Below are positions 1 through 64,000 of a stretch of 64,000 nt of DNA, in pieces (positions within the stretch are counted from its first letter, which is position 1; every line of letters begins with the position of its first letter). Source of the DNA: Patescibacteria group bacterium (lineage in GTDB: Bacteria > Patescibacteriota > Minisyncoccia > Portnoybacterales > UBA2143). The DNA is taken from contig JAHJSM010000003.1 of assembly GCA_018830295.1 (NCBI GenBank), positions 2,512 to 66,511 on the forward strand, given 5' to 3'. Below the pieces are notes generated by a model. It was not told where the DNA came from, made no database searches, and saw only the letters and a program-made list of their open reading frames with translations. The translations under genes were made by a program, and so were the position numbers.

Positions 1-454
1 TTTCGTTCATTTCGGGTAAAAACATTCTTCGCAGATCTTTTAATCCTTTTTTTCTTGGCTTTGTTTCGCCGGTAAAAAGTTTTAGCAATTTCGCGATGTC
101 GGCTGGAATGTTCCATAATTCAATATATTTGCCTATCCATCTTTTATCAACCTGATTGCCTCCGCTATTATGATTGCTAACCAGTTTTACTTGTAAATTT
201 TGAACATCTATTTGAGATTTTAACTTGATGCTTATCTGTATTTGCACTTGAACATCGGCTTTATACGAGCCCCTTATTTTAGACGCTTTTACATATTCAA
301 TATCATTGATATTATAGTCCATCGCTTCAAGCCATTTTTGAGCGGTTTTATCTTTCTCCCAGTCGTTGAATTTATCAATAACATCTTTTTCATTCCTAAA
401 TCCGTCTTTTGCGGTTTTGGATCCTCGTTTTATTAATTCTTTTTTGGCGGTCAT
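1..454 (-). CDS. hypothetical protein, C-terminus beyond window start; candidate restriction endonuclease partnered with adjacent C5-MTase
   Basis: The reverse-strand ATG lies at 452-454 and the frame stays open to the window edge (MTAKKELIKRGSKTAKDGFRNEKDVIDKFNDWEK...). It is absent from the ORF track only because no stop falls inside the window. The function is guessed from its position next to the MTase and HTH controller, not from recognised motifs. Confidence 0.3.
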   Translation of the reverse strand, partial: MTAKKELIKRGSKTAKDGFRNEKDVIDKFNDWEKDKTAQKWLEAMDYNINDIEYVKASKIRGSYKADVQVQIQISIKLKSQIDVQNLQVKLVSNHNSGGNQVDKRWIGKYIELWNIPADIAKLLKLFTGETKPRKKGLKDLRRMFLPEMNE

Positions 455-474
455 ATTATTTGTTTGTTTATTTG

Positions 475-1464
475 TTATTTATTTATAAAATTAAGAAGGC
501 TTTTGCCGAACGCTTCAACAGTATTGACGGTCATCGCGTTGCCGGCTTGGCTAAGCAGGTAAATATCTTGAATTTTATCTTTGACTTTGCTTGATATTTC
601 TTTGGGAAATCCTTGCAATAGCAAAGCCTCGTAGCCGGATAATTTTCTAAATTTTCCATTTTTGACATACAAAATTCCGTGTCTTCCTGTTCGCAATGTT
701 GGCGCCTTTCCTCGATATAGACGCAAATCTGATTGGCGAGTGTCTATAATCAAATAATCCTCTTTTAAAAATTCGTCAACTGAAAATCTATTCTTATTAT
801 ATTTATTATTAACATAATTTAAGAATGTTTCGTAAGTTCTTTTCTTTTCGCCAAATTCCAGTTCGCTATCGTCTATTAAATAATCTTTAAGTTCGGGGGT
901 TTCTACAATTTCCGGATATACAAATCTTTTATCATTCTTCGCTAAATCATTTCGCATTCCGACAAAATATATTCTTTCCCTCATTTGCGGCACTCCGTAA
1001 TGAAGGCTGCTAACCAACTTCCAATAAACATTGTATCCCGCTTCGCCCAGAGCGTTCAAAATGATTTTTAACGATTGGCCGCTCCCATGATTCAGAAGGC
1101 CTTTCACATTTTCTAAAATAAAATATTTTAGATTTTTGGCTTTCATTATATCTATCAAATTAAAAATAATTTGACCGCGCCGATCTTTCATTCCCGTTCT
1201 TTGCCCCATAACCGAAAAAGTTTGGCATGGAAAACCAGCAATCATTAAATCAAATTCTGGTAAATCATCAGGGTTTATTTTTGTTAAATCGCCATAATTT
1301 TTTTCTTCATTGCCAAAAAATTCGCGATATGTTTTTTCTGAATTTTTATCAATTTCTGAAAAACCGACGCATTTCATTCCTAAATTTTCTAGACCAATTC
1401 GTCCGCCTCCAATGCCGGCGCAAAAATCAATAAATTTCAATTTGTTGTTTTTCGCATTCGTCAT
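475..1464 (-). CDS. DNA (cytosine-5)-methyltransferase
   Basis: C5-MTase motifs are present: motif I FCAGIGGG, catalytic PCQ (GFPCQTFS) and ENV (ILENVKGL). Length is 329 aa. Confidence 0.9.
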   Translation of the reverse strand: MTNAKNNKLKFIDFCAGIGGGRIGLENLGMKCVGFSEIDKNSEKTYREFFGNEEKNYGDLTKINPDDLPEFDLMIAGFPCQTFSVMGQRTGMKDRRGQIIFNLIDIMKAKNLKYFILENVKGLLNHGSGQSLKIILNALGEAGYNVYWKLVSSLHYGVPQMRERIYFVGMRNDLAKNDKRFVYPEIVETPELKDYLIDDSELEFGEKKRTYETFLNYVNNKYNKNRFSVDEFLKEDYLIIDTRQSDLRLYRGKAPTLRTGRHGILYVKNGKFRKLSGYEALLLQGFPKEISSKVKDKIQDIYLLSQAGNAMTVNTVEAFGKSLLNFINK

Positions 1465-1468
1465 ATTT

Positions 1469-1675
1469 TTATTTTACTAAATCATCAATAGAAACGCCCA
1501 ACGCTCTTGCTAATTTGATTATTGTTTCAATTTTTGGATTTTTAATTCCGCCTCTTTCAATTTTAATAAGTGTATTGTAAGAAATGCCGGCTTCTCTTGC
1601 CAGTTTTTCCTGCGACCAGCCCTTTTTAGTTCTGTATTTTTTTAGATTTTTTATATTGTTATGCGCAATTGACAT
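1469..1675 (-). CDS. XRE-family helix-turn-helix regulator (R-M controller-like)
   Basis: A 68-aa protein with a classic HTH_XRE segment (WSQEKLAREAGISYNTLIKIERG). It lies directly upstream of the MTase on the same strand. Confidence 0.75.
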   Translation of the reverse strand: MSIAHNNIKNLKKYRTKKGWSQEKLAREAGISYNTLIKIERGGIKNPKIETIIKLARALGVSIDDLVK

Positions 1676-1746
1676 AGTATCTTAATACGCTATACTGGAA
1701 TACAAGAGATAATAAAACTTGTATCTAAGTAAATAATAACAAAAAT

Positions 1747-3258
1747 ATGAACAAAAGACAATCTAAAAAATGCGCGATTTATACAAGAGTATCCACGGAC
1801 AACCAAGCGGAAAAAGAATTTTCGTCTTGCGACGCCCAAGAGCAAAAAATAAAGTCATTCATCGCCAGCCAAGAGAATTGGCAGGTTTTTAAGGTATATT
1901 CTGACGCGGGATATTCTGGAGTTAATACAGACAGACCCGCGTTGCAAGAACTGCTTTCAGATTTGAAACAAGAGAAAATTGATATTGTCTTTGTGTATAA
2001 AATAGATCGGCTCACCCGTTCGCCAAAAGATTTTTATCAGTTGATTGATTTTTTTGAGCAATCAAAAATTGATTTTATTTCTATTACTGAAAGATTTGAC
2101 ACTTCAACGCCGGCAGGGCGGCTTTTGCGAAATATTATGCTTACATTTTCGCAATTTGAAAGAGAATTGGCAAGCGAACGAACAAAAGACAAATTATTGG
2201 AACGGGCTAAAAAAGGAATGTGCAACGGCGGATTGACACCCTATGGATATATTCGTGAAAATAAAAAACTAATCCCCCACTCAAAAGAATCAGAAGAGAT
2301 AAAATCAATTTTTGAAAAATACCTTGAAACAAAATCTCTTTCTGCTGTTTATAATTTTTTAAAAGAAAGGGATGTTAAAAATAAAAACGGCAAAAATTTT
2401 TCAAAAACAAGTATCGCCCACATCTTAAGAAATGTTGTTTATAACGGAAAAGTAAAATATAACAATATAATTTATAATGGACTTCACCAGCCGATAATTT
2501 CAGAAGAAATTTTTGCCCTTGCGCAAGCAATGCACAAAAACAAAATAAAAAAATTAAGACTGTATAAAAATTTTCTTTTCGGCGGATTGATTAAGTGCAA
2601 AGAGTGCGGCTCTAAAATGACATCTTGTTTTACTAACAAAAGAACAAATGAAAAATTAAAAAGATATTATTACTATCGTTGCACCTCAACACTAAGAAAT
2701 GATTGGCAAAGTTGTTCAGTAAAACAAGTGTCTGCCGAAAGATTAGAAGATTTTTGTTTGGAAAATTTAGAACGAATTTCCGTTGATAAAAACTATATTG
2801 AAAATTTGGTTTTCCGCTTGAATAATGATTTTCAATCGCCCTATCGGGCTGGATACGAACCAGCAAAAGCATGCTCTAAACTTTCGCTATTTTCGGCAAA
2901 GAAAATCGCGAACAACCTAAAATCCTTCCTCTCCGCCCTCTCTCGGAAAAAAGGGATTGAAAGAAACCTCTTGATTAAAAAATTTCTGAAAGAAATTATC
3001 TATTCCCCTGAAAATGTTAAAATTCGGCTCTTTTATTCAGAGAATTCAGAGAATTTTCCGAATTTTGCCTCCGAAAAAACGCCTGCCTTGCGAAAGCAAG
3101 GCGGCGCGAAAAAAATAAAGAAAGAAACAGAAAATGCTATTTTCTCTGACAAATCAGAGTTCGCCTCGTCTAACTCGGCTCCGCGGGCAGGATTCGAACC
3201 TGCAACCAATTGCTTAACAGGCAACTGCTCTACCATTGAGCTACCGCGGAATATTTAA
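1747..3258 (+). CDS. large serine recombinase (resolvase/invertase N-domain, recombinase domain, zinc ribbon)
   Basis: The N-terminus has AIYTRVSTDNQ with the catalytic Ser and DIVFVYKIDRLTRS. A recombinase domain follows, then a Cys pattern CKECGSK...YYRCTS. The last ~180 nt of the ORF as called read antisense through the tRNA-Asn terminator and tRNA-Asn itself. The true stop is therefore uncertain. Confidence 0.85.
   Translation: MNKRQSKKCAIYTRVSTDNQAEKEFSSCDAQEQKIKSFIASQENWQVFKVYSDAGYSGVNTDRPALQELLSDLKQEKIDIVFVYKIDRLTRSPKDFYQLIDFFEQSKIDFISITERFDTSTPAGRLLRNIMLTFSQFERELASERTKDKLLERAKKGMCNGGLTPYGYIRENKKLIPHSKESEEIKSIFEKYLETKSLSAVYNFLKERDVKNKNGKNFSKTSIAHILRNVVYNGKVKYNNIIYNGLHQPIISEEIFALAQAMHKNKIKKLRLYKNFLFGGLIKCKECGSKMTSCFTNKRTNEKLKRYYYYRCTSTLRNDWQSCSVKQVSAERLEDFCLENLERISVDKNYIENLVFRLNNDFQSPYRAGYEPAKACSKLSLFSAKKIANNLKSFLSALSRKKGIERNLLIKKFLKEIIYSPENVKIRLFYSENSENFPNFASEKTPALRKQGGAKKIKKETENAIFSDKSEFASSNSAPRAGFEPATNCLTGNCSTIELPRNI
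2843..2877 (-). other. degenerate tRNA 3'-half-like fragment (possible att-site remnant)
   Basis: About 75% identical to the T-arm and acceptor 3' half of tRNA-Asn (ggatacgaaccagc versus ggattcgaacctgc). It lies ~300 nt from the intact tRNA, in the same orientation. Confidence 0.3.
3073..3107 (-). terminator. rho-independent terminator downstream of tRNA-Asn
   Basis: Hairpin GCCTGCCTTGC-GAAA-GCAAGGCGGC, followed by a T-run on the minus strand (plus-strand ccgaaaaaa). Confidence 0.45.
3179..3250 (-). tRNA. tRNA-Asn (anticodon GUU)
   Basis: The reverse complement folds as a cloverleaf. It has a 7-bp acceptor stem UCCGCGG/CCGCGGA, D-arm GCUC/GAGC, anticodon loop CUGUUAA and T-arm GCAGGUUCGAAUCCUGC. 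Confidence 0.85.
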
Positions 3259-3341
3259 TTATTGATATGATTTTATACCAAAAAACTATAATAATCAAGG
3301 TTAGACCTTGTGCCAATAATTTTAAAAATATAACTTAAATA

Positions 3342-3378
3342 AAAAGACCGATTAGTATTTTTATAACCAATCGGTCTC
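3342..3378. terminator. AT-rich hairpin plus T/A runs, bidirectional terminator-like
   Basis: An inverted repeat agaccgatt...aatcggtct is flanked by A/T runs. It lies downstream of the minus-strand gene ending at 3402. Confidence 0.35.
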
Positions 3379-3401
3379 AATAAAACTATTGTTAATTGAA
3401 A

Positions 3402-3854
3402 TTAAACCTCCGTTGTTTTTATAGATTCCAAAAAATCTATATAATCAACTGGTAATTTTTGCTGTCGCGCTCCCTTTAATATTTTATTCATATACAGCAA
3501 ACGCGGCTGGCCACTTCCTTTTTTGATTTTGACAAAATACGCCCATGCGATATGCTCTTCACCGTAAGAATTAAAAACGACGATTTTTTGCCTTAGATAG
3601 CCGTCAGTCAAATGGACAACTTCCCGTTGGTCTAAAACTAACATATCCGACATTGTGAGAGCATAAACCGCGCCCCAAACACGATTATTAGGATCAAATA
3701 CCATATCAGCCACCCATCCGCCTTTTGTGGATTTTCGCGTAAAATCTAATTTGAAATTTGGATAATACGCTAATGTTCCAAAAGAAGCGCTTGAACACCT
3801 TTCTCGCATTTGTTCATAAAGCAAATTTGAACCATAAGCAAAATATAATTCCAC
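3402..3854 (-). CDS. gamma-glutamyl cyclotransferase-like (AIG2/GGCT fold) protein
   Basis: The N-terminal signature YFAYGSNL is typical of the GGCT/AIG2 family. Length is 150 aa. Confidence 0.65.
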   Translation of the reverse strand: MELYFAYGSNLLYEQMRERCSSASFGTLAYYPNFKLDFTRKSTKGGWVADMVFDPNNRVWGAVYALTMSDMLVLDQREVVHLTDGYLRQKIVVFNSYGEEHIAWAYFVKIKKGSGQPRLLYMNKILKGARQQKLPVDYIDFLESIKTTEV

Positions 3855-3913
3855 AACCTACCTCCTTTGATTCTCGGGTTAATATTTTAAATAACTATGA
3901 ACAGTATAATATA

Positions 3914-5014
3914 TTATAATCTTTTTGTCAATAAAGCATCAAGCGTTTCCCTCGCGCATTTTTTCCATGAGAATTTTTGCGCTTGTTCCAATCCCCTGCT
4001 AATTAATTCCTGCCGCGCGCTTTTATCCGTCAGCGCCTCGCGCATCGCTTCTGAAATTTCGCTGATGTCATAATTATCCTGAATGTAAATCGCCGCCTCA
4101 CCCGCTACTTCTGGGATTGAAGCGACTGGACTGGTAATGACTGGTGTTCCGCAAGCGAGCGCTTCCAAAACGGGCAGGCCAAAGCCCTCATAATCGGAAA
4201 GCCAAACCAACAAATCCGCCGCGTTGTAAAGAAGAGCCAAATCTTTAGAATTGATATATTCTTTTCGCAAAACTCCCCTGCTCTTCATAGAAAAACAAGT
4301 ATAATTTTTTCCAACAATTAAAAACTGGTAACCAGGCAATTCACCGGCGATTTCTCCAAACGCTTTAATCGCTTCTGGTAAATGGCGACGATTAAAAATT
4401 GAACCAATGTAAAATATAAACTTATTTTTCACCCCGTATTTTTCCTTAACTTCCGCCAGTTTATTCTCGTCATCAATCCGTCTAAACGACTCGTCCGCCG
4501 CTAAAGGCGTGACAAAAACCCTTTCCGAATCCACTTGATAATATTTCAAAACCTCCATTTTGCTATACTCCGAAGGAACAAAAATAATCTCCGCTTTTCG
4601 CGCAGCTATTTTAGAAAATCTTTTTAACAATATTTTATCCCAAACACTCGGCCAGTTATATAAATCAGGGCGCGCCTGATAAATAATATCATGCAAGGTT
4701 AACACTATCTTCCCGCCATAAAAAAGCGGCGCGACATAAGCTGGACAAAACAAAAGATCAATCCCGTCCTTCTTAGCCGCCCGCGGTAAAACAAAATGTG
4801 TAAAAAAAGCATTACTCCGTCCGCCGATTATCTTTTTTTCAAAAACCGCCTCTGACAAGATTAAATCCTTCGGAATTTCTTCTTTAAAATACAAAATAAA
4901 TTTCAAATCATTAGGCAAATTAAAACTATTCCACTCTTTCAGCAGATTAAACAAATAGCGGCCGACGCCCGTCCGTCCGCCTTCCAAATTCCGCCCATCA
5001 ATCCCAATAATCAT
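3914..5014 (-). CDS. glycosyltransferase family 4 (GT-B, GT1/GT4-like)
   Basis: C-terminal EGFGLPVLEALACGTPVITS motif. The likely start is MIIGIDG, with its ATG at 5012-5014. Confidence 0.8.
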   Translation of the reverse strand: MIIGIDGRNLEGGRTGVGRYLFNLLKEWNSFNLPNDLKFILYFKEEIPKDLILSEAVFEKKIIGGRSNAFFTHFVLPRAAKKDGIDLLFCPAYVAPLFYGGKIVLTLHDIIYQARPDLYNWPSVWDKILLKRFSKIAARKAEIIFVPSEYSKMEVLKYYQVDSERVFVTPLAADESFRRIDDENKLAEVKEKYGVKNKFIFYIGSIFNRRHLPEAIKAFGEIAGELPGYQFLIVGKNYTCFSMKSRGVLRKEYINSKDLALLYNAADLLVWLSDYEGFGLPVLEALACGTPVITSPVASIPEVAGEAAIYIQDNYDISEISEAMREALTDKSARQELISRGLEQAQKFSWKKCARETLDALLTKRL

Positions 5015-5016
5015 AT

Positions 5017-5919
5017 TTAAACCTTTCCTCTTTTTCCTAAATAAAAATCCTTCATCCCTATTAAAATATACTTCGCCCAAACGCGCTTTTTTGGGGAAAA
5101 AACCAATTTAATCAACTGCTTAATCGTTCGCCAAAGCGCATCCAAGTGAACAAACGGCAAAACATACCATGGCGCGAATTTACTCGCTAAAATCAATCCG
5201 TTTCGGATGTGATAATAAATATACGAAGGCGAACCCTCAACCGTACTCTTTGAACACTTATGCCAAATCTTTGCCGCTGGGACAAAAACTGTTTTAAACC
5301 CCGCCCTCCTCGCGCGCAAAGACCAATCTACATCTTCGTAATACAAAAAATATTCATTCGGCATTAAGCCAATTTTTTCTAACGCCTCCCGCTTCGCTAA
5401 AAGACAGCACCCCGTAATATACTCTGTCTCTTGGATCGCCGGCAAATCATACTGCCCCTTATCCATCTCGCCATACCCCCTCATCGTCCCTTTGTTATAC
5501 AACCAATTCACCTCCCCGCCCGCAAACCAAATTTTATTCGGTTCGTCCGCAAAATATATCTTCGCCCCTAAAAAACCGATTTTTTCGTCGCTCTCCCCCG
5601 CTTCAACTAATCTCGTTAAAAAATCAGCGCTCGCAATCGTATCGTTATTCAAAAGTAAAACATAATCGGCGCCATTTTTCAAAGCATATCTAATACCAAC
5701 ATTATTCCCTTCGGAAAATCCCAAATTTTCTTTATTGTAAATGACTTTAATTGAAAATTGAAAATTGAAAATTGAAAATTTTTCAGTTGACCCATTATCA
5801 ACCACAATCACCTCGCAATTTGGATAGTCAACATTTTCAAGCGACTCTAAGCACTCGTGCGTATCCGCCCAATTATTCCAGTTAACAATTATAATAAAAA
5901 CCTTCGGCGGCATAATCAT
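5017..5919 (-). CDS. glycosyltransferase family 2
   Basis: GT-A features are present: FIIIVNWNN, VIVVDNGS and a DxD-like NND. The start is assumed at MIMPPKV. The gene contains the heptad repeat listed separately. Confidence 0.8.
   Translation of the reverse strand: MIMPPKVFIIIVNWNNWADTHECLESLENVDYPNCEVIVVDNGSTEKFSIFNFQFSIKVIYNKENLGFSEGNNVGIRYALKNGADYVLLLNNDTIASADFLTRLVEAGESDEKIGFLGAKIYFADEPNKIWFAGGEVNWLYNKGTMRGYGEMDKGQYDLPAIQETEYITGCCLLAKREALEKIGLMPNEYFLYYEDVDWSLRARRAGFKTVFVPAAKIWHKCSKSTVEGSPSYIYYHIRNGLILASKFAPWYVLPFVHLDALWRTIKQLIKLVFSPKKRVWAKYILIGMKDFYLGKRGKV
5751..5778. repeat. (TTGAAAA)x4 heptanucleotide tandem repeat inside GT2 gene
   Basis: Read directly from the sequence: ttgaaaa ttgaaaa ttgaaaa ttgaaaa. 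The 28 nt are currently in frame and encode FSIFNFQFSI. Confidence 0.8.
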
Positions 5920-5926
5920 AAAAAAT

Positions 5927-6571
5927 TTATTTACCCTCAAACCTTCGTTCAAACAAATAATATATCAGCGCGGCAGCGGCGACTCCAATCAAAAACAAGG
6001 CCGCGAATAACCTCCAATCCGCCTCAATAAACGCTCCGCTTGCGTAAACAACCAAAAGCGCGAAAGGCAATTCCGCCAAAAATGTAATCAAAAGATATCG
6101 CCAAAAATCATAACGAAATATCCCAAAAACATAGCCCGTTTCCGAAGGAGTGGCAAGACGAAAAAGAAAAAGCAAAAGAAAAGTCATTCGCGGCTTCAGT
6201 TTAAGAGTCCACCCTTCCAACCTCTGCCGCCCCGCGATTTTGCTAACCAGTGGATACCCCGCGTACCGCCCAATCGCGTAAGAAACGCAACCGCCTAAAA
6301 GCCATCCAAGCAAAAGTAATAACAAAGTTGCCGCCTCCCCCCATGTCATCACCACTAAAGGAACAAGCGGAACACTGCTAAACATTCCCAAAAGCATAGA
6401 CACCGCCGCAAGCAAAACAAACGCCACGGGCGCGAAAAACGGATAGCGCTCAACAAACCCCTCAAAAACTGCCGTCAAATCAGACAAAGCGCCCCGCAAA
6501 TAAACAGAAGAGCCAAACAAAAAAGCGACAAACAAAACAAGAATGAAAATAAATATAGTTTTCTTGCGCAT
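5927..6571 (-). CDS. DedA/TVP38 (SNARE-associated) family membrane protein
   Basis: A multi-pass membrane protein whose G-rich loop and overall layout fit the DedA/VTT family. The start is assumed at MRKKTIF. Confidence 0.7.
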   Translation of the reverse strand: MRKKTIFIFILVLFVAFLFGSSVYLRGALSDLTAVFEGFVERYPFFAPVAFVLLAAVSMLLGMFSSVPLVPLVVMTWGEAATLLLLLLGWLLGGCVSYAIGRYAGYPLVSKIAGRQRLEGWTLKLKPRMTFLLLFLFRLATPSETGYVFGIFRYDFWRYLLITFLAELPFALLVVYASGAFIEADWRLFAALFLIGVAAAALIYYLFERRFEGK

Positions 6572-6719
6572 CTCTTTTATTATACCACATTCTCCCAATC
6601 AGTAAAAAATAATACCTGTTTTTATTGACTTTTACGGTCATATCAAGCACTATATTCAACAACAAGAATAGAAAGCCCTTTAAAAAATGAATAAGAAATA
6701 AAATAAGGAGGACTGAAAA

Positions 6720-8150
6720 ATGAATGAAAGGAACTTGATTTTGCCTGGAAATCCAAGATATCAACCCAAAGAAATGAAGGATTTTTTTGGCTATGACAAC
6801 CTTTACTTTGGTTTGGCGCAAGTAGAAATTGCCACATTGGAAGCGCTCGGAGAAATCGGCGTAATTCCTGCAGAAGAGATGGAATCGTTGACGCTGGAAC
6901 TGAAAGAAAAACTTTTGGCAATTCCAACAAATCAGGTGGATAAAATTGAGAGGGAAATCACCCATCATGATGTTCGCGCTTGGATTAGAGAAGCTCAAGA
7001 AATAATGAATTGCGCTTTAGCCAGATGGGTTCATATTCCTCTCACCAGTTATGACGCTCTGGATACCGGAAGAATGATCCAATTTCAATCCGCCTACCAG
7101 AAAGCGCTTAAACCATCATTAAAAGAAGTTGTCTCTCTTTTGGCGGATTTAGTTGAAAAATTTGCGGGACAACTGCAAATTGGCAGAACACACGGACAAC
7201 ACGCCTTGCCAATAACTGTTGGATTTTGGCTAGCAACCATCCTTCAACGAATTCTCTATAATTGGCGCCAAATGGATATTTATTCTCGAGGGTTGGTCGG
7301 CAAGATTTCAGGAGCGGTCGGAGCTTACAATGCCCAAGTCGGACTCCGGTTAGAACAACGATGCGGCGATAAAACTTTTGAAGAACGGATTTTAGAAAAA
7401 CTTAATCTAATCCCGGCAAAAATCAGCGCGCAAATTCTTCCGCCCGAACCGCTCGCCTATTTTCTCTTCTCGTGCGCTATGATGTCGGCCTCGCTTGGGC
7501 AGTTAGGAAGAGATTGTCGCCACTTAATGAGAACGGAAATAGCCGAAGTGATGGAATCCTTTGAAAAAAATCAGGTCGGCTCGTCCACTATGGCTCATAA
7601 GAGAAACCCGATTAATTTTGAGAATCTTGAAGGAATGTGGTTAAGAACAAAAAATGAATTCGGCAAAGTAATAGACACTCTCATCAGCGAGCACCAACGC
7701 GATTTGGTCGGCAGTTGCGTTGCCAGAGATTATCCTATTATTCTAATTAATCTCCAGCAACAGATTAATACTCTAACTAAAAAGAATAAAGAAGGAATTC
7801 CGTTTCTTTCAAGAATCGCGATTGACCCAGAGGCCTGCCAAAAAAATTTCGATATGAGCTCTAATCTTATTCTCTCTGAACCTCTATATATCGCTCTGCA
7901 AATGGCTGGCTACCAAAGAGATGCTCACGAATTGGTTAATAGAGTACTGGTCCCCGAAGCGAAAAAAACAAATTCGTCTTTAATTGAAGTATTAGAAAGA
8001 TTGGCTAATAAAGATGAATACCTTCAAGAAGTGTTGGGAAAGATTCCTGAAGAAATTCAAGAACTTTTCCGACATCCCGAAAACTACATCGGCAAAGCCA
8101 AAGAAAAAGCGCGAGAAATAGCGCTCTCTGCCAGACGCCTAATAGAGTAA
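6720..8150 (+). CDS. purB: adenylosuccinate lyase
   Basis: A fumarate-lyase superfamily protein carrying the signature GSSTMAHKRNP. It is 476 aa and lies next to purC/E. Confidence 0.8.
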   Translation: MNERNLILPGNPRYQPKEMKDFFGYDNLYFGLAQVEIATLEALGEIGVIPAEEMESLTLELKEKLLAIPTNQVDKIEREITHHDVRAWIREAQEIMNCALARWVHIPLTSYDALDTGRMIQFQSAYQKALKPSLKEVVSLLADLVEKFAGQLQIGRTHGQHALPITVGFWLATILQRILYNWRQMDIYSRGLVGKISGAVGAYNAQVGLRLEQRCGDKTFEERILEKLNLIPAKISAQILPPEPLAYFLFSCAMMSASLGQLGRDCRHLMRTEIAEVMESFEKNQVGSSTMAHKRNPINFENLEGMWLRTKNEFGKVIDTLISEHQRDLVGSCVARDYPIILINLQQQINTLTKKNKEGIPFLSRIAIDPEACQKNFDMSSNLILSEPLYIALQMAGYQRDAHELVNRVLVPEAKKTNSSLIEVLERLANKDEYLQEVLGKIPEEIQELFRHPENYIGKAKEKAREIALSARRLIE

Positions 8151-8182
8151 AAACCCAAAGAAGACAGAAAAGGAGACGCAAA

Positions 8183-9496
8183 ATGAATTATGAAAAAGGA
8201 TCACTGCTTAATGAAGGTAAAACAAAGAAAATTTGGGGCGTAAGGGATAACCCCGACATCGTGATTATTGAAAATAAGAAAGATATTACGGCCTTTGATG
8301 ACCCAAGTTTTACCAAGGAATTTGAAACTAAAGCCATTTATTCTACCAACATTACCTGCCGCGTATTTGAACTTTTGCGGAAAGCTGGCATCCCCGCGGC
8401 TTATCAAGAACAGGTTTCGCCGACCGAATTTCTGGCCAAAAAATGTATTATGATTCCCTTGGAAGCGGTTGCTCGACGATTTGCCGTAGGAAGTTATCTC
8501 AAAAGACACCCTGAATTAACTCCAAGAGAAAATGAAACGCCTCATCGTTTCCACCGATTAGTTATTGAATTTTTTCTTAAGACCACCGAAGGGAAGCTGG
8601 TTATACCGGGATATGGGAAAATAGTACAAGGACTTGACTCACAAAAAGGCGAAGAAGATCCTTTTATTACCAACCCTTACGAAGCAGAATGGCGTCTTTT
8701 TCATTCAAAGAAACCGTCATGGGATTCTGAAGCAGATTTCAAAAAATCCGTTTCAGCAATTAAGATTCTAGGAAGTGATTTTAAAGAAAAAATCGGGCAG
8801 ATGGAAAACATTCTCCGAAAAGTATTCTTAGTCCTTGAAGGCGCTTGGAATACTATGGGACTCCGAATGATTGATATGAAAATTGAATTCGGAATTACCG
8901 CCGACGGAAAACTTATAGTAGCCGATGTGATTGATAACGACAGCTGGCGGCTCCGCGACGCTAAATGGCAAGAATTAAGCAAAGAAGCGTTCCGCCAAGG
9001 AGAAGAACTTTCCGAAGTTGAAAAAAAATATGGAATTGTTTCTTCACTAATTGATCAAATCAGAATTCCTAAACAAGTTTTAATTTTCTGGAAAGGTTCA
9101 AAAAGTGATCTATCGCTCAATGTTCAAATCGTCCATTTTGACATTAATGAAATTATTTTATCCGGTCACAAATCTCCAAGAAAAGCCCTTGCTCAACTTG
9201 ATAAGATTATCGGGAAATATCCTGACGGCGGAGTAATTATTGTCAAAGTCGGACGGAGCAACGGACTTGGACCTATGCTTGCAGCCAGAACAAACTGGCC
9301 TGTTATTGCTATACCAACCACAATTGAAGAATACCCTGAAGACATTTGGAGCAGTATCCGAATGCCATCTAATGTTCCTTTGTTGACTACCTGGCCGGAA
9401 AAAAATGCTTTCCTGGCCGCCCTAAACATCCTGGCGCAAAAAAATCCGCTGGTTTATATGAGAAGGCAAATGCAAATTGAGGAACTTGATATCTAA
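8183..9496 (+). CDS. purC-purE: bifunctional SAICAR synthetase (PurC) / AIR carboxylase-like (PurE) fusion
   Basis: The N-terminal half resembles PurC (LLNEGKTKKIW...). The C-terminal ~150 aa resemble PurE (WKGSKSDLS..., SGHKSP, GGVIIVKVGRSNGLGPMLAARTNWPVIAIPT). Confidence 0.75.
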   Translation: MNYEKGSLLNEGKTKKIWGVRDNPDIVIIENKKDITAFDDPSFTKEFETKAIYSTNITCRVFELLRKAGIPAAYQEQVSPTEFLAKKCIMIPLEAVARRFAVGSYLKRHPELTPRENETPHRFHRLVIEFFLKTTEGKLVIPGYGKIVQGLDSQKGEEDPFITNPYEAEWRLFHSKKPSWDSEADFKKSVSAIKILGSDFKEKIGQMENILRKVFLVLEGAWNTMGLRMIDMKIEFGITADGKLIVADVIDNDSWRLRDAKWQELSKEAFRQGEELSEVEKKYGIVSSLIDQIRIPKQVLIFWKGSKSDLSLNVQIVHFDINEIILSGHKSPRKALAQLDKIIGKYPDGGVIIVKVGRSNGLGPMLAARTNWPVIAIPTTIEEYPEDIWSSIRMPSNVPLLTTWPEKNAFLAALNILAQKNPLVYMRRQMQIEELDI

Positions 9497-9547
9497 ACTC
9501 CTCAAAACACAAACCAAAAAGGAAGAGCAAAATCGCTCTTCCTTTTT

Positions 9548-10693
9548 TTACCTAACGCTCGCGTATCCACCCGCTACGCCGTTTTTGGAAAAGACAATTT
9601 GCCATACTTGGTTTTTTCTCACCCTGAAACTGCCCGCGCACGCGAGCAAATAATATGACCACATTCTGTAAAACCTTTGGTCATAAATATTTTTAATTTT
9701 ATCCCAATTATTTTTAAAATTCTGATGCCAAGCCATAAGCGTCTTGTCGTAATCAGCTCCAAAATTATGCCAATCTTCAAGCACAAACAAGCCCTTTGCC
9801 GCATTAATAATTTTTTCCGGCGAGGGAATGACAGAATTTGGAAAAATATATTTATTCATCCACGGGTCTGTCGCGACACGCGCTACATTTCTCCCAATAG
9901 TATGCAACAAAAACAATCCGTTATCTTTCAGACAGTTGCGCGCAACTTTCATATATGTCTGATAATTCTTGTAACCGACATGTTCAAACATGCCGATAGA
10001 AACAATACCGTCAAATTTTTCGGAAATATCCCTGTAATCTTGCAGCCGTATCTCAACCGGTAAGTTCTCGCATACTCGCCTGGCTAAATCGGCCTGCTCT
10101 TTGGAAACAGTGACACCGACCACTCGCGCCTCGTATTTTTCGGCGGCGTATTTGGCGAACCCTCCCCATCCGCACCCGATATCCAAAATCTTCATCCCCT
10201 CCTTCAGCCCTATTTTCCTGCAAACTAAATCCAACTTTGCCTCCTGCGCCTCATCAAGCGTTTTCGCGTCTTTCCAATATCCGCAACTATAAATCATTCT
10301 CTCATCAAGCATATTTTGATAAAGCGCGTTGCCGAGATCATAATGTTTTTCTCCAATTAAAAAAGCGCGCGATTTTTTTTGAAAATTGATTATTTTGGCC
10401 TTAAGCAAAATCCACAGGAGCCATTTGGAAATTTTAACTTTTTCGTCCAGTTTTGCCCCAAGAACCCTATAAAAAAACTCGTCAAGTGCCGCGCAATCCC
10501 ACCAGCCGTCCATATATGACTCGCCCAAACCCAAAGACGCGCCCCCTAAAACCCTCTGATAAAACCTTTCGTCATGAACCCTAATATCCCGCGGCTCGCT
10601 CCCGCCCACTCTAACGCCCGCCTCGCCCAGCAAGGATTCTATTATCTCCCTCCCCCCGTTTTTTATTTTTTTACCTCCATAATTTCGCGTCAT
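9548..10693 (-). CDS. cyclopropane-fatty-acyl-phospholipid synthase family SAM-dependent methyltransferase
   Basis: SAM-binding motif ILDIGCGWGGFAKYAAEKY, plus the CFA-type MIYSCGYW. Confidence 0.75.
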   Translation of the reverse strand: MTRNYGGKKIKNGGREIIESLLGEAGVRVGGSEPRDIRVHDERFYQRVLGGASLGLGESYMDGWWDCAALDEFFYRVLGAKLDEKVKISKWLLWILLKAKIINFQKKSRAFLIGEKHYDLGNALYQNMLDERMIYSCGYWKDAKTLDEAQEAKLDLVCRKIGLKEGMKILDIGCGWGGFAKYAAEKYEARVVGVTVSKEQADLARRVCENLPVEIRLQDYRDISEKFDGIVSIGMFEHVGYKNYQTYMKVARNCLKDNGLFLLHTIGRNVARVATDPWMNKYIFPNSVIPSPEKIINAAKGLFVLEDWHNFGADYDKTLMAWHQNFKNNWDKIKNIYDQRFYRMWSYYLLACAGSFRVRKNQVWQIVFSKNGVAGGYASVR

Positions 10694-10755
10694 ATTATTG
10701 AAAGCATTATAACACAAAAACAACCGCCCAGATAGCGATTGTTTTATTTACTTTG

Positions 10756-10827
10756 CTGGGGAGGAGGGATTCGAACCCCCGCTTTTCGCTTTCAAAGAGC
10801 GACGTGTTACCGCTACACCACTCCCCA
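10756..10827 (-). tRNA. tRNA-Gln (anticodon UUG)
   Basis: The reverse complement folds as UGGGGAG UG GUGU AGCGGUA ACAC G UCGCU CUUUGAA AGCGA ... GGGGGUUCGAAUCCCUC CUCCCCA G. Confidence 0.85.
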
Positions 10828-10831
10828 AATT

Positions 10832-11584
10832 TTAAATTTTACTTACTATCCCCTCAACCCAACCCATCAATTTTCTGTTGAGATTTGTGCTTCTTTTCAC
10901 CGTGATATCAAGTAGCCCAAAGTAATTATTGTTATCCACCTTACGATTGGTTTTTATATTATGCTTTTTGAATACGGTTTTTCTAAACCTGACTACGGGC
11001 ACTCCAACAATTTTAGACCAATATTTTAAAGATTTTTCTTCATCGCCTGTCTCGTGAATATACAACCTCATATCCATATTCTTTTTGGAAACATTACAAA
11101 TTTCAATAAGCCATTTAAGAAAAATCTTTATCATTCTTGGATCTGAATTGCTAAATCTTAACCCTTGAGAAACATTTGTTTCCTTTTGTTTTGACCCTTC
11201 CGCCCAATACAGCGCTATTCCAATTAGAAATAACTCCTTTTTACCAATCTTTTTTATTTCCTTTCCGGCTAAAGTTTTTATCTCTTCTGTGGCTCTGATT
11301 CTATTTTCGCGACATGTTTGTTGCGCTTTTTTTTGGGCCAATTTTCTTTTTTCAGTAAGTCGTTGTCGCTGCCTTTTGGCTAATCCTATTTCACGAAGCC
11401 AAACCGACAATGTAGATTTGGCTACTGGCACCAATCTCAAAATTTCGTTATACGATAATCCCTTTTTTCTTAACACTATTGCTTTTTGTTTTTCTCTCGT
11501 TTTTGAAATCATGAACCATGGATATATTGTCTCCATTATACATCTGTGGTTTTGATAAATCAAGCCGAATTTTCTCCGCAGCAT
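10832..11584 (-). CDS. hypothetical protein with N-terminal HTH; weak LAGLIDADG-like segment
   Basis: An HTH-like stretch (GLSYNEILRLVPVAKSTLSVWLREI) is present. LIGIALYWAEGSK loosely resembles a LAGLIDADG motif. The gene abuts tRNA-Gln. Confidence 0.4.
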   Translation of the reverse strand: MLRRKFGLIYQNHRCIMETIYPWFMISKTREKQKAIVLRKKGLSYNEILRLVPVAKSTLSVWLREIGLAKRQRQRLTEKRKLAQKKAQQTCRENRIRATEEIKTLAGKEIKKIGKKELFLIGIALYWAEGSKQKETNVSQGLRFSNSDPRMIKIFLKWLIEICNVSKKNMDMRLYIHETGDEEKSLKYWSKIVGVPVVRFRKTVFKKHNIKTNRKVDNNNYFGLLDITVKRSTNLNRKLMGWVEGIVSKI

Positions 11585-12666
11585 TCCACTACTGCCAGTT
11601 CTAAAGGCAGTTGGGGGAAGTCGGCGGATTTTACTTCGTTTTCGGCTTGGATGAAGAGACGGATTGTTTTGATTAAATCCGGCTGGGAAAACTTTTCTCC
11701 CTGTCCTGTTATAACATCCAACTGCTCCTTGGTCAATTCTATAGCAATCAGTTTCGCTAATTCGGGGTCAACTTTCAAAATCATCATTTTTCTCAAATAG
11801 TTAATGAACGATTTCGTGAATTGGACCGGGTCGTATCCTTTGCCAAAAATTTCGTTAATATGATGAATCGCTTCCGAATTTTTCTTCTCCGCCAAAAAGC
11901 CCGCCAACTCCTGAACCGAACGAATATCAACCACTCCTAAAATATCTTGAACTTCTTTCAGCGTAATCTGCTTGTCTTCCATGGACATAATCTGCCCGAG
12001 CAAACTTTCCCCGTCGCGCATCGCCCCGTCGGCGTTAAGGGCGACCAATTCAAGCGCTTCTTTTTCAATCGCCACCTTTTCCTGTTTGGAAATCCAAGCC
12101 AAGCGTTCAGTAATTTTTTCCAGAGTTAATTTGTAAAAATCAAATCTTTGACAGCGGGAAATAATCGTCTGGGGGATTTTTTGAATTTCAGTCGTAGCGA
12201 GAATAAAAATCGCGTGCGCAGGCGGCTCCTCTAAAGTTTTAAGCAAGGCATTAAAGGCCGGCTGGGTGAGCATGTGAGTCTCGTCGATGATAAAAACTTT
12301 GTATTTTAATTTACTCGGACTAAATTGTATCCCGTCGCGCAACTCTCTAATTTCGTCAATCCCACGATTAGACGCCGCGTCAACTTCAATCAAATCCATT
12401 GACTTGCCGTTATTAATTTCTACGCAAGCAGGACATTTACCGCATGATTTATGACATGTTCTATTTTCACAATTAACCGCCTTGGCGAGCAGACGGGCAA
12501 TTGTCGTCTTCCCCGTCCCTCTCGGTCCGGTAAAAAGATAAGCGTGCGCGACCTTATCCATTGCCAAAGCATTCGTCAAAGTTCTAACGACATGCTCCTG
12601 CCCCGCGACCTCCTCAAAACTCTTCGGCCGATATTTTCGATACAAAACTAAATTTGACATATACAA
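11560..12666 (-). CDS. dnaX: DNA polymerase III subunit gamma/tau
   Basis: YRPKSFEEVAGQEHV, Walker A GPRGTGKTT and a zinc module CxxC...CxxC. Confidence 0.9.
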   Translation of the reverse strand: MYMSNLVLYRKYRPKSFEEVAGQEHVVRTLTNALAMDKVAHAYLFTGPRGTGKTTIARLLAKAVNCENRTCHKSCGKCPACVEINNGKSMDLIEVDAASNRGIDEIRELRDGIQFSPSKLKYKVFIIDETHMLTQPAFNALLKTLEEPPAHAIFILATTEIQKIPQTIISRCQRFDFYKLTLEKITERLAWISKQEKVAIEKEALELVALNADGAMRDGESLLGQIMSMEDKQITLKEVQDILGVVDIRSVQELAGFLAEKKNSEAIHHINEIFGKGYDPVQFTKSFINYLRKMMILKVDPELAKLIAIELTKEQLDVITGQGEKFSQPDLIKTIRLFIQAENEVKSADFPQLPLELAVVECCGENSA

Positions 12667-12671
12667 AACTA

Positions 12672-13115
12672 TTACCGCTTAAAGACAATAAACTTATACC
12701 CCGCGAAATTCCAGACCAGCGAAATACCCGTCGCGACGACCTTGGCTAAATTCGCCCAAAGTTCCGCGCTCAAGCCGAACATCGGCGAGACCAAAGTCGT
12801 AATAACATAAACCACAGTCGTGTTAAGCGCCATCCCAACCAGTGTAATCGCGACAAACTGCGCAAATTCCCCCGCTTTTTTCTCTGTTTCCCCGGCGCGG
12901 AAAATCCAAAACTTATTCCAGAAAAAGCTGTTGATGACCGCCACCGAAAAAGAAACCGCGTTTAACAGAATAATATACTTCCCGCTATAAATCCCCGTCT
13001 GCCACATCAGCAAATTCAAAATCGCGAAATCAATCCCCGTATTCAAAAACCCAATCAAAACAAATTTGCTAAACTGAACAACCAACTTTTTGTATTTTTC
13101 GTTTAATAAAAACAT
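12672..13115 (-). CDS. GtrA-family membrane protein
   Basis: 147 aa with four TM segments; KFVLIGFLNTGIDFAILNLL is a GtrA-like N-terminus. Confidence 0.7.
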   Translation of the reverse strand: MFLLNEKYKKLVVQFSKFVLIGFLNTGIDFAILNLLMWQTGIYSGKYIILLNAVSFSVAVINSFFWNKFWIFRAGETEKKAGEFAQFVAITLVGMALNTTVVYVITTLVSPMFGLSAELWANLAKVVATGISLVWNFAGYKFIVFKR

Positions 13116-13133
13116 AAATTTTTAGTTTCATCC

Positions 13134-15674
13134 CTATATCTCGGGGGCTTTCTCGACCTTGAAAACAAGCCCTTCTTGTAAAATTACTTTATCACGGCGT
13201 TTGATTTTATCCTCTAAAAACAACCGTGCCAACTCGCTTTCCACTTTGTCTTGAATCACCCTCTTCAGCGGCCGCGCTCCATAAAGCGGGTCAAACCCAG
13301 CCAAAGCCAATTCCCGCGCCGCCTCTTCTTCAACTTCAAAAACAACGCCCTTTTCCGCCAACTGCTCCCGCGCGCTGTTTAAAAACAATTTTGTAATCTC
13401 CGTCACATTCTCAACCGAAAGCGGCTTAAAAAGTATAATCTCATCAAAGCGATTCAAAAATTCCGGCTTAAAATCCTTCAATAAGACCTTTTCCTTCAAC
13501 TCCCTGTAGATTTCTTTATAATCAACCGCTCGCCTGATTTGCTGCTGAACAAATTGTGTCCCCGCGTTTGAAGTAGCGATTAAAATCACATTTGTAAAGT
13601 TAATCGTTTCTCCCGACGCGTCAGTCAACCGCCCATCGTCCATTACTTGTAAAAACAAATTCAAAATATCCGGATGCGCCTTCTCTATCTCGTCCAAAAG
13701 CAAAAGCGCGTATGGCTGTCTCTTGACCGCTTCCGTTAAATATCCTTTATTCACGCCCTCTTCCGTCCGAAAACCAATCAGCTGCCGCAAACTTCTCTTT
13801 TCCTGATACTCGGACATATCTAATCGTATCATCCTCTTTTCATCGCCAAAATAAACGCGCGCCAGTGTTTTCGCCAATTCTGTTTTTCCCACGCCCGTCG
13901 GTCCGACAAAAAGAAAATTGCAAATCGGTTTTTTCTTTTCCTGCAATTGAAGACGGCTCCGTCTTAAAGCGTTCCCCACCGCTTTAACCGCTTCTTCTTG
14001 GTTAACCATTCTCCGATGAATTAACTCCTCCAATTGAAGCAGTTTTTCTTTTTCCGTTTCCATCACCTGTCCCAATGGAATTTTGGTCTTTCGCGCGACT
14101 AATTCAACAATGTCTTTCTCGCCGACTTGGCTTCCCACCCCTCCCCGCTGTCTAACAACATACGCTGATTCGGTTAACAAATCAATTGCCTTGCCTAAAA
14201 GCGCTTTTCCGTAAAGATATTTATCCGCCAAATCAACCGCTCGGTCCAGCGCGTCAACCGAGAAAAAAACATTAATCGCTTTTTCAATAACAAAAATTTT
14301 AGTAACTAAAATCCGCCAAAGAAGATTTCTGGACGGCTCAGCTAATTCAATTTTATTCAAAACCCGACCCAATATTTTACCCTCAATTTTAGAAGAAAAC
14401 CCATTTAGCGAAGCGGTCCCGATAAAAAAGAAGGCGTAATTATCCAGCGCCGAAGCCAAAATCTCCGCGAAATCCAAACCCGTTTCTTTGCTTTTCAAAC
14501 CAGCCAAACTATCCACATCGTCAATGACTAAAACAATATTCCCCGCCCGATTAACCTCAAAAATTATTTTCCTCAAATACTCCTCGCCCCTCTCGCTCGC
14601 CTCGCTCAATCCGACCAAACTTCCCAAATCCAATTTAATTAATCTTTTGTCTCGCAGAAGTTTTGGAACATTTTCCTCCACCATCATTTGAGCTAATTTT
14701 TTCAAAACGGCCTTTCTCCCCACCTCGCTCTGCCCAACCAAAACCGCGCCCACTTTCCCCAGACCAAAAAAATTAAAAATTTCCTCTATCTCTTTATCCC
14801 TGCCCAAAACCATTTCAAATCCTCCCTGTCGAGCCATAAAAGTCAAGTCATAACTAACTCTGTCCAAAAGAGGCGTTAAGGCGGCCGTCATCGCCCGATT
14901 TAATTTCCCTTTTGGCTTAAAGAGCCGTTTCCAAAAAAACATTTTTTCGCGTTTTTCAATTTCCTCATCCAGACGCGCCCATTCAACTACCCGTTCAATT
15001 TCTTCCGAACTTATGCCAAATTCGTCAAAAATCATCCCAACTAAATTTTTTCGTCGGCTAATCGCCCAAAGAATATCCAAAGAATTTATTTTTCGCCTCT
15101 CGTTTTTTAACGCAAAAAGATAAGCGTCAAAAAATATTTGTTTAAAGTCAGACGCTATTTTAGGTCCTAAAATCCCCCCTTTCTCTTTTGTCTTTGGAAA
15201 AAAAGAAGAATTTTCAAGAACCGATTTCGTTTTTTGAACGACATCCTTCGGCTCGCAATTAAGCCGCTTAAGAATTTTTTTGAACTCTTTGTTTTTTAAG
15301 AAAACATAAAAAATGTGGATTGGACGCAAAGAAGAATATCTTTTACGCTCGCAAAAAATCCAAGCGCTCTCCAACGCCTTTCGCGCCGAACCGTCCAAAA
15401 AAGAAGACACTTCAATTTTATCATCATCTGGCTTAAGCAGTTCGCTTGTTCTAATTTTGCCCCCCGTCTTTTTCTTCCGCCAAAGATAGAAAAGAAACAT
15501 ATCAGCGAATAAAGATAAGGATGATAGAACAAAAATTCCATAAATCCCGAACAAAACTAAAAAAATAACTATTAACCAACCCAAAACAACCTTTAATCGC
15601 CTCAAAGCAATAGCCAAAACGCCCAAGCCGGGCTCAAACCTAAAATCCGTATTTTGAATATCAAGTTCAGACAT
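13134..15674 (-). CDS. membrane-anchored ClpA/ClpB/ClpC-family AAA+ protein with degenerate first ATPase module
   Basis: N-terminal TM helices are followed by Clp_N-like repeats. The first module's Walker A is degenerate (GQSEVGRKA) and its Walker B is VIDDVD. The second module is intact (GPTGVGKTELAKTLA, LLLDEIEKAH). Confidence 0.8.
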   Translation of the reverse strand: MSELDIQNTDFRFEPGLGVLAIALRRLKVVLGWLIVIFLVLFGIYGIFVLSSLSLFADMFLFYLWRKKKTGGKIRTSELLKPDDDKIEVSSFLDGSARKALESAWIFCERKRYSSLRPIHIFYVFLKNKEFKKILKRLNCEPKDVVQKTKSVLENSSFFPKTKEKGGILGPKIASDFKQIFFDAYLFALKNERRKINSLDILWAISRRKNLVGMIFDEFGISSEEIERVVEWARLDEEIEKREKMFFWKRLFKPKGKLNRAMTAALTPLLDRVSYDLTFMARQGGFEMVLGRDKEIEEIFNFFGLGKVGAVLVGQSEVGRKAVLKKLAQMMVEENVPKLLRDKRLIKLDLGSLVGLSEASERGEEYLRKIIFEVNRAGNIVLVIDDVDSLAGLKSKETGLDFAEILASALDNYAFFFIGTASLNGFSSKIEGKILGRVLNKIELAEPSRNLLWRILVTKIFVIEKAINVFFSVDALDRAVDLADKYLYGKALLGKAIDLLTESAYVVRQRGGVGSQVGEKDIVELVARKTKIPLGQVMETEKEKLLQLEELIHRRMVNQEEAVKAVGNALRRSRLQLQEKKKPICNFLFVGPTGVGKTELAKTLARVYFGDEKRMIRLDMSEYQEKRSLRQLIGFRTEEGVNKGYLTEAVKRQPYALLLLDEIEKAHPDILNLFLQVMDDGRLTDASGETINFTNVILIATSNAGTQFVQQQIRRAVDYKEIYRELKEKVLLKDFKPEFLNRFDEIILFKPLSVENVTEITKLFLNSAREQLAEKGVVFEVEEEAARELALAGFDPLYGARPLKRVIQDKVESELARLFLEDKIKRRDKVILQEGLVFKVEKAPEI

Positions 15675-15678
15675 AAAT

Positions 15679-16014
15679 TTATATCATTCCCCAAACAGCC
15701 AAAAGAGGCAAAAGCGGCCACAGCGCAAAAGCAATCGTCCAAAAAACAAACAAAAAAACAAAAAAGAGCGAGCGCCAAAAAATCTGCCACGAGCGAACAA
15801 ATAAACTTAAAACATAAGCGTCCCAGCCGCGCTCCCCGTACATCGGTCTAAAAAAATTCTCAAAAAGAATTCCCAAAGCCAATCCCCGCCAGCCGCCCTT
15901 AATCCGCCGCCAACAAAAAACAGCCGCCTCCTTCAACCCCTCGCCATACCACCATATAGGGAAGTAGACAACCAACCAAAAAGCGTCTAAGAATAAGTTT
16001 TTGAAAAATTTCAT
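15679..16014 (-). CDS. small hydrophobic membrane protein
   Basis: An aromatic-rich protein with 3-4 TM segments; no recognisable domain. Confidence 0.35.
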   Translation of the reverse strand: MKFFKNLFLDAFWLVVYFPIWWYGEGLKEAAVFCWRRIKGGWRGLALGILFENFFRPMYGERGWDAYVLSLFVRSWQIFWRSLFFVFLFVFWTIAFALWPLLPLLAVWGMI

Positions 16015-16042
16015 ATTAATTAGGGGGCTGCCCCCTGCGTCC

Positions 16043-18490
16043 TTAACTCTTATACCTCTCCCCAATTTCCCTCTCAACCATCACCTTATCCCTCCCGTAT
16101 TTCAGCCGCGAAAGTTCCTTGATCGCTTCGGCGGTTTCCGCGTCGCCCTTTTCGGGCGGGTAGGTCGCAATACTGAACGGCTTGGATGTCTCGTTATTAA
16201 GCATTAATTTAACATAAGCGTTAAAATTACCCACATTAATCAAATCATTCGCGTCAAAAATCGGCTCAAACTGCTTCACTAAAAATTCCGCGTCCTCCGC
16301 GCCAACCCGAAAACTCGCCATTGAGCCAACATTTCCAAAAACCGCGTCGCGAATCCCTTCGGTTAATTGCCCAATAAACTGATGAGCGAGAACCAAGCAA
16401 AGCCGATATTTTCGCGCTTCCGAAAGAATAGTTGAAATACTATCTGTGGCGAAATTTTGAAACTCATCCATATATAAATAAAAATCTTTCCGTTCCTCTT
16501 CCGCCATGTCAATTCTTGAAAAAGCCGCAATCAGCAATTTGCCCGTGACAATTAAACCGAGCAAAGAACTATTTGTATCCCCCAATTTCCCCTTGCTTAA
16601 ATTAACGAGCAAAATTTTCCGCTCATCCATAATCTTCCTAAAATCAAGCGAACTTTCCGACTGTCCGATAATCGGCCTCATATAATCATTGGCGATAAAA
16701 ATGTTAAATTTAGAAGTGATATAAGGAACCATATTCGCCAAAGACGCGTCGCCACCCGCTTTTTCCGCTTCCTTTTCCCAAAAATCCTTGACCACAATAT
16801 TCCCGCATTTCGCCAGTAATTTATCGCGAAAATTCTTATCAGCCAAAACCTTCGGCACTTCCATCAGAGTAGATTTCTCATTCGGGTCGTCCATTAAAAG
16901 CAAAAGCGCGTTGCGAGTATATTGCTCAAACATCGGCCCGCCGGTCGTTTTCATATCATAAAGTTTGTCAAAAATATTCATTAACTCATTCACGGCAAAG
17001 GTTTTCTGCTCTGGATAAGCCGGGTCATACTCAAGCATATTCAAGCCCAAAGGCCTCCCCAAATCAGAAGGGTCCAAAACAATTACATCTTCCGCTCGCT
17101 CGCTTGGAACCAACGCTAAAATTTTCTCAACCAAATCGCCGTGCGGGTCAAGAACGCACACGCCCCGCCCTTCTTTAATGTCCTGTATCGCCATATTCTG
17201 CATAAAAGCCGATTTTCCGGTTCCGGTCTGTCCAATTGTATAAAGATGCCGCCTCCGGTCGTTTTCCTGCAGACGAACTACCGCCTCTTCGCCGCGATAA
17301 GCGTTCTTGCCTAAAATTATCCCCTCTTTAGGCAAATTCGCGGGCGGAGCCGCCTGTCCCGATTTCAAAAACTTAACCTTGGGCGTCTCCAAAGACGCGG
17401 TTGGAAAATGAAAAATACTCGTCAATTCCTCCGTCCCTAAAAGCATCGCCCGCTTTTTGTTAAAAAGGCGAAAAGAAAATTCGTAAATCAATTTTTTTAA
17501 CTCCCGCCCCTTCCGCAACCTAACCGACTTTAACTGGTTCATATCCGAAGCGTTAAATTGCGCGAAAACCGATTCTAAATGCCCCAAAATCTCCTCCGCT
17601 CTCTTTAATTCGCCAGCCGAAACAAGCAATCTGACATTCGTCTCAAACCCCGCCTTGCCCGCCTTGTTTTCTATCGCTTTAATCACATCTTCCTGTCCTG
17701 GAGTGAGCGACGGTTTTTCTTCCGCCATCTCTCCTTCTTTTTTAGGCGGCTTAATGCTCGCCCTAAAATCCTTAATAATTTTGACTAACCAATTTCCGCC
17801 CTTCTCCGATTTCGCCGCTGAAAAACTCTTTCCCTTTTGCATTTCTCGCGCGATGCCTCGGCTTAAATTTTGCCATTTTGGAGAAGTTGGTCTAATAACA
17901 ATCTGAATTGCCGCCCCCTCCCCTTCTTTTTCTAATTTGCTCAAAGCATTCGTAATCTCGTTGAGCGGGTCAACTTCCAAATTTTGATAAGTCCTAAAAG
18001 GCAAAACAAAACTTTGAGCCAGTTTTAAATACGAGCCAACCGCCGCCCCTTTTGGATTAAAAATATTATAATCGTCGCTTTCTTCAACCGATGCTTCTGG
18101 GTAAAGCCCGTGAATTTGTTTTTCAATAATATTTTCATAACGCCGTGGCGCAGCCAAATAAAAAGAAATTTCCTCGCCCACCCGCGGCGTCGCGATTTCA
18201 AACGCCAAATACGGCTGACCATAAATAAAAATATCCTTTGTTTCTCGGATATTGCTCAAGCCGTTATAAAGCTGTTCCATGACCGCGACAATTTCCTTCT
18301 CACTCTTCGGCGCGCCGCCCTCCTCTTTTTTAACTTTTTTAGGCAAGGAAATCAAAAAAAGACGCATATTTAAAGACCGCGTAATCCGCCCTTTATTTTT
18401 AAGATGCATTACAAAAACCGCCGCCCCCAAGCCAACCACGCTTAGAGCAAGCAAAACGGTAATAAGTAAAAGAATTTGACTTAACGGCAT
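16043..18490 (-). CDS. VirD4/TraD/TrwB-like (or HerA-like) P-loop ATPase with N-terminal TM and ~400-aa extra domain
   Basis: HLYTIGQTGTGKSAF...VLDPHGDL...IVLDPSD parallels TrwB (GATGSGKS...DPNGDM...ILNPYD). The Walker B-like segment is YLYMDEF, with LVLAHQ further on. Confidence 0.6.
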   Translation of the reverse strand: MPLSQILLLITVLLALSVVGLGAAVFVMHLKNKGRITRSLNMRLFLISLPKKVKKEEGGAPKSEKEIVAVMEQLYNGLSNIRETKDIFIYGQPYLAFEIATPRVGEEISFYLAAPRRYENIIEKQIHGLYPEASVEESDDYNIFNPKGAAVGSYLKLAQSFVLPFRTYQNLEVDPLNEITNALSKLEKEGEGAAIQIVIRPTSPKWQNLSRGIAREMQKGKSFSAAKSEKGGNWLVKIIKDFRASIKPPKKEGEMAEEKPSLTPGQEDVIKAIENKAGKAGFETNVRLLVSAGELKRAEEILGHLESVFAQFNASDMNQLKSVRLRKGRELKKLIYEFSFRLFNKKRAMLLGTEELTSIFHFPTASLETPKVKFLKSGQAAPPANLPKEGIILGKNAYRGEEAVVRLQENDRRRHLYTIGQTGTGKSAFMQNMAIQDIKEGRGVCVLDPHGDLVEKILALVPSERAEDVIVLDPSDLGRPLGLNMLEYDPAYPEQKTFAVNELMNIFDKLYDMKTTGGPMFEQYTRNALLLLMDDPNEKSTLMEVPKVLADKNFRDKLLAKCGNIVVKDFWEKEAEKAGGDASLANMVPYITSKFNIFIANDYMRPIIGQSESSLDFRKIMDERKILLVNLSKGKLGDTNSSLLGLIVTGKLLIAAFSRIDMAEEERKDFYLYMDEFQNFATDSISTILSEARKYRLCLVLAHQFIGQLTEGIRDAVFGNVGSMASFRVGAEDAEFLVKQFEPIFDANDLINVGNFNAYVKLMLNNETSKPFSIATYPPEKGDAETAEAIKELSRLKYGRDKVMVEREIGERYKS

Positions 18491-18496
18491 ATATAA

Positions 18497-18529
18497 GGGG
18501 ACAGTCCCTCGCCGCGAGGGACTGTCCCC
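18497..18529. repeat. GC hairpin element (GGGGACAGTCCC type), intergenic
   Basis: ggggacagtccctcgccgcgagggactgtcccc is a perfect 15-bp stem with loop CCG, followed by gtcttag. Confidence 0.85.
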
Positions 18530-18536
18530 GTCTTAG

Positions 18537-18971
18537 TTAGATCTCCTTTAGCTTCCCCTCTTTAATCAACTCTAACTTATCTAATGTATCGTGAAATTCA
18601 TCAAGGACAAAAGCGTTATCCAACTCCTTCGCCACTCCAACAGCAAAATCAGGCCCCTCTTCAAGAGCCAAATTCCGAAGCGCCTCAATCTGTTCCTGAA
18701 CGCCCAATTTGCTAATCTCTTCAACTTTCTTGCCACGCTTCGCCTTGTCCTCCTTCGCCGAGGCTTTGGCGGACAAGTCATCCGCGGGCGGCGCTGGTTT
18801 TACCTCTTCAATAACTTCCTGCTTTACTTCTTGCTTTACTTCTTGCTTTACTTCCTGTTCAACTTTCTCAACCTCAACTTCCCGAGGGGACAGTCCCTCG
18901 GGACGAGGGACTGTCCCCGTCTCAACCGGCTCCGTCTCAACCTCCCCAATTGACTCTTTATATTTGTCCAT
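18537..18971 (-). CDS. acidic repeat protein (hypothetical)
   Basis: Contains (QEVK)n repeats and an in-frame hairpin-element insertion (GTVPRPEGLSP). Confidence 0.4.
   Translation of the reverse strand: MDKYKESIGEVETEPVETGTVPRPEGLSPREVEVEKVEQEVKQEVKQEVKQEVIEEVKPAPPADDLSAKASAKEDKAKRGKKVEEISKLGVQEQIEALRNLALEEGPDFAVGVAKELDNAFVLDEFHDTLDKLELIKEGKLKEI
18826..18866. repeat. 12-nt tandem repeat (ctttacttcttg)x3.5
   Basis: Read directly from the sequence; it encodes the QEVKQEVKQEVK run. Confidence 0.7.
18886..18918. repeat. GC hairpin element inside CDS 18537-18971 (in frame)
   Basis: ggggacagtccctcgggacgagggactgtcccc. Confidence 0.85.
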
Positions 18972-18982
18972 AATTTTACAAA

Positions 18983-19013
18983 GGGGGCTGCCCCCGCAGC
19001 GGGGGCAGCCCCC
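18983..19013. repeat. GC hairpin element (GGGGGCTGCCCCC type), intergenic, terminator-like
   Basis: gggggctgcccccgcagcgggggcagccccc lies immediately 3' of the stop of gene 19017-19358. Confidence 0.85.
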
Positions 19014-19016
19014 GTC

Positions 19017-19325
19017 TTAGTTTATCGTCCCTTTTATCTCCTCCTTAAACTCCCGAACCACTCCTTCAACCATCGCGTCATAATCGCTAATCTTCGTCCT
19101 TAAAAACTCTGCAATCTTATCCGGATCATCCGTCTCCCTTAACTTCTCAAACTCAACCCTGTCCTCGTCCGACAGTAATTCAAGCGTTTTGACGGTAATC
19201 CGCTTCAAAACCGACTCTGTCATCACCGTCAAAAGCTCCGCCTGCTTCTCCTCCGACAACCCCGCCAAACCCAACTCCTCAATAATACTTTGTTTTATTT
19301 GTTGTGTATCCATAATTTTTTTCAT
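19017..19325 (-). CDS. hypothetical protein
   Basis: About 102 aa, with no recognised domain. The upstream in-frame extension (MGAALAARAAP) is simply the translated hairpin element. Confidence 0.4.
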   Translation of the reverse strand: MKKIMDTQQIKQSIIEELGLAGLSEEKQAELLTVMTESVLKRITVKTLELLSDEDRVEFEKLRETDDPDKIAEFLRTKISDYDAMVEGVVREFKEEIKGTIN

Positions 19326-19356
19326 GGGGGCAGCCCTCGCCGCGAGGGCTGCCCCC
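19326..19356. repeat. GC hairpin element, intergenic
   Basis: gggggcagccctcgccgcgagggctgccccc. Confidence 0.85.
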
Positions 19357-19359
19357 ATT

Positions 19360-21438
19360 TTAGTTTATCGTTCTTAAAAACCGACTTACTGACATTTGTT
19401 TTATATTCGCGCTTGGATTAAACCCGCGAATAAATTCAGCTAATTTAATTTGTCTATTAAACTCAATCGCGCCTAATTTTCCATCTGAAGGCAGCCCAAT
19501 TGCTTTCGCGCCTCCTGGCTGGTTAAATATCTCCCATGCTTCTTTGCTTGAAGGAATTTTTTCAAGTAATTCGCTCACTTTAACGCTCTTAATCGCTTCG
19601 TATTCGGCTTTACTAAAGCCGAACGCCTTAATATGCGCCATTTCATTTTCTAAAAACGGGTCAACTCCTTCCTCTGGTAATTCTGGTTGCGCTTCTAAAT
19701 ATGTCTTAAATCTCTGATCATCTAAATTTATCTCAACTCCTTTATTAGTCAAAATCTCATCTATCTTCCCTGAAGTCAGTTCCTCGCCCGGATGCGCCGC
19801 CGTCCAGTCGCCCAATATTTTATCGTTATTTGTAATATTTTCCAAAGCCGCTTGCTTTAAGGCGCTTGCATCCCCAAATATTTCATCCATCCCCGCTTTA
19901 TCCTCAAAAATGCTTGAAAAATCAATTTTCTGCCCCACTTTAATTTTATCAATATCCTCCAATCCAAACTTACCCGGATCAGCCGCTATTTTACCCTTAA
20001 TCGCGTCAATCAAATATGTTTTCCTCGCCCCATCCAGCCCCGCGAATTTCTCTCCATAATTTTTTGCCAACTGCTCCTCCGCCATTTTCCAAACCGAATC
20101 CCCTTTCCCCGCCACTTCCACGAAACCGCCGCCCGTTTCCATCGGCGCGCTTTCAGGAACAACCTTCGCTTCGGGGACTGTCCCCTCTGCGGGGACAGTC
20201 CCCTGATTCTCCACCGTTGGCGCCGCTTCCGCCCCAAGACCCACCTTCTCCTTCGCCCAATCCGCCCACTCATGAGGAATAACATTTCCCAACGCCTTAG
20301 CCGTCCACCCCGAAGCGATCAAAGCGCCCATTGACCCGGCCAGCGCGAAGCGCCGATATTTCTCCCATTTCTTCCCGCCTTCCAATTCAAGCAATTTTTC
20401 GTCTAATTTTTTATCCCCATTCTTTATGCTCTCCATCAACTTGTCCGCGAATTCAGCCGTCACTTCCTTCCCCGCTTTTTTCTCTTGGCTTCTCTTAATC
20501 AATCCTTCAAGACCAACCGCCGCCGCTGAACCGCCCAAAACTCTCTGAAACCACCTGCCCGCCACAACTCCCGTCACCATTGCCGCGCCCGCCGCTCCGC
20601 CAACCGCGCCCGCCGCCACGCCTCCCGCTAGCAAACCAGCCGAAAGCATTAGTTTGTATTTCAAAGGCATCTTCCGATACTTCTCAACTACTTTTTTAGA
20701 AATATTCAAAACTTTTTCAAACCTTGACGCCCCGCCTCTTAATTCCAAATCCAATTCCGTTTTTTTGTCATACAATTTATTCGCCTCCGCCGCGATTGTT
20801 TCTATAATAATATCTTTTTCGGATCCGGAATCCAGTATCTCCGCTCTCCGCGCCTTTAACGCTTCAAAATACCTCCCCTTCGCCTCCGCGTATTCCTTCC
20901 CCGCGTTCCCGCCATCTTTTTCAAAATCTTCTTTCGTCTTTTTTTCTTTAGAAAACTTTTTCTTCGCTCTAATATATTTCTCCGCCATCAAATCCACTTT
21001 CGCAAACTCTCCCCGCGCCTCCTCTAAAATCTCTGTCGCTGTCTTTTCTTTCTCTATTTTCGCTTCTTTTTCTTTGTCAGCAACCAGCTCTTTCTCCATC
21101 TCTTCTATCTCGTCTTTGTTTTCATCTTCAAATGTCTTATCAATTATTTTTTGATTCTCTTCGCTAATAGAGGACAGTCCCTCGCCGCGAGGGCTGCCCT
21201 CGTCTTTGTTTACTTTTTTTAATTTTTTTAATTTTCTCGCTTCAACTTTCTTCACTTTTTTCGTCTTGTCCTCCAAACTGCCCGCTATATTTTTCTTAAC
21301 CAGCGCCGGCTGGTCTTCCCATTTCCTTACCACCTTCGCCACCTCCGATGTATCCGAGCGCTCAAAAATCTCCGCCCCAAAAGCATGATTTACTAATTCT
21401 TCCGCATCCTTCTCATATTTTTTATCTTTATCGTCCAT
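19360..21438 (-). CDS. large hypothetical protein with K/E-rich coiled-coil N-terminus and Gly/Ala-rich TM segment
   Basis: A 692-aa ORF with two in-frame hairpin insertions; no recognisable domain. Confidence 0.45.
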   Translation of the reverse strand: MDDKDKKYEKDAEELVNHAFGAEIFERSDTSEVAKVVRKWEDQPALVKKNIAGSLEDKTKKVKKVEARKLKKLKKVNKDEGSPRGEGLSSISEENQKIIDKTFEDENKDEIEEMEKELVADKEKEAKIEKEKTATEILEEARGEFAKVDLMAEKYIRAKKKFSKEKKTKEDFEKDGGNAGKEYAEAKGRYFEALKARRAEILDSGSEKDIIIETIAAEANKLYDKKTELDLELRGGASRFEKVLNISKKVVEKYRKMPLKYKLMLSAGLLAGGVAAGAVGGAAGAAMVTGVVAGRWFQRVLGGSAAAVGLEGLIKRSQEKKAGKEVTAEFADKLMESIKNGDKKLDEKLLELEGGKKWEKYRRFALAGSMGALIASGWTAKALGNVIPHEWADWAKEKVGLGAEAAPTVENQGTVPAEGTVPEAKVVPESAPMETGGGFVEVAGKGDSVWKMAEEQLAKNYGEKFAGLDGARKTYLIDAIKGKIAADPGKFGLEDIDKIKVGQKIDFSSIFEDKAGMDEIFGDASALKQAALENITNNDKILGDWTAAHPGEELTSGKIDEILTNKGVEINLDDQRFKTYLEAQPELPEEGVDPFLENEMAHIKAFGFSKAEYEAIKSVKVSELLEKIPSSKEAWEIFNQPGGAKAIGLPSDGKLGAIEFNRQIKLAEFIRGFNPSANIKQMSVSRFLRTIN
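20173..20203. repeat. GC hairpin element inside CDS 19360-21438
   Basis: ggggactgtcccctctgcggggacagtcccc, translated as GTVPAEGTVP. Confidence 0.85.
21172..21208. repeat. degenerate GC hairpin element inside CDS 19360-21438
   Basis: ggacagtccctcgccgcgagggctgccctcgtc is a mixed or eroded copy. Confidence 0.6.
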
Positions 21439-21455
21439 AAAATTATTATACCATA

Positions 21456-22859
21456 CTAATACTCATACTCCCAAACGACCAGCCCGTTTCCGTCCCTTAA
21501 AATAACCTTATCGCTCACATTATTTAAAATATCAATTGACTTGCCCAAAAAAACCCTCCACTCATCGCCAAAAAAATCAACCTCCAAATAGTGGTCGTTA
21601 TAGCAATACGCGTAATTAAACTGCTCGTTCAAAAACGCGACACATGTATTGTCAACGCTAACCTCATAATTGCTGGAATAATCGGGTATTTCGCACTCGT
21701 CTAAATCGTCAATAAAAGAGCGGCAGGCTGTTTTCAAATGACTGTATTCCGACGCGTCAAAAACGGGGCAATCCTCATTCAATGATGGATAAAACTGCTC
21801 GCTTTGGTCTAAATATCCCGCGCATTTGTTGGTTCTAAAATCTATTCCCTGGGGACTTATCCCGACAGAGATAATAACCTCATCATCAGGAGCCAATTCC
21901 ACATCCGCGGGAGTGCTCGCCGAAAAAGGATACCGCAATTTATGAATCGCTTGCGGAATGTCCGCCGTTTCGTTGCTTGTCTCAATCGTCCATCCACCCA
22001 TATTAACTGCGTTATCGCTTTCATTAACTAAAACCAAATAATCATTTTCAAAATCGTCTTCGTCGTAAGAAATATCGTCAATTTCCACGGCTCCATAATT
22101 AGACGAAACCCCTATTTGAAAACTCCAAGAAGCCGGACTGTGGTCAACATAACCCTCTTCATTCATCGCCCGGACAAAAAAGGTAAATGCCCCATTCCAA
22201 CCCGACAAATCATACTCCTTAACATAATCATCGCCCTCGCCTTCCCACTCATCGTCATACCCTGACAAATATGTTTCAAACTCCAGTTCGCTTACATCGC
22301 CCAAAGGATTAGTTCCTGTGTATGTAAAAGAAATGTCAGTACTCTCTATCGCCTCGCCTTGCGACGGACCGCTCAAAATACTTGTTTCCGGATATCGGTT
22401 CGGCTCCGACAATGTTAAAGAAGCGCCCTCATCAAAATCGTCCAAAACATCATCGTCAACGCTAATAATATATTTCCACCCAAAACCATTCCCCGTAAAA
22501 ATGCCCGGGCTGGGAATCCATCGTTTCTTCCCCAACTCAATCAAATAGACCTCGGGACCGGAGCCCTTTAATAAACTTCCGTCTGGATAATCCTCCCCGT
22601 CATCCCAATCTTCACTCCGCGGATAACTCCCCACAACCGAATTCGTGTATGTCTTAATATTCTCCCAAATAAAATTAAAGACCGAGAATGTCTCCGGGTC
22701 GGGAATCCAATGCCTCGTTCCTTTCTCCAATAAATACACCTCTGGCCCGCTTCCCTTTATTAGGTCCAGCTTTGGTAAAAACGCGTTCGCAAAAAAAGGC
22801 GCGGCAAAAAGAACCAAAAACAAAAAAACAAATTTTAATTTCCCTTTTTTATCAAACAT
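21456..22859 (-). CDS. secreted protein with duplicated KGSGPEVYL..W.P module and lamin-tail-like segment
   Basis: Signal peptide KLKFVFLFLVLFAAPFFANA. The module LKGSGPEVYLLEKGTRHWIPDPETF occurs twice. LVLVNESDNAVNMGGWTIE looks LTD-like. Confidence 0.5.
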   Translation of the reverse strand: MFDKKGKLKFVFLFLVLFAAPFFANAFLPKLDLIKGSGPEVYLLEKGTRHWIPDPETFSVFNFIWENIKTYTNSVVGSYPRSEDWDDGEDYPDGSLLKGSGPEVYLIELGKKRWIPSPGIFTGNGFGWKYIISVDDDVLDDFDEGASLTLSEPNRYPETSILSGPSQGEAIESTDISFTYTGTNPLGDVSELEFETYLSGYDDEWEGEGDDYVKEYDLSGWNGAFTFFVRAMNEEGYVDHSPASWSFQIGVSSNYGAVEIDDISYDEDDFENDYLVLVNESDNAVNMGGWTIETSNETADIPQAIHKLRYPFSASTPADVELAPDDEVIISVGISPQGIDFRTNKCAGYLDQSEQFYPSLNEDCPVFDASEYSHLKTACRSFIDDLDECEIPDYSSNYEVSVDNTCVAFLNEQFNYAYCYNDHYLEVDFFGDEWRVFLGKSIDILNNVSDKVILRDGNGLVVWEYEY

Positions 22860-22932
22860 TACATTATCCACATTGATTTTAACATAAAACATAATGTATA
22901 ATCAACATAACTAATCCCCAATGAAAGAAATT

Positions 22933-23042
22933 CAAGGTCAGACCCTTTTATGGCTTTCTTCTGCGACGAGCGCTTTAGATTTTTCTGATACGCGTGGGGC
23001 GCCCTTTAGGGCTAAAGCGTTCGGAAAAATCTAAACGCGAGT
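22933..23042. repeat. ~120-nt intergenic repeat, family B, copy 1
   Basis: caaggtcagacc...gcgctttagatttttctgatacgcgtggggcgccctttagggctaaagcgttcggaaaaatctaaacgcgag. Nested inverted repeats. It sits between divergent gene starts. Confidence 0.7.
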
Positions 23043-23046
23043 ATTT

Positions 23047-24570
23047 ATGTTTATGAAAAAAAATAAAACAATTATCCTTCTCCTTCTCATCCTATCTATC
23101 GCGACATTTTTACGCGTTTGGCAACTTGATAGCGCGCCGCCTGGACTTTATCCTGATGAAGCCATGAACGCCAACGATGCCCTAACATCATTAAATAATA
23201 ATCAATTTAAACTTTTCTACCCAGAAAACAACGGCCGCGAAGGTCTTTATTTTTGGCTCATCGCCCTTGCTTTTAAAATATTTGGCGTTTCAATCTGGTC
23301 CCTGCGTTTTACTAGCGCCATCATCGGAACTTTAACTGTCTTAGGAATTTACTTACTAACCAAAGAACTATTTTCAAAAAAAATCGCTCTTCTCTCTTCA
23401 TTTTTTCTCGCCATCTCTTTTTGGCACATCAATTTCAGCCGCATCGGCTTCCGCGCCATTCTCGTCCCATTCTTAATGTGCTTCTCTTTTTATTTCCTCC
23501 TCCGCGCGTTTCGCAAAAACAATATTCTTAACTATATTTGGGCTGGAGTATTTTTTGGTCTCGGTTTTTACAGCTATATCGCCTTTAGGGTGGCTGTCAT
23601 TTTCTTAGGTATTATTATTTTAACGCAAATTATTAAAGATATGAGATGGTCTAATCTTTGGAAAATAGGTTTATTTCTAGTTGTTATTTTTATTGTCGCT
23701 TTGCCTATTGGTATCTATTTTCTCAACAACCCTCTGGATTTCACAGGAAGAACTGGCGGGGTCTCTATTTTTTCAACGGAACAACCGCTATTAGAATTCG
23801 GAAAAAGCGCCGTTAAAATATTCTTTATGTTTAATGTCTTCGGCGATTGGAACTGGCGGCATAATTACGCTGGCTCGCCAATGCTTGTTTGGCCCATAGG
23901 CATCCTTTTTATATTAGGAATGATTTCAACGATTAAAAAACTTTTCTCGTCTGAAAAATACCAGTCCATTTTTTTATTGAGCTGGTTCGCGGTTATGCTC
24001 CTGCCAGCTATTCTCACCTATGAAGGAATGCCTCATGCCCTTCGCGCTATTGGAATTATCCCAGTGGTATATATAATATCCGCTTTGGGCGGCTTTTGGT
24101 TATTTGAAAAACTGTCATTAGCAAAAATGAAAAGCGCTAAATATCTTGCCGCTTTTTTGCTTATTTTTATTATCTTATACCCAGGCTTCAGAAACTTTAA
24201 CAAGTATTTTTTTGACTGGGCAAAAAAACCAGAAACCGCCATGTCTTTTTCTAATGATTATGTAAAAATTGGCGAATACCTCAACTCTCTTCCTGACCAA
24301 GTAAAAAAATATGTCATCGTCAATGAAAAAGGAACTCCTTATTATGGGCTCTCAATCGCCGCCCAAACGCCAATTTTCATTGAAAGCGCAAAATTCGGAA
24401 AGCCGCGCGCTACTTATCTGCCATGGCAAGAAATCGGACAAATTGAAATTTCTCCCTACAAAACTGTCATTTTAACTCTTTATAACCACCAGGCCTTTGA
24501 GGAACTTCAAAAAATGTTCCCTCAAGGAAAAATAAGACAAGACGAACCCTATCGGTTTGAAATAGAATAA
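23047..24570 (+). CDS. GT39/ArnT-like lipid-carrier-dependent glycosyltransferase
   Basis: LDSAPPGLYPDEAMNANDAL, a multi-TM PMT/ArnT architecture. Confidence 0.8.
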   Translation: MFMKKNKTIILLLLILSIATFLRVWQLDSAPPGLYPDEAMNANDALTSLNNNQFKLFYPENNGREGLYFWLIALAFKIFGVSIWSLRFTSAIIGTLTVLGIYLLTKELFSKKIALLSSFFLAISFWHINFSRIGFRAILVPFLMCFSFYFLLRAFRKNNILNYIWAGVFFGLGFYSYIAFRVAVIFLGIIILTQIIKDMRWSNLWKIGLFLVVIFIVALPIGIYFLNNPLDFTGRTGGVSIFSTEQPLLEFGKSAVKIFFMFNVFGDWNWRHNYAGSPMLVWPIGILFILGMISTIKKLFSSEKYQSIFLLSWFAVMLLPAILTYEGMPHALRAIGIIPVVYIISALGGFWLFEKLSLAKMKSAKYLAAFLLIFIILYPGFRNFNKYFFDWAKKPETAMSFSNDYVKIGEYLNSLPDQVKKYVIVNEKGTPYYGLSIAAQTPIFIESAKFGKPRATYLPWQEIGQIEISPYKTVILTLYNHQAFEELQKMFPQGKIRQDEPYRFEIE

Positions 24571-24593
24571 AATAGAAAAATAAACAAAAAGAT

Positions 24594-26336
24594 ATGTCTA
24601 ACCGTTTTACCTACGCCATCGCGTTCCTTCTTCTAATAATCTCTTTTACCCTCTGCTTTTTTACTCTCTTTGACGATTGCTGGACCTTTGACGAAACCGC
24701 GCACATCGCGTCCGGTTATTCTTATTTAACTCAACACGACTTTCGCCTCAATCCAGAACACCCGCCGCTCATTAAGGACTTAGCGGCCGCGCCTCTCTTG
24801 TTTCTTAATCTCAACTTTCCCAAAGAACATTCTGCGTGGCTCCAAGAAGGAGACCCTGTCTGGTGGCTTCAATTTGATTTCGCCAGCCAATTTTTATACC
24901 AAGCCGGCAACGACCCAGACCAAATCCTCCTTTTCGCGAGAATACCAATGATTTTATTATTTCTTTTCCTGGCTTGGTTTGTCTTTTTTTGGACAAAAAA
25001 ACTTTTTGGCAACAAGACCGCCCTGCTATCCCTTTTCTTCATCGCGTTATCTCCCACTTTTTTAGCCCATGGAAGATTAGTCACAACTGACATCGGAGCC
25101 GCTTTAGGAACAGTAATCGCAACTTGCGTCTGGTTAAAATTTTTAAAAAAGCCATCTTGGAAAAATGTTCTTTTAGCCGCTTTTATTTTAGGCATTTCTT
25201 TGCTTCTTAAATTTTCCCTGATTTTACTAATTCCATTCTTGGGCATTATTACTCTTTTTTACGCCTGGGTTTACAAAAAACCCTTCCTAAAATATATCGC
25301 CCTCTCCACGCTTATCGGTTTAATCGCTTTAATTTTTGTTATCTGGCCCATTTACCAAGCGCATACATTTAATTACCCTGTCCAGCAACAACTCAAAGAC
25401 ACTGTCTTTCGGCTTGAGAGCGCGTCTGCTCCTGAATTTATTGCAGAACCGCTTCTTTGGATGAGCGATAAACCAATCTTGAGGTCTCTTAGCCATTACT
25501 TTACTGGAATAGTAATGACTGTTAGCCGCGCTGGCGGAGGCAATACCACATTCTTTATGGGACAAATGTCCGCCGAAGCGTGGAAAAGTTATTTCCCTAT
25601 TGTTTATCTAATCAAAGAACCGCTACCATTTCACATTCTCACCCTCCTTGCCCTAATCTGGTCCCTTTATTCAATTTTTAGAAAAAAGAAAATAGCAGTC
25701 AGAAAATTGCTTTCCAAGTATTTTACGGAATTCGCTATGTTCATTTTTCTAATTATTTACTGGACTGTCAGCATCAAAGGCAATCTCAATATTGGAGTAA
25801 GACATCTTTTGCCGGTCTTCCCTTTTACTATTATTTTAGTCAGTCGCGCTACTATTTCGTGGTTAAAAGAACCCGCCTTAAAAATTAAATATATTTTTGT
25901 CGGACTTCTTCTTCTTTGGCAAGCCGTTTCAGTTATCCAAATCTATCCCAGTTTCCTCGCCTACTTCAACGAATTAGTCGGAGGTCCAGCCAACGGATAT
26001 GAATTTGTGACGGATTCCAACATTGATTGGGGTCAGGACCTAAGGCGTTTAACCGCTTTTGTTGAAGAAAACAAAATAGATAAAATTTATCTTAATTATT
26101 TCGGCGGCGGCTCCCCAACCTATTATCTCGGCGCTCGATACCAAAAATGGGACGCCAAACAAAAACCAGACCAATTGCCGCCAAACAGCTGGCTCGCCAT
26201 CTCCATCAACGAACTGCAAGGAGGAAGAGCAACCCCTGTCAAAGGATTTGACCAAAAAACCGACTATTACAACTGGCTCAACCGATACGAACCAACAGCC
26301 ATCATCGGCCACTCCATTTTTGTTTATCACTTATAA
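24594..26336 (+). CDS. second GT39/PMT_2-like membrane glycosyltransferase
   Basis: WTFDETAHIASGYSYL...EHPPLIK, multi-TM. Confidence 0.7.
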   Translation: MSNRFTYAIAFLLLIISFTLCFFTLFDDCWTFDETAHIASGYSYLTQHDFRLNPEHPPLIKDLAAAPLLFLNLNFPKEHSAWLQEGDPVWWLQFDFASQFLYQAGNDPDQILLFARIPMILLFLFLAWFVFFWTKKLFGNKTALLSLFFIALSPTFLAHGRLVTTDIGAALGTVIATCVWLKFLKKPSWKNVLLAAFILGISLLLKFSLILLIPFLGIITLFYAWVYKKPFLKYIALSTLIGLIALIFVIWPIYQAHTFNYPVQQQLKDTVFRLESASAPEFIAEPLLWMSDKPILRSLSHYFTGIVMTVSRAGGGNTTFFMGQMSAEAWKSYFPIVYLIKEPLPFHILTLLALIWSLYSIFRKKKIAVRKLLSKYFTEFAMFIFLIIYWTVSIKGNLNIGVRHLLPVFPFTIILVSRATISWLKEPALKIKYIFVGLLLLWQAVSVIQIYPSFLAYFNELVGGPANGYEFVTDSNIDWGQDLRRLTAFVEENKIDKIYLNYFGGGSPTYYLGARYQKWDAKQKPDQLPPNSWLAISINELQGGRATPVKGFDQKTDYYNWLNRYEPTAIIGHSIFVYHL

Positions 26337-27196
26337 TACACCCTTCCCTCTATCCTTAAATCCACATACTCTAAAGCGGCCAATCCCTCTTCCGTTTCGT
26401 TTTTTAAAATAACCTTGAGCGCGTCGATTTGCGAAATAGCCGGAACAGACGGATTAAAATAAATCTGCCAGCCCTGAATAGTCGTTGCTTTCAATTCTTC
26501 ATCCGAAACAAATTCAAAATCGCGCGCGTCGGGAAAGACCTTTTTGGCGGTTAAAATAAAATCAATCACCCTTGGCGGAATAACTTCGTCTCTGATTTTC
26601 GCCGAATTATTTTCGCCATAAATATTAAGAACTAAATTGCCTCCGATAAGAGGCGACTCCCGAAAAATCACGCCCTCCCGATCAATCTTAAAACAATCCC
26701 CAATCTCCCCAGGGGACAGTCCCCCGTCCGCGGGGGCTGACCCCGTTGTAGCTAAATTGTCCTCATCACTAAGGGACAGTCCCTCGTCGCGAGGGACTGT
26801 CCCTGTCTTAGTTATCACACACCAAATCCCGACACTCTCCCTCTCCCCTATTTTAATCTCCAAAACAGAAGGCATTTTTTTCAAAACATTGACCAGCCGA
26901 ATTTCAGGAAACCTTTCCAGAATCCTTTTTTCAATTTCCTCCGTCGGCGCCAAAAAAACGCTTTTTAGCGGAATAAAATAAAAAATCTTTTCTTCTAAAA
27001 CCCTTTTCGCGATTTCTTCTATCTCTGCGGATGAATAATACATCGGCTCCTTGCCATCCGCCGCCTCAACTTTAATTTCACCCACCCAAAAAAAAGGCGA
27101 CCAGACCAAAAAATAAGCCAAGCCGCCTATCAAACAAAAAAACAGTCCCAAAAAAACAAACTTTTTAAGGGACTTTTTTTTCTTTCTTTTAATCAT
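26327..27196 (-). CDS. FtsQ/DivIB-like cell-division protein (POTRA) with hairpin-element insertions
   Basis: An N-terminal TM is followed by a POTRA-like region (IRLVNVLKKMPSVLEIKIGERE). Two hairpin units sit in frame (GTVPRDEGLS...GSAPADGGLSPGE). Confidence 0.55.
   Translation of the reverse strand: MIKRKKKKSLKKFVFLGLFFCLIGGLAYFLVWSPFFWVGEIKVEAADGKEPMYYSSAEIEEIAKRVLEEKIFYFIPLKSVFLAPTEEIEKRILERFPEIRLVNVLKKMPSVLEIKIGERESVGIWCVITKTGTVPRDEGLSLSDEDNLATTGSAPADGGLSPGEIGDCFKIDREGVIFRESPLIGGNLVLNIYGENNSAKIRDEVIPPRVIDFILTAKKVFPDARDFEFVSDEELKATTIQGWQIYFNPSVPAISQIDALKVILKNETEEGLAALEYVDLRIEGRVYYK
26712..26803. repeat. two GC hairpin units inside ftsQ-like CDS
   Basis: ggggacagtcccccgtccgcgggggctgacccc ... 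agggacagtccctcgtcgcgagggactgtccct. Confidence 0.85.
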
Positions 27197-27202
27197 TAAT
27201 TT

Positions 27203-27337
27203 ACAAGGTCAGACCTTTTATTTCTTTCAGAACCTCTGACTTTTTTAGTTTCTTTTTCGCAGCAAGCACTTTAGATTTTTTTGATACGCGTGGGGCGCCC
27301 TTTAGGGCTAAAGCGTTCAAAAAAATCTAAATGCGAG
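27203..27337. repeat. family B intergenic repeat, copy 2
   Basis: It shares the same ~120-nt element as 22933-23042. Its end provides the last codons and the TAG stop of serS. Confidence 0.7.
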
Positions 27338-28559
27338 CGGTCCCTCCCATAAACTTCCGCAAAACCTCCGGAACAACAATCCCCCCATCCTTCTTCTGAT
27401 AATTCTCAATAATAGCGATCAAAATCCGCCCCATCGCGAAAGCCGTCCCATTTAAAGTGTGAACAAATTCCGTTCCCTCTTTCCCGCGATAGCGGATATT
27501 CAAACGCCGCGCTTGCCAATCAGTACAGTTGCTCGCCGAATGCGTTTCTCTGTATTCGCCTTGCCCGGGCATCCACGCTTCAATGTCCCACTTTTTCGCC
27601 GCCGGGTCGCCCAAATCGCCCGAACAAATATCAATCACTCGATAAGGAATTTCCAACATTTTCATCAACTTTTCCTCCAACGAAAAAATTAAATTATGCT
27701 CGTCCTTTGATTTATCGGGATGACAAAAACTAAACATTTCCACTTTATCAAACTGATGAACTCTCAAAATCCCCTTTGTGTCTTTCCCGTACGCCCCCGC
27801 TTCGCGCCGAAAACAAGTTGAAAATCCGACATATCTTTTGGGCAAATCCTTTTCTTCAAAAATCTCGCCGCTATGCATCGCTCCGATTGGCTGCTCGGAA
27901 GTGCCAGTCAAATACAAATCGTCTTTTTCTAAGTGATAAACCTCATCCGCTCCTCTGTCCAAATAACCCATTCCTCGCATAGGCGCGTCTTTCAGTAGGA
28001 CGGGCGGAATAACAGGAATAAATCCTTCTTTGCCTAAAACCTCAAGCGCCAATTGGATCAGCGCGAATTCCATCAAAACCGCTTCGCCTTTCAAATAGCC
28101 AAACCTCGTCCCGCTAACTTTTGCTGCCCGCGCGACATCAACAATGTCCAATTTTTCGGCAATTTCCAAATAATCCTTCGGCTTAAAATCAAATTTTCTC
28201 TTTTCCCCTTCTTCTCTTAAAACTTTGTTATCTTTATCGCTCGCCCCCTCAATCACATCGTCAAAAGGCAGATTAGGAACCTGCCTCATTAATTTATCAA
28301 ACTCCTTCTTAACCGCATCCAACCTCGGCTCCAACTCTTTAATCTCTTTCTTTATCTCCTTCGCTTTTTCACGCAAGTGTTCAACGTTCAGGGTTGAACA
28401 TTTATTCCTCTCTGCTTTCAACGCCTCAATCTTCCCCATCAACTCCCGTCGCTCCCCATCCAATTCCAAAAGCCGCTCCAAATCAACCTCCGCCTTCTTC
28501 CGACGGCACCCCTCTTTCACTTTATCTAAATTGTCCCGAATAAATTTAATATCCAACAT
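27327..28559 (-). CDS. serS: seryl-tRNA synthetase
   Basis: A class II aaRS with an N-terminal coiled-coil arm (MLDIKFIRDNLD...) and a SerS catalytic core. Confidence 0.9.
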   Translation of the reverse strand: MLDIKFIRDNLDKVKEGCRRKKAEVDLERLLELDGERRELMGKIEALKAERNKCSTLNVEHLREKAKEIKKEIKELEPRLDAVKKEFDKLMRQVPNLPFDDVIEGASDKDNKVLREEGEKRKFDFKPKDYLEIAEKLDIVDVARAAKVSGTRFGYLKGEAVLMEFALIQLALEVLGKEGFIPVIPPVLLKDAPMRGMGYLDRGADEVYHLEKDDLYLTGTSEQPIGAMHSGEIFEEKDLPKRYVGFSTCFRREAGAYGKDTKGILRVHQFDKVEMFSFCHPDKSKDEHNLIFSLEEKLMKMLEIPYRVIDICSGDLGDPAAKKWDIEAWMPGQGEYRETHSASNCTDWQARRLNIRYRGKEGTEFVHTLNGTAFAMGRILIAIIENYQKKDGGIVVPEVLRKFMGGTARI

Positions 28560-28600
28560 ATTTTTTCATAATCCCGTTCGGCTTTGGTAAAGCCGAATTA

Positions 28601-29878
28601 TTATTCCTTTGGGCGCATTAGGGGGAATAGAATTGCTTCTCTTAAGCTTTTCGCATCTGTCAATAAGAGCACCAGTCGGTCTATGCCCAGACCAAAACCA
28701 GCGGCGGGGGGCATTCCATATTCAAGCGCTTCAATAAAATCTTTATCGTATCTTTGCGCTTCCTCATCTCCTTTTTCGCGTTTTTTCTCTTGTTCCTCAA
28801 ACGCTTTTTTCTGCTCAATCGGATTATTCTGCTCGGTAAACGCTTTTATTAATTCTACTCCACAGGCAATACCCTGAAGCGCCTGTCCGTCTTTGCAAAG
28901 CGGCATATTCGGCACATTCAAAACAAAAGTTGGCTTTTCAAGTTTAGCGTAAGCCGCCTTATCGTCGCCATTTTTAACAATTTCTCCGTATTCCACTCTG
29001 TCCCATTTTTTTGGAAAAACCTTCGGATCAAGATGATACATTAAATCCTCCGTAAATTTCATCAAGTCCTCCCAATCCCAATAAGCCGCGTACCATTCCA
29101 ACATTGTAAAATCAGGATTATGCTCCCTGTCCATGCCCTCATTTCTAAAACATCTGCCAATTTCAAAGACCCTCTCAAACCCGCCCACCAAAAGCCGCTT
29201 CAAATACAATTCTGGCGCGATTCTTAAATACAAATCTATGTCCAACGCGTTAAGATGTGTCGTAAAAGGTTTCGCGTTAGCGCCCCCGTATAGCGACTGC
29301 AAAATGGGGGTCTCCACCTCCATAAAATTATTCTTTTCCAAAAACTCTCTTATTTTTTTAATAATTTCATTCCGTTTGACAAAGACCTCGCGAACATCCT
29401 TATTCATGATCAAATCCAAATATCTTTTGCGAAATCTTTCTTCAACATCCTTAATCCCGTGCCACTTTTCGGGCAAAGGCGACAAACTTTTGCTCAAAAT
29501 TTTGTAATCGTTCAGCAAAAGCGTTTTTTCTTCCTTCTTTGTTAAAAAGAGCGTCCCGCGCGCGCCGATAAAATCTCCCACATCAAAATGAGCAATAAAA
29601 AAATTATATTTCTCCTCGCCAATTCCGTCCTTTTTTAAATAAATCTGAATCTGCCCCGAGCCGTCTTCAATATTAGCGAATGTAGAACCGCCATGTTGGC
29701 GAATTGAACGCAAGCGACCGACCAAAGAGACCTCCTCGCCCCCAGCGGAAAGTTCATCAAAACCATCAAACGCCTCCTGGCAAGTATGCGTCCGCTCCGT
29801 TTCGCTCGGATACGGATTTATTTTGGCTTTGCGAATACTCTCTAATTTCTCCAGCCGATTTTGTTTTATTTCATTCAT
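28601..29878 (-). CDS. lysS: lysyl-tRNA synthetase (class II)
   Basis: An OB anticodon-binding domain is followed by LRIAPELYLKRLLVGGFERVFEIGRCFRNEG and GLGIDRL. Confidence 0.85.
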   Translation of the reverse strand: MNEIKQNRLEKLESIRKAKINPYPSETERTHTCQEAFDGFDELSAGGEEVSLVGRLRSIRQHGGSTFANIEDGSGQIQIYLKKDGIGEEKYNFFIAHFDVGDFIGARGTLFLTKKEEKTLLLNDYKILSKSLSPLPEKWHGIKDVEERFRKRYLDLIMNKDVREVFVKRNEIIKKIREFLEKNNFMEVETPILQSLYGGANAKPFTTHLNALDIDLYLRIAPELYLKRLLVGGFERVFEIGRCFRNEGMDREHNPDFTMLEWYAAYWDWEDLMKFTEDLMYHLDPKVFPKKWDRVEYGEIVKNGDDKAAYAKLEKPTFVLNVPNMPLCKDGQALQGIACGVELIKAFTEQNNPIEQKKAFEEQEKKREKGDEEAQRYDKDFIEALEYGMPPAAGFGLGIDRLVLLLTDAKSLREAILFPLMRPKE

Positions 29879-29891
29879 AAGCGCAATTTAT

Positions 29892-29922
29892 GGGGGCAGC
29901 CCCCGCAACGGGGGCTGCCCCC
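29892..29922. repeat. GC hairpin element between greA stop and lysS start
   Basis: gggggcagcccccgcaacgggggctgccccc. Confidence 0.85.
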
Positions 29923-29930
29923 ATCTTATC

Positions 29931-30404
29931 TTACTCTATCCCCACAATCTTATACCCCACCTTCCCCTTCGGCGTTTCTACTTCTATTGTATCACCAATT
30001 TGACGACCTAAAAAGGCCTGACCTAAAGGCGATTCGTTTGAAATTTTGCCCTGAACCGGGTCGGCTTCTCGCGAACCAACAATCGCAAAAATCCTTTCTT
30101 CAGCCGTAGAATTGGTCATAAGCGCCTTAACAACCGAGCCCACTTGGACTTTCTTCCCCTCTGATGGCTGCCCTTTGGACGGCTCAATTAAAACCGCGTT
30201 TTTGAGCGCCTCTTCCAATTCAGCGATCTTACCCTCGTTAAACGATTGAGCGTTTTTAGCGGCATCGTATTCGCTATTCTCGGACAAGTCGCCCATTGAC
30301 CTCGCCTCCTCCAACCGTTCAGCAATTTCTCGCCGTCCGTCCGTTTTGCGCTCCTCTAACTCCTTCTTCAATTGTACCAACCCCTCTTTGCTAATATGTT
30401 CCAT
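29931..30404 (-). CDS. greA: transcription elongation factor GreA
   Basis: LEEARSMGDLSENSEYDAAKN plus a C-terminal FKBP-like domain. The start is taken at MEHISKEGL. Confidence 0.85.
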   Translation of the reverse strand: MEHISKEGLVQLKKELEERKTDGRREIAERLEEARSMGDLSENSEYDAAKNAQSFNEGKIAELEEALKNAVLIEPSKGQPSEGKKVQVGSVVKALMTNSTAEERIFAIVGSREADPVQGKISNESPLGQAFLGRQIGDTIEVETPKGKVGYKIVGIE

Positions 30405-32277
30405 ACCTATTAAAATACCATTCCAAGACCTCTTTGGCAACTGGGACAGCCGCCTTGTGCCCCTCTCCTCCGCCCTCAATCACAATTGCTATGACGATTT
30501 GCGGATTATCATAAGGCGCGTAGCCGACAAACCAACTATGCGTTTTCCCTTCTGTCCCAAATTGAGCCGTTCCGGTTTTGCCCGCCACCTCAACGGGCAA
30601 ACTCCCTAAAGCGGCGGCCGAGCCGGTAATTACCGCCTGGCGCATTCCTTTTTGAACCGTCGCGATATTCTCCGATTGGATAAAATTGTCTTTAACAATA
30701 ACAGCATCAACAGATTTATCAACCAATCGCGGCTGATAAAAAATACCCCCGTTGGCAATAGCGGAAATAGCCGCCGCCATTTGCAAAGGCGTTACTAAAA
30801 GATCCCCCTGTCCAATTGACAAATGATATGTATCGCCTAAATACCACTTCTCGCCGCCTTGTCCAATTTTCCACTCTTCGTCTGGAATTAAACCCGCTTC
30901 TTCATAAGGCAAGTCAATTCCCGTCTTCTGTCCCAATCCAAAATTTTGAAGATATTCTTTGATTCGGTCAACGCCCAGTCCTGCTGTTTGCTCGTACCCG
31001 CCGCCAACAATATAGAAAAAAACATTACAGGACTCCGCGATCGCCTTAACAATATCCGTCAATCCATGAACCGTCCAATCGGGATAGCGATAAACAATTT
31101 CTGGGTTATAAATATTGGCGATGCTCAAAAGGCCAGTACAATTGATTTGGCGAGAAGAAGAAATCACTTTTTCTTCCAGCGCGGCGGCCGCGATTAATGG
31201 CTTAAGCGTTGAGCCGGGAGGATACTGCCCCGCGACCGCCCGATTTAAAAATGGCTGGTCATATTTTCCAAAGAGCGCGTCCAACTCCAATTGGGAAATT
31301 CCTTGAACAAGAAGATTACTGTCAAAACCAGGCAAACTGACCATCGCCAAAACCCCGCCGTTGTTCGGGTCAATCGCAACCGCCGCCGCCGCATTGTCCG
31401 CCATCCCCTCCAAAGAAGAATAAAGTTTCTTTTGCAATTCACCATCAATAAAAAGAACCAACCCCTCCCCCGGTTCAGGCAATTTAGAAGCCAATAAATT
31501 TCTTATCCGCCCCAGCGCGTCAACCTCCATTTGCTCCTGCCCCGGCTCGCCTCTCAAAATTTCCTCATATTGCCGTTCCAGCCCGTCCTTTCCAATTTGG
31601 TCGTTGAGCAAATAATTATCTCTATCTTTTAATTCTGACGGGCTAATCTGCCCTGTATAGCCGAGAATATGAGCGAAATATGCCCCAAAAGGATACTGCC
31701 GCTGGGCGTTTTTCTCCAATCGCATCCCCGGCCAATTATCAACCCAATTTTCCAAAACCAAAGCCGCCTCTCTTTCAATATTTTTAAGCAGAACTATTTG
31801 GCTCGTCTTTCCCGATGCCTCTTCTATTTTTTCTCTTAACGCGTCTTTACTCTCAACTGAAACGACTTTAATAATTTTTTCCAAAATCTTTTCCTGAACC
31901 AAAATAGAATTTTCCAAAAAATCAACTAAATTAACAACTAAATCAAAACTTGGGATATTATAAACCAACGGCTGATGAAAACGGTCGTAAATTATTCCGC
32001 GCGGAGCGCTCACCGAATAAATTCTCAATTTATTTCCCCGCGACAACTCCGAATAATATTCCCCTTTAATCACCTGAAGATAGCCCGCCCTAAAAAAAAG
32101 CCCCAATAAAACGACAGCCATGAGCGCGTATAAAAAAACAAAATTACGATTTTTAATCGGTTGCTCTAGTTTTCCTTTTCTTTCCAAAGAACGAACCGCT
32201 TCAGCGTCCAAAAAAATCTCCTCCGCTTCAACGCTCTCTTTAGACCTGTATTTTACGAAATATTTTTTTAATCCCAT
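30391..32277 (-). CDS. mrdA: penicillin-binding protein 2 (elongasome transpeptidase)
   Basis: An N-terminal TM is followed by SxxK (GSTLKP), SxN (ESCNVFF) and KTG (AGKTGTAQ). It follows mreC and mreD. Confidence 0.85.
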   Translation of the reverse strand: MGLKKYFVKYRSKESVEAEEIFLDAEAVRSLERKGKLEQPIKNRNFVFLYALMAVVLLGLFFRAGYLQVIKGEYYSELSRGNKLRIYSVSAPRGIIYDRFHQPLVYNIPSFDLVVNLVDFLENSILVQEKILEKIIKVVSVESKDALREKIEEASGKTSQIVLLKNIEREAALVLENWVDNWPGMRLEKNAQRQYPFGAYFAHILGYTGQISPSELKDRDNYLLNDQIGKDGLERQYEEILRGEPGQEQMEVDALGRIRNLLASKLPEPGEGLVLFIDGELQKKLYSSLEGMADNAAAAVAIDPNNGGVLAMVSLPGFDSNLLVQGISQLELDALFGKYDQPFLNRAVAGQYPPGSTLKPLIAAAALEEKVISSSRQINCTGLLSIANIYNPEIVYRYPDWTVHGLTDIVKAIAESCNVFFYIVGGGYEQTAGLGVDRIKEYLQNFGLGQKTGIDLPYEEAGLIPDEEWKIGQGGEKWYLGDTYHLSIGQGDLLVTPLQMAAAISAIANGGIFYQPRLVDKSVDAVIVKDNFIQSENIATVQKGMRQAVITGSAAALGSLPVEVAGKTGTAQFGTEGKTHSWFVGYAPYDNPQIVIAIVIEGGGEGHKAAVPVAKEVLEWYFNRYGTY

Positions 32278-32719
32278 TAAAAATAAGAAGCGCGATAAGT
32301 AGATTATACAAAGCGCTCCAAAATAAATATCCAACGCTAAAAATTGGTTCTAATTTAAATAAAACTAATAGAAGATTCAAAAACAAATTAAAAACAGAAA
32401 CGCCCAAAACGACCAGCCCTATTTTTACGGCAAATTTAAATTTCAAGGAAATCATATTATTAAGCCAATCAACACCGTAAGCCGCTCCAATCAAACTCAA
32501 GTTCGCTAACCCAAAAGGCAAAACCGAAAATAAGTCCAAAAAAACGCCCGCCAATAAGACATCTAACCAGACCCCCTTAAAACCGTCTAAAATAACAAAA
32601 ATCAAAGCCAAAATCAAAACCAAATTCGGCGCGACTTCCCCCACAGACAAAAAAGGAACAACCGTCGTCTGCAAAACAGCCGCCAACAACAAAGTAAAGA
32701 TAATAAATAAATGCCTCAT
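32240..32719 (-). CDS. mreD: rod shape-determining protein MreD
   Basis: A 159-aa polytopic membrane protein positioned between mreC and pbp2. Confidence 0.65.
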   Translation of the reverse strand: MRHLFIIFTLLLAAVLQTTVVPFLSVGEVAPNLVLILALIFVILDGFKGVWLDVLLAGVFLDLFSVLPFGLANLSLIGAAYGVDWLNNMISLKFKFAVKIGLVVLGVSVFNLFLNLLLVLFKLEPIFSVGYLFWSALYNLLIALLIFNGIKKIFRKIQV

Positions 32720-32741
32720 CTAATGCTCCATGGGGGCTGCC

Positions 32742-32772
32742 CCCGCAACGGGGGCAGCCCCCATCTTACTTA
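32742..32772. repeat. GC hairpin element between mreC stop and mreD start
   Basis: gggggctgcccccgcaacgggggcagccccc. Confidence 0.85.
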
Positions 32773-33530
32773 ATTACAAACACCCTCTCCAACTTCATAA
32801 AATCAACCACTGGTTTAATTTTCGCCGTTTGCGAAATTCGCGCGTCGGAAGAAATTACTTTTTGAATCTGACCAATCAGCAAGCCCGGCGGAAAGAACCC
32901 TGCTAAACCCGATGAAATCACCGTTTCGCCGCTGTTAATCTCCTCTCCTTGGGGCAACAAATCAATCACTAAATCCAACCCCTGCGCGCTTTTAACCAGA
33001 CCTGTAATCCCGGATTCTTGTATTAAAGCATTGACTTTACTATTGGGATCCGAAAGTAAACGAACTTTTGCGAATGAGCCAAGCGCTTCAATAACCTGCC
33101 CAACCAAAAGATTGCCAGCCGAAATAACAACCATCCCTTCTTCAACGCCATCTTCTTTGCCTTTATTAATTAAAAATTGCCTATTAGAGCCCAAAATATC
33201 ATACCCAATCACTTCCGCCAAAATCAATTCTCTCTCTTCATTCGCGGACAATCCTATTTGTTCCCGAAGAAAATTATTTTCCTGCTCCACCCTTTTTAGA
33301 AAAGCAACCTCGCCCAAAAGTTGAGCGTTCTCTTCTCTAAGATTGTTATTCTCCTCGCCGGTAATTCCGTTAATTTTTTGGGCAATTTGATATATTATTT
33401 TTTGAAACGAACCGGTCAATTGAAAAAAAACATTTTTAGGCGACTCCAACCACCCCTGCCCATTCATAAAAATAGCGACGGCGATGATTAGCAAAGACAA
33501 AATAAAAGGATGGCGAAAAAATTTCTTCAT
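32766..33530 (-). CDS. mreC: rod shape-determining protein MreC
   Basis: A TM is followed by coiled-coil (NNNLREENAQLLGEVAFLKRVEQENNFLREQ) and beta domains. Confidence 0.8.
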   Translation of the reverse strand: MKKFFRHPFILSLLIIAVAIFMNGQGWLESPKNVFFQLTGSFQKIIYQIAQKINGITGEENNNLREENAQLLGEVAFLKRVEQENNFLREQIGLSANEERELILAEVIGYDILGSNRQFLINKGKEDGVEEGMVVISAGNLLVGQVIEALGSFAKVRLLSDPNSKVNALIQESGITGLVKSAQGLDLVIDLLPQGEEINSGETVISSGLAGFFPPGLLIGQIQKVISSDARISQTAKIKPVVDFMKLERVFVIK

Positions 33531-33567
33531 TACGCCCCATATTACCACAACCCCAGTCACAACAAAA

Positions 33568-33644
33568 GGGGGCTGCCCCCGCAACGGGAGCAGCCCCCAT
33601 CTTAATCCCAAGGGGACTGTCCTTCGCCGCGAGGGACAGTCCCC
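33568..33644. repeat. two GC hairpin units, intergenic (one of each type)
   Basis: gggggctgcccccgcaacgggagcagccccc ... ggggactgtccttcgccgcgagggacagtcccc. Confidence 0.85.
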
Positions 33645-33651
33645 GTCTTAA

Positions 33652-33885
33652 TTACATTGACATCGGTCTTTCTTCATCTTCACTTTCCGCTGGCGTTTCC
33701 GCTGGCGCTTCCGGAGCGTCCTCAACCATTGGAGCAACTACATCAGCCGAATCATCGGATACTTCCGGCGCGGCATCAACCGCTTCAGGCGCTGAAGCTC
33801 CTTCATCCTCTTTATCTTTTTTCGCGCCCATCCAAATTGCCAAACCGCCCGCCGCGACTAAAAGAATTATAATCCATGTCCACAT
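33652..33885 (-). CDS. small membrane protein with acidic tail
   Basis: A single TM (MWTWIIILLVAAGGLAIWMGA) is followed by a D/E/A/P-rich tail. Confidence 0.35.
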   Translation of the reverse strand: MWTWIIILLVAAGGLAIWMGAKKDKEDEGASAPEAVDAAPEVSDDSADVVAPMVEDAPEAPAETPAESEDEERPMSM

Positions 33886-34040
33886 ATTTTTACTTCGCTT
33901 AAAATTTGTCTTCCTAAACACTGATGTTAAAAAAACAAACCCCAAACAAAATTACCTTTCTTTATTTAATTTATATTCACAATCCACTTTTATTATAACA
34001 AAAACAAATCAAAATAACAAAAAAATTTCGTTGTGGATAA

Positions 34041-34730
34041 CTATCTTCCCCTAATCACCATCCACGGAAACATCACAACAGCGTTAAAAATCCGCTTTAC
34101 CCGCCGCGGCTGAACGCCGAAACGCCAAGCCCATTCCAATCCAGTCGCTCGCAAAAATTTAGGCGCGCGCCTTATATCCCCTGAAATAAAATCAAACGCG
34201 CCTCCCACTCCCACCGCCAATTTAACCGAAGGCAGTTTTCTTAAATTCTCCGCGATCCATTTTTCCTGTTTCGGCATCCCTAAAGCAACGAAAAGAATTG
34301 ACGGTTTTTCTATTTGATATTCGCTAATTTTTTCTATATCTATTTCTCTAATCTCTAAGCCGTCATATTTTTCCCTCAAATTGTCCGCCGCTTTTCGCGC
34401 CACTCCCGCGCCGCCGCCTACTAAAAAAATTTGACATTCCTCTCGCGCGAATTTCTGGCAAATTTTTTCCATCAAATCAACGCCTGCGAATCGCTTCTTT
34501 AACGGCTCGCCTAAAAACCAAGAAGCAAAGACCAAACCAACCCCATCAGGAACCGCTAAATCAGCCCCGTTAAGAATTCCCCTAAATTCCTCATCTTTCC
34601 GCGCCCAAACCAAAAATTCTGGATTAAGCGTGACGATATAATGTTTCTTTTCGCTTCGCAAAAATCCGTCTATCCTTTCAAAAATTTCCTCTTCTCCTAA
34701 ATTATCCACTCTAACCCCTAAAATCTCCAT
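34041..34730 (-). CDS. WecB/TagA/CpsF-family glycosyltransferase (GT26)
   Basis: MEILGVRVDN...YIVTLNPEF...ADLAVPDGVGLV, typical of TagA/WecG. Confidence 0.8.
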   Translation of the reverse strand: MEILGVRVDNLGEEEIFERIDGFLRSEKKHYIVTLNPEFLVWARKDEEFRGILNGADLAVPDGVGLVFASWFLGEPLKKRFAGVDLMEKICQKFAREECQIFLVGGGAGVARKAADNLREKYDGLEIREIDIEKISEYQIEKPSILFVALGMPKQEKWIAENLRKLPSVKLAVGVGGAFDFISGDIRRAPKFLRATGLEWAWRFGVQPRRVKRIFNAVVMFPWMVIRGR

Positions 34731-34759
34731 AATTTTATTATAGCATAAAAGCATCATCC

Positions 34760-34892
34760 GGGGACAGTCCCCGCCGCGAGGACTGTCCCCTTCTTAACAA
34801 AGGGACATTCCAAGGGGGGCAGTCCCCCGTCTCGGGGGCTGCCCCCGTCTTAATCTCAAGGGGACTGTCCCTCGCGGCGAGGGACAGTCCCC
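34760..34892. repeat. cluster of three GC hairpin units in divergent promoter region
   Basis: ggggacagtccccgccgcgaggactgtcccc / ggggggcagtcccccgtctcgggggctgccccc / ggggactgtccctcgcggcgagggacagtcccc. Confidence 0.85.
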
Positions 34893-34939
34893 GTCTTTCT
34901 ATTGCTCTCTGCCTCAAAAAGGATATAATAATAATAAAA

Positions 34940-35362
34940 ATGATTAAAAAAGAAACGGCCATCCAGCAAATCGTCAATCACTATTTCGCAACTAAGGGCT
35001 TAAACACCGACGAGCTTAAAAAAGACGCCAAAAAAGGAAAAATTATTTATTCCAGGCATACCCGCCCCGCGAAACAACTCTTAGAACTCGCTGGTTCCGT
35101 CACAAAAGCCAAAAAAGCCATCAATAAGGTCTCAAAGTGGGCGCGCTCAAGAAACCTTGATTACGCCATTGAGACCGTTTTTAAAAAATGGCTTGAATTA
35201 GATCGCCTCAAACCAAAAGAGATCGTCAAAAAACCTTTTTTTAGAGATGAACCGATGATTTGGTCAAAGACAAAAAAGAAATGGTTTGTTATTACCAAAG
35301 ACGGCGAATGGAAAGAATTCGCCGCTAAAGAATCCGAGATTGAATGGAAATTAGAAAAATGA
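34940..35362 (+). CDS. hypothetical basic protein
   Basis: A 140-aa K-rich protein with no recognisable domain. Confidence 0.4.
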   Translation: MIKKETAIQQIVNHYFATKGLNTDELKKDAKKGKIIYSRHTRPAKQLLELAGSVTKAKKAINKVSKWARSRNLDYAIETVFKKWLELDRLKPKEIVKKPFFRDEPMIWSKTKKKWFVITKDGEWKEFAAKESEIEWKLEK

Positions 35363-36654
35363 TTCTCAACATCCAAACAGGCGCCGACAATCCCGTTTTG
35401 CGCCGAAAAGCCAAAGAAGTTAAAAAAATCAACTCTCAAATCAGAGAGCTTATTTTAAATATGAAGGAAACGCTTGAAAGCGACGGCAATTCCATCGGTT
35501 TAGCCGCTCCACAAGTGGGCAAATCACTGCGCATCATCGCAATCAGCCCCGAACTAAATGAAAAATCTATCATTTTGATCAATCCAAAAATCGTTAAAAC
35601 ATCGTTTAGAAAAATAGTTTTAGAAGAGGGCTGTTTAAGTTTACCTAATATTTCCATCCCCATTAAAAGACATTCCAAAATAACGGTCCAAGCACTCAAC
35701 GAAAAAGGCGAGCCAATCAAGATAAAAACCGAAGGCCTCGCCGCCCGAATTATCCAACACGAAATCGACCATTTAGAGGGTATTTTAATTATTGACTCCC
35801 TCTTGGGGACAGTCCCTCGCCACGAGGGACTGTCCCCGGATTATCTTAAAACAATTTTTATCGGGACTTCTGAATTTGCCGTTCCTGTTTTGGAGGCGCT
35901 TGTTCGCTGTTCATTGTTCGCCGTTCAATGCGTTATTACCGCTCCCGATAAACCCGCTCCCTCGCCGATTAAAATAGCCACTTTGCAAAACGGGTTGCCT
36001 ATCTTACAACCCGAAAAAATATCAAAAGCCGCGGTGAAAATATCCAATTTAAAGCCCGACTTAATCATCACCGCCTCTTATGGACAAATCATTCCAAAAA
36101 ATATTTTAGACATTCCAAAATACGGCTCCATTAACATCCACCCTTCGCTTTTGCCAAAATATCGCGGACCGTCCCCCATCCAAACGGCCATTTTGAACGG
36201 CGACAAAAATACTGGCATTTCCGTGATGCTTATGGACGAAAAAATGGACCACGGGCCGATTATCGCCCAAAAAAAAGTCGCTATAAAAAAGCGCGAAAAC
36301 TATCAGGACTTGGAAAAAAGATTATCTCTCCTCTCGGCAAATTTTTTGTTAAAGATTCTGCCACGATATATCCAAGGAAAAATTAATCCGAAAAAACAAA
36401 ACAATTCTAAAGCCAGTTATACTAAAATACTTTCCCGCCAAGACGGACAAATTAAACCAAAACAAACCGCCCAAGAAATTGAAAGAATGCTCTGCGCTTT
36501 TACGCCTTGGCCCGGCGTCTGGACTATTATTAAAAAACGCCGAGTAAAAATCCTCAAAGCGAAGGTCGTCCAAGGGCGACTTCTCTTAGAAATTGTCCAG
36601 CCCGAAGGCAAAAAACCAATGACCGCGGAGGAATTTTTTCGTGGATTAAGGTAA
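35344..36654 (+). CDS. def-fmt: peptide deformylase - methionyl-tRNA formyltransferase fusion
   Basis: Def motifs GLAAPQVG, EGCLSLP and HEIDHLEG are present. A hairpin-derived linker SLLGTVPRHEGLSPDYLK follows. The Fmt N-terminus IFIGTSEFAVPVLEAL lacks its own Met and continues to an Fmt C-terminal domain. Confidence 0.8.
   Translation: MEIRKMILNIQTGADNPVLRRKAKEVKKINSQIRELILNMKETLESDGNSIGLAAPQVGKSLRIIAISPELNEKSIILINPKIVKTSFRKIVLEEGCLSLPNISIPIKRHSKITVQALNEKGEPIKIKTEGLAARIIQHEIDHLEGILIIDSLLGTVPRHEGLSPDYLKTIFIGTSEFAVPVLEALVRCSLFAVQCVITAPDKPAPSPIKIATLQNGLPILQPEKISKAAVKISNLKPDLIITASYGQIIPKNILDIPKYGSINIHPSLLPKYRGPSPIQTAILNGDKNTGISVMLMDEKMDHGPIIAQKKVAIKKRENYQDLEKRLSLLSANFLLKILPRYIQGKINPKKQNNSKASYTKILSRQDGQIKPKQTAQEIERMLCAFTPWPGVWTIIKKRRVKILKAKVVQGRLLLEIVQPEGKKPMTAEEFFRGLR
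35805..35837. repeat. GC hairpin element exactly at def/fmt junction (in frame)
   Basis: ggggacagtccctcgccacgagggactgtcccc. Confidence 0.85.
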
Positions 36655-36663
36655 CCCGCGGAT

Positions 36664-36694
36664 GGGGGCTGCCCCCGCAGCGGGGGCAGCCCCC
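36664..36694. repeat. GC hairpin element downstream of def-fmt, upstream of rpsF
   Basis: gggggctgcccccgcagcgggggcagccccc. Confidence 0.85.
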
Positions 36695-36741
36695 AAATTT
36701 ACTTCTTGACCTTATTCTTGTTTTTTGGTACCCTATAACCG

Positions 36742-37269
36742 ATGAATGAACAAAACAAAATATATCAATTAACTTGTCTTTTTTCTCCACTCTTAAGTTC
36801 TGAAGAATCCGACAAATTAGTTCAAAAAATTAAAAAAGAAATTACCGACCGCGAGGGTTCTTTTGATTTGCCGTCCGCATTTTTAGTAAAAGAGAATCTA
36901 ACTAAAAAGAGATTATCTTACCCAATTAAAAAAGAACAGGAAGCGCTTTTTATAAACATAAACTTCACCGCCCCTGCTGAAGCGATTGGCCAAATTGTAA
37001 ATCAAATCGGGTCAGAGAAAGATGTCCTTCGCTGTCTGGCTACTCTGGAGAAAAAAAGCAAACCCAAACCACAGCCAGACAAAAACGAATTTGATTTTGA
37101 ATTCGTTGATAAAGTAGAACCGCTTGTTAAAAAAGAAATTGAGCCAGAAAAACAAATAGAAAAAAAAGAAGAAGAAACAACCGAAGAAGAAATCCCAGAC
37201 AAATCCTCAAAAGCAAAAGTCAAAATTGAAGAATTAGACAAAAAGTTAGAAGAAATATTAAATCAATAA
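36742..37269 (+). CDS. rpsF: ribosomal protein bS6 with acidic C-terminal extension
   Basis: LSYPIKKEQEALFININF matches the bS6 core. It precedes ssb-rpsR in the classic operon order. Confidence 0.7.
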   Translation: MNEQNKIYQLTCLFSPLLSSEESDKLVQKIKKEITDREGSFDLPSAFLVKENLTKKRLSYPIKKEQEALFININFTAPAEAIGQIVNQIGSEKDVLRCLATLEKKSKPKPQPDKNEFDFEFVDKVEPLVKKEIEPEKQIEKKEEETTEEEIPDKSSKAKVKIEELDKKLEEILNQ

Positions 37270-37270
37270 T

Positions 37271-37753
37271 ATGAATTTAAATAAAGTTATTATTGTCGGG
37301 CGGTTGACGCGCGACCCAGAATCAAGAGCAATGCCTTCGGGAAAAAGCGTTGTTTCTTTGGGTATCGCGACCAACAGTTTTTGGACAGACGCGAGTGGAA
37401 ATAAAAAGGAAGCGACAGAATACCATAATATCGTTGTCTTTGGAAAATTAGCCGATACTTGTTCCCAATACCTTACAAAAGGACAGTTAATTTTGGTGGA
37501 GGGACGAATTCAAACCCGTTCTTGGGACGACCAAAGCGGAAATAAAAAATATAAAACAGAAATAATTGCCAACAACATGCAAATGGGACCAAGGCCGGGA
37601 GGAAGCCAAGCGGCGCCAAACACTACAACAAACCAGCCAAACCGACCCGCCCCCGCTCCCGCGCCTGTTTCCCAAGAAGATATTCCCGTGATTAACGCCG
37701 AAGAACCAATGGAAGTGAAAAACGAAGTTGATGTAGAAAGCATCCCCTTTTAA
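37271..37753 (+). CDS. ssb: single-stranded DNA-binding protein
   Basis: OB fold (VIIVGRLTRDPE...YHNIVVFGKLA...LVEGRIQTRSW) with a C-terminal DIPF tail. Confidence 0.9.
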   Translation: MNLNKVIIVGRLTRDPESRAMPSGKSVVSLGIATNSFWTDASGNKKEATEYHNIVVFGKLADTCSQYLTKGQLILVEGRIQTRSWDDQSGNKKYKTEIIANNMQMGPRPGGSQAAPNTTTNQPNRPAPAPAPVSQEDIPVINAEEPMEVKNEVDVESIPF

Positions 37754-37768
37754 TTTTATTAAACACTT

Positions 37769-37972
37769 ATGATTAAAAATTGCCCATTTTGCCAGGAAAA
37801 AGATTTAGAGATTAATTACCAAGACACCGAAACACTTTTTCGGTTTACTTCAGGACAAGCCAAAATAATCACCCCAAAACGAACCGGCGTCTGCGCTAAA
37901 CACCAAAGACAGCTCGCCAAAGCGATAAAAAGAGCCCGCGTCATGGGGCTCATGCCATTTATAAGGAAATAA
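37769..37972 (+). CDS. rpsR: ribosomal protein bS18
   Basis: CPFC...INYQDTETLFRFTS...KHQRQLAKAIKRAR. Confidence 0.85.
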   Translation: MIKNCPFCQEKDLEINYQDTETLFRFTSGQAKIITPKRTGVCAKHQRQLAKAIKRARVMGLMPFIRK

Positions 37973-37989
37973 AGAAATAAGCGTTTTAT

Positions 37990-38142
37990 ATTTTTTTGAT
38001 ACGCGTGGGGCGCCCTTTAGGGCTAAAGCGTTCAGAAAAATCTAAACGCGAACTTTCCGAGCAAGCATTCTGAAATTTCTGATGCGTGTAGGGTTCCCGT
38101 TCCGACGGGATAAAACGCTCAGAAATTTCAGAATGCGAGCGA
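37990..38142. repeat. family B intergenic repeat, copy 3, plus a diverged tandem unit
   Basis: Unit 1 is nearly identical to copies 1 and 2. Unit 2 (about 38058-38142) keeps the same architecture with different arms (cattctgaaatttctgatgcgtg...cgctcagaaatttcagaatgcgag). It lies between the convergent ends of rpsR and recA. Confidence 0.7.
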
Positions 38143-38144
38143 TC

Positions 38145-39155
38145 TTAACTCGCGTTTTTCATTATCTCTTTCACAATCTCCGCCACAAGGCGGGGATTTT
38201 CTTTTAGGTATTTTTTTGACGCTTCTACGCCCTGCCCCAATTTCGTTTCTCCGTAAGAAAACCAAGCGCCTGCTCTTTTAATCACGCCGAACTTAACGCC
38301 CGTATTAACAATGTCCCCGAGACGGGAAATTCCTTCATTGTAAAAAATATCAAACTCCGCCTGCCTAAAAGGAGGAGCAACTTTGTTTTTAACTACTTTA
38401 ACTTTCGTCCTATTGCCGATAATTTGCTCGCCCTGCTGAATTTTCGCCGAGCGACGAAGTTCTAAGCGAACCGAGGAATAAAACTTCAATGCCTTTCCGC
38501 CGGGCGTTTCTTCGGGGTTTCCGAAAACAATCCCTATTTTCATTCTAATTTGATTAATAAAAATAACAGTCGTTCCGCTTTTATGAACAATAGCGGTCAA
38601 TTTTCTTAACGCCTGCGACATAAGCCGCGCCTGTAAACCCATGTGCGACTGCCCCATTTCACCTTCAATTTCAGCTCTGGGCGTCAAAGCGGCAACCGAG
38701 TCAATTACAACTAAATCAACCGCCCCCGACCTGACTAAACTCTCCAAAATCTCCAATGCTTGCTCGCCTGTATCTGGCTGGGAAATAAACAAATCATTAA
38801 CTTTTACGCCAATTTTTTTGGCGTATTCCGGATCCAGAGCGTGTTCCGCGTCTATAAAGGCCGCCAAACCGCCTTTTTTTTGCGCCTCGGCAACAATATG
38901 AAGCGCCAGGGTGCTTTTGCCGCTTGACTCCATCCCAAAAATTTCAATAATTCTCCCGCGCGGCATTCCGCCAACCCCCAAAGCCAAATCCAGAGCGATT
39001 GAGCCCGTCGGGATAGCGTCAACATCAACATGCTTCGCGTCGCCCAATTTCATAATCGCGCCATCGCCAAAACGCCCCCTGATTTCATCAACCGTCGCGT
39101 CCAATATCTTTATTTTCTCCTCCCTCACCTCCACCGCTGTTTTTTGTTTAGACAT
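38145..39155 (-). CDS. recA: recombinase RecA
   Basis: [19 protein letters not shown], the L1 and L2 loops, 336 aa. Confidence 0.95.
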
Positions 39156-39259
39156 AAAAATTTTTAATTTCCAATTTTTAAAACTCTCAAATTTTTCTTA
39201 ATCTTGTTCTTGTTTTTCTTATTTTTCTTATTTGGAAATTGATAATTGAGAATTGAAAA

Positions 39260-41401
39260 TTATATCTCTTCTTCTCCCTTATCCTCAAAAACATCTCTCG
39301 CCTTCGCTCCATCGGATGGGCCGACTACGCCTCTATCTTCTAAAATATCAATCAGACGAGCGGCGCGGGCGTATCCAACCCTTAAACGCCTTTGGAGTAA
39401 GGACGCAGACGCTTTTCCGGCGCGGATAACTTCCGCTTTCGCTTCTTCGTAAAGCTCGTCGTCCGCTTCCGAACCGTCGGCGCTAAACGAAGTTCTTCTT
39501 GACTCTGTTCCGGAAGAATCCAACTCATCCTTATACTCCGGCTCGCAACCCTTTCTTAAATAATCCGTCACTTTTTTAATCTCTTTTTCTGAAACATATC
39601 CGCCCTGAACCCGAATCGGCTTAGCAGAATTTCCTGCCAAGAAAAGCATATCGCCGTTGCCTAATAATTTTTCTGCCCCGCCCATATCCAAAATCGTCCG
39701 CGAATCAATCTGTGAAGCAACTTGAAAAGCCATTCTTGAAGTAATATTCGCTTTAATTAAACCCGTAATTACTTCAACCGAAGGCCTTTGGGTCGCGACA
39801 ATCAGGTGAATCCCGACCGCGCGCGCCATTTGAGCGATTCTCACAATCGCTCCTTCTGCCTCGCGTCCATAAGACGACATTAGGTCCGCCAACTCGTCAA
39901 TCACAATCACGATATATGGTAACCGCTCTCCGTCTATATCCTTATTATAACTTCCAATATCCCGTTTCCCTGCCCCTTGAAGAACGCCAAACCGTCTTTC
40001 CATTTCCCCAACCGCCCACCGTAAAGCGCCGACTGCCTTGTCTGGCTTAACAATTACCGGCGTTAATAAATGAGGAATGTTGCTATACGCCGTTAACTCA
40101 ACCCTTTTCGGGTCAATTAAAATAAGTTTCAAATTTTCAGGCAAAGCGCGATAAAGTAAACTCAAAATAACATTATTCAAAGCAATCGTTTTGCCCGTTC
40201 CTGTCGCGCCGGAAACCAAGAGATGAGGCATTTGCGACAAATCAGCAAAGACCGGCTTGCCCGCCACATCGCGTCCTAAAGCGAGAACCAATCCCGCAGT
40301 GGATTCTTGAAAAGCGGGCCTCTCCAAAAGCGTTCTTAATCGCACCAAAACCATTGATTTATTGGGAATTTCTATCCCAACCAAAGACCTTTTGGGAATG
40401 GGCGCCTCTATTCTTAAGGGATGCGCCGCCAAAGCCAAAGCCAAATCATTTTGCAAAGAAGTAATTTTAGCAAGTTTAACTCCTTGGGCTGGCCTCAAAG
40501 TATATTGTGTCACCGTCGGTCCAACATTTACTTCCGCCATTTCCACTTCAATCCCAAAATTCTCCAGCGTTCTTTTTATAATATTAATATTCGCTTTAAT
40601 ATCGCCGCTCGTCGGCTGGCCGACATCTTTTTCCAAAAACTCAAGAGGAGGCAATTGAAAACCGCTAAATTGCTTGTTCAAACCGTCCGAAATTGAAACC
40701 ATAGGAATAACAGTCGCTTTTGCTTTCGCCTTTACATCGGGAGCCGCCTCTTTTCCTACAATATGGTCACCTCCAATTTCTGGCTTATTGTCTGGCAAAT
40801 CAGATTTTCTTTTAAGCCGTTGCCAAACGCTGTTTTTTACCTCAACAGCTAAAGATTCCTCTTTCTCGTCCTCCGAAGATTTGGCGGAGGAGGATTTAAC
40901 CGCCCGCGCCGGTATTAGAGAAATATTAAAAGTAATTAAAATAGAAATCGCCAAAACAGCGAACAGGACAACCAGTCCCGCCCAAAATCCCAGAAATTTA
41001 GAAGAGGGATAACCCAAAACCAATCCCAAATATCCGCCTTCAGCGGTCAAAATATGAAAAAGACCTAAAACACTGAAAATAAAAAGGGCCATTCCCGATA
41101 GAATCGTCCGATAAACAGGGTTGCTTCGCCCGCCAAAACCAAAACCAGGAAGCAAAACCGCCAGCCCAGCGAGAACAAAACTAATAGAAACCAAGAAAAA
41201 TCCCTTGCCAAAAAGCATTACGCTCAATTTGAAAAAATATTCGCCAAATGTCCCGGCCACGCCCAAAAAACTTAACAAACTAACAGCGGCAAAAGTGAAA
41301 AAAATAATCACCAAAACCCCCTTCTTGGTTTCAGGGTGGAGGAAAGAAATCTTCTTTTTAACGCCACCCTTTTTAAGTTTTTTTTTGGTCTTTTTGGGCA
41401 T
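39260..41401 (-). CDS. ftsK: DNA translocase FtsK
   Basis: N-terminal TMs are followed by the FtsK/SpoIIIE motor (VSGATGTGKT) and a C-terminal gamma domain (LLQRRLRVGYARAARLID). Confidence 0.9.
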   Translation of the reverse strand: MPKKTKKKLKKGGVKKKISFLHPETKKGVLVIIFFTFAAVSLLSFLGVAGTFGEYFFKLSVMLFGKGFFLVSISFVLAGLAVLLPGFGFGGRSNPVYRTILSGMALFIFSVLGLFHILTAEGGYLGLVLGYPSSKFLGFWAGLVVLFAVLAISILITFNISLIPARAVKSSSAKSSEDEKEESLAVEVKNSVWQRLKRKSDLPDNKPEIGGDHIVGKEAAPDVKAKAKATVIPMVSISDGLNKQFSGFQLPPLEFLEKDVGQPTSGDIKANINIIKRTLENFGIEVEMAEVNVGPTVTQYTLRPAQGVKLAKITSLQNDLALALAAHPLRIEAPIPKRSLVGIEIPNKSMVLVRLRTLLERPAFQESTAGLVLALGRDVAGKPVFADLSQMPHLLVSGATGTGKTIALNNVILSLLYRALPENLKLILIDPKRVELTAYSNIPHLLTPVIVKPDKAVGALRWAVGEMERRFGVLQGAGKRDIGSYNKDIDGERLPYIVIVIDELADLMSSYGREAEGAIVRIAQMARAVGIHLIVATQRPSVEVITGLIKANITSRMAFQVASQIDSRTILDMGGAEKLLGNGDMLFLAGNSAKPIRVQGGYVSEKEIKKVTDYLRKGCEPEYKDELDSSGTESRRTSFSADGSEADDELYEEAKAEVIRAGKASASLLQRRLRVGYARAARLIDILEDRGVVGPSDGAKARDVFEDKGEEEI

Positions 41402-41417
41402 AATTCTAAGATTCTAA

Positions 41418-41448
41418 GGGGGCTGCCCCCGCAACGGGGGCAGCCCCC
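41418..41448. repeat. GC hairpin element between rpoC stop and ftsK start
   Basis: gggggctgcccccgcaacgggggcagccccc. Confidence 0.85.
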
Positions 41449-41459
41449 GTCTTTCTTTG

Positions 41460-44400
41460 CTATTTCCCGTATCCTGTTCCTGCTGGTATTAGTTTACCAA
41501 TAATTACATTTTCCTTCAACCCCTTTAATTTATCCTCTTTTCCTTGGATGCTGGCGTTAATCAAAACCTGCGTCGTTTGAATAAACGAAGCTGCCGAAAG
41601 AAAACTTTCCGTCGTCAAAGAAACCTTGGTAATACCAAGCAAAATCTGCTCGCCAGACGCAAGTTCTCCGCCTTTTGCCGCGGCCTCATTATTCTCCGCC
41701 GTAAAACGACTTTGTTCAACAATCTCATCCCCTAAAAGAGTCGTTGAGCCGGGGTTTTTGACTTTGACGCGAGAAAACATCTGGCGAATAATCATCTCTA
41801 TGTGCTTATCGTTGATATTTGCTCCGACAAACGCGTAAATTTGTTGAACCTCTTTCAGAATATATCTCTGAACCGCTTCCCTTCCCGCCACTTTATACAA
41901 ATCAGCCAAGTCAACATGCCCCTCTCCTAATTGCTGTCCTTTTCCAACCAAGTCGCCTTTTTCAATTTGCATCGCGATATGCGACGGAAGAGTATATTCC
42001 AAAACCGCTTTTTTATTCTTGTCTTTCTTTTGTTTCCCGTCATCCAAAACCTCTATCTGAACAATTCTCTGTGTTCCATTTTCAATAATATTTTTCACCT
42101 TGCCGTCCACTTCTGAAATGACGGTCTTGCCTTTGGGAACGCGCGCTTCAAAAATTTCCTCAATCCGAGGAAGACCCTGCGTAATATCCTGCCCGCCCGC
42201 GACACCGCCCGTGTGGAAGGTCCGCAAAGTCAACTGGGTCGCCGGCTCGCCAATCGCCTGCGCCGTCACAATTCCAACCGCCTCGCCTAATTCAATTAAC
42301 GCGTTTCTACCCAAATCATATCCATAACAACTTTGACAAACTCCATCCAACGACTTGCAAGCGATGACAGACCTAACTCTGACGCTTTTAACGCCCGCTT
42401 CATCTATAATCTGAGCGGCTTTTTGACTAATGATCTCGCCTGCTTTCGCCAACAATTTTTTCTTGCCGCCTTTGCCCGCCTCCGCGTAAATATTATCTAA
42501 CGCGATTCTCCCGACAATCCGATAAGCGAACGAAACTCCCAAATCTTCTTCGTCCTCGCGATAAATTTTAATCCCGGTCGTATCTCCGCAATCCTTTTCG
42601 CGAATGACCACATCCTGACAGACATCAACCAAGCGACGCGTCAAATACCCTGCTTGCGCCGTGTTCAGAGCCGTGTCAGCCAATCCCTTTCTGCCTCCAT
42701 GAGTGGAAATGAAATATTCCAAAACGCTCAAGCCCTCTTTATACGAATTTTTAATCGGCAGTTCAATAATTTCATTAGACGGGTTGACAACCAACCCTTT
42801 CATTCCCATCATTTGAGATAACTGTTTTAAAGACCCGCGCGCGCCCGAATCAAAAATACTGAAAACTGGGCCGTTTGGGTCAAGGACCTCCATTGTTTTT
42901 TTGGATATTTTATCGCTCACGCCCAGCCAAATCTCAATTACGCGCGCTCTTCTTTCGTCATCCGTCAACAACCCGTCGTCATATTGCCCCTGAACTTTAA
43001 CCGACTCGCGCGAGGCCTTTTCTAATTCTTCTTTTTTCTCTTTAGGAACTTGTAAATCATCCATGCCCCAACTAATGCCAGAAACCGAAGCGTATTTAAA
43101 GCCCATTCTCTTAAGTTTGTCTAAGATAACCGCTGTTTTTTTAATACCAAATTTATCAACTATTTCCGAGACCAATTTGCGGATTTCTTTTTTATTCATC
43201 GTCTTGTTGACAAACTCCATTCCTTCTGGCAAGGGCTCGTTAAAAATTACTCGCCCAATAGATGTTTCCACTAATTCTCCGTTCTCTAAGCGAACTTTGA
43301 CCCTCGCTTTCAAATGGACATCGCCAAAATGCTTCGCTAAAAGCGCCTCCGAAATGCCCGAAAAAATCTTCCCTTCGCCAACTAGCCCCTCCTCAATTTT
43401 TGTCATCCAGTAGCAACCCAAAACCATATCCAAAGAAGGCACCGCGACCGGTTCGCCCGTAGATGGCTTTAAAATATTGACCGAAGAAAGCATAATCTCC
43501 TTCGCCTCTTTTTGCGCCGCCTTGCCTAAAGGTAAATGAACTGCCATTTGGTCGCCGTCAAAGTCGGCGTTAAAAGCGCTACAAACAAGAGGATGAACCT
43601 GAATTGCTTTTCCTTCAATTAAAATCGGCTGGAAGGCCTGTATTCCCAAACGATGCAAAGTCGGCGCTCTGTTCAAAAGCACATATCTATTCTTGGTCAC
43701 TTCTTCTAAAATATCCCAAACCTCGTCAATTTCTTCCTCAATCAGCCGTCCTGCGCCTCTCACATTATGCGCCAACTCTCTCTCAACTAATTTGTTAATT
43801 ACAAACGGCTTGAAAAGTTCCAAGGCCATATATTTAGGCAATCCGCACTGGTTCAATTTTAAATCAGGACCAACAACAATAACTGAACGGCCTGAATAGT
43901 CAACTCTTTTTCCTAAAAGGTTTTGTCTAAATCTGCCCTGTTTGCCTTTAAGCATATCCGCCAACGATTTCAAAACGCGTTTTTGCCCGGTAGACGCGGC
44001 AACCGTCACTTGTCCGCGACGGCTCGTGTTGTCAATCAAAGCGTCAACCGCTTCCTGCAACATTCTTTTCTCGTTGCGGCAAATAACCTCCGGCGCTTTC
44101 AACTCCAAAAGCCGCTTTAAGCGGTTATTTCTATTAATCACTCGGCGATACAAATCATTGACATCAGAAGTCGCGTAACGGCTTCCATCCAATTGAACCA
44201 TCGGACGCAAATCAGGCGGCAAGACCGGCAAGACCGTCCAGAACATCCATTCCGGGCGAATTTTAGCGCGAATCATTCCCTCAATCAGTCGCAACCGCTT
44301 GAGCATTTTTGCCTTAATCGCCACGCTCGCCGTTTTCGCCTGGTCATCCAGTTTTTTAGCAAGCGCTTCTAAATTAATTCCCTCAAAAATTGTCCTTAAT

Positions 44401-45050
44401 GTTTCCGAACCCGTCCCCGCTTCAAAAACCTGCCCATATTTCATACTCAAAGCGCGATAATCAATTTCCGAAAGAATTTGATGTTTATATAGCCCCCTCA
44501 CTTCCCGAATCGCTGCGTCCTGCTGCTCTTTAAGGTTTTGTTTCTCACCCGCTTTAGGACCAATCTCTTTTAACTTCGTCTTATACTCCTTTTTAATTTC
44601 GCTCATCACCTCTCCTCTTTCTTCTTCGTTGATTTTAGTAATAATATACCCGGCGAAATAAATCACTTTTTCCAATTCCTGCGCCGAACGATCCAAAACC
44701 AAGCCCATTTTAGAAGGCAGACCCTTCAAAAACCAGATATGCGAAACAGGCACCGCTAAATTAATATGCCCCATTCTTTCGCGGCGAACATTTGAGCGCG
44801 TCACTTCAACTCCACATTTATCGCAAACAATTCCTTTGTAGCGAACGCGGCGATATTTGCCGCAATAACACTCCCAGTCCTTTTCTGGTCCAAAAATTTT
44901 CTCGCAAAACAAACCGTCTTTTTCGGCTCTCTGCGTCCTGTAATTAATCGTCTCCGGCTTAGTCACTTCCCCCCGCGACCACCCCAAAATTTCCTCTGGG
45001 GAGGCCAACTTCAACCGAATAGATTTGAAATCGCTAACTAATGTGCTCAT
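41460..45050 (-). CDS. rpoC: DNA-directed RNA polymerase subunit beta'
   Basis: LASPEEILGWS, a zinc finger CxxC...CxxC, NADFDGDQM and the trigger loop. The start is taken at MSTLVSDF. Confidence 0.95.
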   Translation of the reverse strand: MSTLVSDFKSIRLKLASPEEILGWSRGEVTKPETINYRTQRAEKDGLFCEKIFGPEKDWECYCGKYRRVRYKGIVCDKCGVEVTRSNVRRERMGHINLAVPVSHIWFLKGLPSKMGLVLDRSAQELEKVIYFAGYIITKINEEERGEVMSEIKKEYKTKLKEIGPKAGEKQNLKEQQDAAIREVRGLYKHQILSEIDYRALSMKYGQVFEAGTGSETLRTIFEGINLEALAKKLDDQAKTASVAIKAKMLKRLRLIEGMIRAKIRPEWMFWTVLPVLPPDLRPMVQLDGSRYATSDVNDLYRRVINRNNRLKRLLELKAPEVICRNEKRMLQEAVDALIDNTSRRGQVTVAASTGQKRVLKSLADMLKGKQGRFRQNLLGKRVDYSGRSVIVVGPDLKLNQCGLPKYMALELFKPFVINKLVERELAHNVRGAGRLIEEEIDEVWDILEEVTKNRYVLLNRAPTLHRLGIQAFQPILIEGKAIQVHPLVCSAFNADFDGDQMAVHLPLGKAAQKEAKEIMLSSVNILKPSTGEPVAVPSLDMVLGCYWMTKIEEGLVGEGKIFSGISEALLAKHFGDVHLKARVKVRLENGELVETSIGRVIFNEPLPEGMEFVNKTMNKKEIRKLVSEIVDKFGIKKTAVILDKLKRMGFKYASVSGISWGMDDLQVPKEKKEELEKASRESVKVQGQYDDGLLTDDERRARVIEIWLGVSDKISKKTMEVLDPNGPVFSIFDSGARGSLKQLSQMMGMKGLVVNPSNEIIELPIKNSYKEGLSVLEYFISTHGGRKGLADTALNTAQAGYLTRRLVDVCQDVVIREKDCGDTTGIKIYREDEEDLGVSFAYRIVGRIALDNIYAEAGKGGKKKLLAKAGEIISQKAAQIIDEAGVKSVRVRSVIACKSLDGVCQSCYGYDLGRNALIELGEAVGIVTAQAIGEPATQLTLRTFHTGGVAGGQDITQGLPRIEEIFEARVPKGKTVISEVDGKVKNIIENGTQRIVQIEVLDDGKQKKDKNKKAVLEYTLPSHIAMQIEKGDLVGKGQQLGEGHVDLADLYKVAGREAVQRYILKEVQQIYAFVGANINDKHIEMIIRQMFSRVKVKNPGSTTLLGDEIVEQSRFTAENNEAAAKGGELASGEQILLGITKVSLTTESFLSAASFIQTTQVLINASIQGKEDKLKGLKENVIIGKLIPAGTGYGK

Positions 45051-45060
45051 AAGATTTATA

Positions 45061-45089
45061 ATTATCAATTTTCAATTATCAATTTTCAA
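45061..45089 (-). promoter_or_regulatory. candidate sigma70-like promoter for rpoC (TTGAAA-N17-GATAAT) within TTGAAAATTG repeat block
   Basis: The minus strand reads TTGAAAATTGATAATTGAAAATTGATAAT ending 10 nt before the rpoC ATG. Similar blocks lie upstream of recA (about 39225-39255) and of the gene at 45112-45474 (about 45490-45535). Confidence 0.3.
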
Positions 45090-45111
45090 AAAATTTCCAA
45101 TGCTTTAATTT

Positions 45112-45474
45112 TCAATTATCGGCTTTTTGGTTTTGTTTCATTGTTGAAGATATTTTATTAAATATCAAAGCAAATTCGTGAGCTTCCAACCATAATTTTC
45201 TAAGTTTATCTTTTTCTTCTGGATTTGATTGCGCCATTATTTCTATCCAATATTTGGTTTCTTGAATTTCTTTTCTGCAAATAAATATTTTGTTCTTAAA
45301 ATCTTTATTAGAACTGGCATTATTTGCTTCGCAATAATTAGCCCCAATACTTGTCGCTGATCTAATAAGTTGCGATATTAAATTTCTGTTTATTTCATCT
45401 TTTCTTATTTCTCTTAGCAGTATTATAATATTCTTGCTAAAATTCTTTGTTCTGTCTTCTAAATCATACTTCAT
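45112..45474 (-). CDS. four-helix-bundle protein (23S rRNA intervening-sequence protein family)
   Basis: SQLIRSATSIGANYCEA...KDFKNKIFICRKEIQETKYWIEI matches the family consensus (SQLrRAavSIpsNIAEG...ELETQL). Its position between rpoB and rpoC is unusual. Confidence 0.75.
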   Translation of the reverse strand: MKYDLEDRTKNFSKNIIILLREIRKDEINRNLISQLIRSATSIGANYCEANNASSNKDFKNKIFICRKEIQETKYWIEIMAQSNPEEKDKLRKLWLEAHEFALIFNKISSTMKQNQKADN

Positions 45475-45537
45475 GTTTTGAAAATTCAGTCATTGAAAAT
45501 TGTTTGAAAATTGAGAATTGAAAATTGAAAATTTTGA

Positions 45538-48500
45538 CTACTTCCCTGTCAGTTCCATCCCCAGTCCCAGCGCCTTTAACTCGCTTAACAAAACATTAAA
45601 GGAAGCCGGAATGTTCGGCGCTTGGATTTCTCTTCCGCGAATAATCGCGTCGTAAACATTCGTCCGCCCGCTCACATCGTCCGATTTAATCGTTAAAATT
45701 TCCTGCAAAGTGTGCGCCGCGCCGTATCCTTCCAACGCCCAAACCTCCATTTCCCCAAATCTCTGCCCGCCAAATTGCGCTTTTCCGCCCAAGGGCTGTT
45801 GAGTAATCAAGGAATAAGGCCCAACTGAACGCATGTGCATCTTGTCTTCAACCAAATGCAATAATTTCAAAATATATGTATATCCGACCGTAATCGGCTG
45901 TTCAAACGGCTCGCCATTTCGCCCATCGTATAAAATAACTTTTCCGCTTTCGGGCAAGCCAGCTTTCTTTAATTCGCTTTTAATTTCGCTTTCCTTAAAT
46001 CCAGCCAAAGCCGGAGTAATCGCTTGATACCCCAATTCCTTCGCCGCCCAACCAAGATGTGTTTCCAAAATTTGACCGATGTTCATCCGCGAAGCAACGC
46101 CCAAAGGATTAAGAATAATTTCCACCGGCGTTCCGTCCGCCAAATGAGGCATATCTTCTTCTGGAAGAATTTTAGAAATGACGCCCTTGTTTCCGTGCCG
46201 GCCAGCAAGTTTGTCGCCCACCGAAATTTTGCGCAATTGCGCCACTTCCACTTGGATGCTCCGAATTACTCCGCTCTGCAATTTGTCGCCATTATCGCGC
46301 GAGAAAATTTTAATTCCGACGACCCGGCCTCTTTTTCCATGCGGCATTCGCAAAGAAGTGTCTTTAACATCGCGCGCTTTCTCTCCAAAAATCGCCTGCA
46401 ATAATCTTTCTTCCGCCGTCAAATCGGTTTCTCCTTTGGGAGAAATTTTGCCAACTAAAATATCATTAGGTCCGACTTCCGCTCCAACGCGGACAATCCC
46501 CTCTTCGTCTAAATCCTTGAGTCGGTCTTCGCCCACATTAGGAATATCAGGCGTGGTCGTTTCTGGCCCTAATTTTGTTTCCCGGACGAAGCAGGTAAAA
46601 CTTTCAATATGAATTGAGGTAAATCGGTCGTCTTTGACTAATTTCTCAGAAAGAATAATCGCGTCTTCAAAATTGTACCCTCGCCATGACATAAAAGCGA
46701 CCAAAAGATTTTGCCCCAGAGCCAGCCGTCCCTGGTCGGTGGAGGCGCCATCCGCTAAAATATCATCTTTCTTAACCCTCTGTCCTTTTTGAACAAGTGG
46801 ATGCTGACAAACGCAAGTATATTGGTTTGTTCGCGTAAAAGAACGCAAATAATATGTTTTTAATTTTCCTTTTTTGGGTCTAACCGCGATATGCTCCGCG
46901 TCAACCTCTTCAATCGTTCCGTCCTCCTCGGCAATAATCAAACTACCCGAATCCCTCGCCGCTCGGTCTTCCATGCCCGTCCCAACCAAAGGCGCCTGCG
47001 GTTTAACGCAAGAAACCGCCTGTCTCTGCATATTTGAGCCCATCAAAGCGCGGTTGCTATCGTCGTGTTCCAAAAACGGAATCAAAGAAGTAGCAACACT
47101 AATTGGCTGCTGCCGCGAAACATCAATAAAATCAACCTTGGAGCGGTCAATGACGCTCGGCTGTCCCTTAACCCGCGCTTCCACGATTTTGTCAGCCAGC
47201 CGCCCGTCCGCCCCAATAGCAACCCCCTTATGCGCGATATTGTATTTCTCCTCTTCGGCGGCATTAAGACAAACAACCTCTTTTGTCGGTTTCCCTTTAA
47301 CTACTCTGCGATAAGGCGTTTCAAGAAAACCATATTCATTCAAACGCGCTGTCACAGTTAAATGCCCAATCAAACCAATGTTCGGACCTTCCGAAGTATG
47401 AATTGGACAAATTCTTCCGTAGTGACTTGAGTGCACATCTCTCACTTCAAACCCCGCTCTTTCCCTCGTCAAACCACCCGGACCCATCGCCGATAACCGT
47501 CGTTTATGCTCCAGTTCTGCCAAAGGATTGTGCTGGTCCATAAATTGCGACAATTGCGAAGAGGAAAAAAATTCTTTCACTGAAGCAATAAAAGGCCGAA
47601 CATTAATCAACTGCCCCGGCATCATTTCATAAGGGTCAAGCGTGGACATTCGGTCGCGGATAATTCTTTCTGTCCGCGCCATTCCGACTCGCAATTTATT
47701 CTGCAATAATTCCCCCATGGACTTGACGCGGCGATTGCCCAAATGGTCAATATCGTCCGGCGTCGCGCCTGGCGTATTATTTAAAACAATAATTTCCCGA
47801 ATAATATTCTTAATATCCTCCAAACAAAGCACCCTCTTTTTTTGGGGACAGTCCCCCGTCTTCGGGGGCTGCCCCCAATTCCCCACCCTCTGCCCTAACT
47901 TCCATCTTCCCACTTCTCCCAAATCGTATCTTTCAAAAGAAAGCATCGCTTCAATAAATCCACGCGCGTTATCTTCCGTTGCTAAATCGCCCGGACGAAT
48001 TCTTTTGTAAACCGAAACAAACGACTCGCCCGCCGTTTTAGCTGAGTCCTTTTCAATTGTCGCTTCAATGTAATCCGTTTCGCCATTGTTAATATCGGAG
48101 AAAAATCCCTTGATCTCATCGTTAGATAAATTGTCATTTCCTTCAAGCGCGGCAAAAACCCGCATTAAAGCGGTCACTGAAACTTTTCTCTTTCTATCAA
48201 TTTTTACGGCAATCGCGCCGTCCGAATCCGTTTCAAATTCCAACCAAGCGCCGCGGCTTGGAATAACTTTTGCTCCAAATCTTTGCTGGCCTCTTAAAAA
48301 TTGAGAAACAAAAAACGCCCCAGAAGATCTAATTAGTTGCGAAATCACGACCCTCTCCACGGCGTTCACGATAAATGTCCCGCGGTCAGTCATCACGGGA
48401 AAATCGCCAAAGAAAATTTCTTGCTCTTTGACTTCTTTTGTTTTTCTGTTAATCAACTTGACTCGACAATACAAAGACGCCTCGTAAGAAACATTGCGAG

Positions 48501-48798
48501 TTCTGGCTTCTCTTTCGTCATATTTCGGCTCATCCAGACGATAGTCGCCAAAAGAAAGTTCAAGTTCTTTGCCTCCCCAATCCTTAATCGGGGAAAACTC
48601 ATCTAAAAGTTCGCGCAGGCCTTTTTCCCAAAACCACCGATACGAATTTTTTTGTATCTCTACGAGGTTGGGCAATTCATACTCATTCCGCTGGGAAGCG
48701 GAAGCCGCGCTAAATCGCTTAGGGAGACAGCCAACACTTTGACCGTCCCAACATTGAGAATGGACTTTTTTAGACATAAAATAAAAAATCTTACGCAA
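45538..48798 (-). CDS. rpoB: DNA-directed RNA polymerase subunit beta, with in-frame hairpin-element insertion
   Basis: Conserved blocks include [19 protein letters not shown] and the rifampicin region [14 protein letters not shown] 33-nt hairpin element at about 47844-47876 is translated as [11 protein letters not shown]. Confidence 0.95.
47844..47876. repeat. GC hairpin element inside rpoB (in frame)
   Basis: ggggacagtcccccgtcttcgggggctgccccc is a chimeric unit with one arm of each type. Confidence 0.85.
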
Positions 48799-48973
48799 AA
48801 CAAAACCCTTCCTTCACGCTTCAGAAAGGTCGTTTAAAAAAATATTCAAAATTATTCCCGACAATCCCGCCAAAAAGACATAAAAAGTAGGCGGCTAAAT
48901 TAAATAAACCTAAACTACCCTCCAAGTATACATAACCAAAAAAATAAGTCAAGCCCTTCACCGGGGACCCGAC

Positions 48974-49049
48974 GGGAGCAGCCCCCGCAACGAGGGCTGC
49001 CCCCTTTCCCTCTCTCGGGGACAGTCCCCCGTCTTCGGGGGCTGCCCCC
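48974..49049. repeat. cluster of ~3 GC hairpin units upstream of rpoB
   Basis: gggagcagcccccgcaacgagggctgccccc ... ggggacagtcccccgtcttcgggggctgccccc. Confidence 0.8.
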
Positions 49050-49057
49050 ATCTTAGT

Positions 49058-51511
49058 TTATTCGACTACCGGCGCCTCCAATTCCTGTATTATCTTCATA
49101 ATATTCTCATTCCCCGGGACCAACTGGTCTACGATCTTAAATTGAATCAACGCGTCCGCGTTTCGTCCCGCAACTTGATAGGACAACGCTAAAGCGTATC
49201 GCCCATTAGCGTATTGCGGCGTAATAATCACCGCCTGCTCAAACATAGGAATGGCCTCGCTCACTCTGTTGAGGTTGAAATAGAGACGGCCCATCTGGAA
49301 ATAAATTTCAGTCGCCGCGCCCGCCAATTCCGAACCCCTCTGGAAACTCACCCCTTTTAATTTCGTTAAAACCGATTGCGTCTGCTCAAGCGCTCTTTCA
49401 AGCTCGCCCTTCTGCTCATAAGCCAACGCCAATTGAATATGCGCGTCTAAATAATTAGCTTTCAAATCAACCGCCTTTTGACAATAAGCGACTGTTTCGT
49501 CCCAATTCTCTTTTTCAACCGTCTCGTCTTCCGTAATTAAATTCAACCGACAAAGTTCCCGATAAAAAACAGGATTGCTCGGCTCTAACTCCAACGCTTT
49601 CGCGAACGCCTCCATAGCGAAAGGCAAAGTTCCGCCAACCAAGCCACGCGCGTCCCGATAAACCGCTCCCAAATTTTCCCAAGCGCTCACGGAATTGGGA
49701 CTCAAATCGGTCGCCACTCTCGCTTGCTGAATAGAACCGGCGGCAAGTGTTTGTAACAATTCAATATTTCTCTCCGCCTCCGCCTTTCGCGCCTCTTCCC
49801 AAGCGGAAACCAAATAAATCTGCGACAAATTCTGCCGATAACTCGCCCTGTATCTGTTCAAATTAACTATTTCTTCGGCGCGGCGAATTAAATCTTGCCT
49901 GTCAGTCGCCGTCTGAATTAATTTTGCTTCCGCTAAATAAAATCTGCCCCCTAAATAAAAGAGGCCCGCCATCACAAAGATCAAAATCAACAAAACAACA
50001 TTAATGACCAATCCCACTTCTGGCAGTTTTTTGAAAGAAAAAGATATTTTCTTGCAAGGTTTCTCTTGAAGACCTTGCCAACTGACGATACCTAATGCCG
50101 TAAAGAGCCAGAAATAGAAAAGCAAAACCGTATTTTGCGAATAGACAAATTGAGAAATAAATAAAATTAACCAGAAAAGAAGAAAAGGCAGAATAATCAG
50201 TTCGGCGGCGGCGACATCCTTACTTTTCTTAAGCCGCCACAAAGACAAAACCATAATCAGCAAGAACATAAAGACAACCGTTAAATAACTTAAAATTCCC
50301 AAAATGCCAAGCGCCCCCGTCGTTTCCATAAAATAATTTGACGCCCTGTCAAACCTAATGTTCCAAAACTGACTGTTGTTAAATTCAGCCGGCTTAAACT
50401 TGGCGAAATTAGCTAAAAAAGTTCCTTCTCCCGAACCCAGAATTGGGTATTCTTTGAGCGTCTGCCATGTAATCGTATTTGTCATTGCCCCGTCCAAAAT
50501 CAGTTCCTTGGGTATATCCTGGTTAATATTGTTAAAATCGCTCAATAACTCCACCCGGCCCGGCAAATTAACAATAAAAATTCCGGCGATAATTAGCAAA
50601 GCGATCGGCAACATCAACGCGTTGACTCTCTTGCGAAAAATTCGCGTCCAAAAAGCGATAATTAACAAAAGAGCCATCGCCGCCGCTAAAGAAACCCAAG
50701 CCGCCCAAAAGTTAATGACAACCAAAAGAATAACCGACGCCGCCAATAATCCGTAACTTAAGACCTTTGCTAAAACGCCTCTTTTTTTGCCCTGTAAAAA
50801 GACGCCTGTGATCAGTCCGACAATCGCCGCCAAAAATATGCTTAACCCCTCAAACGAGCCGCTCACTGGGTTAAAAGAACGCAAATTCATAATCTCAGGC
50901 AGACCCGGAATTTTGCTCCAAAGATTAAAAACAGAAAGATAAGCCGCCAAAACAGCCACCCAGCCCGAGACCAAAACTAAATTAATTACCGTCCTCAAAC
51001 AAACCCCAGGCGAACAAATCAACATTCTTTTCTTTGTTGTCGCGACTGCGTTTATATCAGGGGGCAGTCCCCCGTCTTCGGGGGCTGCCCCCGTCTTAGA
51101 AACCATCACATTATTCACCACGACAAAATAAAGCAAACACATCGCCAATAAACCAATCGCCGAATCCGAAAACTTCCCATACCCGCCCAGCCACGAAGAA
51201 ACACTATTAATTGAAAAAACAGCGCTCAAAATAACCATGAGCATAAAAACCAAAACCCAAATATCTAAAGGCGTCCGACGAAAGACAACTTTCTTTCGAA
51301 CAATAATTGTTTTCGCGAGCCAAGCGAACAAGGCCAAAGAGGCCAAAACAAAAAGCAAATATTGCTTATTAAACTCAAACACTTCCGCTGTCCAAGGCAG
51401 CCAAAATAAAGGCAGCAAAAGAACCAGCGCGTAAACCGAATACTTAATCGCGAAGTTGTATATCTTCCTCATCTTTTTTTTTGCCTCTCGAATTGCCGCT
51501 GGCTTTTTCAA
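49058..51511 (-). CDS. O-antigen ligase/polymerase-like polytopic membrane protein with C-terminal TPR repeats
   Basis: More than 10 TM segments with a Wzy_C-like central part, followed by C-terminal TPR-like repeats (AHIQLALAYEQKGELERALEQ). An in-frame hairpin sits at about 51060-51092. Confidence 0.65.
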   Translation of the reverse strand: MKKPAAIREAKKKMRKIYNFAIKYSVYALVLLLPLFWLPWTAEVFEFNKQYLLFVLASLALFAWLAKTIIVRKKVVFRRTPLDIWVLVFMLMVILSAVFSINSVSSWLGGYGKFSDSAIGLLAMCLLYFVVVNNVMVSKTGAAPEDGGLPPDINAVATTKKRMLICSPGVCLRTVINLVLVSGWVAVLAAYLSVFNLWSKIPGLPEIMNLRSFNPVSGSFEGLSIFLAAIVGLITGVFLQGKKRGVLAKVLSYGLLAASVILLVVINFWAAWVSLAAAMALLLIIAFWTRIFRKRVNALMLPIALLIIAGIFIVNLPGRVELLSDFNNINQDIPKELILDGAMTNTITWQTLKEYPILGSGEGTFLANFAKFKPAEFNNSQFWNIRFDRASNYFMETTGALGILGILSYLTVVFMFLLIMVLSLWRLKKSKDVAAAELIILPFLLFWLILFISQFVYSQNTVLLFYFWLFTALGIVSWQGLQEKPCKKISFSFKKLPEVGLVINVVLLILIFVMAGLFYLGGRFYLAEAKLIQTATDRQDLIRRAEEIVNLNRYRASYRQNLSQIYLVSAWEEARKAEAERNIELLQTLAAGSIQQARVATDLSPNSVSAWENLGAVYRDARGLVGGTLPFAMEAFAKALELEPSNPVFYRELCRLNLITEDETVEKENWDETVAYCQKAVDLKANYLDAHIQLALAYEQKGELERALEQTQSVLTKLKGVSFQRGSELAGAATEIYFQMGRLYFNLNRVSEAIPMFEQAVIITPQYANGRYALALSYQVAGRNADALIQFKIVDQLVPGNENIMKIIQELEAPVVE
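51060..51092. repeat. GC hairpin element inside O-antigen-ligase-like CDS
   Basis: gggggcagtcccccgtcttcgggggctgccccc. Confidence 0.85.
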
Positions 51512-51551
51512 TCACCACCAACAAATCCTTCAAGGACTTTATTAGACGACT

Positions 51552-51774
51552 GGGGACAGTCCCCTCTTGGGGACTGTCCCCGGATTCTCTTTTTTTATTA
51601 TACCAAAAAATTGAAAAAATAAAAGCCCGAATTATCCCCATCAGGTTTTTCCGATGGGAGCAGCCCCCGCCGCGAGGGCTGCCCCCTTTCCCTTTCTCGG
51701 GGGCAGCCCCCCGTCCTCGGGGGCTGCCCCCATTTCGCCACGAGGGGACAGTCCCCTCTGGGGGACTGTCCCCG
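51552..51774. repeat. large intergenic array of >=5 GC hairpin units
   Basis: ggggacagtcccctcttggggactgtcccc ... gggagcagcccccgccgcgagggctgccccc ... gggggcagccccccgtcctcgggggctgccccc ... ggggacagtcccctctgggggactgtcccc. Confidence 0.85.
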
Positions 51775-51783
51775 TCTTAGTTA

Positions 51784-52134
51784 TCACACCCCCTCAAAAT
51801 GTTCCAACTCGGCAACAGTATTATCCGGATTAAGAACAATGCAAATCGCGTCTATTCTATACGCGCCTTTCCATTTTTTAAACGCGACATAAGCATTCGC
51901 GTTCCAATATAATTTTTTTAACTTTTTATAATTAATTGATTCCTCCGGCGCGACAAAAGCGCGACTCCTTTTGGTTCTCACTTCCACAAATATTAAAATA
52001 TTATCTTTTCTGGCGACCAAATCAATTTCAGCGTATTTAGTCCTATAATTCTTCTCTATAATCTTATAATTTTTACTCTCCAAATAATTTTTAGCCGCGT
52101 CCTCCCCTATTTTCCAAATTATATCTTTGTTCAT
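51784..52134 (-). CDS. yraN: YraN-family (UPF0102) endonuclease
   Basis: GEDAAKNYLE...YRTKYAEIDLVARKD..LIFVEVRTKRS. The start is taken at MNKDIIW. The upstream extension of the ORF as called is translated hairpin elements. Confidence 0.75.
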   Translation of the reverse strand: MNKDIIWKIGEDAAKNYLESKNYKIIEKNYRTKYAEIDLVARKDNILIFVEVRTKRSRAFVAPEESINYKKLKKLYWNANAYVAFKKWKGAYRIDAICIVLNPDNTVAELEHFEGV

Positions 52135-52144
52135 ATTACACACC

Positions 52145-52232
52145 GGGGGCAGCCCCCGCAACGAGGGCTGCCCCCTTTCTCCCATCCCCGGGGACAGTCC
52201 CCCGTCTTCGGGGGCTGCCCCCATCTTAGTTA
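52145..52232. repeat. three GC hairpin units between comM stop and yraN start
   Basis: gggggcagcccccgcaacgagggctgccccc ... ggggacagtcccccgtcttcgggggctgccccc. Confidence 0.85.
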
Positions 52233-53743
52233 CGATACTGCAACGCTTCAGCCGTATGCGAAACATCTATTTTCTCCGCTCCCTCTAAATCAGCGATTGT
52301 TCGAGCGACCTTGAGCATCTTAAAATAAGAACGAGCCGAAAGTTGAAAAGCGATCGCCGCTTGCCCAAGTATTCTTTCCGCTTCTTGAGATAAAGAACAA
52401 TATCTTTTAATATCTTTATTATTCATTTCGGCGTTATTATAAATAGTTCCCCGCCTAAATCGTTTTTGCTGAATTTCCCTGGCGCGACAAACCCGTTCCC
52501 TGATGGACGCTGAACTTTCCAAAAATTTGTTAGCCCTTTCACTTTGAGATAATTTATTAATATCAACAATTGGCGCCTTGATATGAAGATCTATTCTATC
52601 TAAAATAGGACCTGAAATTTTCTTGCCATATCTTTTAATTTCCTGCGGCGAACAAGCGCACTCTTTTTTAGGGTGGTCTAAATAACCGCAAGGACAAGGA
52701 TTAGCCGAAGCGACCAAAATAAATCTGGCTGGATATTTGACCATTGCTTTAGCCCGAGAAATAACCACCCAACCATCTTCCATGGGCTGGCGAAGCGATT
52801 CCAAAACCGCGCGCGGGAACTCGTTAAACTCGTCTAAAAAAAGCACGCCCCGATGGGCCAAACTAATTTCGCCCGGCCGCGGATTAGAACCCCCGCCAAC
52901 CAAACCAACCAAAGAAGTGGAATGATGAGGAGACCTAAAAGGACGAGTCCTGACAATTGAAGCGCCCGGCGGAATATTGCCGCTGGCTGAATAAATCTTA
53001 GTTGTTTCTATCGCTTCCGGCTCGCTCAAAGGAGGCAAAATTCCAGTCAGCGCGCGCGCCAGCATCGTTTTGCCAGAACCCGGACTGCCTGTCATGATAA
53101 CATTATGCCCGCCCGCCGCGGCTATTTCCATCGCCCTTTTCGCTTGTTCTTGCCCCAACACCTCTCTCATATCAAATTCGCTAGATGTTAAATCAGGATT
53201 AACCGACTTTATGTATTTTACTTTTTGAATTTCTTGCTTATTCAATAAGCAAGACAATAATTGAGAAAGTCGTTCCACCGGATAAACATTAATTGACGGA
53301 AAAACAGACGCCTCGTTAACCGAATCCTTGGGCAAAAAAATATTTTTAAAACCATGTTCTTTGGCGAATAAAGCCAAAAGAAAAGCGCCTCTGGTGTGCC
53401 GCAAAGTCCCGTCAAAAGAAAGTTCGCCGAAAAAGAGCGTTTTTTCCGGAATGGGAAAACCCATCACAGCGGATAAAATTCCAATCGCGATTGGCAAATC
53501 ATAAAAAGAACCATCTTTGGGAATATCCGCCGGCGCCAAATTAACGGTGATTTTTTTCATCGGGAAGTCCATGCCGGAATTAACAATAGCCGCCTTGACT
53601 CTCTCCCTGCTTTCGTCCACCGCTTTTCCGGGCAAGCCGACAATCTCAAACCCAGGCAAACCTCGGCTGGCGATATTAACTTCCACATCCACAGGCAAGG
53701 CCTCCAAACCAGAATACAAAACCGACGGAATTTTTGATAACAT
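52226..53743 (-). CDS. comM: YifB/ComM Mg-chelatase-like AAA+ ATPase
   Basis: An N-terminal Lon-like domain is followed by Walker A GSPGSGKTM and the C-terminal ComM region. Confidence 0.9.
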   Translation of the reverse strand: MLSKIPSVLYSGLEALPVDVEVNIASRGLPGFEIVGLPGKAVDESRERVKAAIVNSGMDFPMKKITVNLAPADIPKDGSFYDLPIAIGILSAVMGFPIPEKTLFFGELSFDGTLRHTRGAFLLALFAKEHGFKNIFLPKDSVNEASVFPSINVYPVERLSQLLSCLLNKQEIQKVKYIKSVNPDLTSSEFDMREVLGQEQAKRAMEIAAAGGHNVIMTGSPGSGKTMLARALTGILPPLSEPEAIETTKIYSASGNIPPGASIVRTRPFRSPHHSTSLVGLVGGGSNPRPGEISLAHRGVLFLDEFNEFPRAVLESLRQPMEDGWVVISRAKAMVKYPARFILVASANPCPCGYLDHPKKECACSPQEIKRYGKKISGPILDRIDLHIKAPIVDINKLSQSERANKFLESSASIRERVCRAREIQQKRFRRGTIYNNAEMNNKDIKRYCSLSQEAERILGQAAIAFQLSARSYFKMLKVARTIADLEGAEKIDVSHTAEALQYRN

Positions 53744-53765
53744 AAATTTAAATTAGGGGGCTGCC

Positions 53766-53821
53766 CCCGCAACGGGGGCAGCCCCCATCCCCTCTCTTGG
53801 GGACTGTCCCCGTCTTAGCTA
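53766..53821. repeat. two GC hairpin units between dprA stop and comM start
   Basis: gggggctgcccccgcaacgggggcagccccc ... ggggactgtcccc. Confidence 0.85.
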
Positions 53822-54689
53822 TTTAGTATTATACTTCCCTCCTCTTAATTTAATTAGCCCCCTAATTTCCATCAACGATAACTTAACACTTAATTCCGAA
53901 ACCGACATTTCCAAACCGCGCGATAATTCATCTATCCCCATCGGCTCCTGCTCTAATTTTCTTAAAATCCTGGCTTCGGGGGCTGCCCCCGCAACGGGGG
54001 CAGCCCCCATCCCCTCTCTTGGGGACAGTCCCTCGTCTTCGGGGGCTGCCCCCATCCCCCTTAAAACATCCTCCGCGCTCAAAACCATTTCCGCCCCATT
54101 CTTAATTAATAAATTAGTCCCCTTTGACAACGAACCCGTTATCGGCCCTGGCGTGGCAAAAACCTTTCGGCCAAACTTCTTCGCGCAATTAGCAGTAATC
54201 AAACAACCGCTCTTTTCTCCCGCCTCAATCACCAAAAGCGCCTTTGATAAACCAGCCACAATTCTGTTTCTTTGAGGATAAGTCCAAAGCGCCGGCTTCA
54301 TCTCCCCTTCATATTCAGAAATTATTAGCCCCCCGCTCTCCAAAATACTCTTATAAAGTTTTTTTTTGATGAGCCGGATGAATTAAATCAATCCCGCATG
54401 GCATCACCGCAATCGTTCGCCCGCCCGCTTTAATCGCCGCTTCATGAGCCGCCGCATCGCCTCCATACATAAATCCAGAAACAATCGTAATTCCAGCCAT
54501 CGCGATTTCGCCAACTATCTGCTCCATTATCCGCTCGCCATAAGAAGTCAATCTCCTGCTCCCAATAACCGCCAAACAATTTTCAAAAATACTCAAGTCA
54601 AAATCGCCTTTATAATACAATTGCTTAGGCGCGCCCTTAGTTTGTTTTAAAAGTTCAGGATACTCTTCATCTTCCTTGTAAATTATCAT
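53819..54689 (-). pseudogene. dprA: DNA processing protein DprA interrupted by frameshift at A9/T9 homopolymer (or sequencing error/transcriptional slippage site)
   Basis: Two adjacent ORFs, 54351-54689 and 53819-54343, together cover DprA: the Rossmann part, then GGLIISEYEGE...RNRIVAGLS, then a winged helix. Removing one A/T from the run at about 54352-54362 joins them as ...HQKK-LYKSILESGG.... The downstream part also carries an in-frame hairpin cluster. Confidence 0.7.
53976..54055. repeat. three GC hairpin units inside dprA C-terminal region (in frame)
   Basis: gggggctgcccccgcaacgggggcagccccc ... ggggacagtccctcgtcttcgggggctgccccc, translated as MGAAPEDEGLSPREGMGAAPVAGAAPE. Confidence 0.85.
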
Positions 54690-55942
54690 AAAAGAAACAA
54701 CTCCAGCCGAAGCCCGTAGTATGGGACAAAACGCATTGCTGTGTTTCTAACTATTATTTCATCACTTAAAGTTAAATTCACCACCCAAGCTTCTTCTGGG
54801 CTATATTTAGTTATAAAACTACGAAGCGAGCGGGTAATTTCCGACTGTCGTAAATTTTGTTTTTTTGCCTCCACGGGAATAACGGTTCTACCAGAGTTAA
54901 TAATAAAATCTACTTCCGCGCCGTCTTTAGAGCGCCAAAAATGAATAGACGATGACGAATGCCTTGTTTTTTCTTTAAGAACGCTAAAAACATAATTTTC
55001 AAATACAAATCCAATATTATCTTCCAAACTAATCCGCCCAAAATCTCCAGCCGCGTAATTCCGCAAGCCGATATCATAAAAATAATACACGGGCGCTTTT
55101 GTTATTTCCTTGCGAGCGTTTTTAAAATAAGGAGTAACTTTTTCTAAAATAAATGTCTTTTCCAAGTACCAAAGGTAATTTTTGACAGTCGGAATTGAAA
55201 TTCCTAAAGTGGCCGAAAGTTCGGAGATGTTCACTAAATTCCCTATTTGACCAGCTATTAATCTTAACAGACGAGTAAAATCATCTGTTTTTTGTACGCC
55301 TAAAAGATAGGAAATATCTTTTTCAACATAGCTTCTATAAATTTCGTCTATTGTTTTTATCTTTTCTTCTTTTGTTTCCTCTAAAACAACTTTTGGATAA
55401 CCACCATAATTTAAAAATTCTTCAAAGAGCAAACGGGCTTGTGATTTTTCTATTTCAAAAAAATCGTTTAATTTATTTTCGTATTTATAATCGGTTCTAA
55501 AATTTACAAACTCATCAAAAGACACTGTGCCAAGTTCAAACATTCTTTTTCTACCAACCAGCGATTCATGAATTTTTTCTTTAAGTTCAACACTGCCCGA
55601 GCCAGAAACGATAAATTTATACGGCAAGTTCATATCATACAAACCCTTAAGAAAAAGACCAGCGTCTTCTTTTCTTTGTATTTCATCCAAAAAAACATAA
55701 CCCTTCTTTTTACCAATTTCCAATTCAATTTTCTTAAGTAATTTTTCTTGCGAGCTCAAAAATTCCCTGTCTCTTTCTATGTCAAAATTCAAACTAACCG
55801 TAGCTTCCCCTATTTTATTTAAATGAACAGCTAAAAGAGACATCAAGGTTGTTTTTCCGGCTTGTCTTGGTCCGATAATCAAACTGATTTCTTTTTTGTT
55901 TAAATGGTCTTTTAACTCTAAAAAAAGGTTTCTTTTAATCAT
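54686..55942 (-). CDS. AAA-family ATPase with DUF4143-type C-terminal domain
   Basis: ISLIIGPRQAGKTTL and an FLDEIQ Walker B; the architecture is typical of the AAA_14/DUF4143 family. Confidence 0.75.
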   Translation of the reverse strand: MIKRNLFLELKDHLNKKEISLIIGPRQAGKTTLMSLLAVHLNKIGEATVSLNFDIERDREFLSSQEKLLKKIELEIGKKKGYVFLDEIQRKEDAGLFLKGLYDMNLPYKFIVSGSGSVELKEKIHESLVGRKRMFELGTVSFDEFVNFRTDYKYENKLNDFFEIEKSQARLLFEEFLNYGGYPKVVLEETKEEKIKTIDEIYRSYVEKDISYLLGVQKTDDFTRLLRLIAGQIGNLVNISELSATLGISIPTVKNYLWYLEKTFILEKVTPYFKNARKEITKAPVYYFYDIGLRNYAAGDFGRISLEDNIGFVFENYVFSVLKEKTRHSSSSIHFWRSKDGAEVDFIINSGRTVIPVEAKKQNLRQSEITRSLRSFITKYSPEEAWVVNLTLSDEIIVRNTAMRFVPYYGLRLELFLL

Positions 55943-56015
55943 ACTTCTATTTTAGTCCGATTATTTTATAAGTCAAGTTTATTTTTAGTTGTTCTGTCTG
56001 ACCCAAGGACATTCC

Positions 56016-59000
56016 TTAGTATCCCACCGCATCCGCAGAAGGCGTTTCTAGCTCTTCAACCACCGGTTCCTCGGCAACAGGTTCCTCAGTCACCGGCTCA
56101 GGAGAGGACACCTCCACCACCGGCTCCGGCTCGTCCGCTTCAGGGACTTCTTCGGGGGCTGCCCCCGCAACGGGGGCAGCCCCCTCTTCATCAACCACCG
56201 GGGGCAGTCCCTCGTCCGCGGGGGCTGCTCCCTCTTCATCAACCACAGGTTCCTCAACCACCGGTTCAACCACCGGGGGCAGTCCCTCGTCCGCGGGGGC
56301 TGCTCCCTCTTCATCAACCACCGGCTCCTCCGCAACCGCCCCGCATTCCCCGGCGACTGTTTGCGCCGCCCCACTCGCAACAAAGAAACAATACGGTAGT
56401 CCCGTCACTCTATCATACAATGTAATCCCTGCCTGCTCTTCAACTCCTCCTCCAACCTTCAATTGCTCTGTTTCAATATTTTTCGCCTTAATTTTATCAA
56501 CAACTAAAACTCCTTCCTCGTCCAAAACCAATCCCAATTCCGCCAAATCCATCCTTAATTCCTCCAGCGAATCCACTTCAACCAAATCCCCATTTTCATC
56601 CCGCTCCACTGTCAACAACGCCTCCAATTCCTCTAATCTATTATTCAACGCTTTAACCCCCGCTAAAGCAAACGAAGTATAATCATACAAACTAACCGAC
56701 TCCCCATCAGAAATCATCCCAATAGGGGGCAGTCCCCCGTCGCGGGGGCTGCTCCCGTCCGCAACTTCCCCTCCCCCATACCTCCCCATTTCCATCCCCG
56801 CAATCAGCCCTAAAATCTCAGCGTAATCCGCCTCCTCTAAATATGTAACTTCCATTTCATCCGCGCGCGGCAAATAGACATCCCATCCGTCAGCAATCGC
56901 GCTCCCCGCGCCCCGCCCAATCGTCAAGATATTCGTCGGCGACGAAGTAGCAATCCCAAACCGCCCCATCGTATCCAAAACCAACCCCACAGGGGGCAGA
57001 GGGGGCAGTCCCCCGTCGCGGGGGCTGCTCCCGTCCCATGCCTCCACCAACCTAATCAACCCCGCCTCCTCCAACTTCAGTGTTAATCCGTCCGTCAACT
57101 GCTCCATTCCCTCCATCCGCGCGTCAATCTCCTCAAACTGCTCTGGAATAACATCTCTAATATCCAACGCCAAATCGGAAATTTCATCCATCGCGAGCGT
57201 TAATTTAGCGTCAATCAAAAGCAACTGCGGAGAAACAATTTCGTTAATATCATCCTCTAAGTTCAAATTATCAATCGCTCCAGCAATCAAGATATTAACT
57301 TCATCTTCAATCTCCATCGCCGCGACCCGCTCCGTCACTTTATCTTCCACCTCTTCCACTGTGAGCGACTTATTCCGCCGCGAAATCAAAACATTAATCA
57401 CCCCTTCGCCTTCTTTAAGTCCCTCAAGCGCTACCCCAACCGTCGGGTCCCCCGCCCCTGCCCGCATAATATACCCTGGAACCGAAGCCGAAGTAAGCGA
57501 ATCCCCCGGGCGAATAGGTCCGCCTTCCGCAGAGACCTTCGCTGGCACCTGCCCAAGCATTCCAATAATAGCGTAATGCGGATTGTCTTCCCGCCTTTCA
57601 TCAGAAGGAGCGTTCCCCAAAAATGCCGGATTAGTTGAAACAATACCCATGATATTTCCATCAGCCGCCCGTTCGCACCGCTTGACCGCGTTTTCCCGTT
57701 CAATATCAACGCAAACCGCCTCGCCTGATTTCAAATCGGTATCAATGGAATAATAGTATTCAGCGTAGTCAGCCGAACCGGAAGTCCAAGCGTTGGTCGC
57801 GTTGACATAAGCCACATTAACGCCGTCGCTATTATGGTCAACTGTCAGCCGATAATCTGGCGTCGTGTCCCCGATGCCGACGTTGCCGCTATTTCTTTTG
57901 ACTGCAATTCCAAGAATTTCCGACCCAGCATCATAACCGACGATTTTAAGCACATAATTTGCTTCATCAAAAAGTATTTTAGCACCGTATGTGGAAAGGC
58001 CACGTTCCATAAAAGAGATTCCTTTATTGGTTCCCTCGGGGATATTCAAAGATAACAATTCATTTGGACTCGTCGTCCCGATGCCGACGTTGCCCGAGGC
58101 GTTTATACGCATTCGTTCCTTAATACTGGAACTATCATTTGTGTGGAAAGATAAATAACCAGTAGCAGAACCGTCAGTCGCAGATTCTTTTCTGCCCGCA
58201 ATTGCTCCAAAAATCTGTTTGCTCCCCGCACTGTTGTAAAAACCTCCCATACCGATTGCACCGCCTTTGTCTATGGCAAAAGAATCGCTGGTCATTGCCG
58301 CAATGTGAACCTGTGCATCTCCATTAAGTCCATCCGCCAAATTCTGATTGGCTTTGACAACATCTAAGGTTGTCCCCGGACTCACTGTCCCGATGCCGAT
58401 ATTACCCGCCGAAGTGACAACGAAGGAGGGCGTTGCTCCAACTGTGAAATCCCCACCAATATACATAGCTCCAGTAGTAGTTGCATTGCCATCAACCGTT
58501 AAATTACTTCCAAAGTGACCTGCTCCTTGAGTAAATAGACCCGTAGTAGAAGAAGCATATCCTGTTGTAACTAAATTCCCCCCTGAAGTAACCGTCAATA
58601 GATTTGCGCCGGTGGATGAGGCAATAGTAAATATATCTGAACTACCAGCTGTGCCTTGAATAGATAGTTTAGATAGTGGCGTTGTTGTTCCTATGCCGAC
58701 GTTGCCGCCGACAACTGATAACGTCTCAGTAAATGCACCACTATTTCCATAGCCAATTCCTACTCTACTCGCACTGTTTACGGAAAAAATTTGCAACAGA
58801 TTATTTTGAATACCAAACCCGTAACCAGTTCCCGCGGCATTGTCATATAATGCAATCTTATTTCCCACTGCTGTACCTAATGACAATGGAAAACTCGGCC
58901 CCGTCGTCCCGATGCCGACGTTGCCGCTAAATACTGCCTTACCTCCTATACTTAAAGTATCAGTGGTAGTTGCCGAACCCATTGTCAATCCAAAGGCGGT

Positions 59001-62000
59001 CGTGTCTGCGGCAGTATTAACAAGAAATGCGTCATCTACATTAAAAGTCGTTCCAACTAAAGTTAAATTAGTTCCGCCTAAATAGGTCGTGTTTGTGTCA
59101 GTCGCGTCTAATGTATTGCCAGTCCAAGCTAAATTAGTCCCTGCGGTTATCCGATTAGAGGGAGTGTCGTAAAAAGTATTCCAATTAGTCGTGCTTGCTG
59201 ATAAAGGGATTATGTATCCAGTAGTTAGGGCAATATCGTCTAAAGCCAACTCAATGCCTGTTGCTCCGACTGTTAAATTGGTTTCTGATGAAATATCAAC
59301 GGAAGTGCCTAATGTAATAATAGCGTCAGCGTTTCCAGCGGTTAAAGTGCCTACCGTAACTAAACTTGGAAGCGAACTTATTAAAGCGTGGGTTGTGGTC
59401 GCATACCAAGTTGTAAGAGGAAAATATCCCGCTATTGAGTGGTTGCCCCAGCCATAAGCGGTATTCCAGTTTCCTGAATTATTTGTGATTGAGGTGTCCC
59501 AAGCCGAGCCCGTGCTTAATGCTATTCCAGCTGCTGGATAGACCATACCTCCGCTTGGAGTGGTTGTTGCTATAACTAATCCAGTAGCGTCAACAGCTAA
59601 AAATGAACCAGCGGCTGTTGCTAAAGATGAGATATAAAAAGTATCTGTTGTCGTGGCAGAGTTCATTGAAAGCCCCCCAGACATTGTATCAGTAGTATTT
59701 AATACATAACTATCATTTGCCGTAACATAATATCCACCCGAAGCGTGATCCCCCCAACCGAATGCGGAATTCCACTCGTCAGAATTGCCGCCAAAGGCGG
59801 CAAAATGTCCCGTTGTTGTCGCGTTTCCGCTAACTAAAAGATTATCATCTATGGTTAAATCTCCTAATGAATCGGCGATGTTCCCTTGAAAATCAGATGC
59901 GCCCGCGACGGTTAAGTTGTTGTTGAAAGTAGAGACGCCGTCGGCCGAGAATGTTCCCCCCGCGTGGATATTGGATTGGGTGAAGAGTCCCGCCGTCGTG
60001 CTTGCGTAGCCGGCGACATATTCATTTCCGATTACATGGAATTTGTAGCTCGGCGCCGTCGTCCCAATCCCGACGTTGCCGCTTTCACTCACATAAAGCA
60101 ACGACGCCCCTGTGGAACTGGCGATGTTCATAACTGGTTGTCCTGCTGTGCCTTGAACGCTTAGTTTGGTTAAAGGTGAAGTTGTGCCTATCCCGACGTT
60201 GCCGCCGTCCAAAACAGTTATTCCATTACTTGCATTATCGTAAAGATGAAGTCCACTATCATTCGTCGCCGAGAGAGTATTCCCCGTGGAGAGTAAATTC
60301 CCAAGCCAAGAAGTCGTCGCTGAAAATAATGTTGAAGTCGCATTATTAAATTGCGCGTAATCAACAGTCGTAGCAAAAGTATTTGGAATATCATTACATC
60401 GTCCAGCACCGATAACTTGAACTACGCCTGTCGCGCTTGCCCTTGAAACTCTTGCCACGGCTTGAATACAGTCGCTTGCTCCTGTCGGGCGTGTGCTTGT
60501 TAATGTTCCCGGAGTAGTACTTAAAAATAAAGCGTCATTTACGGCATAAGCCGAAGTATTTATTCCTGATAAAACGCCGGATGATATTACTGTTCCATTT
60601 GTATTATTTGATATACTGCCTGTGGTAAGTCCAATTGCAGGATATTTCGCGCTGTCATCAGCGTCAGCTAAATCTATCGTTATCCTGCCTTGTCCGACAT
60701 TATATCCTGTAATATAAACTGGAGTGCCTGCTGATATAGTAGAACCACTTGTATTTCTAACTAAAATCAGAGAAGAGGCTGAACTTACATTAACAGGACT
60801 ATTCGGGTGCGACTGTATCATCCAACCGCCCACATCTTCCATAAATACTAAAGTCATTATTTGGTCAGGGGCTAATACTCCGTTTGTCCCTCCGTGGAAT
60901 ATTGACGAACCTGACAATACTGAATTGTCTTGAAGTTCTATTGTGAAAGAACCTGTGTTTTGAATATATAAAATTTGCCCTTGCGTAGATGAAGCGATAG
61001 TCGGGGTGCCTATCATTACATAATCAGCGTCAGATGAGATATTAAGCAAGGAATTTGTTGAAACTATCGCAGTTGTAGAAGCTGTTAATACTTGCGTGGT
61101 ATTAGGAGAAGTGAATAATCTTTTTGTGGTTAAGTCGCCGTCCACCCTCGCATTGCCATAAACATCCAGCTTGTATGCAGGAGAAGTCGTGCCTATGCCG
61201 ACATTTCCCGCAAATGTCGCACCCTCGCCTACCCGTAATTCCCCCGAAGCGTTTAAGTCGCCTGCGGTGAAGTTGAAATACCCGTCATCTACGCCTACGG
61301 ATAAATAACCCGTTGTGGTTAGGTTGCCTGTTTGGGTGATGGCTCCGTTGAAGGCGGTGTTGTGGGCAATAATTCCGTTGGCGACAAAGTTGTGCGTTCC
61401 TTCTACTTCTATGTCATAGACCTGTTCAGGAGGAAGGATGCTAATTCTCGCAATTTTGACGAATTTGACGGAGCCGAAACTCTCCTCAACATCCGATGAG
61501 CTCCCGAGTTCCGCCAAATTCGCGACGGCGATTGTGTCGCCTTCGCTTAATTCAGCGACGCGCGTCCATCGCGAACTTGACAGAGTATCCGCGTCGCTGT
61601 TATTATTCTCTTGTATGTCTAAATTATCATCTTCATTTACTATCATTGATAATAATAATTTGCGGGGCGTTTTGGCTCCGCCAAAAATGTTGTCCAAAGA
61701 ACTATTGGAAGATATTTTGGATTTGGTCTCATATTCAAGACCTAAAGTGGCAGAAAAATTAAACAAAGATTTCAAAGAAGCCAAAAAAGAAAGCTTAGTT
61801 GACGGCGAAGCATTAAGAAAATCATTGAAAATATAATTATGTTCCGCTATAATTTCACCCGCAAAGCCGCCAAAGAAATCAAAGGAATGCCCCGCAATAT
61901 CCAACGCCGAATTTTCAACGACATCTTGACTATTTGCCGCCTCAATCATCCTTTGCAGGACAGAAGCGTTTTGAAACTCCGAGGGAAATACAGCGCGCCC

Positions 62001-64000
62001 ACTTTCCGACTGCGTTCCGGCAATTACCGAATTATTTTCCGTATCATTAACCATATCATCGTCATCGGAAGCGTCAGACACAGGCAAGAGGGATATTGAT
62101 TTGTTCAGCGCAAGATATGGATGATTCCCCGTCGTTCTAATTATCCTGCTGTCTTCTGTTTCAATCTCGTAAATGGTCTTAACCCCCATATCCATCAACT
62201 GCTTAATTTTGGCAGGCGTTAATTCGCCTGTTTTTTCATTAAGGGATAAGACATAGTCGCCCGGCTGGACTTCGTCTATACGGGTGTATTTGGGGGCAGC
62301 CCTCGCAACGGGGGCTGCCCCCGAATTCACTATCGGCAAGAGCGTATCCCCCGTCACGCATTGCCCGTCCACGGTTAAGTCCTTCTTAATGTATTGGCTT
62401 CCAGTTGTCGTCGCGTTTCCTTCTATGTTGAGATAACCGAGAACAGAGAGATTGTCGGAGATGGTTGTCGTGCTGTTGTTTGCGGCGAGGTCTATGTTTA
62501 AGTCGCCGTTTGTGTCTATGGTGAATGAGGCGTATTTGGATGTTGAGACATCATAAGAGAGCCGCAATTGTTCGGTCGTTGAGGAGGCGTGAATGCGGCC
62601 GACTACAGCCAGAGCTGAATCTGGCGTGGTTGTCCCGATGCCGACATTGCCCGATGTTCCTACGCCGCTGGACGGGCCCACATAGAATGTTGGGATATTA
62701 CTATTAAATCCAATGGCAAAAGAATTGTCTTTATTGTGAACTAATGGAACGGCACCACTTACTCCAGAACCTAACGCAAAAGTCGAATCCGCGTCGCTAC
62801 TAATACTAATGTATTTTCCTATACCAAAAGAAAAATTTCCGGCATTAGTAACTCCATACCCTAATGCTATAGCGTCTTGTCCGCTTAAAGTAAGATCTCT
62901 GCCAAATCCCTTTGAGTAACTTCCGCTGGCGATTATATCACTTCCAATTGCGATCTTGCCAGAAGTGGAGAAGAGAATATCCCCTGTTCCCGCAACAGTT
63001 AGGCCACTCTTAAGGGTAGTAACCCCGTCGGCGGAGAATGTTCCGCCAATATGCCCATTCCCCTGCGTAAAGAATCCTGCTGTCGTAGAGGCGTAGCCAG
63101 TAATATTAAGATTGCCTGTTTGGGTGATTGCTCCGTTGAAGATAGTGTTGTGGGCGATAATGCCGTTGGCGACGAAGTTGTGAGTTCCTTCTACCTCTAT
63201 GTCATAGACCTGTTTTCTGCCCGTTGGCTCAATGGAAACAATTTTTTCCCAAATCGCTAAATTACCCTCGCCAGCCGCCGCGATTTCCATACCCGGTTGA
63301 AGATAGATAACTTTTGTCCACTTTTGACTATTGACAGAAATTTGAGGTTTAGTATTATTAAAGTATATGCGATTAAATAAATCCCAATTTGAAGCGATTT
63401 CCAGTTTTTTTGTTGATTTAGCAAAGATATTGTTCGCCTCAACTGTGGTTGGGTTTTTCATTCCAGGTTCCTCCGGAATTGTTAATATGCCCGTATTCAC
63501 CATCGGTTCTGTATCCACTTTGGGGTTGTTCACATTGAGCGTTATTTTATTAAAGTCCGAATAATTATGAATTATCTTATTGTCGCTTATATTATTACTT
63601 GTATCATGGCTACCATTATTTTCATTTGGGCCATGGAACATAGAAAATAAATTATGAATAATATTATTCTCTACATTATCGCCGGCATTGTCATTTTGAC
63701 TATGTTCGGTGTCGCTTTCTTCTATAATTCCAAATCTAACTAAGTATGGGTGGTTGCCCGTCGTTTCAATCTGTTTACCCGATTCCGTGGTTAAACGAAA
63801 TGTCGTTTTGACCCCCATATCCATCAACTGCTTAATCTTGGCAGGCGTTAATTCGCCTGTTTTTTCATTAAGGGATAAGACATAGTCGCCCGGCTGGACT
63901 TCATCTATGCGGGTGTATTTGGGGACAGCCCTCGCAACGGGGGCTGCCCCCGAATTCACTATCGGCAAGAGCGTATCCCCCGTCACGCATTGCCCGTCCA
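56016..64000 (-). CDS. giant tail-fibre-like repeat surface protein (>2656 aa, N-terminus beyond window) containing two intein-like modules and many hairpin-element insertions
   Basis: The reading frame is open for 7.97 kb. It holds many GNVGIGTT(S/T)P beta-helix-like repeats and a conserved C-terminal-proximal segment ADYAEYY...GEAV...IMGIVSTNPAFLGN. The acidic tail contains tandem duplications. Confidence 0.7.
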   Translation of the reverse strand, partial: DGQCVTGDTLLPIVNSGAAPVARAVPKYTRIDEVQPGDYVLSLNEKTGELTPAKIKQLMDMGVKTTFRLTTESGKQIETTGNHPYLVRFGIIEESDTEHSQNDNAGDNVENNIIHNLFSMFHGPNENNGSHDTSNNISDNKIIHNYSDFNKITLNVNNPKVDTEPMVNTGILTIPEEPGMKNPTTVEANNIFAKSTKKLEIASNWDLFNRIYFNNTKPQISVNSQKWTKVIYLQPGMEIAAAGEGNLAIWEKIVSIEPTGRKQVYDIEVEGTHNFVANGIIAHNTIFNGAITQTGNLNITGYASTTAGFFTQGNGHIGGTFSADGVTTLKSGLTVAGTGDILFSTSGKIAIGSDIIASGSYSKGFGRDLTLSGQDAIALGYGVTNAGNFSFGIGKYISISSDADSTFALGSGVSGAVPLVHNKDNSFAIGFNSNIPTFYVGPSSGVGTSGNVGIGTTTPDSALAVVGRIHASSTTEQLRLSYDVSTSKYASFTIDTNGDLNIDLAANNSTTTISDNLSVLGYLNIEGNATTTGSQYIKKDLTVDGQCVTGDTLLPIVNSGAAPVARAAPKYTRIDEVQPGDYVLSLNEKTGELTPAKIKQLMDMGVKTIYEIETEDSRIIRTTGNHPYLALNKSISLLPVSDASDDDDMVNDTENNSVIAGTQSESGRAVFPSEFQNASVLQRMIEAANSQDVVENSALDIAGHSFDFFGGFAGEIIAEHNYIFNDFLNASPSTKLSFLASLKSLFNFSATLGLEYETKSKISSNSSLDNIFGGAKTPRKLLLSMIVNEDDNLDIQENNNSDADTLSSSRWTRVAELSEGDTIAVANLAELGSSSDVEESFGSVKFVKIARISILPPEQVYDIEVEGTHNFVANGIIAHNTAFNGAITQTGNLTTTGYLSVGVDDGYFNFTAGDLNASGELRVGEGATFAGNVGIGTTSPAYKLDVYGNARVDGDLTTKRLFTSPNTTQVLTASTTAIVSTNSLLNISSDADYVMIGTPTIASSTQGQILYIQNTGSFTIELQDNSVLSGSSIFHGGTNGVLAPDQIMTLVFMEDVGGWMIQSHPNSPVNVSSASSLILVRNTSGSTISAGTPVYITGYNVGQGRITIDLADADDSAKYPAIGLTTGSISNNTNGTVISSGVLSGINTSAYAVNDALFLSTTPGTLTSTRPTGASDCIQAVARVSRASATGVVQVIGAGRCNDIPNTFATTVDYAQFNNATSTLFSATTSWLGNLLSTGNTLSATNDSGLHLYDNASNGITVLDGGNVGIGTTSPLTKLSVQGTAGQPVMNIASSTGASLLYVSESGNVGIGTTAPSYKFHVIGNEYVAGYASTTAGLFTQSNIHAGGTFSADGVSTFNNNLTVAGASDFQGNIADSLGDLTIDDNLLVSGNATTTGHFAAFGGNSDEWNSAFGWGDHASGGYYVTANDSYVLNTTDTMSGGLSMNSATTTDTFYISSLATAAGSFLAVDATGLVIATTTPSGGMVYPAAGIALSTGSAWDTSITNNSGNWNTAYGWGNHSIAGYFPLTTWYATTTHALISSLPSLVTVGTLTAGNADAIITLGTSVDISSETNLTVGATGIELALDDIALTTGYIIPLSASTTNWNTFYDTPSNRITAGTNLAWTGNTLDATDTNTTYLGGTNLTLVGTTFNVDDAFLVNTAADTTAFGLTMGSATTTDTLSIGGKAVFSGNVGIGTTGPSFPLSLGTAVGNKIALYDNAAGTGYGFGIQNNLLQIFSVNSASRVGIGYGNSGAFTETLSVVGGNVGIGTTTPLSKLSIQGTAGSSDIFTIASSTGANLLTVTSGGNLVTTGYASSTTGLFTQGAGHFGSNLTVDGNATTTGAMYIGGDFTVGATPSFVVTSAGNIGIGTVSPGTTLDVVKANQNLADGLNGDAQVHIAAMTSDSFAIDKGGAIGMGGFYNSAGSKQIFGAIAGRKESATDGSATGYLSFHTNDSSSIKERMRINASGNVGIGTTSPNELLSLNIPEGTNKGISFMERGLSTYGAKILFDEANYVLKIVGYDAGSEILGIAVKRNSGNVGIGDTTPDYRLTVDHNSDGVNVAYVNATNAWTSGSADYAEYYYSIDTDLKSGEAVCVDIERENAVKRCERAADGNIMGIVSTNPAFLGNAPSDERREDNPHYAIIGMLGQVPAKVSAEGGPIRPGDSLTSASVPGYIMRAGAGDPTVGVALEGLKEGEGVINVLISRRNKSLTVEEVEDKVTERVAAMEIEDEVNILIAGAIDNLNLEDDINEIVSPQLLLIDAKLTLAMDEISDLALDIRDVIPEQFEEIDARMEGMEQLTDGLTLKLEEAGLIRLVEAWDGSSPRDGGLPPLPPVGLVLDTMGRFGIATSSPTNILTIGRGAGSAIADGWDVYLPRADEMEVTYLEEADYAEILGLIAGMEMGRYGGGEVADGSSPRDGGLPPIGMISDGESVSLYDYTSFALAGVKALNNRLEELEALLTVERDENGDLVEVDSLEELRMDLAELGLVLDEEGVLVVDKIKAKNIETEQLKVGGGVEEQAGITLYDRVTGLPYCFFVASGAAQTVAGECGAVAEEPVVDEEGAAPADEGLPPVVEPVVEEPVVDEEGAAPADEGLPPVVDEEGAAPVAGAAPEEVPEADEPEPVVEVSSPEPVTEEPVAEEPVVEELETPSADAVGY
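56154..56190. repeat. GC hairpin unit in giant ORF tail
   Basis: gggggctgcccccgcaacgggggcagccccc. Confidence 0.85.
56196..56322. repeat. tandem duplication (~75 nt x2) in C-terminal tail of giant ORF embedding hairpin elements
   Basis: caccgggggcagtccctcgtccgcgggggctgctccctcttcatcaaccac occurs twice and encodes EEGAAPADEGLPPVV repeats. Confidence 0.6.
56725..56757. repeat. GC hairpin unit in giant ORF
   Basis: gggggcagtcccccgtcgcgggggctgctccc. Confidence 0.8.
56992..57035. repeat. GC hairpin unit in giant ORF
   Basis: gggggcagagggggcagtcccccgtcgcgggggctgctccc. Confidence 0.8.
61438..61836 (+). CDS. Phd/YefM-like antitoxin candidate (start uncertain)
   Basis: The C-terminal part, FTIIDNNNLRGVLAPPKMLSKELLEDILDLVSYSRPKVAEKLNKDFKEAKKE, parallels YefM ([48 protein letters not shown]). 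The stop lies 2 nt before the toxin ATG. It lies antisense inside intein-like module 2. Confidence 0.45.
   Translation: MLILAILTNLTEPKLSSTSDELPSSAKFATAIVSPSLNSATRVHRELDRVSASLLLFSCMSKLSSSFTIIDNNNLRGVLAPPKMLSKELLEDILDLVSYSRPKVAEKLNKDFKEAKKESLVDGEALRKSLKI
61839..62099 (+). CDS. type II toxin, RelE/ParE family
   Basis: The 86-aa sequence KLRGKYSAPTFRLRSGNYRIIFRIINHIIVIGSVRHRQEGY matches the RelE/ParE consensus (kL.g....y.lRvGdYRiiY.i.d....v..v.hRkdvY). It is translationally coupled to the upstream ORF. Confidence 0.75.
   Translation: MFRYNFTRKAAKEIKGMPRNIQRRIFNDILTICRLNHPLQDRSVLKLRGKYSAPTFRLRSGNYRIIFRIINHIIVIGSVRHRQEGY
62292..62322. repeat. GC hairpin unit inside intein-like module 2
   Basis: gggggcagccctcgcaacgggggctgccccc. 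Confidence 0.85.
63147..63989 (-). other. intein-like module 1 of giant ORF
   Basis: Cys at 63987-63989 (CVTGDTLLPIV...) ... QVYDIEVEGTHNFVANGIIAHN, then Thr. The core is low-complexity with no recognisable endonuclease motif. It contains hairpin element NSGAAPVARAVP. Confidence 0.7.
63921..63951. repeat. GC hairpin unit inside intein-like module 1
   Basis: ggggacagccctcgcaacgggggctgccccc. Confidence 0.85.

Follow-up and report, generated by a model that had tools for sequence, protein, structure and literature searches.

Inteins are thought to persist via homing endonucleases and to decay to mini-inteins after the endonuclease is lost. For the toxin-antitoxin (TA) modules found in chromosomes, a stabilising effect is often not demonstrable. 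The toxin and antitoxin genes described below resemble in their order the RelBE-type systems, represented by aRelE/aRelB of P. horikoshii (1WMI), RelE3/RelB3 of Methanocaldococcus jannaschii (3BPQ) and RelBE of E. coli, where the antitoxin comes first of two genes. An insertion that hides a second gene has been described in a phage methylase, the ShiLan insertion, whose HNH nuclease is encoded on the same strand in an alternative frame (PMC11855218). In the open-access literature searched, neither a TA module nor any other antisense gene was described within an intein. Such an arrangement is present in the DNA analysed here, a stretch of 64,000 nucleotides referred to as the window.

The predicted inteins and their antisense cargo

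The host gene carries two paralogous inteins at one repeated motif (...VDGQ/C...HN/T). The features of the region are the following.

56016..64000, minus strand: host gene for a giant repeat protein with GNVGIGTTSP-type repeats, more than 2,657 aa, extending beyond the window
61359..62360, minus strand: intein 1 (predicted), 334 aa, with the whole TA operon inside it in antisense
61359..61568, minus strand: C-terminal splicing region of intein 1, W265 ... VYDIEVEGTHNFVANGIIAHN
61569..62108, minus strand: cargo slot of intein 1, residues 85-264, a stop-free read-through of promoter, antitoxin and toxin in reverse complement
62109..62360, minus strand: N-terminal splicing region of intein 1, residues 1-84, ending ...TTGNHPYLA
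61553..61599, no strand: perfect 10-bp inverted repeat (CAGCGACGCG / CGCGTCGCTG) flanking the -35 box, candidate operator
61577..61606, plus strand: predicted sigma-70-like promoter of the TA operon, TTGACA, 18 nt, TG-extended TATTAT, 11 of 12 consensus matches
61615..61836, plus strand: putative cognate antitoxin gene, 73 aa, ATG start, TAA stop 2 nt 5' of the toxin ATG
61839..62099, plus strand: RelE-family toxin gene, 86 aa, ATG start, TGA stop
62211..62242, plus strand: terminator-like hairpin (CAGGCG-TTAATT-CGCCTG) with T-run, about 112 nt past the toxin stop
63147..63989, minus strand: intein 2 (predicted), 281 aa, termini almost identical to those of intein 1, middle different
63331..63564, plus strand: antisense cargo of intein 2, predicted promoter and ORF 63367..63564

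Intein 1 begins with Cys1 (62360-62358), has TTGNH as block B and ends in ...IIAHN, with the terminal His-Asn at 61364-61359 and a Thr at position +1. It matched the Intein_splicing profile (PF14890, E=4e-19) and intein_Cterm (TIGR01443, E=1.1e-10, 41.4 bits vs 15.6), and was borderline for intein_Nterm (TIGR01445, 24.4 bits vs 24.5). These residues and profiles point to a class 1 intein of the Hint superfamily that is predicted to splice. In the frame of intein 1, insert included, Pfam detected neither LAGLIDADG nor HNH nor any other domain, and Rfam gave no match over positions 61000-64000.

Between the end of the predicted promoter and the antitoxin ATG at 61615 there are 8 nt, so that the TA mRNA would have little or no leader. 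Matching promoter geometry precedes the cargo in other nested loci (denoted by L numbers), namely L002, L008 (twice), L011, L094 and L099, and also in intein 2 of the window. The distance from promoter to ATG is fixed in all four nested loci found first, and also before other types of cargo. The inverted repeat is specific to the window, since it was sought in the other loci and is not conserved there. The hairpin lies within the coding sequence of the intein N-domain; a hairpin with a T-run is found at the equivalent place in L094 and immediately after the toxin in L008. This is suggestive of a terminator for the TA operon, predicted like the promoter from the match to a consensus.

In intein 2 the putative cargo promoter consists of TTGACA (63331-63336), 16 nt and TATTAT (63353-63358), and is followed after 8 nt by the ATG at 63367. 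The 65-aa product of the ORF is predicted to span the membrane twice. Homologous antisense ORFs, with sub-threshold matches to DUF6722, are found in the inteins of L093, L095 and L098.

The toxin and its partner gene

A sequence-only reading of this DNA had called positions 61839-62099 a RelE/ParE toxin of 86 aa, a call borne out by Pfam, by profile comparison with solved RelE structures and by the predicted fold. For this finding it was silent on the antisense position of both genes inside the intein. The ORF matches PF05016 (ParE_toxin, E=4.4e-9, 37.2 bits vs a cutoff of 23) over profile positions 1-88 of 89, i.e. in full length. A profile of the toxin family retrieved from the PDB RelE3 (3bpq, 1.2e-7), aRelE (1wmi, 2.4e-7) and also E. 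coli RelE. The AF2 model (pLDDT 86.7, pTM 0.73) gave in Foldseek only RelE structures at ranks 1-10, headed by 1wmi_A (E=2.2e-6, TM 0.75), and the earliest ParE appeared at rank 38 with E of about 8e-3. Because the best PDB matches in sequence and fold are RelE, with the ParE structures far below, sequence and model together support a RelE-type toxin, narrower than the RelE/ParE call. The alternative identity, a gyrase poison of the ParE type, is disfavoured by the same rankings.

The catalytic or ribosome-contacting residues we take to be K52, K54, R61, R81 and Y87 in E. coli RelE, and R85 with the C-terminal Tyr in aRelE of P. horikoshii. In HMMER alignments R57, R64, R82 and Y86 of the toxin correspond to K54, R61, R81 and Y87 of E. 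coli RelE, and R82 and Y86 to R85 and Y89 of aRelE. The three arginines are invariant in 12 relatives and Y86 is kept wherever the C-terminus was aligned; the position of K52 is taken by T55, which is not conserved. With the equivalents of K54, R61, R81 and Y87 kept, no inactivating substitution is seen at the Arg and Tyr positions that the earlier reading had singled out for checking. The C-terminal catalytic pattern it described is present as FRLRSGNYRIIFRIINHIIVIGSVRHRQEGY, except that it reads R.R and not R..R. There is no obvious Shine-Dalgarno sequence for the toxin, so translational coupling over the 2-nt spacer must be assumed. An exact look-up of the toxin in a collection of 15 billion proteins did not find it, consistent with nested genes going uncalled.

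The gene upstream had been described as having no evident ATG, but an in-frame ATG at 61615 gives a protein of 73 aa whose N-terminus aligns with those of homologues of 70-76 aa (63-69% identity) encoded directly upstream of toxin homologues. Full-length relatives precede relatives of the toxin in at least 10 other loci, and the same antitoxin-toxin pair was found in L001-L012, L096 and others. The family (68 proteins, 48 representatives at 50% identity) is unannotated, contains no Pfam domain and is almost confined to Patescibacteria metagenomes; no relatives were found in viral contigs. The AF2 model (pLDDT 81) predicts a beta-hairpin followed by three helices (E9-13, E16-20, H28-40, H43-55, H64-70). 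In one protein (P0115) a DUF433 is fused to the C-terminal half of the family, pointing to a modular antitoxin. From this fusion and from the strict co-occurrence of the two genes we infer, indirectly, that the upstream gene encodes the cognate antitoxin, which would neutralise the toxin by binding to it.

Two other starts were considered. The search for alternative starts with a ribosome binding site that the sequence-only reading had proposed does find an AGGAGG with an ATG at 61438, opening a 132-aa ORF, which we rejected as the form of the gene. The 59-aa extension is absent from the homologues, recurs in L093 in front of unrelated cargo, and is located upstream of the conserved promoter. 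The AGGAGG arises on the strand opposite the Pro-Pro codons in the C-terminal region of the intein. A GTG at 61534 found no support.

Antiparallel coding, recurrence and exchange of cargo

The toxin and intein frames are exact reverse complements of each other, codon for codon, and the antiparallel overlap amounts to about 490 nt in the window and about 1,060 nt in L008. No stop was observed in the cargo slot of intein 1 vs 4.8 expected, and the probability of zero stops, estimated by synonymous resampling with the host codon usage, was 0.0006 in the window. The corresponding value was below 0.0002 in L008 and 0.18 in the GC-rich L011, which is not significant alone. The antisense openness of the intein frame is thus non-random. 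The codons TTA, CTA and TCA are missing from the toxin of the window, as from all nested toxins tested (5/5), whereas 7 free-standing homologues have 2-4 of them apiece.

Between the window and L002 the differences at the three codon positions number 28/13/44 in the toxin and 18/10/33 in the antitoxin, and amino acid identity is 66% in the toxin frame vs 44% in the intein frame. This bias to third positions and the higher identity indicate that selection acts on the TA frames and not on the intein frame. Nested copies with only 39-66% amino acid identity still have intact ORFs and keep the catalytic residues.

Antisense RelE pairs within the same intein family were found in five other loci: L002, L008 (with two pairs), L011, L096 and L099. 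The cargo differs in other members. In L094 it is a DUF433/PIN-like pair (DUF433, 4.8e-24; DUF5615, 1.4e-15), and in others, including intein 2 of the window, a small membrane protein. L093, from a close relative, has the same intein at the orthologous site of the host gene, with different cargo: DNA identity to the window is 70% in the extein, 91% in the intein N-domain, 39% in the cargo and 89% in the promoter plus C-domain. A frameshift past the TA interrupts the host frame of L002; this may be an assembly error or the mark of a decaying intein. The related intein of L097 has a large insert without antisense ORF, and many relatives have an in-frame NYN domain instead. The antisense signature of the antitoxin family (GA.TPR) was sought in 120 proteins of the intein family and found in none. 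A metagenome scan with the toxin profile gave 80 loci, mostly distant RelE relatives, of which only L014 was nested, and this is the same contig as L008; the remaining open antisense frames were on high-GC contigs without the intein motif.

Interpretation and comparison with known systems

We consider it probable that the window contains an intact nested TA operon, in anatomy and in function. The 73-aa antitoxin and the 86-aa toxin, a presumed ribosome-dependent mRNA endonuclease of RelE type, would form an autonomously transcribed type II TA operon that fills, on the opposite strand, the homing-endonuclease position of a class-1 intein. The protein that the intein interrupts, a giant repeat protein of surface type, would belong to a Portnoybacteria-like (CPR) bacterium, whose ribosomes would translate promoter, antitoxin and toxin in reverse complement into some 180 residues of filler, to leave with the intein through protein splicing. 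Since the intein frame must stay open, the TA genes would be restricted to codons and junctions without an antisense stop, and the cargo would have been recoded to that effect.

The slot itself is modular: near-identical intein chassis contain differing cargo, and behind the same predicted promoter related inteins have a RelE pair, two such pairs, a DUF433/PIN-like pair or a small membrane protein. The promoter beside the C-terminal region would be a built-in part of the slot, perhaps together with a terminator within the N-terminal region. On balance the data incline us, if not strongly, towards a Patescibacteria intein family with a dedicated antisense cargo slot, exchangeable modules, addiction instead of or besides homing, and long antiparallel dual coding. 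The recurrence of the arrangement in related bacteria suggests that inteins can hold "addiction" genes at the usual site of the nuclease. In such a scheme the TA could act as an addiction (post-segregational killing) module penalising loss of the intein-bearing segment, be it by precise excision, gene conversion or recombination between the repeats of the gene. The intein would in return render the insertion phenotypically silent. Taken alone, the addiction role is put forward tentatively.

The cargo might instead serve the host, either because antisense transcription regulates the giant gene, or because a RelE phage-abortive or stress module lies here by chance. A near-consensus promoter directed against the host gene and the possible terminators inside the intein N-domain would fit, as would the autoregulation of TA operons, through which antisense output could vary with conditions. 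The regulatory version could work through transcriptional interference or through a long antisense RNA. Antisense regulation, however, does not call for a coding cargo, whereas the ORFs of the cargo show conservation at the protein level, and the defence version finds no match among the PADLOC defence models. The intein DNA is also far more conserved than the flanking extein (91% vs 70%), a contrast that speaks for a mobile, selfish unit and against a host regulatory device, and we regard a host function as unlikely.

Decidedly unlikely, in our view, is a TA that would be a passive hitch-hiker or recent relic in a dispensable intein middle, unexpressed, useless to the intein and shaped only by the need of the host ORF to stay open. 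TA modules insert promiscuously, free-standing relatives are found in TA islands, and in L002 an intact TA stands beside a broken host frame. But an unexpressed relic would gather stops and frameshifts in the TA frames, and the intact nested copies speak against it, keeping at such divergence their third-position bias and promoter distance besides ORFs and catalytic residues. Several TA families and a membrane protein also share the slot and the promoter.

The sequence-only reading had taken the partner for a Phd/YefM antitoxin with an atypical N-terminus, possibly with a non-ATG start or partly decayed, so that the toxin might be poorly restrained. By eye, the hairpin and helix segment FTIIDNNNLRGVLAP...ELLEDILDL does resemble beta2-beta3-alpha3 of YefM, and the best Foldseek match of the antitoxin model is the YefM-family antitoxin RelJ (3oei_E), at a non-significant E=4 and probability 0.1. 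The strings quoted for the YefM alignment, FTIIDNNNLRGVL and SYSRPKVAEKL, are present, but the alignment has no statistical support. The Pfam check proposed for both ORFs gave PF05016 for the toxin but no PF02604 for its partner, either as the 73-aa or the 132-aa ORF, nor for 62 relatives at E<=1 (0/63 family members); NCBIfam and profile searches against the PDB gave no match, and hhalign gave no alignment with E. coli YefM. The N-terminal beta1-alpha1-alpha2, the dimerisation and DNA-binding core of Phd/YefM, is missing, with about 8 residues before the first strand and N-termini just as short in the homologues. Decay or a non-ATG start is refuted by the ATG with its collinear homologues, by conservation in full length, by the purifying selection seen at the codon positions and by the promoter conserved 8 nt upstream of the ATG in many loci. 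The Phd/YefM assignment is thus unsupported by every search applied, and the reading as a whole highly improbable. That the plus-strand ORFs are a chance reverse complement of a real intein-internal domain is hardly credible in spite of an intein frame open throughout, given that free-standing homologues of both genes have stops in the corresponding antisense frame, that the Pfam, PDB and fold matches belong to the plus-strand products, that substitutions gather at third positions of plus-strand codons and that the minus-strand insert has no domain match.

A RelE toxin with a small partner is by itself ordinary. With a TA operon in the place of the endonuclease, inteins would have another strategy of persistence, one that joins two classes of selfish elements so far studied separately. 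If true, these would be the first inteins for which persistence through addiction, instead of or besides homing, is known. The nested genes are also a clean natural case of antiparallel overlapping coding with a measurable signature of recoding, the nested toxins without TTA, CTA and TCA. Standard annotation skips nested antisense genes, so the TA content of CPR genomes, and possibly other cargo, is under-counted. If splicing is confirmed, the chassis tolerates about 180-450 residues of arbitrary filler, which is relevant to intein engineering.

In comparison with the RelBE systems cited at the outset, the two genes likewise have a 2-nt spacer between them, the toxin is small, has the RelE fold and keeps the Arg and Tyr positions, and the antitoxin is short, with a helical C-terminus expected to wrap the toxin. 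Unlike theirs, the antitoxin was not identified as RelB (ribbon-helix-helix), aRelB or Phd/YefM by any test, and the operon, apparently leaderless, lies antisense within a coding sequence. Its likeness to Phd/YefM (PF02604) is small: the beta-hairpin, the helix that follows it and a presumed toxin-binding helix at the C-terminus loosely recall the C-terminal two thirds of YefM, but sequence or profile match and beta1-alpha1-alpha2 are lacking and the fold match is not significant.

As in canonical inteins, class-1 residues (Cys1, block B TxxH, His-Asn, +1 Thr) go together with a large insert where the endonuclease would be, the DNA of the element is more conserved than the host gene, and two copies sit at one repeated target motif. 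Unlike in those with LAGLIDADG or HNH domains, nothing recognisable is found in frame, the opposite strand holds a promoter with a TA operon or another small gene, and persistence would rest on addiction and not on DNA cleavage. The addiction gene of a selfish element recalls the TA stabilisers of plasmids, integron cassettes, ICEs and prophages. Like ShiLan (PMC11855218), the insertion is in frame with the host gene while encoding a second product; here, however, the carrier is an intein, the passenger a TA operon, and the overlap is fully antiparallel.

An antisense operon within an intein

The window carries what reads as an intact toxin-antitoxin (TA) operon with a conserved promoter, placed antisense in an intein whose splicing motifs are also intact. 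The host is a giant gene in which Pfam detected no domain except the inteins. The features of the window are the following:

56016 to beyond 64000, minus strand: giant host ORF, >2,657 aa, with GNVGIGTTSP-type repeats
61359..62360, minus: intein 1, class-1, 334 aa (CVTGDTLL...TTGNHPYLA...VYDIEVEGTHNFVANGIIAHN then T); PF14890 E=4e-19, TIGR01443 E=1.1e-10
61615..61836, plus: antitoxin ORF, 73 aa
61839..62099, plus: toxin ORF, 86 aa (MFRYNFTRKAAKEIKGMPRN...FRLRSGNYRIIFRIINHIIVIGSVRHRQEGY)
62211..62242, plus: terminator-like hairpin with T-run, on the cargo strand
63147..63989, minus: intein 2, paralogous to intein 1, with the same VDGQ, then C...HN, then T motif; termini near-identical, middle different
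63331..63564, plus: antisense cargo of intein 2, 65-aa ORF predicted to span the membrane twice, with TTGACA-N16-TATTAT-N8-ATG at its 5' end
62358..62372 and 63987..64000: N side of the insertion motif (...VDGQ then C) of both inteins
61347..61358 and 63135..63146: C side of the insertion motif (HN then T(A/I)FNGAITQTGNL) of both inteins

Promoter, antitoxin and toxin make up the middle of intein 1 (61577..62099); block B ends on one side of them at 62109, and the C-terminal region starts on the other at 61568. Codon for codon, the toxin frame is exactly the intein frame in reverse complement, and the antitoxin is shifted by one base. No recognisable endonuclease was found in intein 1 or 2. 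Both sit at one and the same repeated motif of the extein, which suggests that the intein moved from repeat to repeat within a single gene. The corresponding site elsewhere, in other genomes, reads (H/V)(V/E)GQ then C ... HN then TYIS. A small membrane toxin and an immunity protein are both conceivable identities for the cargo of intein 2.

Toxin, antitoxin and promoter

The assignment of the 86-aa product to the RelE/ParE toxins, made in the sequence-only reading, was confirmed by a match to PF05016 (ParE_toxin, the RelE/ParE superfamily model) with E=4.4e-9 and 37.2 bits (gathering score 23), spanning positions 1-88 of the 89 in the profile. A profile of the toxin and four relatives matched the solved RelE3 of M. 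jannaschii (3bpq, 1.2e-7) and aRelE of P. horikoshii (1wmi, 2.4e-7), as well as E. coli RelE (1.4e-6). Foldseek with the AlphaFold2 model (pLDDT 86.7, pTM 0.73) gave only RelE structures at ranks 1-10 (1wmi_A E=2.2e-6, TM 0.75) and the first ParE structure only at rank 38. In the profile alignments R57, R64, R82 and Y86 correspond to K54, R61, R81 and Y87 of E. coli RelE, which, like K52, are catalytic or ribosome-contacting residues, and R82 and Y86 correspond to R85 and Y89 of aRelE. All 12 relatives keep R57, R64 and R82, and Thr55 stands at the K52 position. Domain match, profiles, fold and kept residues all point to a RelE-type toxin without visible inactivating change at the conserved Arg or Tyr positions.

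The upstream gene had been suspected of a non-ATG start or partial decay. Its frame is open from 61420 and offers ATG 61438, GTG 61534 and ATG 61615. Four toxin relatives in the database (49-67% identity) each have a called 70-76-aa gene directly upstream, and the 73-aa product of ATG 61615 aligns end to end with those four proteins (44-69% identity), so that the upstream gene is a genuine antitoxin candidate, complete and starting with ATG. Of the other starts, ATG 61438 heads a 132-aa ORF and has a perfect AGGAGG 4 nt 5' of it (61425..61440). It is probably no real start, because this AGGAGG arises from the Pro-Pro codons (ILPPEQ) of the intein C-terminal region, read on the opposite strand, and the same open extension lies 5' of unrelated cargo in the related intein of L093, a Portnoybacteria contig.

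The proposed Phd/YefM affiliation of the antitoxin found no support. Its family comprises 68 proteins in a word-indexed search and 48 representative clusters among 1.84 billion, all short and nearly all nameless, those with names coming from Patescibacteria. There was no recurrent Pfam match among 63 members, profile searches of PDB sequences gave nothing relevant, and hhalign produced no alignment with E. coli YefM. The AF2 model (pLDDT 81) folds as a beta-hairpin (9-20) and then three helices (28-40, 43-55, 64-70), and its best Foldseek match was RelJ, a YefM-family antitoxin, but with E=4.1 and probability 0.10. One distant member, P0115 (102 aa), is a naturally occurring fusion between a DUF433 domain and the C-terminal half of the family. 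In the usual modular design of type II antitoxins, the N-terminus binds DNA and the C-terminus binds the toxin. The build of P0115 fits this design and presumably marks the C-terminal half as a portable, toxin-binding module.

The promoter and the terminators were called by their match to a consensus. The promoter, TTGACA-18 nt-TATTAT with a TG extension at 61577..61606 (11/12 matches), ends 8 nt before ATG 61615, and TTGACA, N18, TATCAT or TATGGT, 8 nt and ATG also precede the antitoxin in the related inteins of L002, L008 and L011 as well as at two free-standing loci, a geometry kept despite diverged surrounding sequence. This spacing predicts a leaderless or near-leaderless mRNA, which would explain why no Shine-Dalgarno is present and argues against the 132-aa ORF. 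This promoter signature precedes most cargo types. In the window alone, the -35 box is bracketed by a perfect inverted repeat of 10 bp. Terminator-like hairpins with T-runs occur on the cargo strand also in L094 (3457..3476, minus) and L008 (4514..4533, plus). Two of the three lie within intein N-domain coding sequence at LNEKTG... codons, with different stem sequences, and the cargo transcript may end at these hairpins as built-in terminators.

Recurrence, cargo exchange and recoding

Gene callers are not known to call fully nested antisense genes, and an exact look-up showed that the window toxin is not on record in the protein collection, so relatives were searched at the DNA level. The related inteins carry:

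L002 (Logan SRR29366192 contig): antisense RelE-type pair
L008 3214..5010 (QNAP01000047.1; = Ga0180300_10001862 contig): two tandem antisense RelE-type TA operons (3434..3909, 3977..4491) in one 599-aa intein
L011 (MHQR01000001.1, Candidatus Sungbacteria): antisense RelE-type pair
L096 and L099: antisense RelE-type pairs (hhalign probabilities 98.6%, 95.6%, 95.9%)
L094 3570..4231 (JGI Ga0669692_11468): antisense DUF433 (4.8e-24) and DUF5615/Mut7-C PIN-like (1.4e-15) genes, same slot and orientation, TTGACA-N18-TATCAT
L093, L095, L098 (and window intein 2): small antisense ORF, homologous to that of window intein 2 and predicted to span the membrane twice, sub-threshold DUF6722 matches

Among related inteins with a large insert, no in-frame NYN and DNA examined, a small sample guided by similarity to the window intein, 6 of 7 had antisense cargo (none in L097). 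The two L008 operons each have the shared promoter, and over about 1.06 kb the intein frame is open. DUF433 and DUF5615/Mut7-C have been predicted as antitoxin and PIN toxin (Makarova et al. 2009, PMC2701414). MAG taxonomic labels ("Thermotogae" for L008, "Pacearchaeota" for L006) may be binning errors.

Many intein relatives among database proteins P0117-P0236 contain an in-frame NYN domain (PF01936, PIN-like nuclease) that may be the homing or other nuclease of the family. In L002 the host/intein frame shifts at about 850..1040, between ...LNEGDDI and ...FGKIKFVKIAKIEILPAEQ, while the TA is intact; this would be either an assembly error or a decaying intein with surviving cargo. L011 has at about 230..300 an 18-aa tandem duplication over the C-terminal splice junction (GNDIVAHN then TYISSDLSI, twice), so that C-terminal splicing could occur at either of two sites. 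In L098 (2664..3145) a free-standing 60-aa ORF and PF05016 toxin lie directly 3' of the gene with membrane-cargo inteins, so TA modules also cluster beside such genes.

The intein of L093 occupies the orthologous insertion site to window intein 1. DNA identity between both was 70% in the N-extein, 91% in the intein N-domain, 39% in the cargo slot, where a membrane-protein ORF replaces the RelE TA, and 89% in promoter plus C-domain, with breakpoints directly after GNHPYLA and at the promoter. This pattern points to an intein chassis far more conserved than the host gene, with exchangeable cargo. The contrast of 89-91% in intein DNA against 70% in the flanking extein (61380..62610 vs L093) is what recent horizontal movement of the intein, or else exceptionally strong constraint, would leave behind.

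Between the window and L002, substitutions at codon positions 1/2/3 were 28/13/44 in the toxin and 18/10/33 in the antitoxin, and amino-acid identity was 66% in the toxin frame versus 44% in the intein frame, indicating that the TA frames are those under selection. Resampling synonymous codons with the codon usage of the host gene, 4.8 stops were expected in the intein frame across the TA of the window and 0 observed (P=0.0006); the expectation for L008 was 9.2 (P<0.0002), and GC-rich L011 was not individually significant (P=0.18). TTA, CTA and TCA codons were absent in 5 of 5 nested toxins tested, and each of 7 free-standing homologues had 2-4. The TA has thus been recoded to let the intein be read through. 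Recoding for an open host frame, recurrence and modularity are all evident at the sequence level.

Predicted role and comparison with known elements

Every functional statement on TA and intein is a prediction, and the most likely role of the TA is addiction. The plus strand would be transcribed from about 61613 and antitoxin and toxin translated, the toxin probably by coupling; RelE would cleave ribosome-bound mRNA once the labile antitoxin is not replenished, and the read-through peptide from the minus strand would be removed by splicing. If the segment with the intein were lost, whether through precise excision, through gene conversion or through recombination among the repeats of the gene, the toxin would be freed, and in return the intein would give the TA a phenotypically silent home. 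The rivals to addiction are that the TA is a passive hitch-hiker, that the cargo exerts antisense regulation of the giant gene, or that the TA is a defence module.

In the open-access literature and bioRxiv we found no TA operon and no antisense gene described inside an intein, although an earlier description may exist. The nearest concept found was the ShiLan in-frame insertion (PMC11855218), whose HNH nuclease lies in a different frame on the same strand. The TA alone belongs to known kinds; the intein-TA composite is a variant on known kinds and may stand as a class of its own among composite selfish elements.

Follow-up and report, generated by a model that had tools for sequence, protein, structure and literature searches.

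Predicted opposite-strand gene cassettes in the endonuclease slot of candidate class-1 inteins from a tail-fibre-like giant protein

Introduction

A very long gene at the end of the 64,000-nucleotide stretch analysed here (the window), which comes from a tiny bacterium of the CPR type, is interrupted by modules that begin with a cysteine and end in His-Asn. This raises two questions: which type of protein-splicing domain occupies a repetitive surface-type protein, and what fills the long core of each module. The explanation that we consider best, with a probability of about 0.75, is that the modules are class-1 inteins in which the endonuclease slot holds opposite-strand gene cassettes, with addiction replacing homing. 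The coordinates of the features are given in Table 1.

Table 1. Features of the host gene and of its two inteins in the window.
Feature	Coordinates	Strand	Remarks
Host gene	56016..>64000	-	ORF and translation; 3' 2660 codons inside the window
Intein 2 (module 2)	61359..62360	-	334 aa; termini and extein context as in intein 1
Promoter-like site, intein 2	61577..61606	+	TTGACA-N18-TATTAT, upstream TG, 11/12; antisense to host gene
Putative antitoxin, intein 2	61615..61836	+	73 aa (MSKLSSSF…RKSLKI); stop 2 nt before toxin ATG
Predicted RelE/ParE-superfamily toxin, intein 2	61839..62099	+	86 aa; antisense to the linker of intein 2, with codons aligned
Terminator-like hairpin and T-run, intein 2	62211..62232	+	112 nt past the toxin stop
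GC palindrome, intein 2	62293..62321		GGGG(A/G)CAGCCCTCGCAACGGGGGCTGCCCC; encodes NSGAAPVARA
Intein 1 (module 1)	63147..63989	-	281 aa; Cys1 codon from 63989, terminal Asn codon to 63147
Intein 1 C-terminal splicing half	about 63147-63335	-	
Promoter-like site, intein 1	63331..63358	+	TTGACA-N16-TATTAT, 11/12; antisense to host gene
Intein 1 cargo	63367..63564	+	65-aa protein, two hydrophobic helices; antisense to the intein linker
Intein 1 N-terminal splicing half	about 63714-63989	-	disordered linker separates the halves
Terminator-like hairpin, intein 1	63840..63861	+	GGCAGGCGTTAATTCGCCTGTT then TTTT; downstream of cargo
GC palindrome, intein 1	63922..63950		GGGG(A/G)CAGCCCTCGCAACGGGGGCTGCCCC; encodes NSGAAPVARA

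Intein modules in a chromosomal giant gene

The host gene, which encodes 4450 aa at full length (contig ENA ERZ27247117 k141_539904, L001), specifies a GNVGIGTT-repeat, tail-fibre-like giant protein, as a sequence-only reading of the locus had recognised; its extein homologues carry the names “tail fiber domain-containing” or PF13884. The gene is chromosomal: its neighbours on a 745-kb contig are dprA, rpoB, rpoC, ftsK, and recA, and it is not part of a phage. At least 3 inteins share one repeated site in this gene, a count that covers the protein downstream of its N-terminal ~1140 aa. The sequence-only reading had counted 2 modules; the third copy (intein 0) lies just past the end of the window, in the same ORF and the same context.

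The placement of intein-type modules at homologous positions, and the exact boundaries of intein 1, were correctly read from the sequence, as were Cys1, the terminal His-Asn, and Thr+1 in both modules. Inteins 1 and 2 start with CVTGDTLLPIV, end with NFVANGIIAHN followed by Thr, and contain the block-B TxxH motif (intein 1: Cys1 … TTGNH … GTHNFVANGIIAHN | Thr+1); the catalytic residues are intact in all 3 copies. The extein context in this gene is DLTVDGQ|C…AHN|T(V/I/A)FNGAITQTGNL, with Ile or Ala after the Thr of inteins 1 and 2, and the target consensus of the intein family is …KLHVEGQ|C…AHN|TYISGNVGIGTT.

Both modules exceeded the cut-offs of the intein profiles, a check that had been proposed along with those of fold, residue conservation, and terminus identity. 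For inteins 1 and 2, respectively, PF14890 (Intein_splicing) scored 71.7 and 69.9 bits (cut-off 35.8; E 8e-20 and 3e-19), TIGR01445 (intein_Nterm) 31.2 and 24.7 bits (cut-off 24.5), and TIGR01443 (intein_Cterm) 39.3 and 39.0 bits (cut-off 15.6), a match far beyond chance. Both AlphaFold models predicted confident HINT halves, with pLDDT above 90 at residues 1–90 and 220–281 of intein 1 (core below 50) and at residues 1–90 and 260–334 of intein 2 (residues 100–255 below 50). In a Foldseek search, the best structural matches of the intein 1 model were the Npu/Ssp DnaB and Mtu RecA mini-inteins, headed by the NpuDnaB intein (4o1r; E 5e-11, TM 0.89). Among 39 aligned family members, Cys1 is conserved in 29/30, the block-B His in 38/39, the terminal Asn in 34/35, and Thr+1 in 30/33. 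The module termini are 97% identical in nucleotide sequence on one side (62176–62371 versus 63805–64000) and 86% on the other (61306–61426 versus 63094–63214).

The modules had been assigned to the bacterial intein-like (BIL) class, members of which would not splice cleanly but would create variability by cutting the surface protein or reordering its parts. This assignment fits a host that is repetitive, variable, and tail-fibre-like rather than a conserved enzyme, the weak matches to PT-HINT and Hint, and the BIL2 structures that occur lower down the list of fold matches. However, PT-HINT (19.6 bits, cut-off 27.7) and Hint (18.4 bits, cut-off 29.7) stay below threshold, true inteins head the structural matches, and the site of insertion is fixed, being a junction of a conserved motif. 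Because the canonical intein models were passed where PT-HINT and Hint were not, Cys1, His-Asn, and Thr+1 are kept across the family, and an intein-free homologue (P0075) aligns straight across the in-silico spliced junction with 73% identity, the modules are most probably canonical class-1 inteins, and the BIL assignment is very improbable. Their intein family is specific to CPR bacteria and DPANN archaea and is aimed at one junction of the GNVGIGTT repeat unit in giant tail-fibre-like proteins; relatives have the target site of the consensus and carry inteins in tandem. The intact motifs suggest that each intein would be excised after translation and its flanks joined, through the Cys1 acyl shift, the attack of Thr+1, and the cyclisation of Asn.

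A GC palindrome in the block-A loop

A GC hairpin had been noted at the same position in modules 1 and 2, where it encodes NSGAAPVARA, and the sequence agrees. In the intein 1 model, it falls within the loop (pLDDT about 65) that connects HINT-fold strands 1 and 2. The palindrome is a member of a genome-wide family (about 29–47 nt, two sequence classes) that is found in frame in other genes too. The loop is an insertion hot spot, because intein 0 carries a different palindrome class there and, in close relatives, it is either free of inserts or occupied by other ones. Of the 2 origins considered earlier, homogenisation suits copies 1 and 2, whereas one ancient insertion does not accord with intein 0 and the relatives. 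Like Rickettsia palindromic elements and REP-like repeats, which insert in frame into genes, the family occurs in frame and genome-wide; it differs from the Rickettsia elements in being much shorter and in its two sequence classes.

Opposite-strand genes between the splicing halves

The core of module 1 had been described as low-complexity and lacking an endonuclease motif. The second point stands, as a Pfam search of the sense frame of the intein 1 and 2 cores at E<=10 gave no match and no endonuclease motif. By contrast, the low complexity is the antisense reading of intact genes with their own promoter-like sites, in module 1 that of a 65-aa cargo gene. In inteins 0, 1, and 2, the slot that separates the two splicing halves holds an opposite-strand cassette, not a homing endonuclease. 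Each cassette would consist of a near-consensus sigma-70-type promoter at the boundary, a probably leaderless cargo, and a one-directional terminator-like hairpin within the N-domain.

Promoters and terminators were called by their match to consensus sequences. The promoter-like site ends 8 nt before the in-frame ATG at 61615 in intein 2 and 8 nt before the cargo ATG in intein 1, the mRNA of which would thus be leaderless or nearly so. The -10 regions align among inteins 0, 1, and 2; inteins 0 and 2 share their sequence through the -10 box and diverge beyond it. Sites matching 11–12 of 12 consensus positions occur at the cargo/C-domain boundary in 6 of the 7 cargo-carrying inteins checked (inteins 0, 1, and 2 and those of contigs L004, L007, and L009), the sole exception being that of L005. 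The hairpin of intein 1 is terminator-like in the cargo direction only and lies inside the coding sequence of the N-terminal splicing domain. Identical copies are present in inteins 0 and 2, no such hairpin was found in the other contigs, and it may simply reflect the conserved codons of NEKTGELTPAK.

The intein 2 cargo is a predicted toxin–antitoxin pair. The toxin matches PF05016 (37.2 bits, cut-off 23) over profile positions 1–88 of 89, its PDB matches are RelE3 (3bpq, E 3e-4), aRelE, and E. coli RelE, and it is 41% identical to the antisense toxin in the L004 intein. The antitoxin role of its upstream partner was assigned solely from gene order, because this protein has no Pfam or NCBIfam match; it has no detectable similarity to its L004 counterpart. 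Intein 0 carries DUF433 (83 bits) and the PIN-like DUF5615 (46 bits), both over full-length profiles. The intein 1 cargo is probably a conserved small two-helix membrane protein: its matches comprise 48 cluster representatives (E<=1e-3), most of which are 63–70 aa and align end to end, and a homologue with 40% identity (E 1.6e-13) lies antisense in the intein of contig L009. This cargo is not recognisable as a toxin–antitoxin pair.

Open antisense frames are frequent opposite long ORFs, the 132-aa ORF at 61438–61836 is mostly a shadow over the intein C-domain, and the ENA gene caller skipped the cargo genes in L001; the cargo genes could accordingly be chance shadow ORFs with spurious Pfam matches. 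This reading is effectively refuted by the family matches and the codon-position pattern. The matches to PF05016, DUF433, and DUF5615, three unrelated families, cover the full profiles above curated cut-offs, and the differences between copies concentrate at position 3 of the cargo-frame codons (for DUF433, 24/10/43 at positions 1/2/3), which indicates purifying selection in the cargo frame. Moreover, the sense translation is predicted to be disordered and has no family match, the genes of each pair are spaced or overlap in the classic toxin–antitoxin manner, and the gene caller did call DUF433 and DUF5615 on L007.

The host frame has no stops across the cassettes, so that their antisense translation is a disordered linker that would leave with the intein. 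When the cargo genes were resampled synonymously, the host frame was stop-free in 0.4% (intein 2) and 3.5% (intein 0) of cases, and it is thus open more often than expected by chance; on L004, L005, L007, and L009, too, no stop interrupts it opposite the antisense cargo. This openness could be survivorship, in which only open insertions persist, rather than ongoing selection. The linker of 130–290 residues might slow or impair splicing.

Addiction, hitch-hiking, or homing

The same layout of intein and antisense cargo is found on 4 other metagenomic contigs (L004, L005, L007, and L009), of which L009 combines a backbone of the intein 0/2 type with cargo of the intein 1 type. The relatives L010 and L011 have no antisense cargo, mini-intein relatives without cargo occur (such as P0008), and 4 relatives have NYN (PIN-like) domains fused in the sense frame. 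We propose that the intein gives a compact genome a phenotypically silent landing pad within a very long gene, and that toxin–antitoxin cargo would penalise loss of the intein by recombination between the surrounding repeats, so that addiction would take the place of homing; this role we infer purely by reasoning. The near-identical flanks of the inteins probably let the copies spread and swap cargo, by recombination or gene conversion.

Another possible, less likely reading takes the inteins as decaying relics and the antisense ORFs as recent neutral hitch-hikers, with host-frame openness as mere survivorship; it differs from the addiction reading solely on whether the cargo benefits the intein. 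It is consistent with the notorious mobility of toxin–antitoxin modules, the different cargoes in otherwise near-identical inteins, the relatives that are cargo-free or carry sense-strand domains, and contig L007, where the intein family is mixed with broken ORFs and with toxin–antitoxin genes on the sense strand. Against this reading stand the intact catalytic residues of all 3 copies and the promoter-like site at the same intein/cargo boundary despite the different cargoes. In addition, the layout with antisense DUF433/DUF5615 is old and stable, because three contigs share it with cargo proteins that are only 44–67% identical.

The position of the cargo exactly in the endonuclease slot, the NYN fusions, and the copies at several identical target sites in one gene would also suit a new homing nuclease, in which nuclease-type cargo (DUF5615, NYN, or RelE-fold) would cut the intein-free repeat junctions GACGGGCAA|ACN rather than serve as an addiction module. 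We consider this very unlikely. RelE/ParE, DUF433/DUF5615, and Mut7-C-type PIN proteins are known as toxins that act on RNA or gyrase and not as site-specific DNases; intein 1 carries a predicted membrane protein; and homologous recombination suffices for spread inside one repetitive gene.

Comparison with known systems

The modules resemble the canonical class-1 mini-inteins (such as Npu/Ssp DnaB and Mtu RecA), their best matches by sequence model and structure, in the HINT fold, Cys1, TxxH, the block-F/G …GTHNF…AHN, and the +1 nucleophile. They differ in their repetitive, non-enzymatic host, in the several copies at the same repeated target in one gene, and in the disordered linker in the endonuclease slot. 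BIL domains, as described by Amitai and co-workers in 2003, reportedly carry distinct variants of the motifs, in most cases without a conserved +1 nucleophile, and have no fixed site with intein-free alleles. The modules share with them a HINT domain in variable, repetitive, probably surface-exposed proteins, and the BIL2 structure 6y75 is among the fold matches; unlike them, the modules have the features of inteins. Type II toxin–antitoxin modules (RelBE/ParDE; DUF433 with the PIN-like DUF5615) are addiction cassettes of mobile elements, and the cargo resembles them in its small upstream partner, the abutting or overlapping toxin gene, and the strong predicted promoter directly upstream, but lies in antisense orientation inside the sequence that codes for a protein-splicing element. 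The literature searched contained no report of toxin–antitoxin genes in such a position.

In endonuclease-bearing inteins, a LAGLIDADG or HNH endonuclease is fused in frame at a conserved insertion site (PMC6801210, PMC8966425). The inteins described here likewise accommodate extra genetic material at this permissive site between the splicing halves; by contrast, their cargo is on the opposite strand, is predicted to be translated separately from its own promoter, and appears to encode either toxin and antitoxin or a small membrane protein, whereas the intein polypeptide holds only a meaningless antisense translation of it. In a case reported in 2009, an intein contains a free-standing gene that has expression signals of its own, and this co-oriented insert splits the host gene into two ORFs, with trans-splicing restoring the protein (PMC2677866). 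The cassettes described here are also free-standing genes with their own (here predicted) expression signals lodged in an intein, but the insert is inverted, the host ORF is unbroken, and the cargo is something other than an endonuclease; a broken state intermediate between the two may be present on contig L007.

Class 1 inteins in a chromosomal giant gene

The sequence-only reading had placed two intein-like modules at homologous positions in a tail-fibre-like giant protein. Both were confirmed, intein 1 exactly between the boundaries proposed for it, and a third copy (intein 0), lying beyond the window edge on the longer source-contig sequence L001, was found in the same ORF. Inteins 1 and 2 start with CVTGDTLLPIV, contain TTGNHPYL, and end with GTHNFVANGIIAHN followed by Thr; they are flanked by DGQ and T(I/A)FNGAITQTGNL, and intein 0 by DLTVDGQ and TVFNGAITQTGNL. 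Cys1, a final …AHN, and Thr at +1 were found in all 3 copies.

The intein character of the modules was borne out by profile searches, fold prediction, and conservation: (i) inteins 1 and 2 scored 71.7 and 69.9 bits against PF14890 (cut-off 35.8), passed the TIGR01445 and TIGR01443 cut-offs, and stayed under those of the PT-HINT and Hint models; (ii) their AlphaFold (AF2) models, made from a 39-sequence alignment, had pLDDT values above 90 over residues 1–90 and the final ~60–75 residues and below 50 in the center, and a Foldseek search with the intein 1 model matched the NpuDnaB (E 5e-11, target TM 0.89), Ssp DnaB, and Mtu RecA mini-inteins, the fold of intein 2 resting on the confident HINT halves of its AF2 model; and (iii) among aligned relatives, Cys1 is conserved in 29/30, the block-B His in 38/39, and the terminal Asn in 34/35, with Thr at +1 in 30/33 and Ser in two. 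In addition, the intein-free homolog P0075 is colinear with the in-silico spliced junction (73% identity over 110 residues, one 4-residue gap). By sequence criteria, the modules are thus confirmed as canonical class 1 inteins, which would be expected to splice after translation.

The modules had been assigned to the bacterial-intein-like (BIL) class. BIL domains have BIL-type motifs, no fixed site or intein-free allele, and a +1 nucleophile that is usually not conserved. This assignment was rejected, with PT-HINT and Hint as the profiles tested, because of the canonical motifs, the conserved Thr+1, the fixed target, the intein-free homolog, and the scores of these two profiles below cut-off. 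The claim that the core lacks an endonuclease motif held: the sense-frame cores of inteins 0, 1, and 2 had no Pfam match at E<=10 and are predicted to be disordered, on which grounds a homing-endonuclease-bearing intein was rejected. A degenerate LAGLIDADG motif in intein 2 (“FDFFGGFAGEI”) was also discarded, since the Pfam search was empty and the stretch is the antisense of a RelE/ParE gene.

The host gene is called as 4450 aa on ENA ERZ27247117 contig k141_539904 (744,622 bp), the source contig, which was identified through an AAA_14 protein encoded next to the gene. It contains at least 3 inteins in the sequence examined, that is, the window plus 1.9 kb beyond it, a range that covers all but the N-terminal ~1140 aa. 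One unbroken ORF spans the 3 inteins, rather than two ORFs, and a split intein or “fractured gene” was therefore rejected. Because its neighbors are housekeeping genes (dprA, a Mg-chelatase-like ATPase gene, rpoB, rpoC, ftsK, and recA), the gene context is that of a bacterial chromosome and not of a phage, and the phage tail fiber reading was abandoned. At the protein level, the nearest relatives belong to Candidatus Portnoybacteria and other Patescibacteria; a PDB sequence search with the C-terminal region of the host protein gave no match.

Two side observations concern these neighbors. The dprA gene is split into two ORFs of 112 aa and 174 aa (window 53819–54343 and upstream; L001 11254–12124), and is intact (344 aa) on the related Logan contig L002 (1289–2323). 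A 120-aa PF05635 “23S rRNA intervening-sequence protein” (four-helix-bundle; window 45112–45474, minus strand) lies between rpoB and rpoC, an unusual break in this conserved pair.

Antisense genes in the endonuclease slot

The low-complexity core described earlier is predicted to be disordered and matches no family, but it is the antisense reading of intact cargo genes: the intein cores encode intact, conserved genes on the opposite strand, between the N- and C-terminal splicing halves (see table).

Inteins, antisense cargo, and associated elements. Positions refer to the window unless L001 is named.
Feature	Location	Strand	Remarks
Host giant-protein ORF	56016..>64000	minus	open at window edge
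Intein 0	L001 79-1233 (window-equivalent 65864..64710, off-window)		385 aa; same ORF
Intein 1	63989..63147	minus	281 aa
Intein 2	62360..61359	minus	334 aa
DUF433, intein 0 cargo	L001 939-700	minus strand of L001	83 bits
DUF5615/Mut7-C PIN-like, intein 0 cargo	L001 719-363	minus strand of L001	46 bits
Two-hydrophobic-helix membrane protein, intein 1 cargo	63367-63564	plus	ORF, 65 aa
Putative antitoxin, intein 2 cargo	61615-61836	plus	73 aa; upstream of toxin
RelE/ParE toxin, intein 2 cargo	61839-62099	plus	86 aa; PF05016
Promoter-like site, intein 0	L001 979-950		N18 site as in intein 2; 11/12
Promoter-like site, intein 1	63331-63358		TTGACA-N16-TATTAT; 11/12
Promoter-like site, intein 2	61577-61606		TTGACA-N18-TATTAT + upstream TG; 11/12
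Terminator-like hairpin + T-run	62211-62232, 63840-63861, L001 228-207		downstream of cargo; cargo direction only
Example GC palindromes	18498, 19327, 29893, 34761-34890, 41419, 47845 (in rpoB), 51061, 51553-51775, 52146/52191, 53757-54050, 56155-57036		

The intein 2 toxin scored 37.2 bits against its Pfam family (cut-off 23), covering profile positions 1–88 of 89, and its nearest solved relatives in the PDB are RelE3, aRelE, and E. coli RelE. The putative antitoxin ORF starts 8 nt past the promoter-like -10 box and stops 2 nt ahead of the toxin ATG; a small ORF followed by a toxin is the typical antitoxin–toxin gene order. The DUF433 and DUF5615 genes of intein 0 overlap by 20 nt. Of 1.8 billion cluster representatives, 48 matched the 65-aa ORF of intein 1 at E<=1e-3; most of these are 63–70 aa long and align over their full length. 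NCBIfam returned nothing usable for the cargo proteins, and Pfam had no match for the putative antitoxin. The toxin–antitoxin pairs are predicted to be active.

The promoter-like sites of the 3 inteins lie at the boundary of the cargo and the C-terminal splicing half and end 8–10 nt ahead of the first ATG of the cargo, a spacing that suggests leaderless cargo mRNAs. Inteins 0 and 2 are similar as far as the -10 box and diverge directly after it. The cassettes would thus be transcribed from their own promoters. The terminator-like hairpin, with a GC palindrome ~60 nt beyond it, is weighted lightly because no hairpin with a T-run was seen on the other contigs. Rfam found only two tRNAs in the whole window and placed the palindromes and cassettes under no known RNA family.

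Recurrence and selection

The layout recurs on independent metagenomic contigs, and the cargo is modular. Contig L004 (relative protein P0006) has an antisense toxin, assigned as RelE/ParE-like solely through its similarity to the toxin of intein 2 (41% identity, E 4e-14), with an ORF upstream and a 12/12 promoter-like site; neither this toxin nor its putative antitoxin matched Pfam, and the two putative antitoxins have no mutual similarity. Contigs L005 (P0018) and L007 carry DUF433 and DUF5615 antisense in inteins, and in L009 (P0002) a backbone of the intein 0/2 type carries an 11/12 promoter-like site and a cargo homologous to the membrane protein of intein 1 (40% identity, E 1.6e-13). The host frame is open over the antisense cargo on all 4 contigs. 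Because L010 (P0013) and L011 (P0048) have no antisense cargo ORF, the layout is common and not universal.

L007 (1–9507; also L008) has a higher GC content and carries several copies of the intein family, among which lie toxin–antitoxin-type genes facing either way; on L007, these are the antisense DUF433/DUF5615 genes and sense ParE (4788–5090), HicA (8651–8890), and DUF2283 genes. An in-frame TGA lies at 3386 in a post-block-A insert, and variant C-termini (…HNFVAGHYVN…) lack His-Asn. L007 could represent a broken or “fractured” stage, pseudogenes, or a different mechanism.

Differences between copies on different contigs fall mainly at cargo-frame codon position 3, with counts at positions 1/2/3 of 24/10/43, 25/16/43, and 33/20/41 for DUF433, 48/26/57, 52/35/78, and 52/35/79 for DUF5615, and 42/36/49 for RelE/ParE. 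Amino-acid identity is 39–67% in the cargo frame versus 17–44% in the codon-aligned antisense frame. The position-3 excess and the higher identity show the cargo proteins to be under purifying selection. When these proteins were recoded with genome codon usage (TTA alone makes up 2.5% of codons) in 20,000 versions per cassette, the host frame was stop-free in 76/20,000 for intein 2 and 705/20,000 for intein 0; the host frame is thus kept open over the cargo. A reading of the antisense genes as shadow ORFs was rejected.

Target site, copying, and the block-A loop

The 74 relatives that we found come from CPR bacteria and DPANN archaea, and most are partial proteins encoded at the ends of contigs. 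Their junctions gave the target consensus …GNVGIGTTSPxQKLHVEGQ, followed by the intein (CVTGDTLL … GI(I/V)AHN) and TYISGNVGIGTT. In several fragments, one intein ends and another begins; in P0030, only 23 residues separate the two. In CPR/DPANN assemblies, the family accounts for many contig breaks and “partial Hint-domain proteins.” One relative, P0008, is a mini-intein of 183 aa. The endonuclease slot holds a sense-frame NYN (PIN-like nuclease) domain in P0019, P0034, P0038, and P0066, and P0048 and P0058 share a conserved sense-frame domain without a Pfam name (…KNSPAHEAS…); both domains are candidates for new intein-associated nucleases.

The comparison of module termini proposed earlier revealed 90–100% nucleotide identity between the splicing halves of inteins 0, 1, and 2 (97–100% for the N-terminal and about 90% for the C-terminal halves) and a collapse of identity in the center. 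The N-exteins of inteins 1 and 2 are 53–73% identical, and identity jumps to 100% at the intein boundary, which points to intein-specific copying or homogenization. The identical N-exteins of inteins 0 and 1 fit a segmental duplication. Since the splicing halves are nearly identical among the 3 copies, an N-half could pair with the C-half of a different intein and skip the exteins in between, giving protein isoforms of different length.

GC-rich palindromes occur in ~30 copies in the window (genome 43% GC), in two sequence classes, GGGGCAGCCCC…GGGGCTGCCCC and GGGACAGTCCC…GGGACTGTCCC. About 40% lie in frame within ORFs, and copies of this kind were seen in rpoB, a TPR/Wzy protein, UPF0102, the dprA fragment, and the giant gene toward its C-terminal end. 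Between genes, the sequence often reads …AAGATG-palindrome-CATCTT…, so that the copies there abut start codons in either direction. The palindrome in the block-A loop of the inteins covers residues ~12–23 (pLDDT ~65–75). The hairpin shared by the two modules had been taken to predate their duplication or to have been homogenized. Homogenization stood, in that the common GGGGCAGCCC class of inteins 1 and 2 reflects homogenization of the entire N-terminal half; the loop itself, however, is a tolerated insertion hot spot, because intein 0 carries the GGGACTGTCCC class (GTGAATTCGGGGACTGTCCCCGC/…; 23-nt arms 96% complementary) and relatives carry other inserts or none. P0016 has KSEEFSISNSQFSISEQ, P0008 has no insert, no inverted repeat was found in the L010 insert, and an Arg/Lys-rich run (RRRRRK…) directly follows block A in many relatives (e.g., P0017, P0019, P0034, P0037–P0039, P0045–P0049, P0052–P0055, and P0059–P0064).

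Palindromes were also observed elsewhere in the window. The C-terminal tail of the giant protein, which is acidic and rich in Pro, Val, and Glu (56016–57100, minus strand; GC up to 53%), contains repeated peptides encoded by palindromes: DGSSPRDGGLPP and EEGAAPADEGLPP, each present twice, and EEGAAPVAGAAPEE. A single 436-aa ORF (35344–36654, plus strand) encodes a fusion of peptide deformylase with methionyl-tRNA formyltransferase, and a palindrome at 35806 falls exactly in the linker (~aa 154) that separates their Pfam domains; its insertion may therefore have fused the adjacent genes.

Proposed role and comparison with known systems

We tentatively propose, at a probability of about 0.3, that this intein family has swapped homing for addiction and serves as a platform for gene cassettes. 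Exchangeable antisense cargo would be expressed by means of a promoter and a terminator conserved within the intein coding sequence, and cells losing the intein by recombination between host-gene repeats would be killed or arrested by the toxin–antitoxin cargo, which would stabilize the intein against such loss, addiction standing in for homing. In the chief competing view, the cargo does no more than make use of a silent landing pad. If the cargo does stabilize the intein, this would be a new survival route for a selfish protein-splicing element, and toxin–antitoxin systems would have gained a new niche.

On the usual view, an intein persists either through its homing endonuclease or as a remnant decaying inside an essential enzyme. 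The present family would add a third life-style, in which a non-enzymatic, repetitive giant protein is the host, the intein has multiplied at a repeated target site, and opposite-strand genes, mostly toxin–antitoxin and predicted to be expressed independently, use the endonuclease slot as their landing pad. Such nested genes are hidden from gene callers because the 4450-codon ORF overlies them. They also offer a clean natural case of two-strand coding, in which one frame is kept for protein function and the other need only stay open. The inteins appear to tolerate inserts of 130–290 residues predicted to be unstructured, together with a palindrome-encoded loop beside the catalytic Cys, which may be useful for intein engineering.

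A literature search of incomplete coverage (inteins in CPR/Patescibacteria/DPANN and in tail fibers; toxin–antitoxin genes inside inteins) found no description of inteins in CPR giant proteins or of toxin–antitoxin genes nested within an intein, and the phiCbK paper describes TerL and RNR inteins only. The nearest described arrangement is the “fractured gene,” in which a split intein houses a free-standing gene for an endonuclease, complete with its own control elements (PMC2677866). Unlike the fractured gene, the inteins described here have an insert in inverted orientation, lie in a host ORF that remains unbroken, and carry cargo other than an endonuclease.
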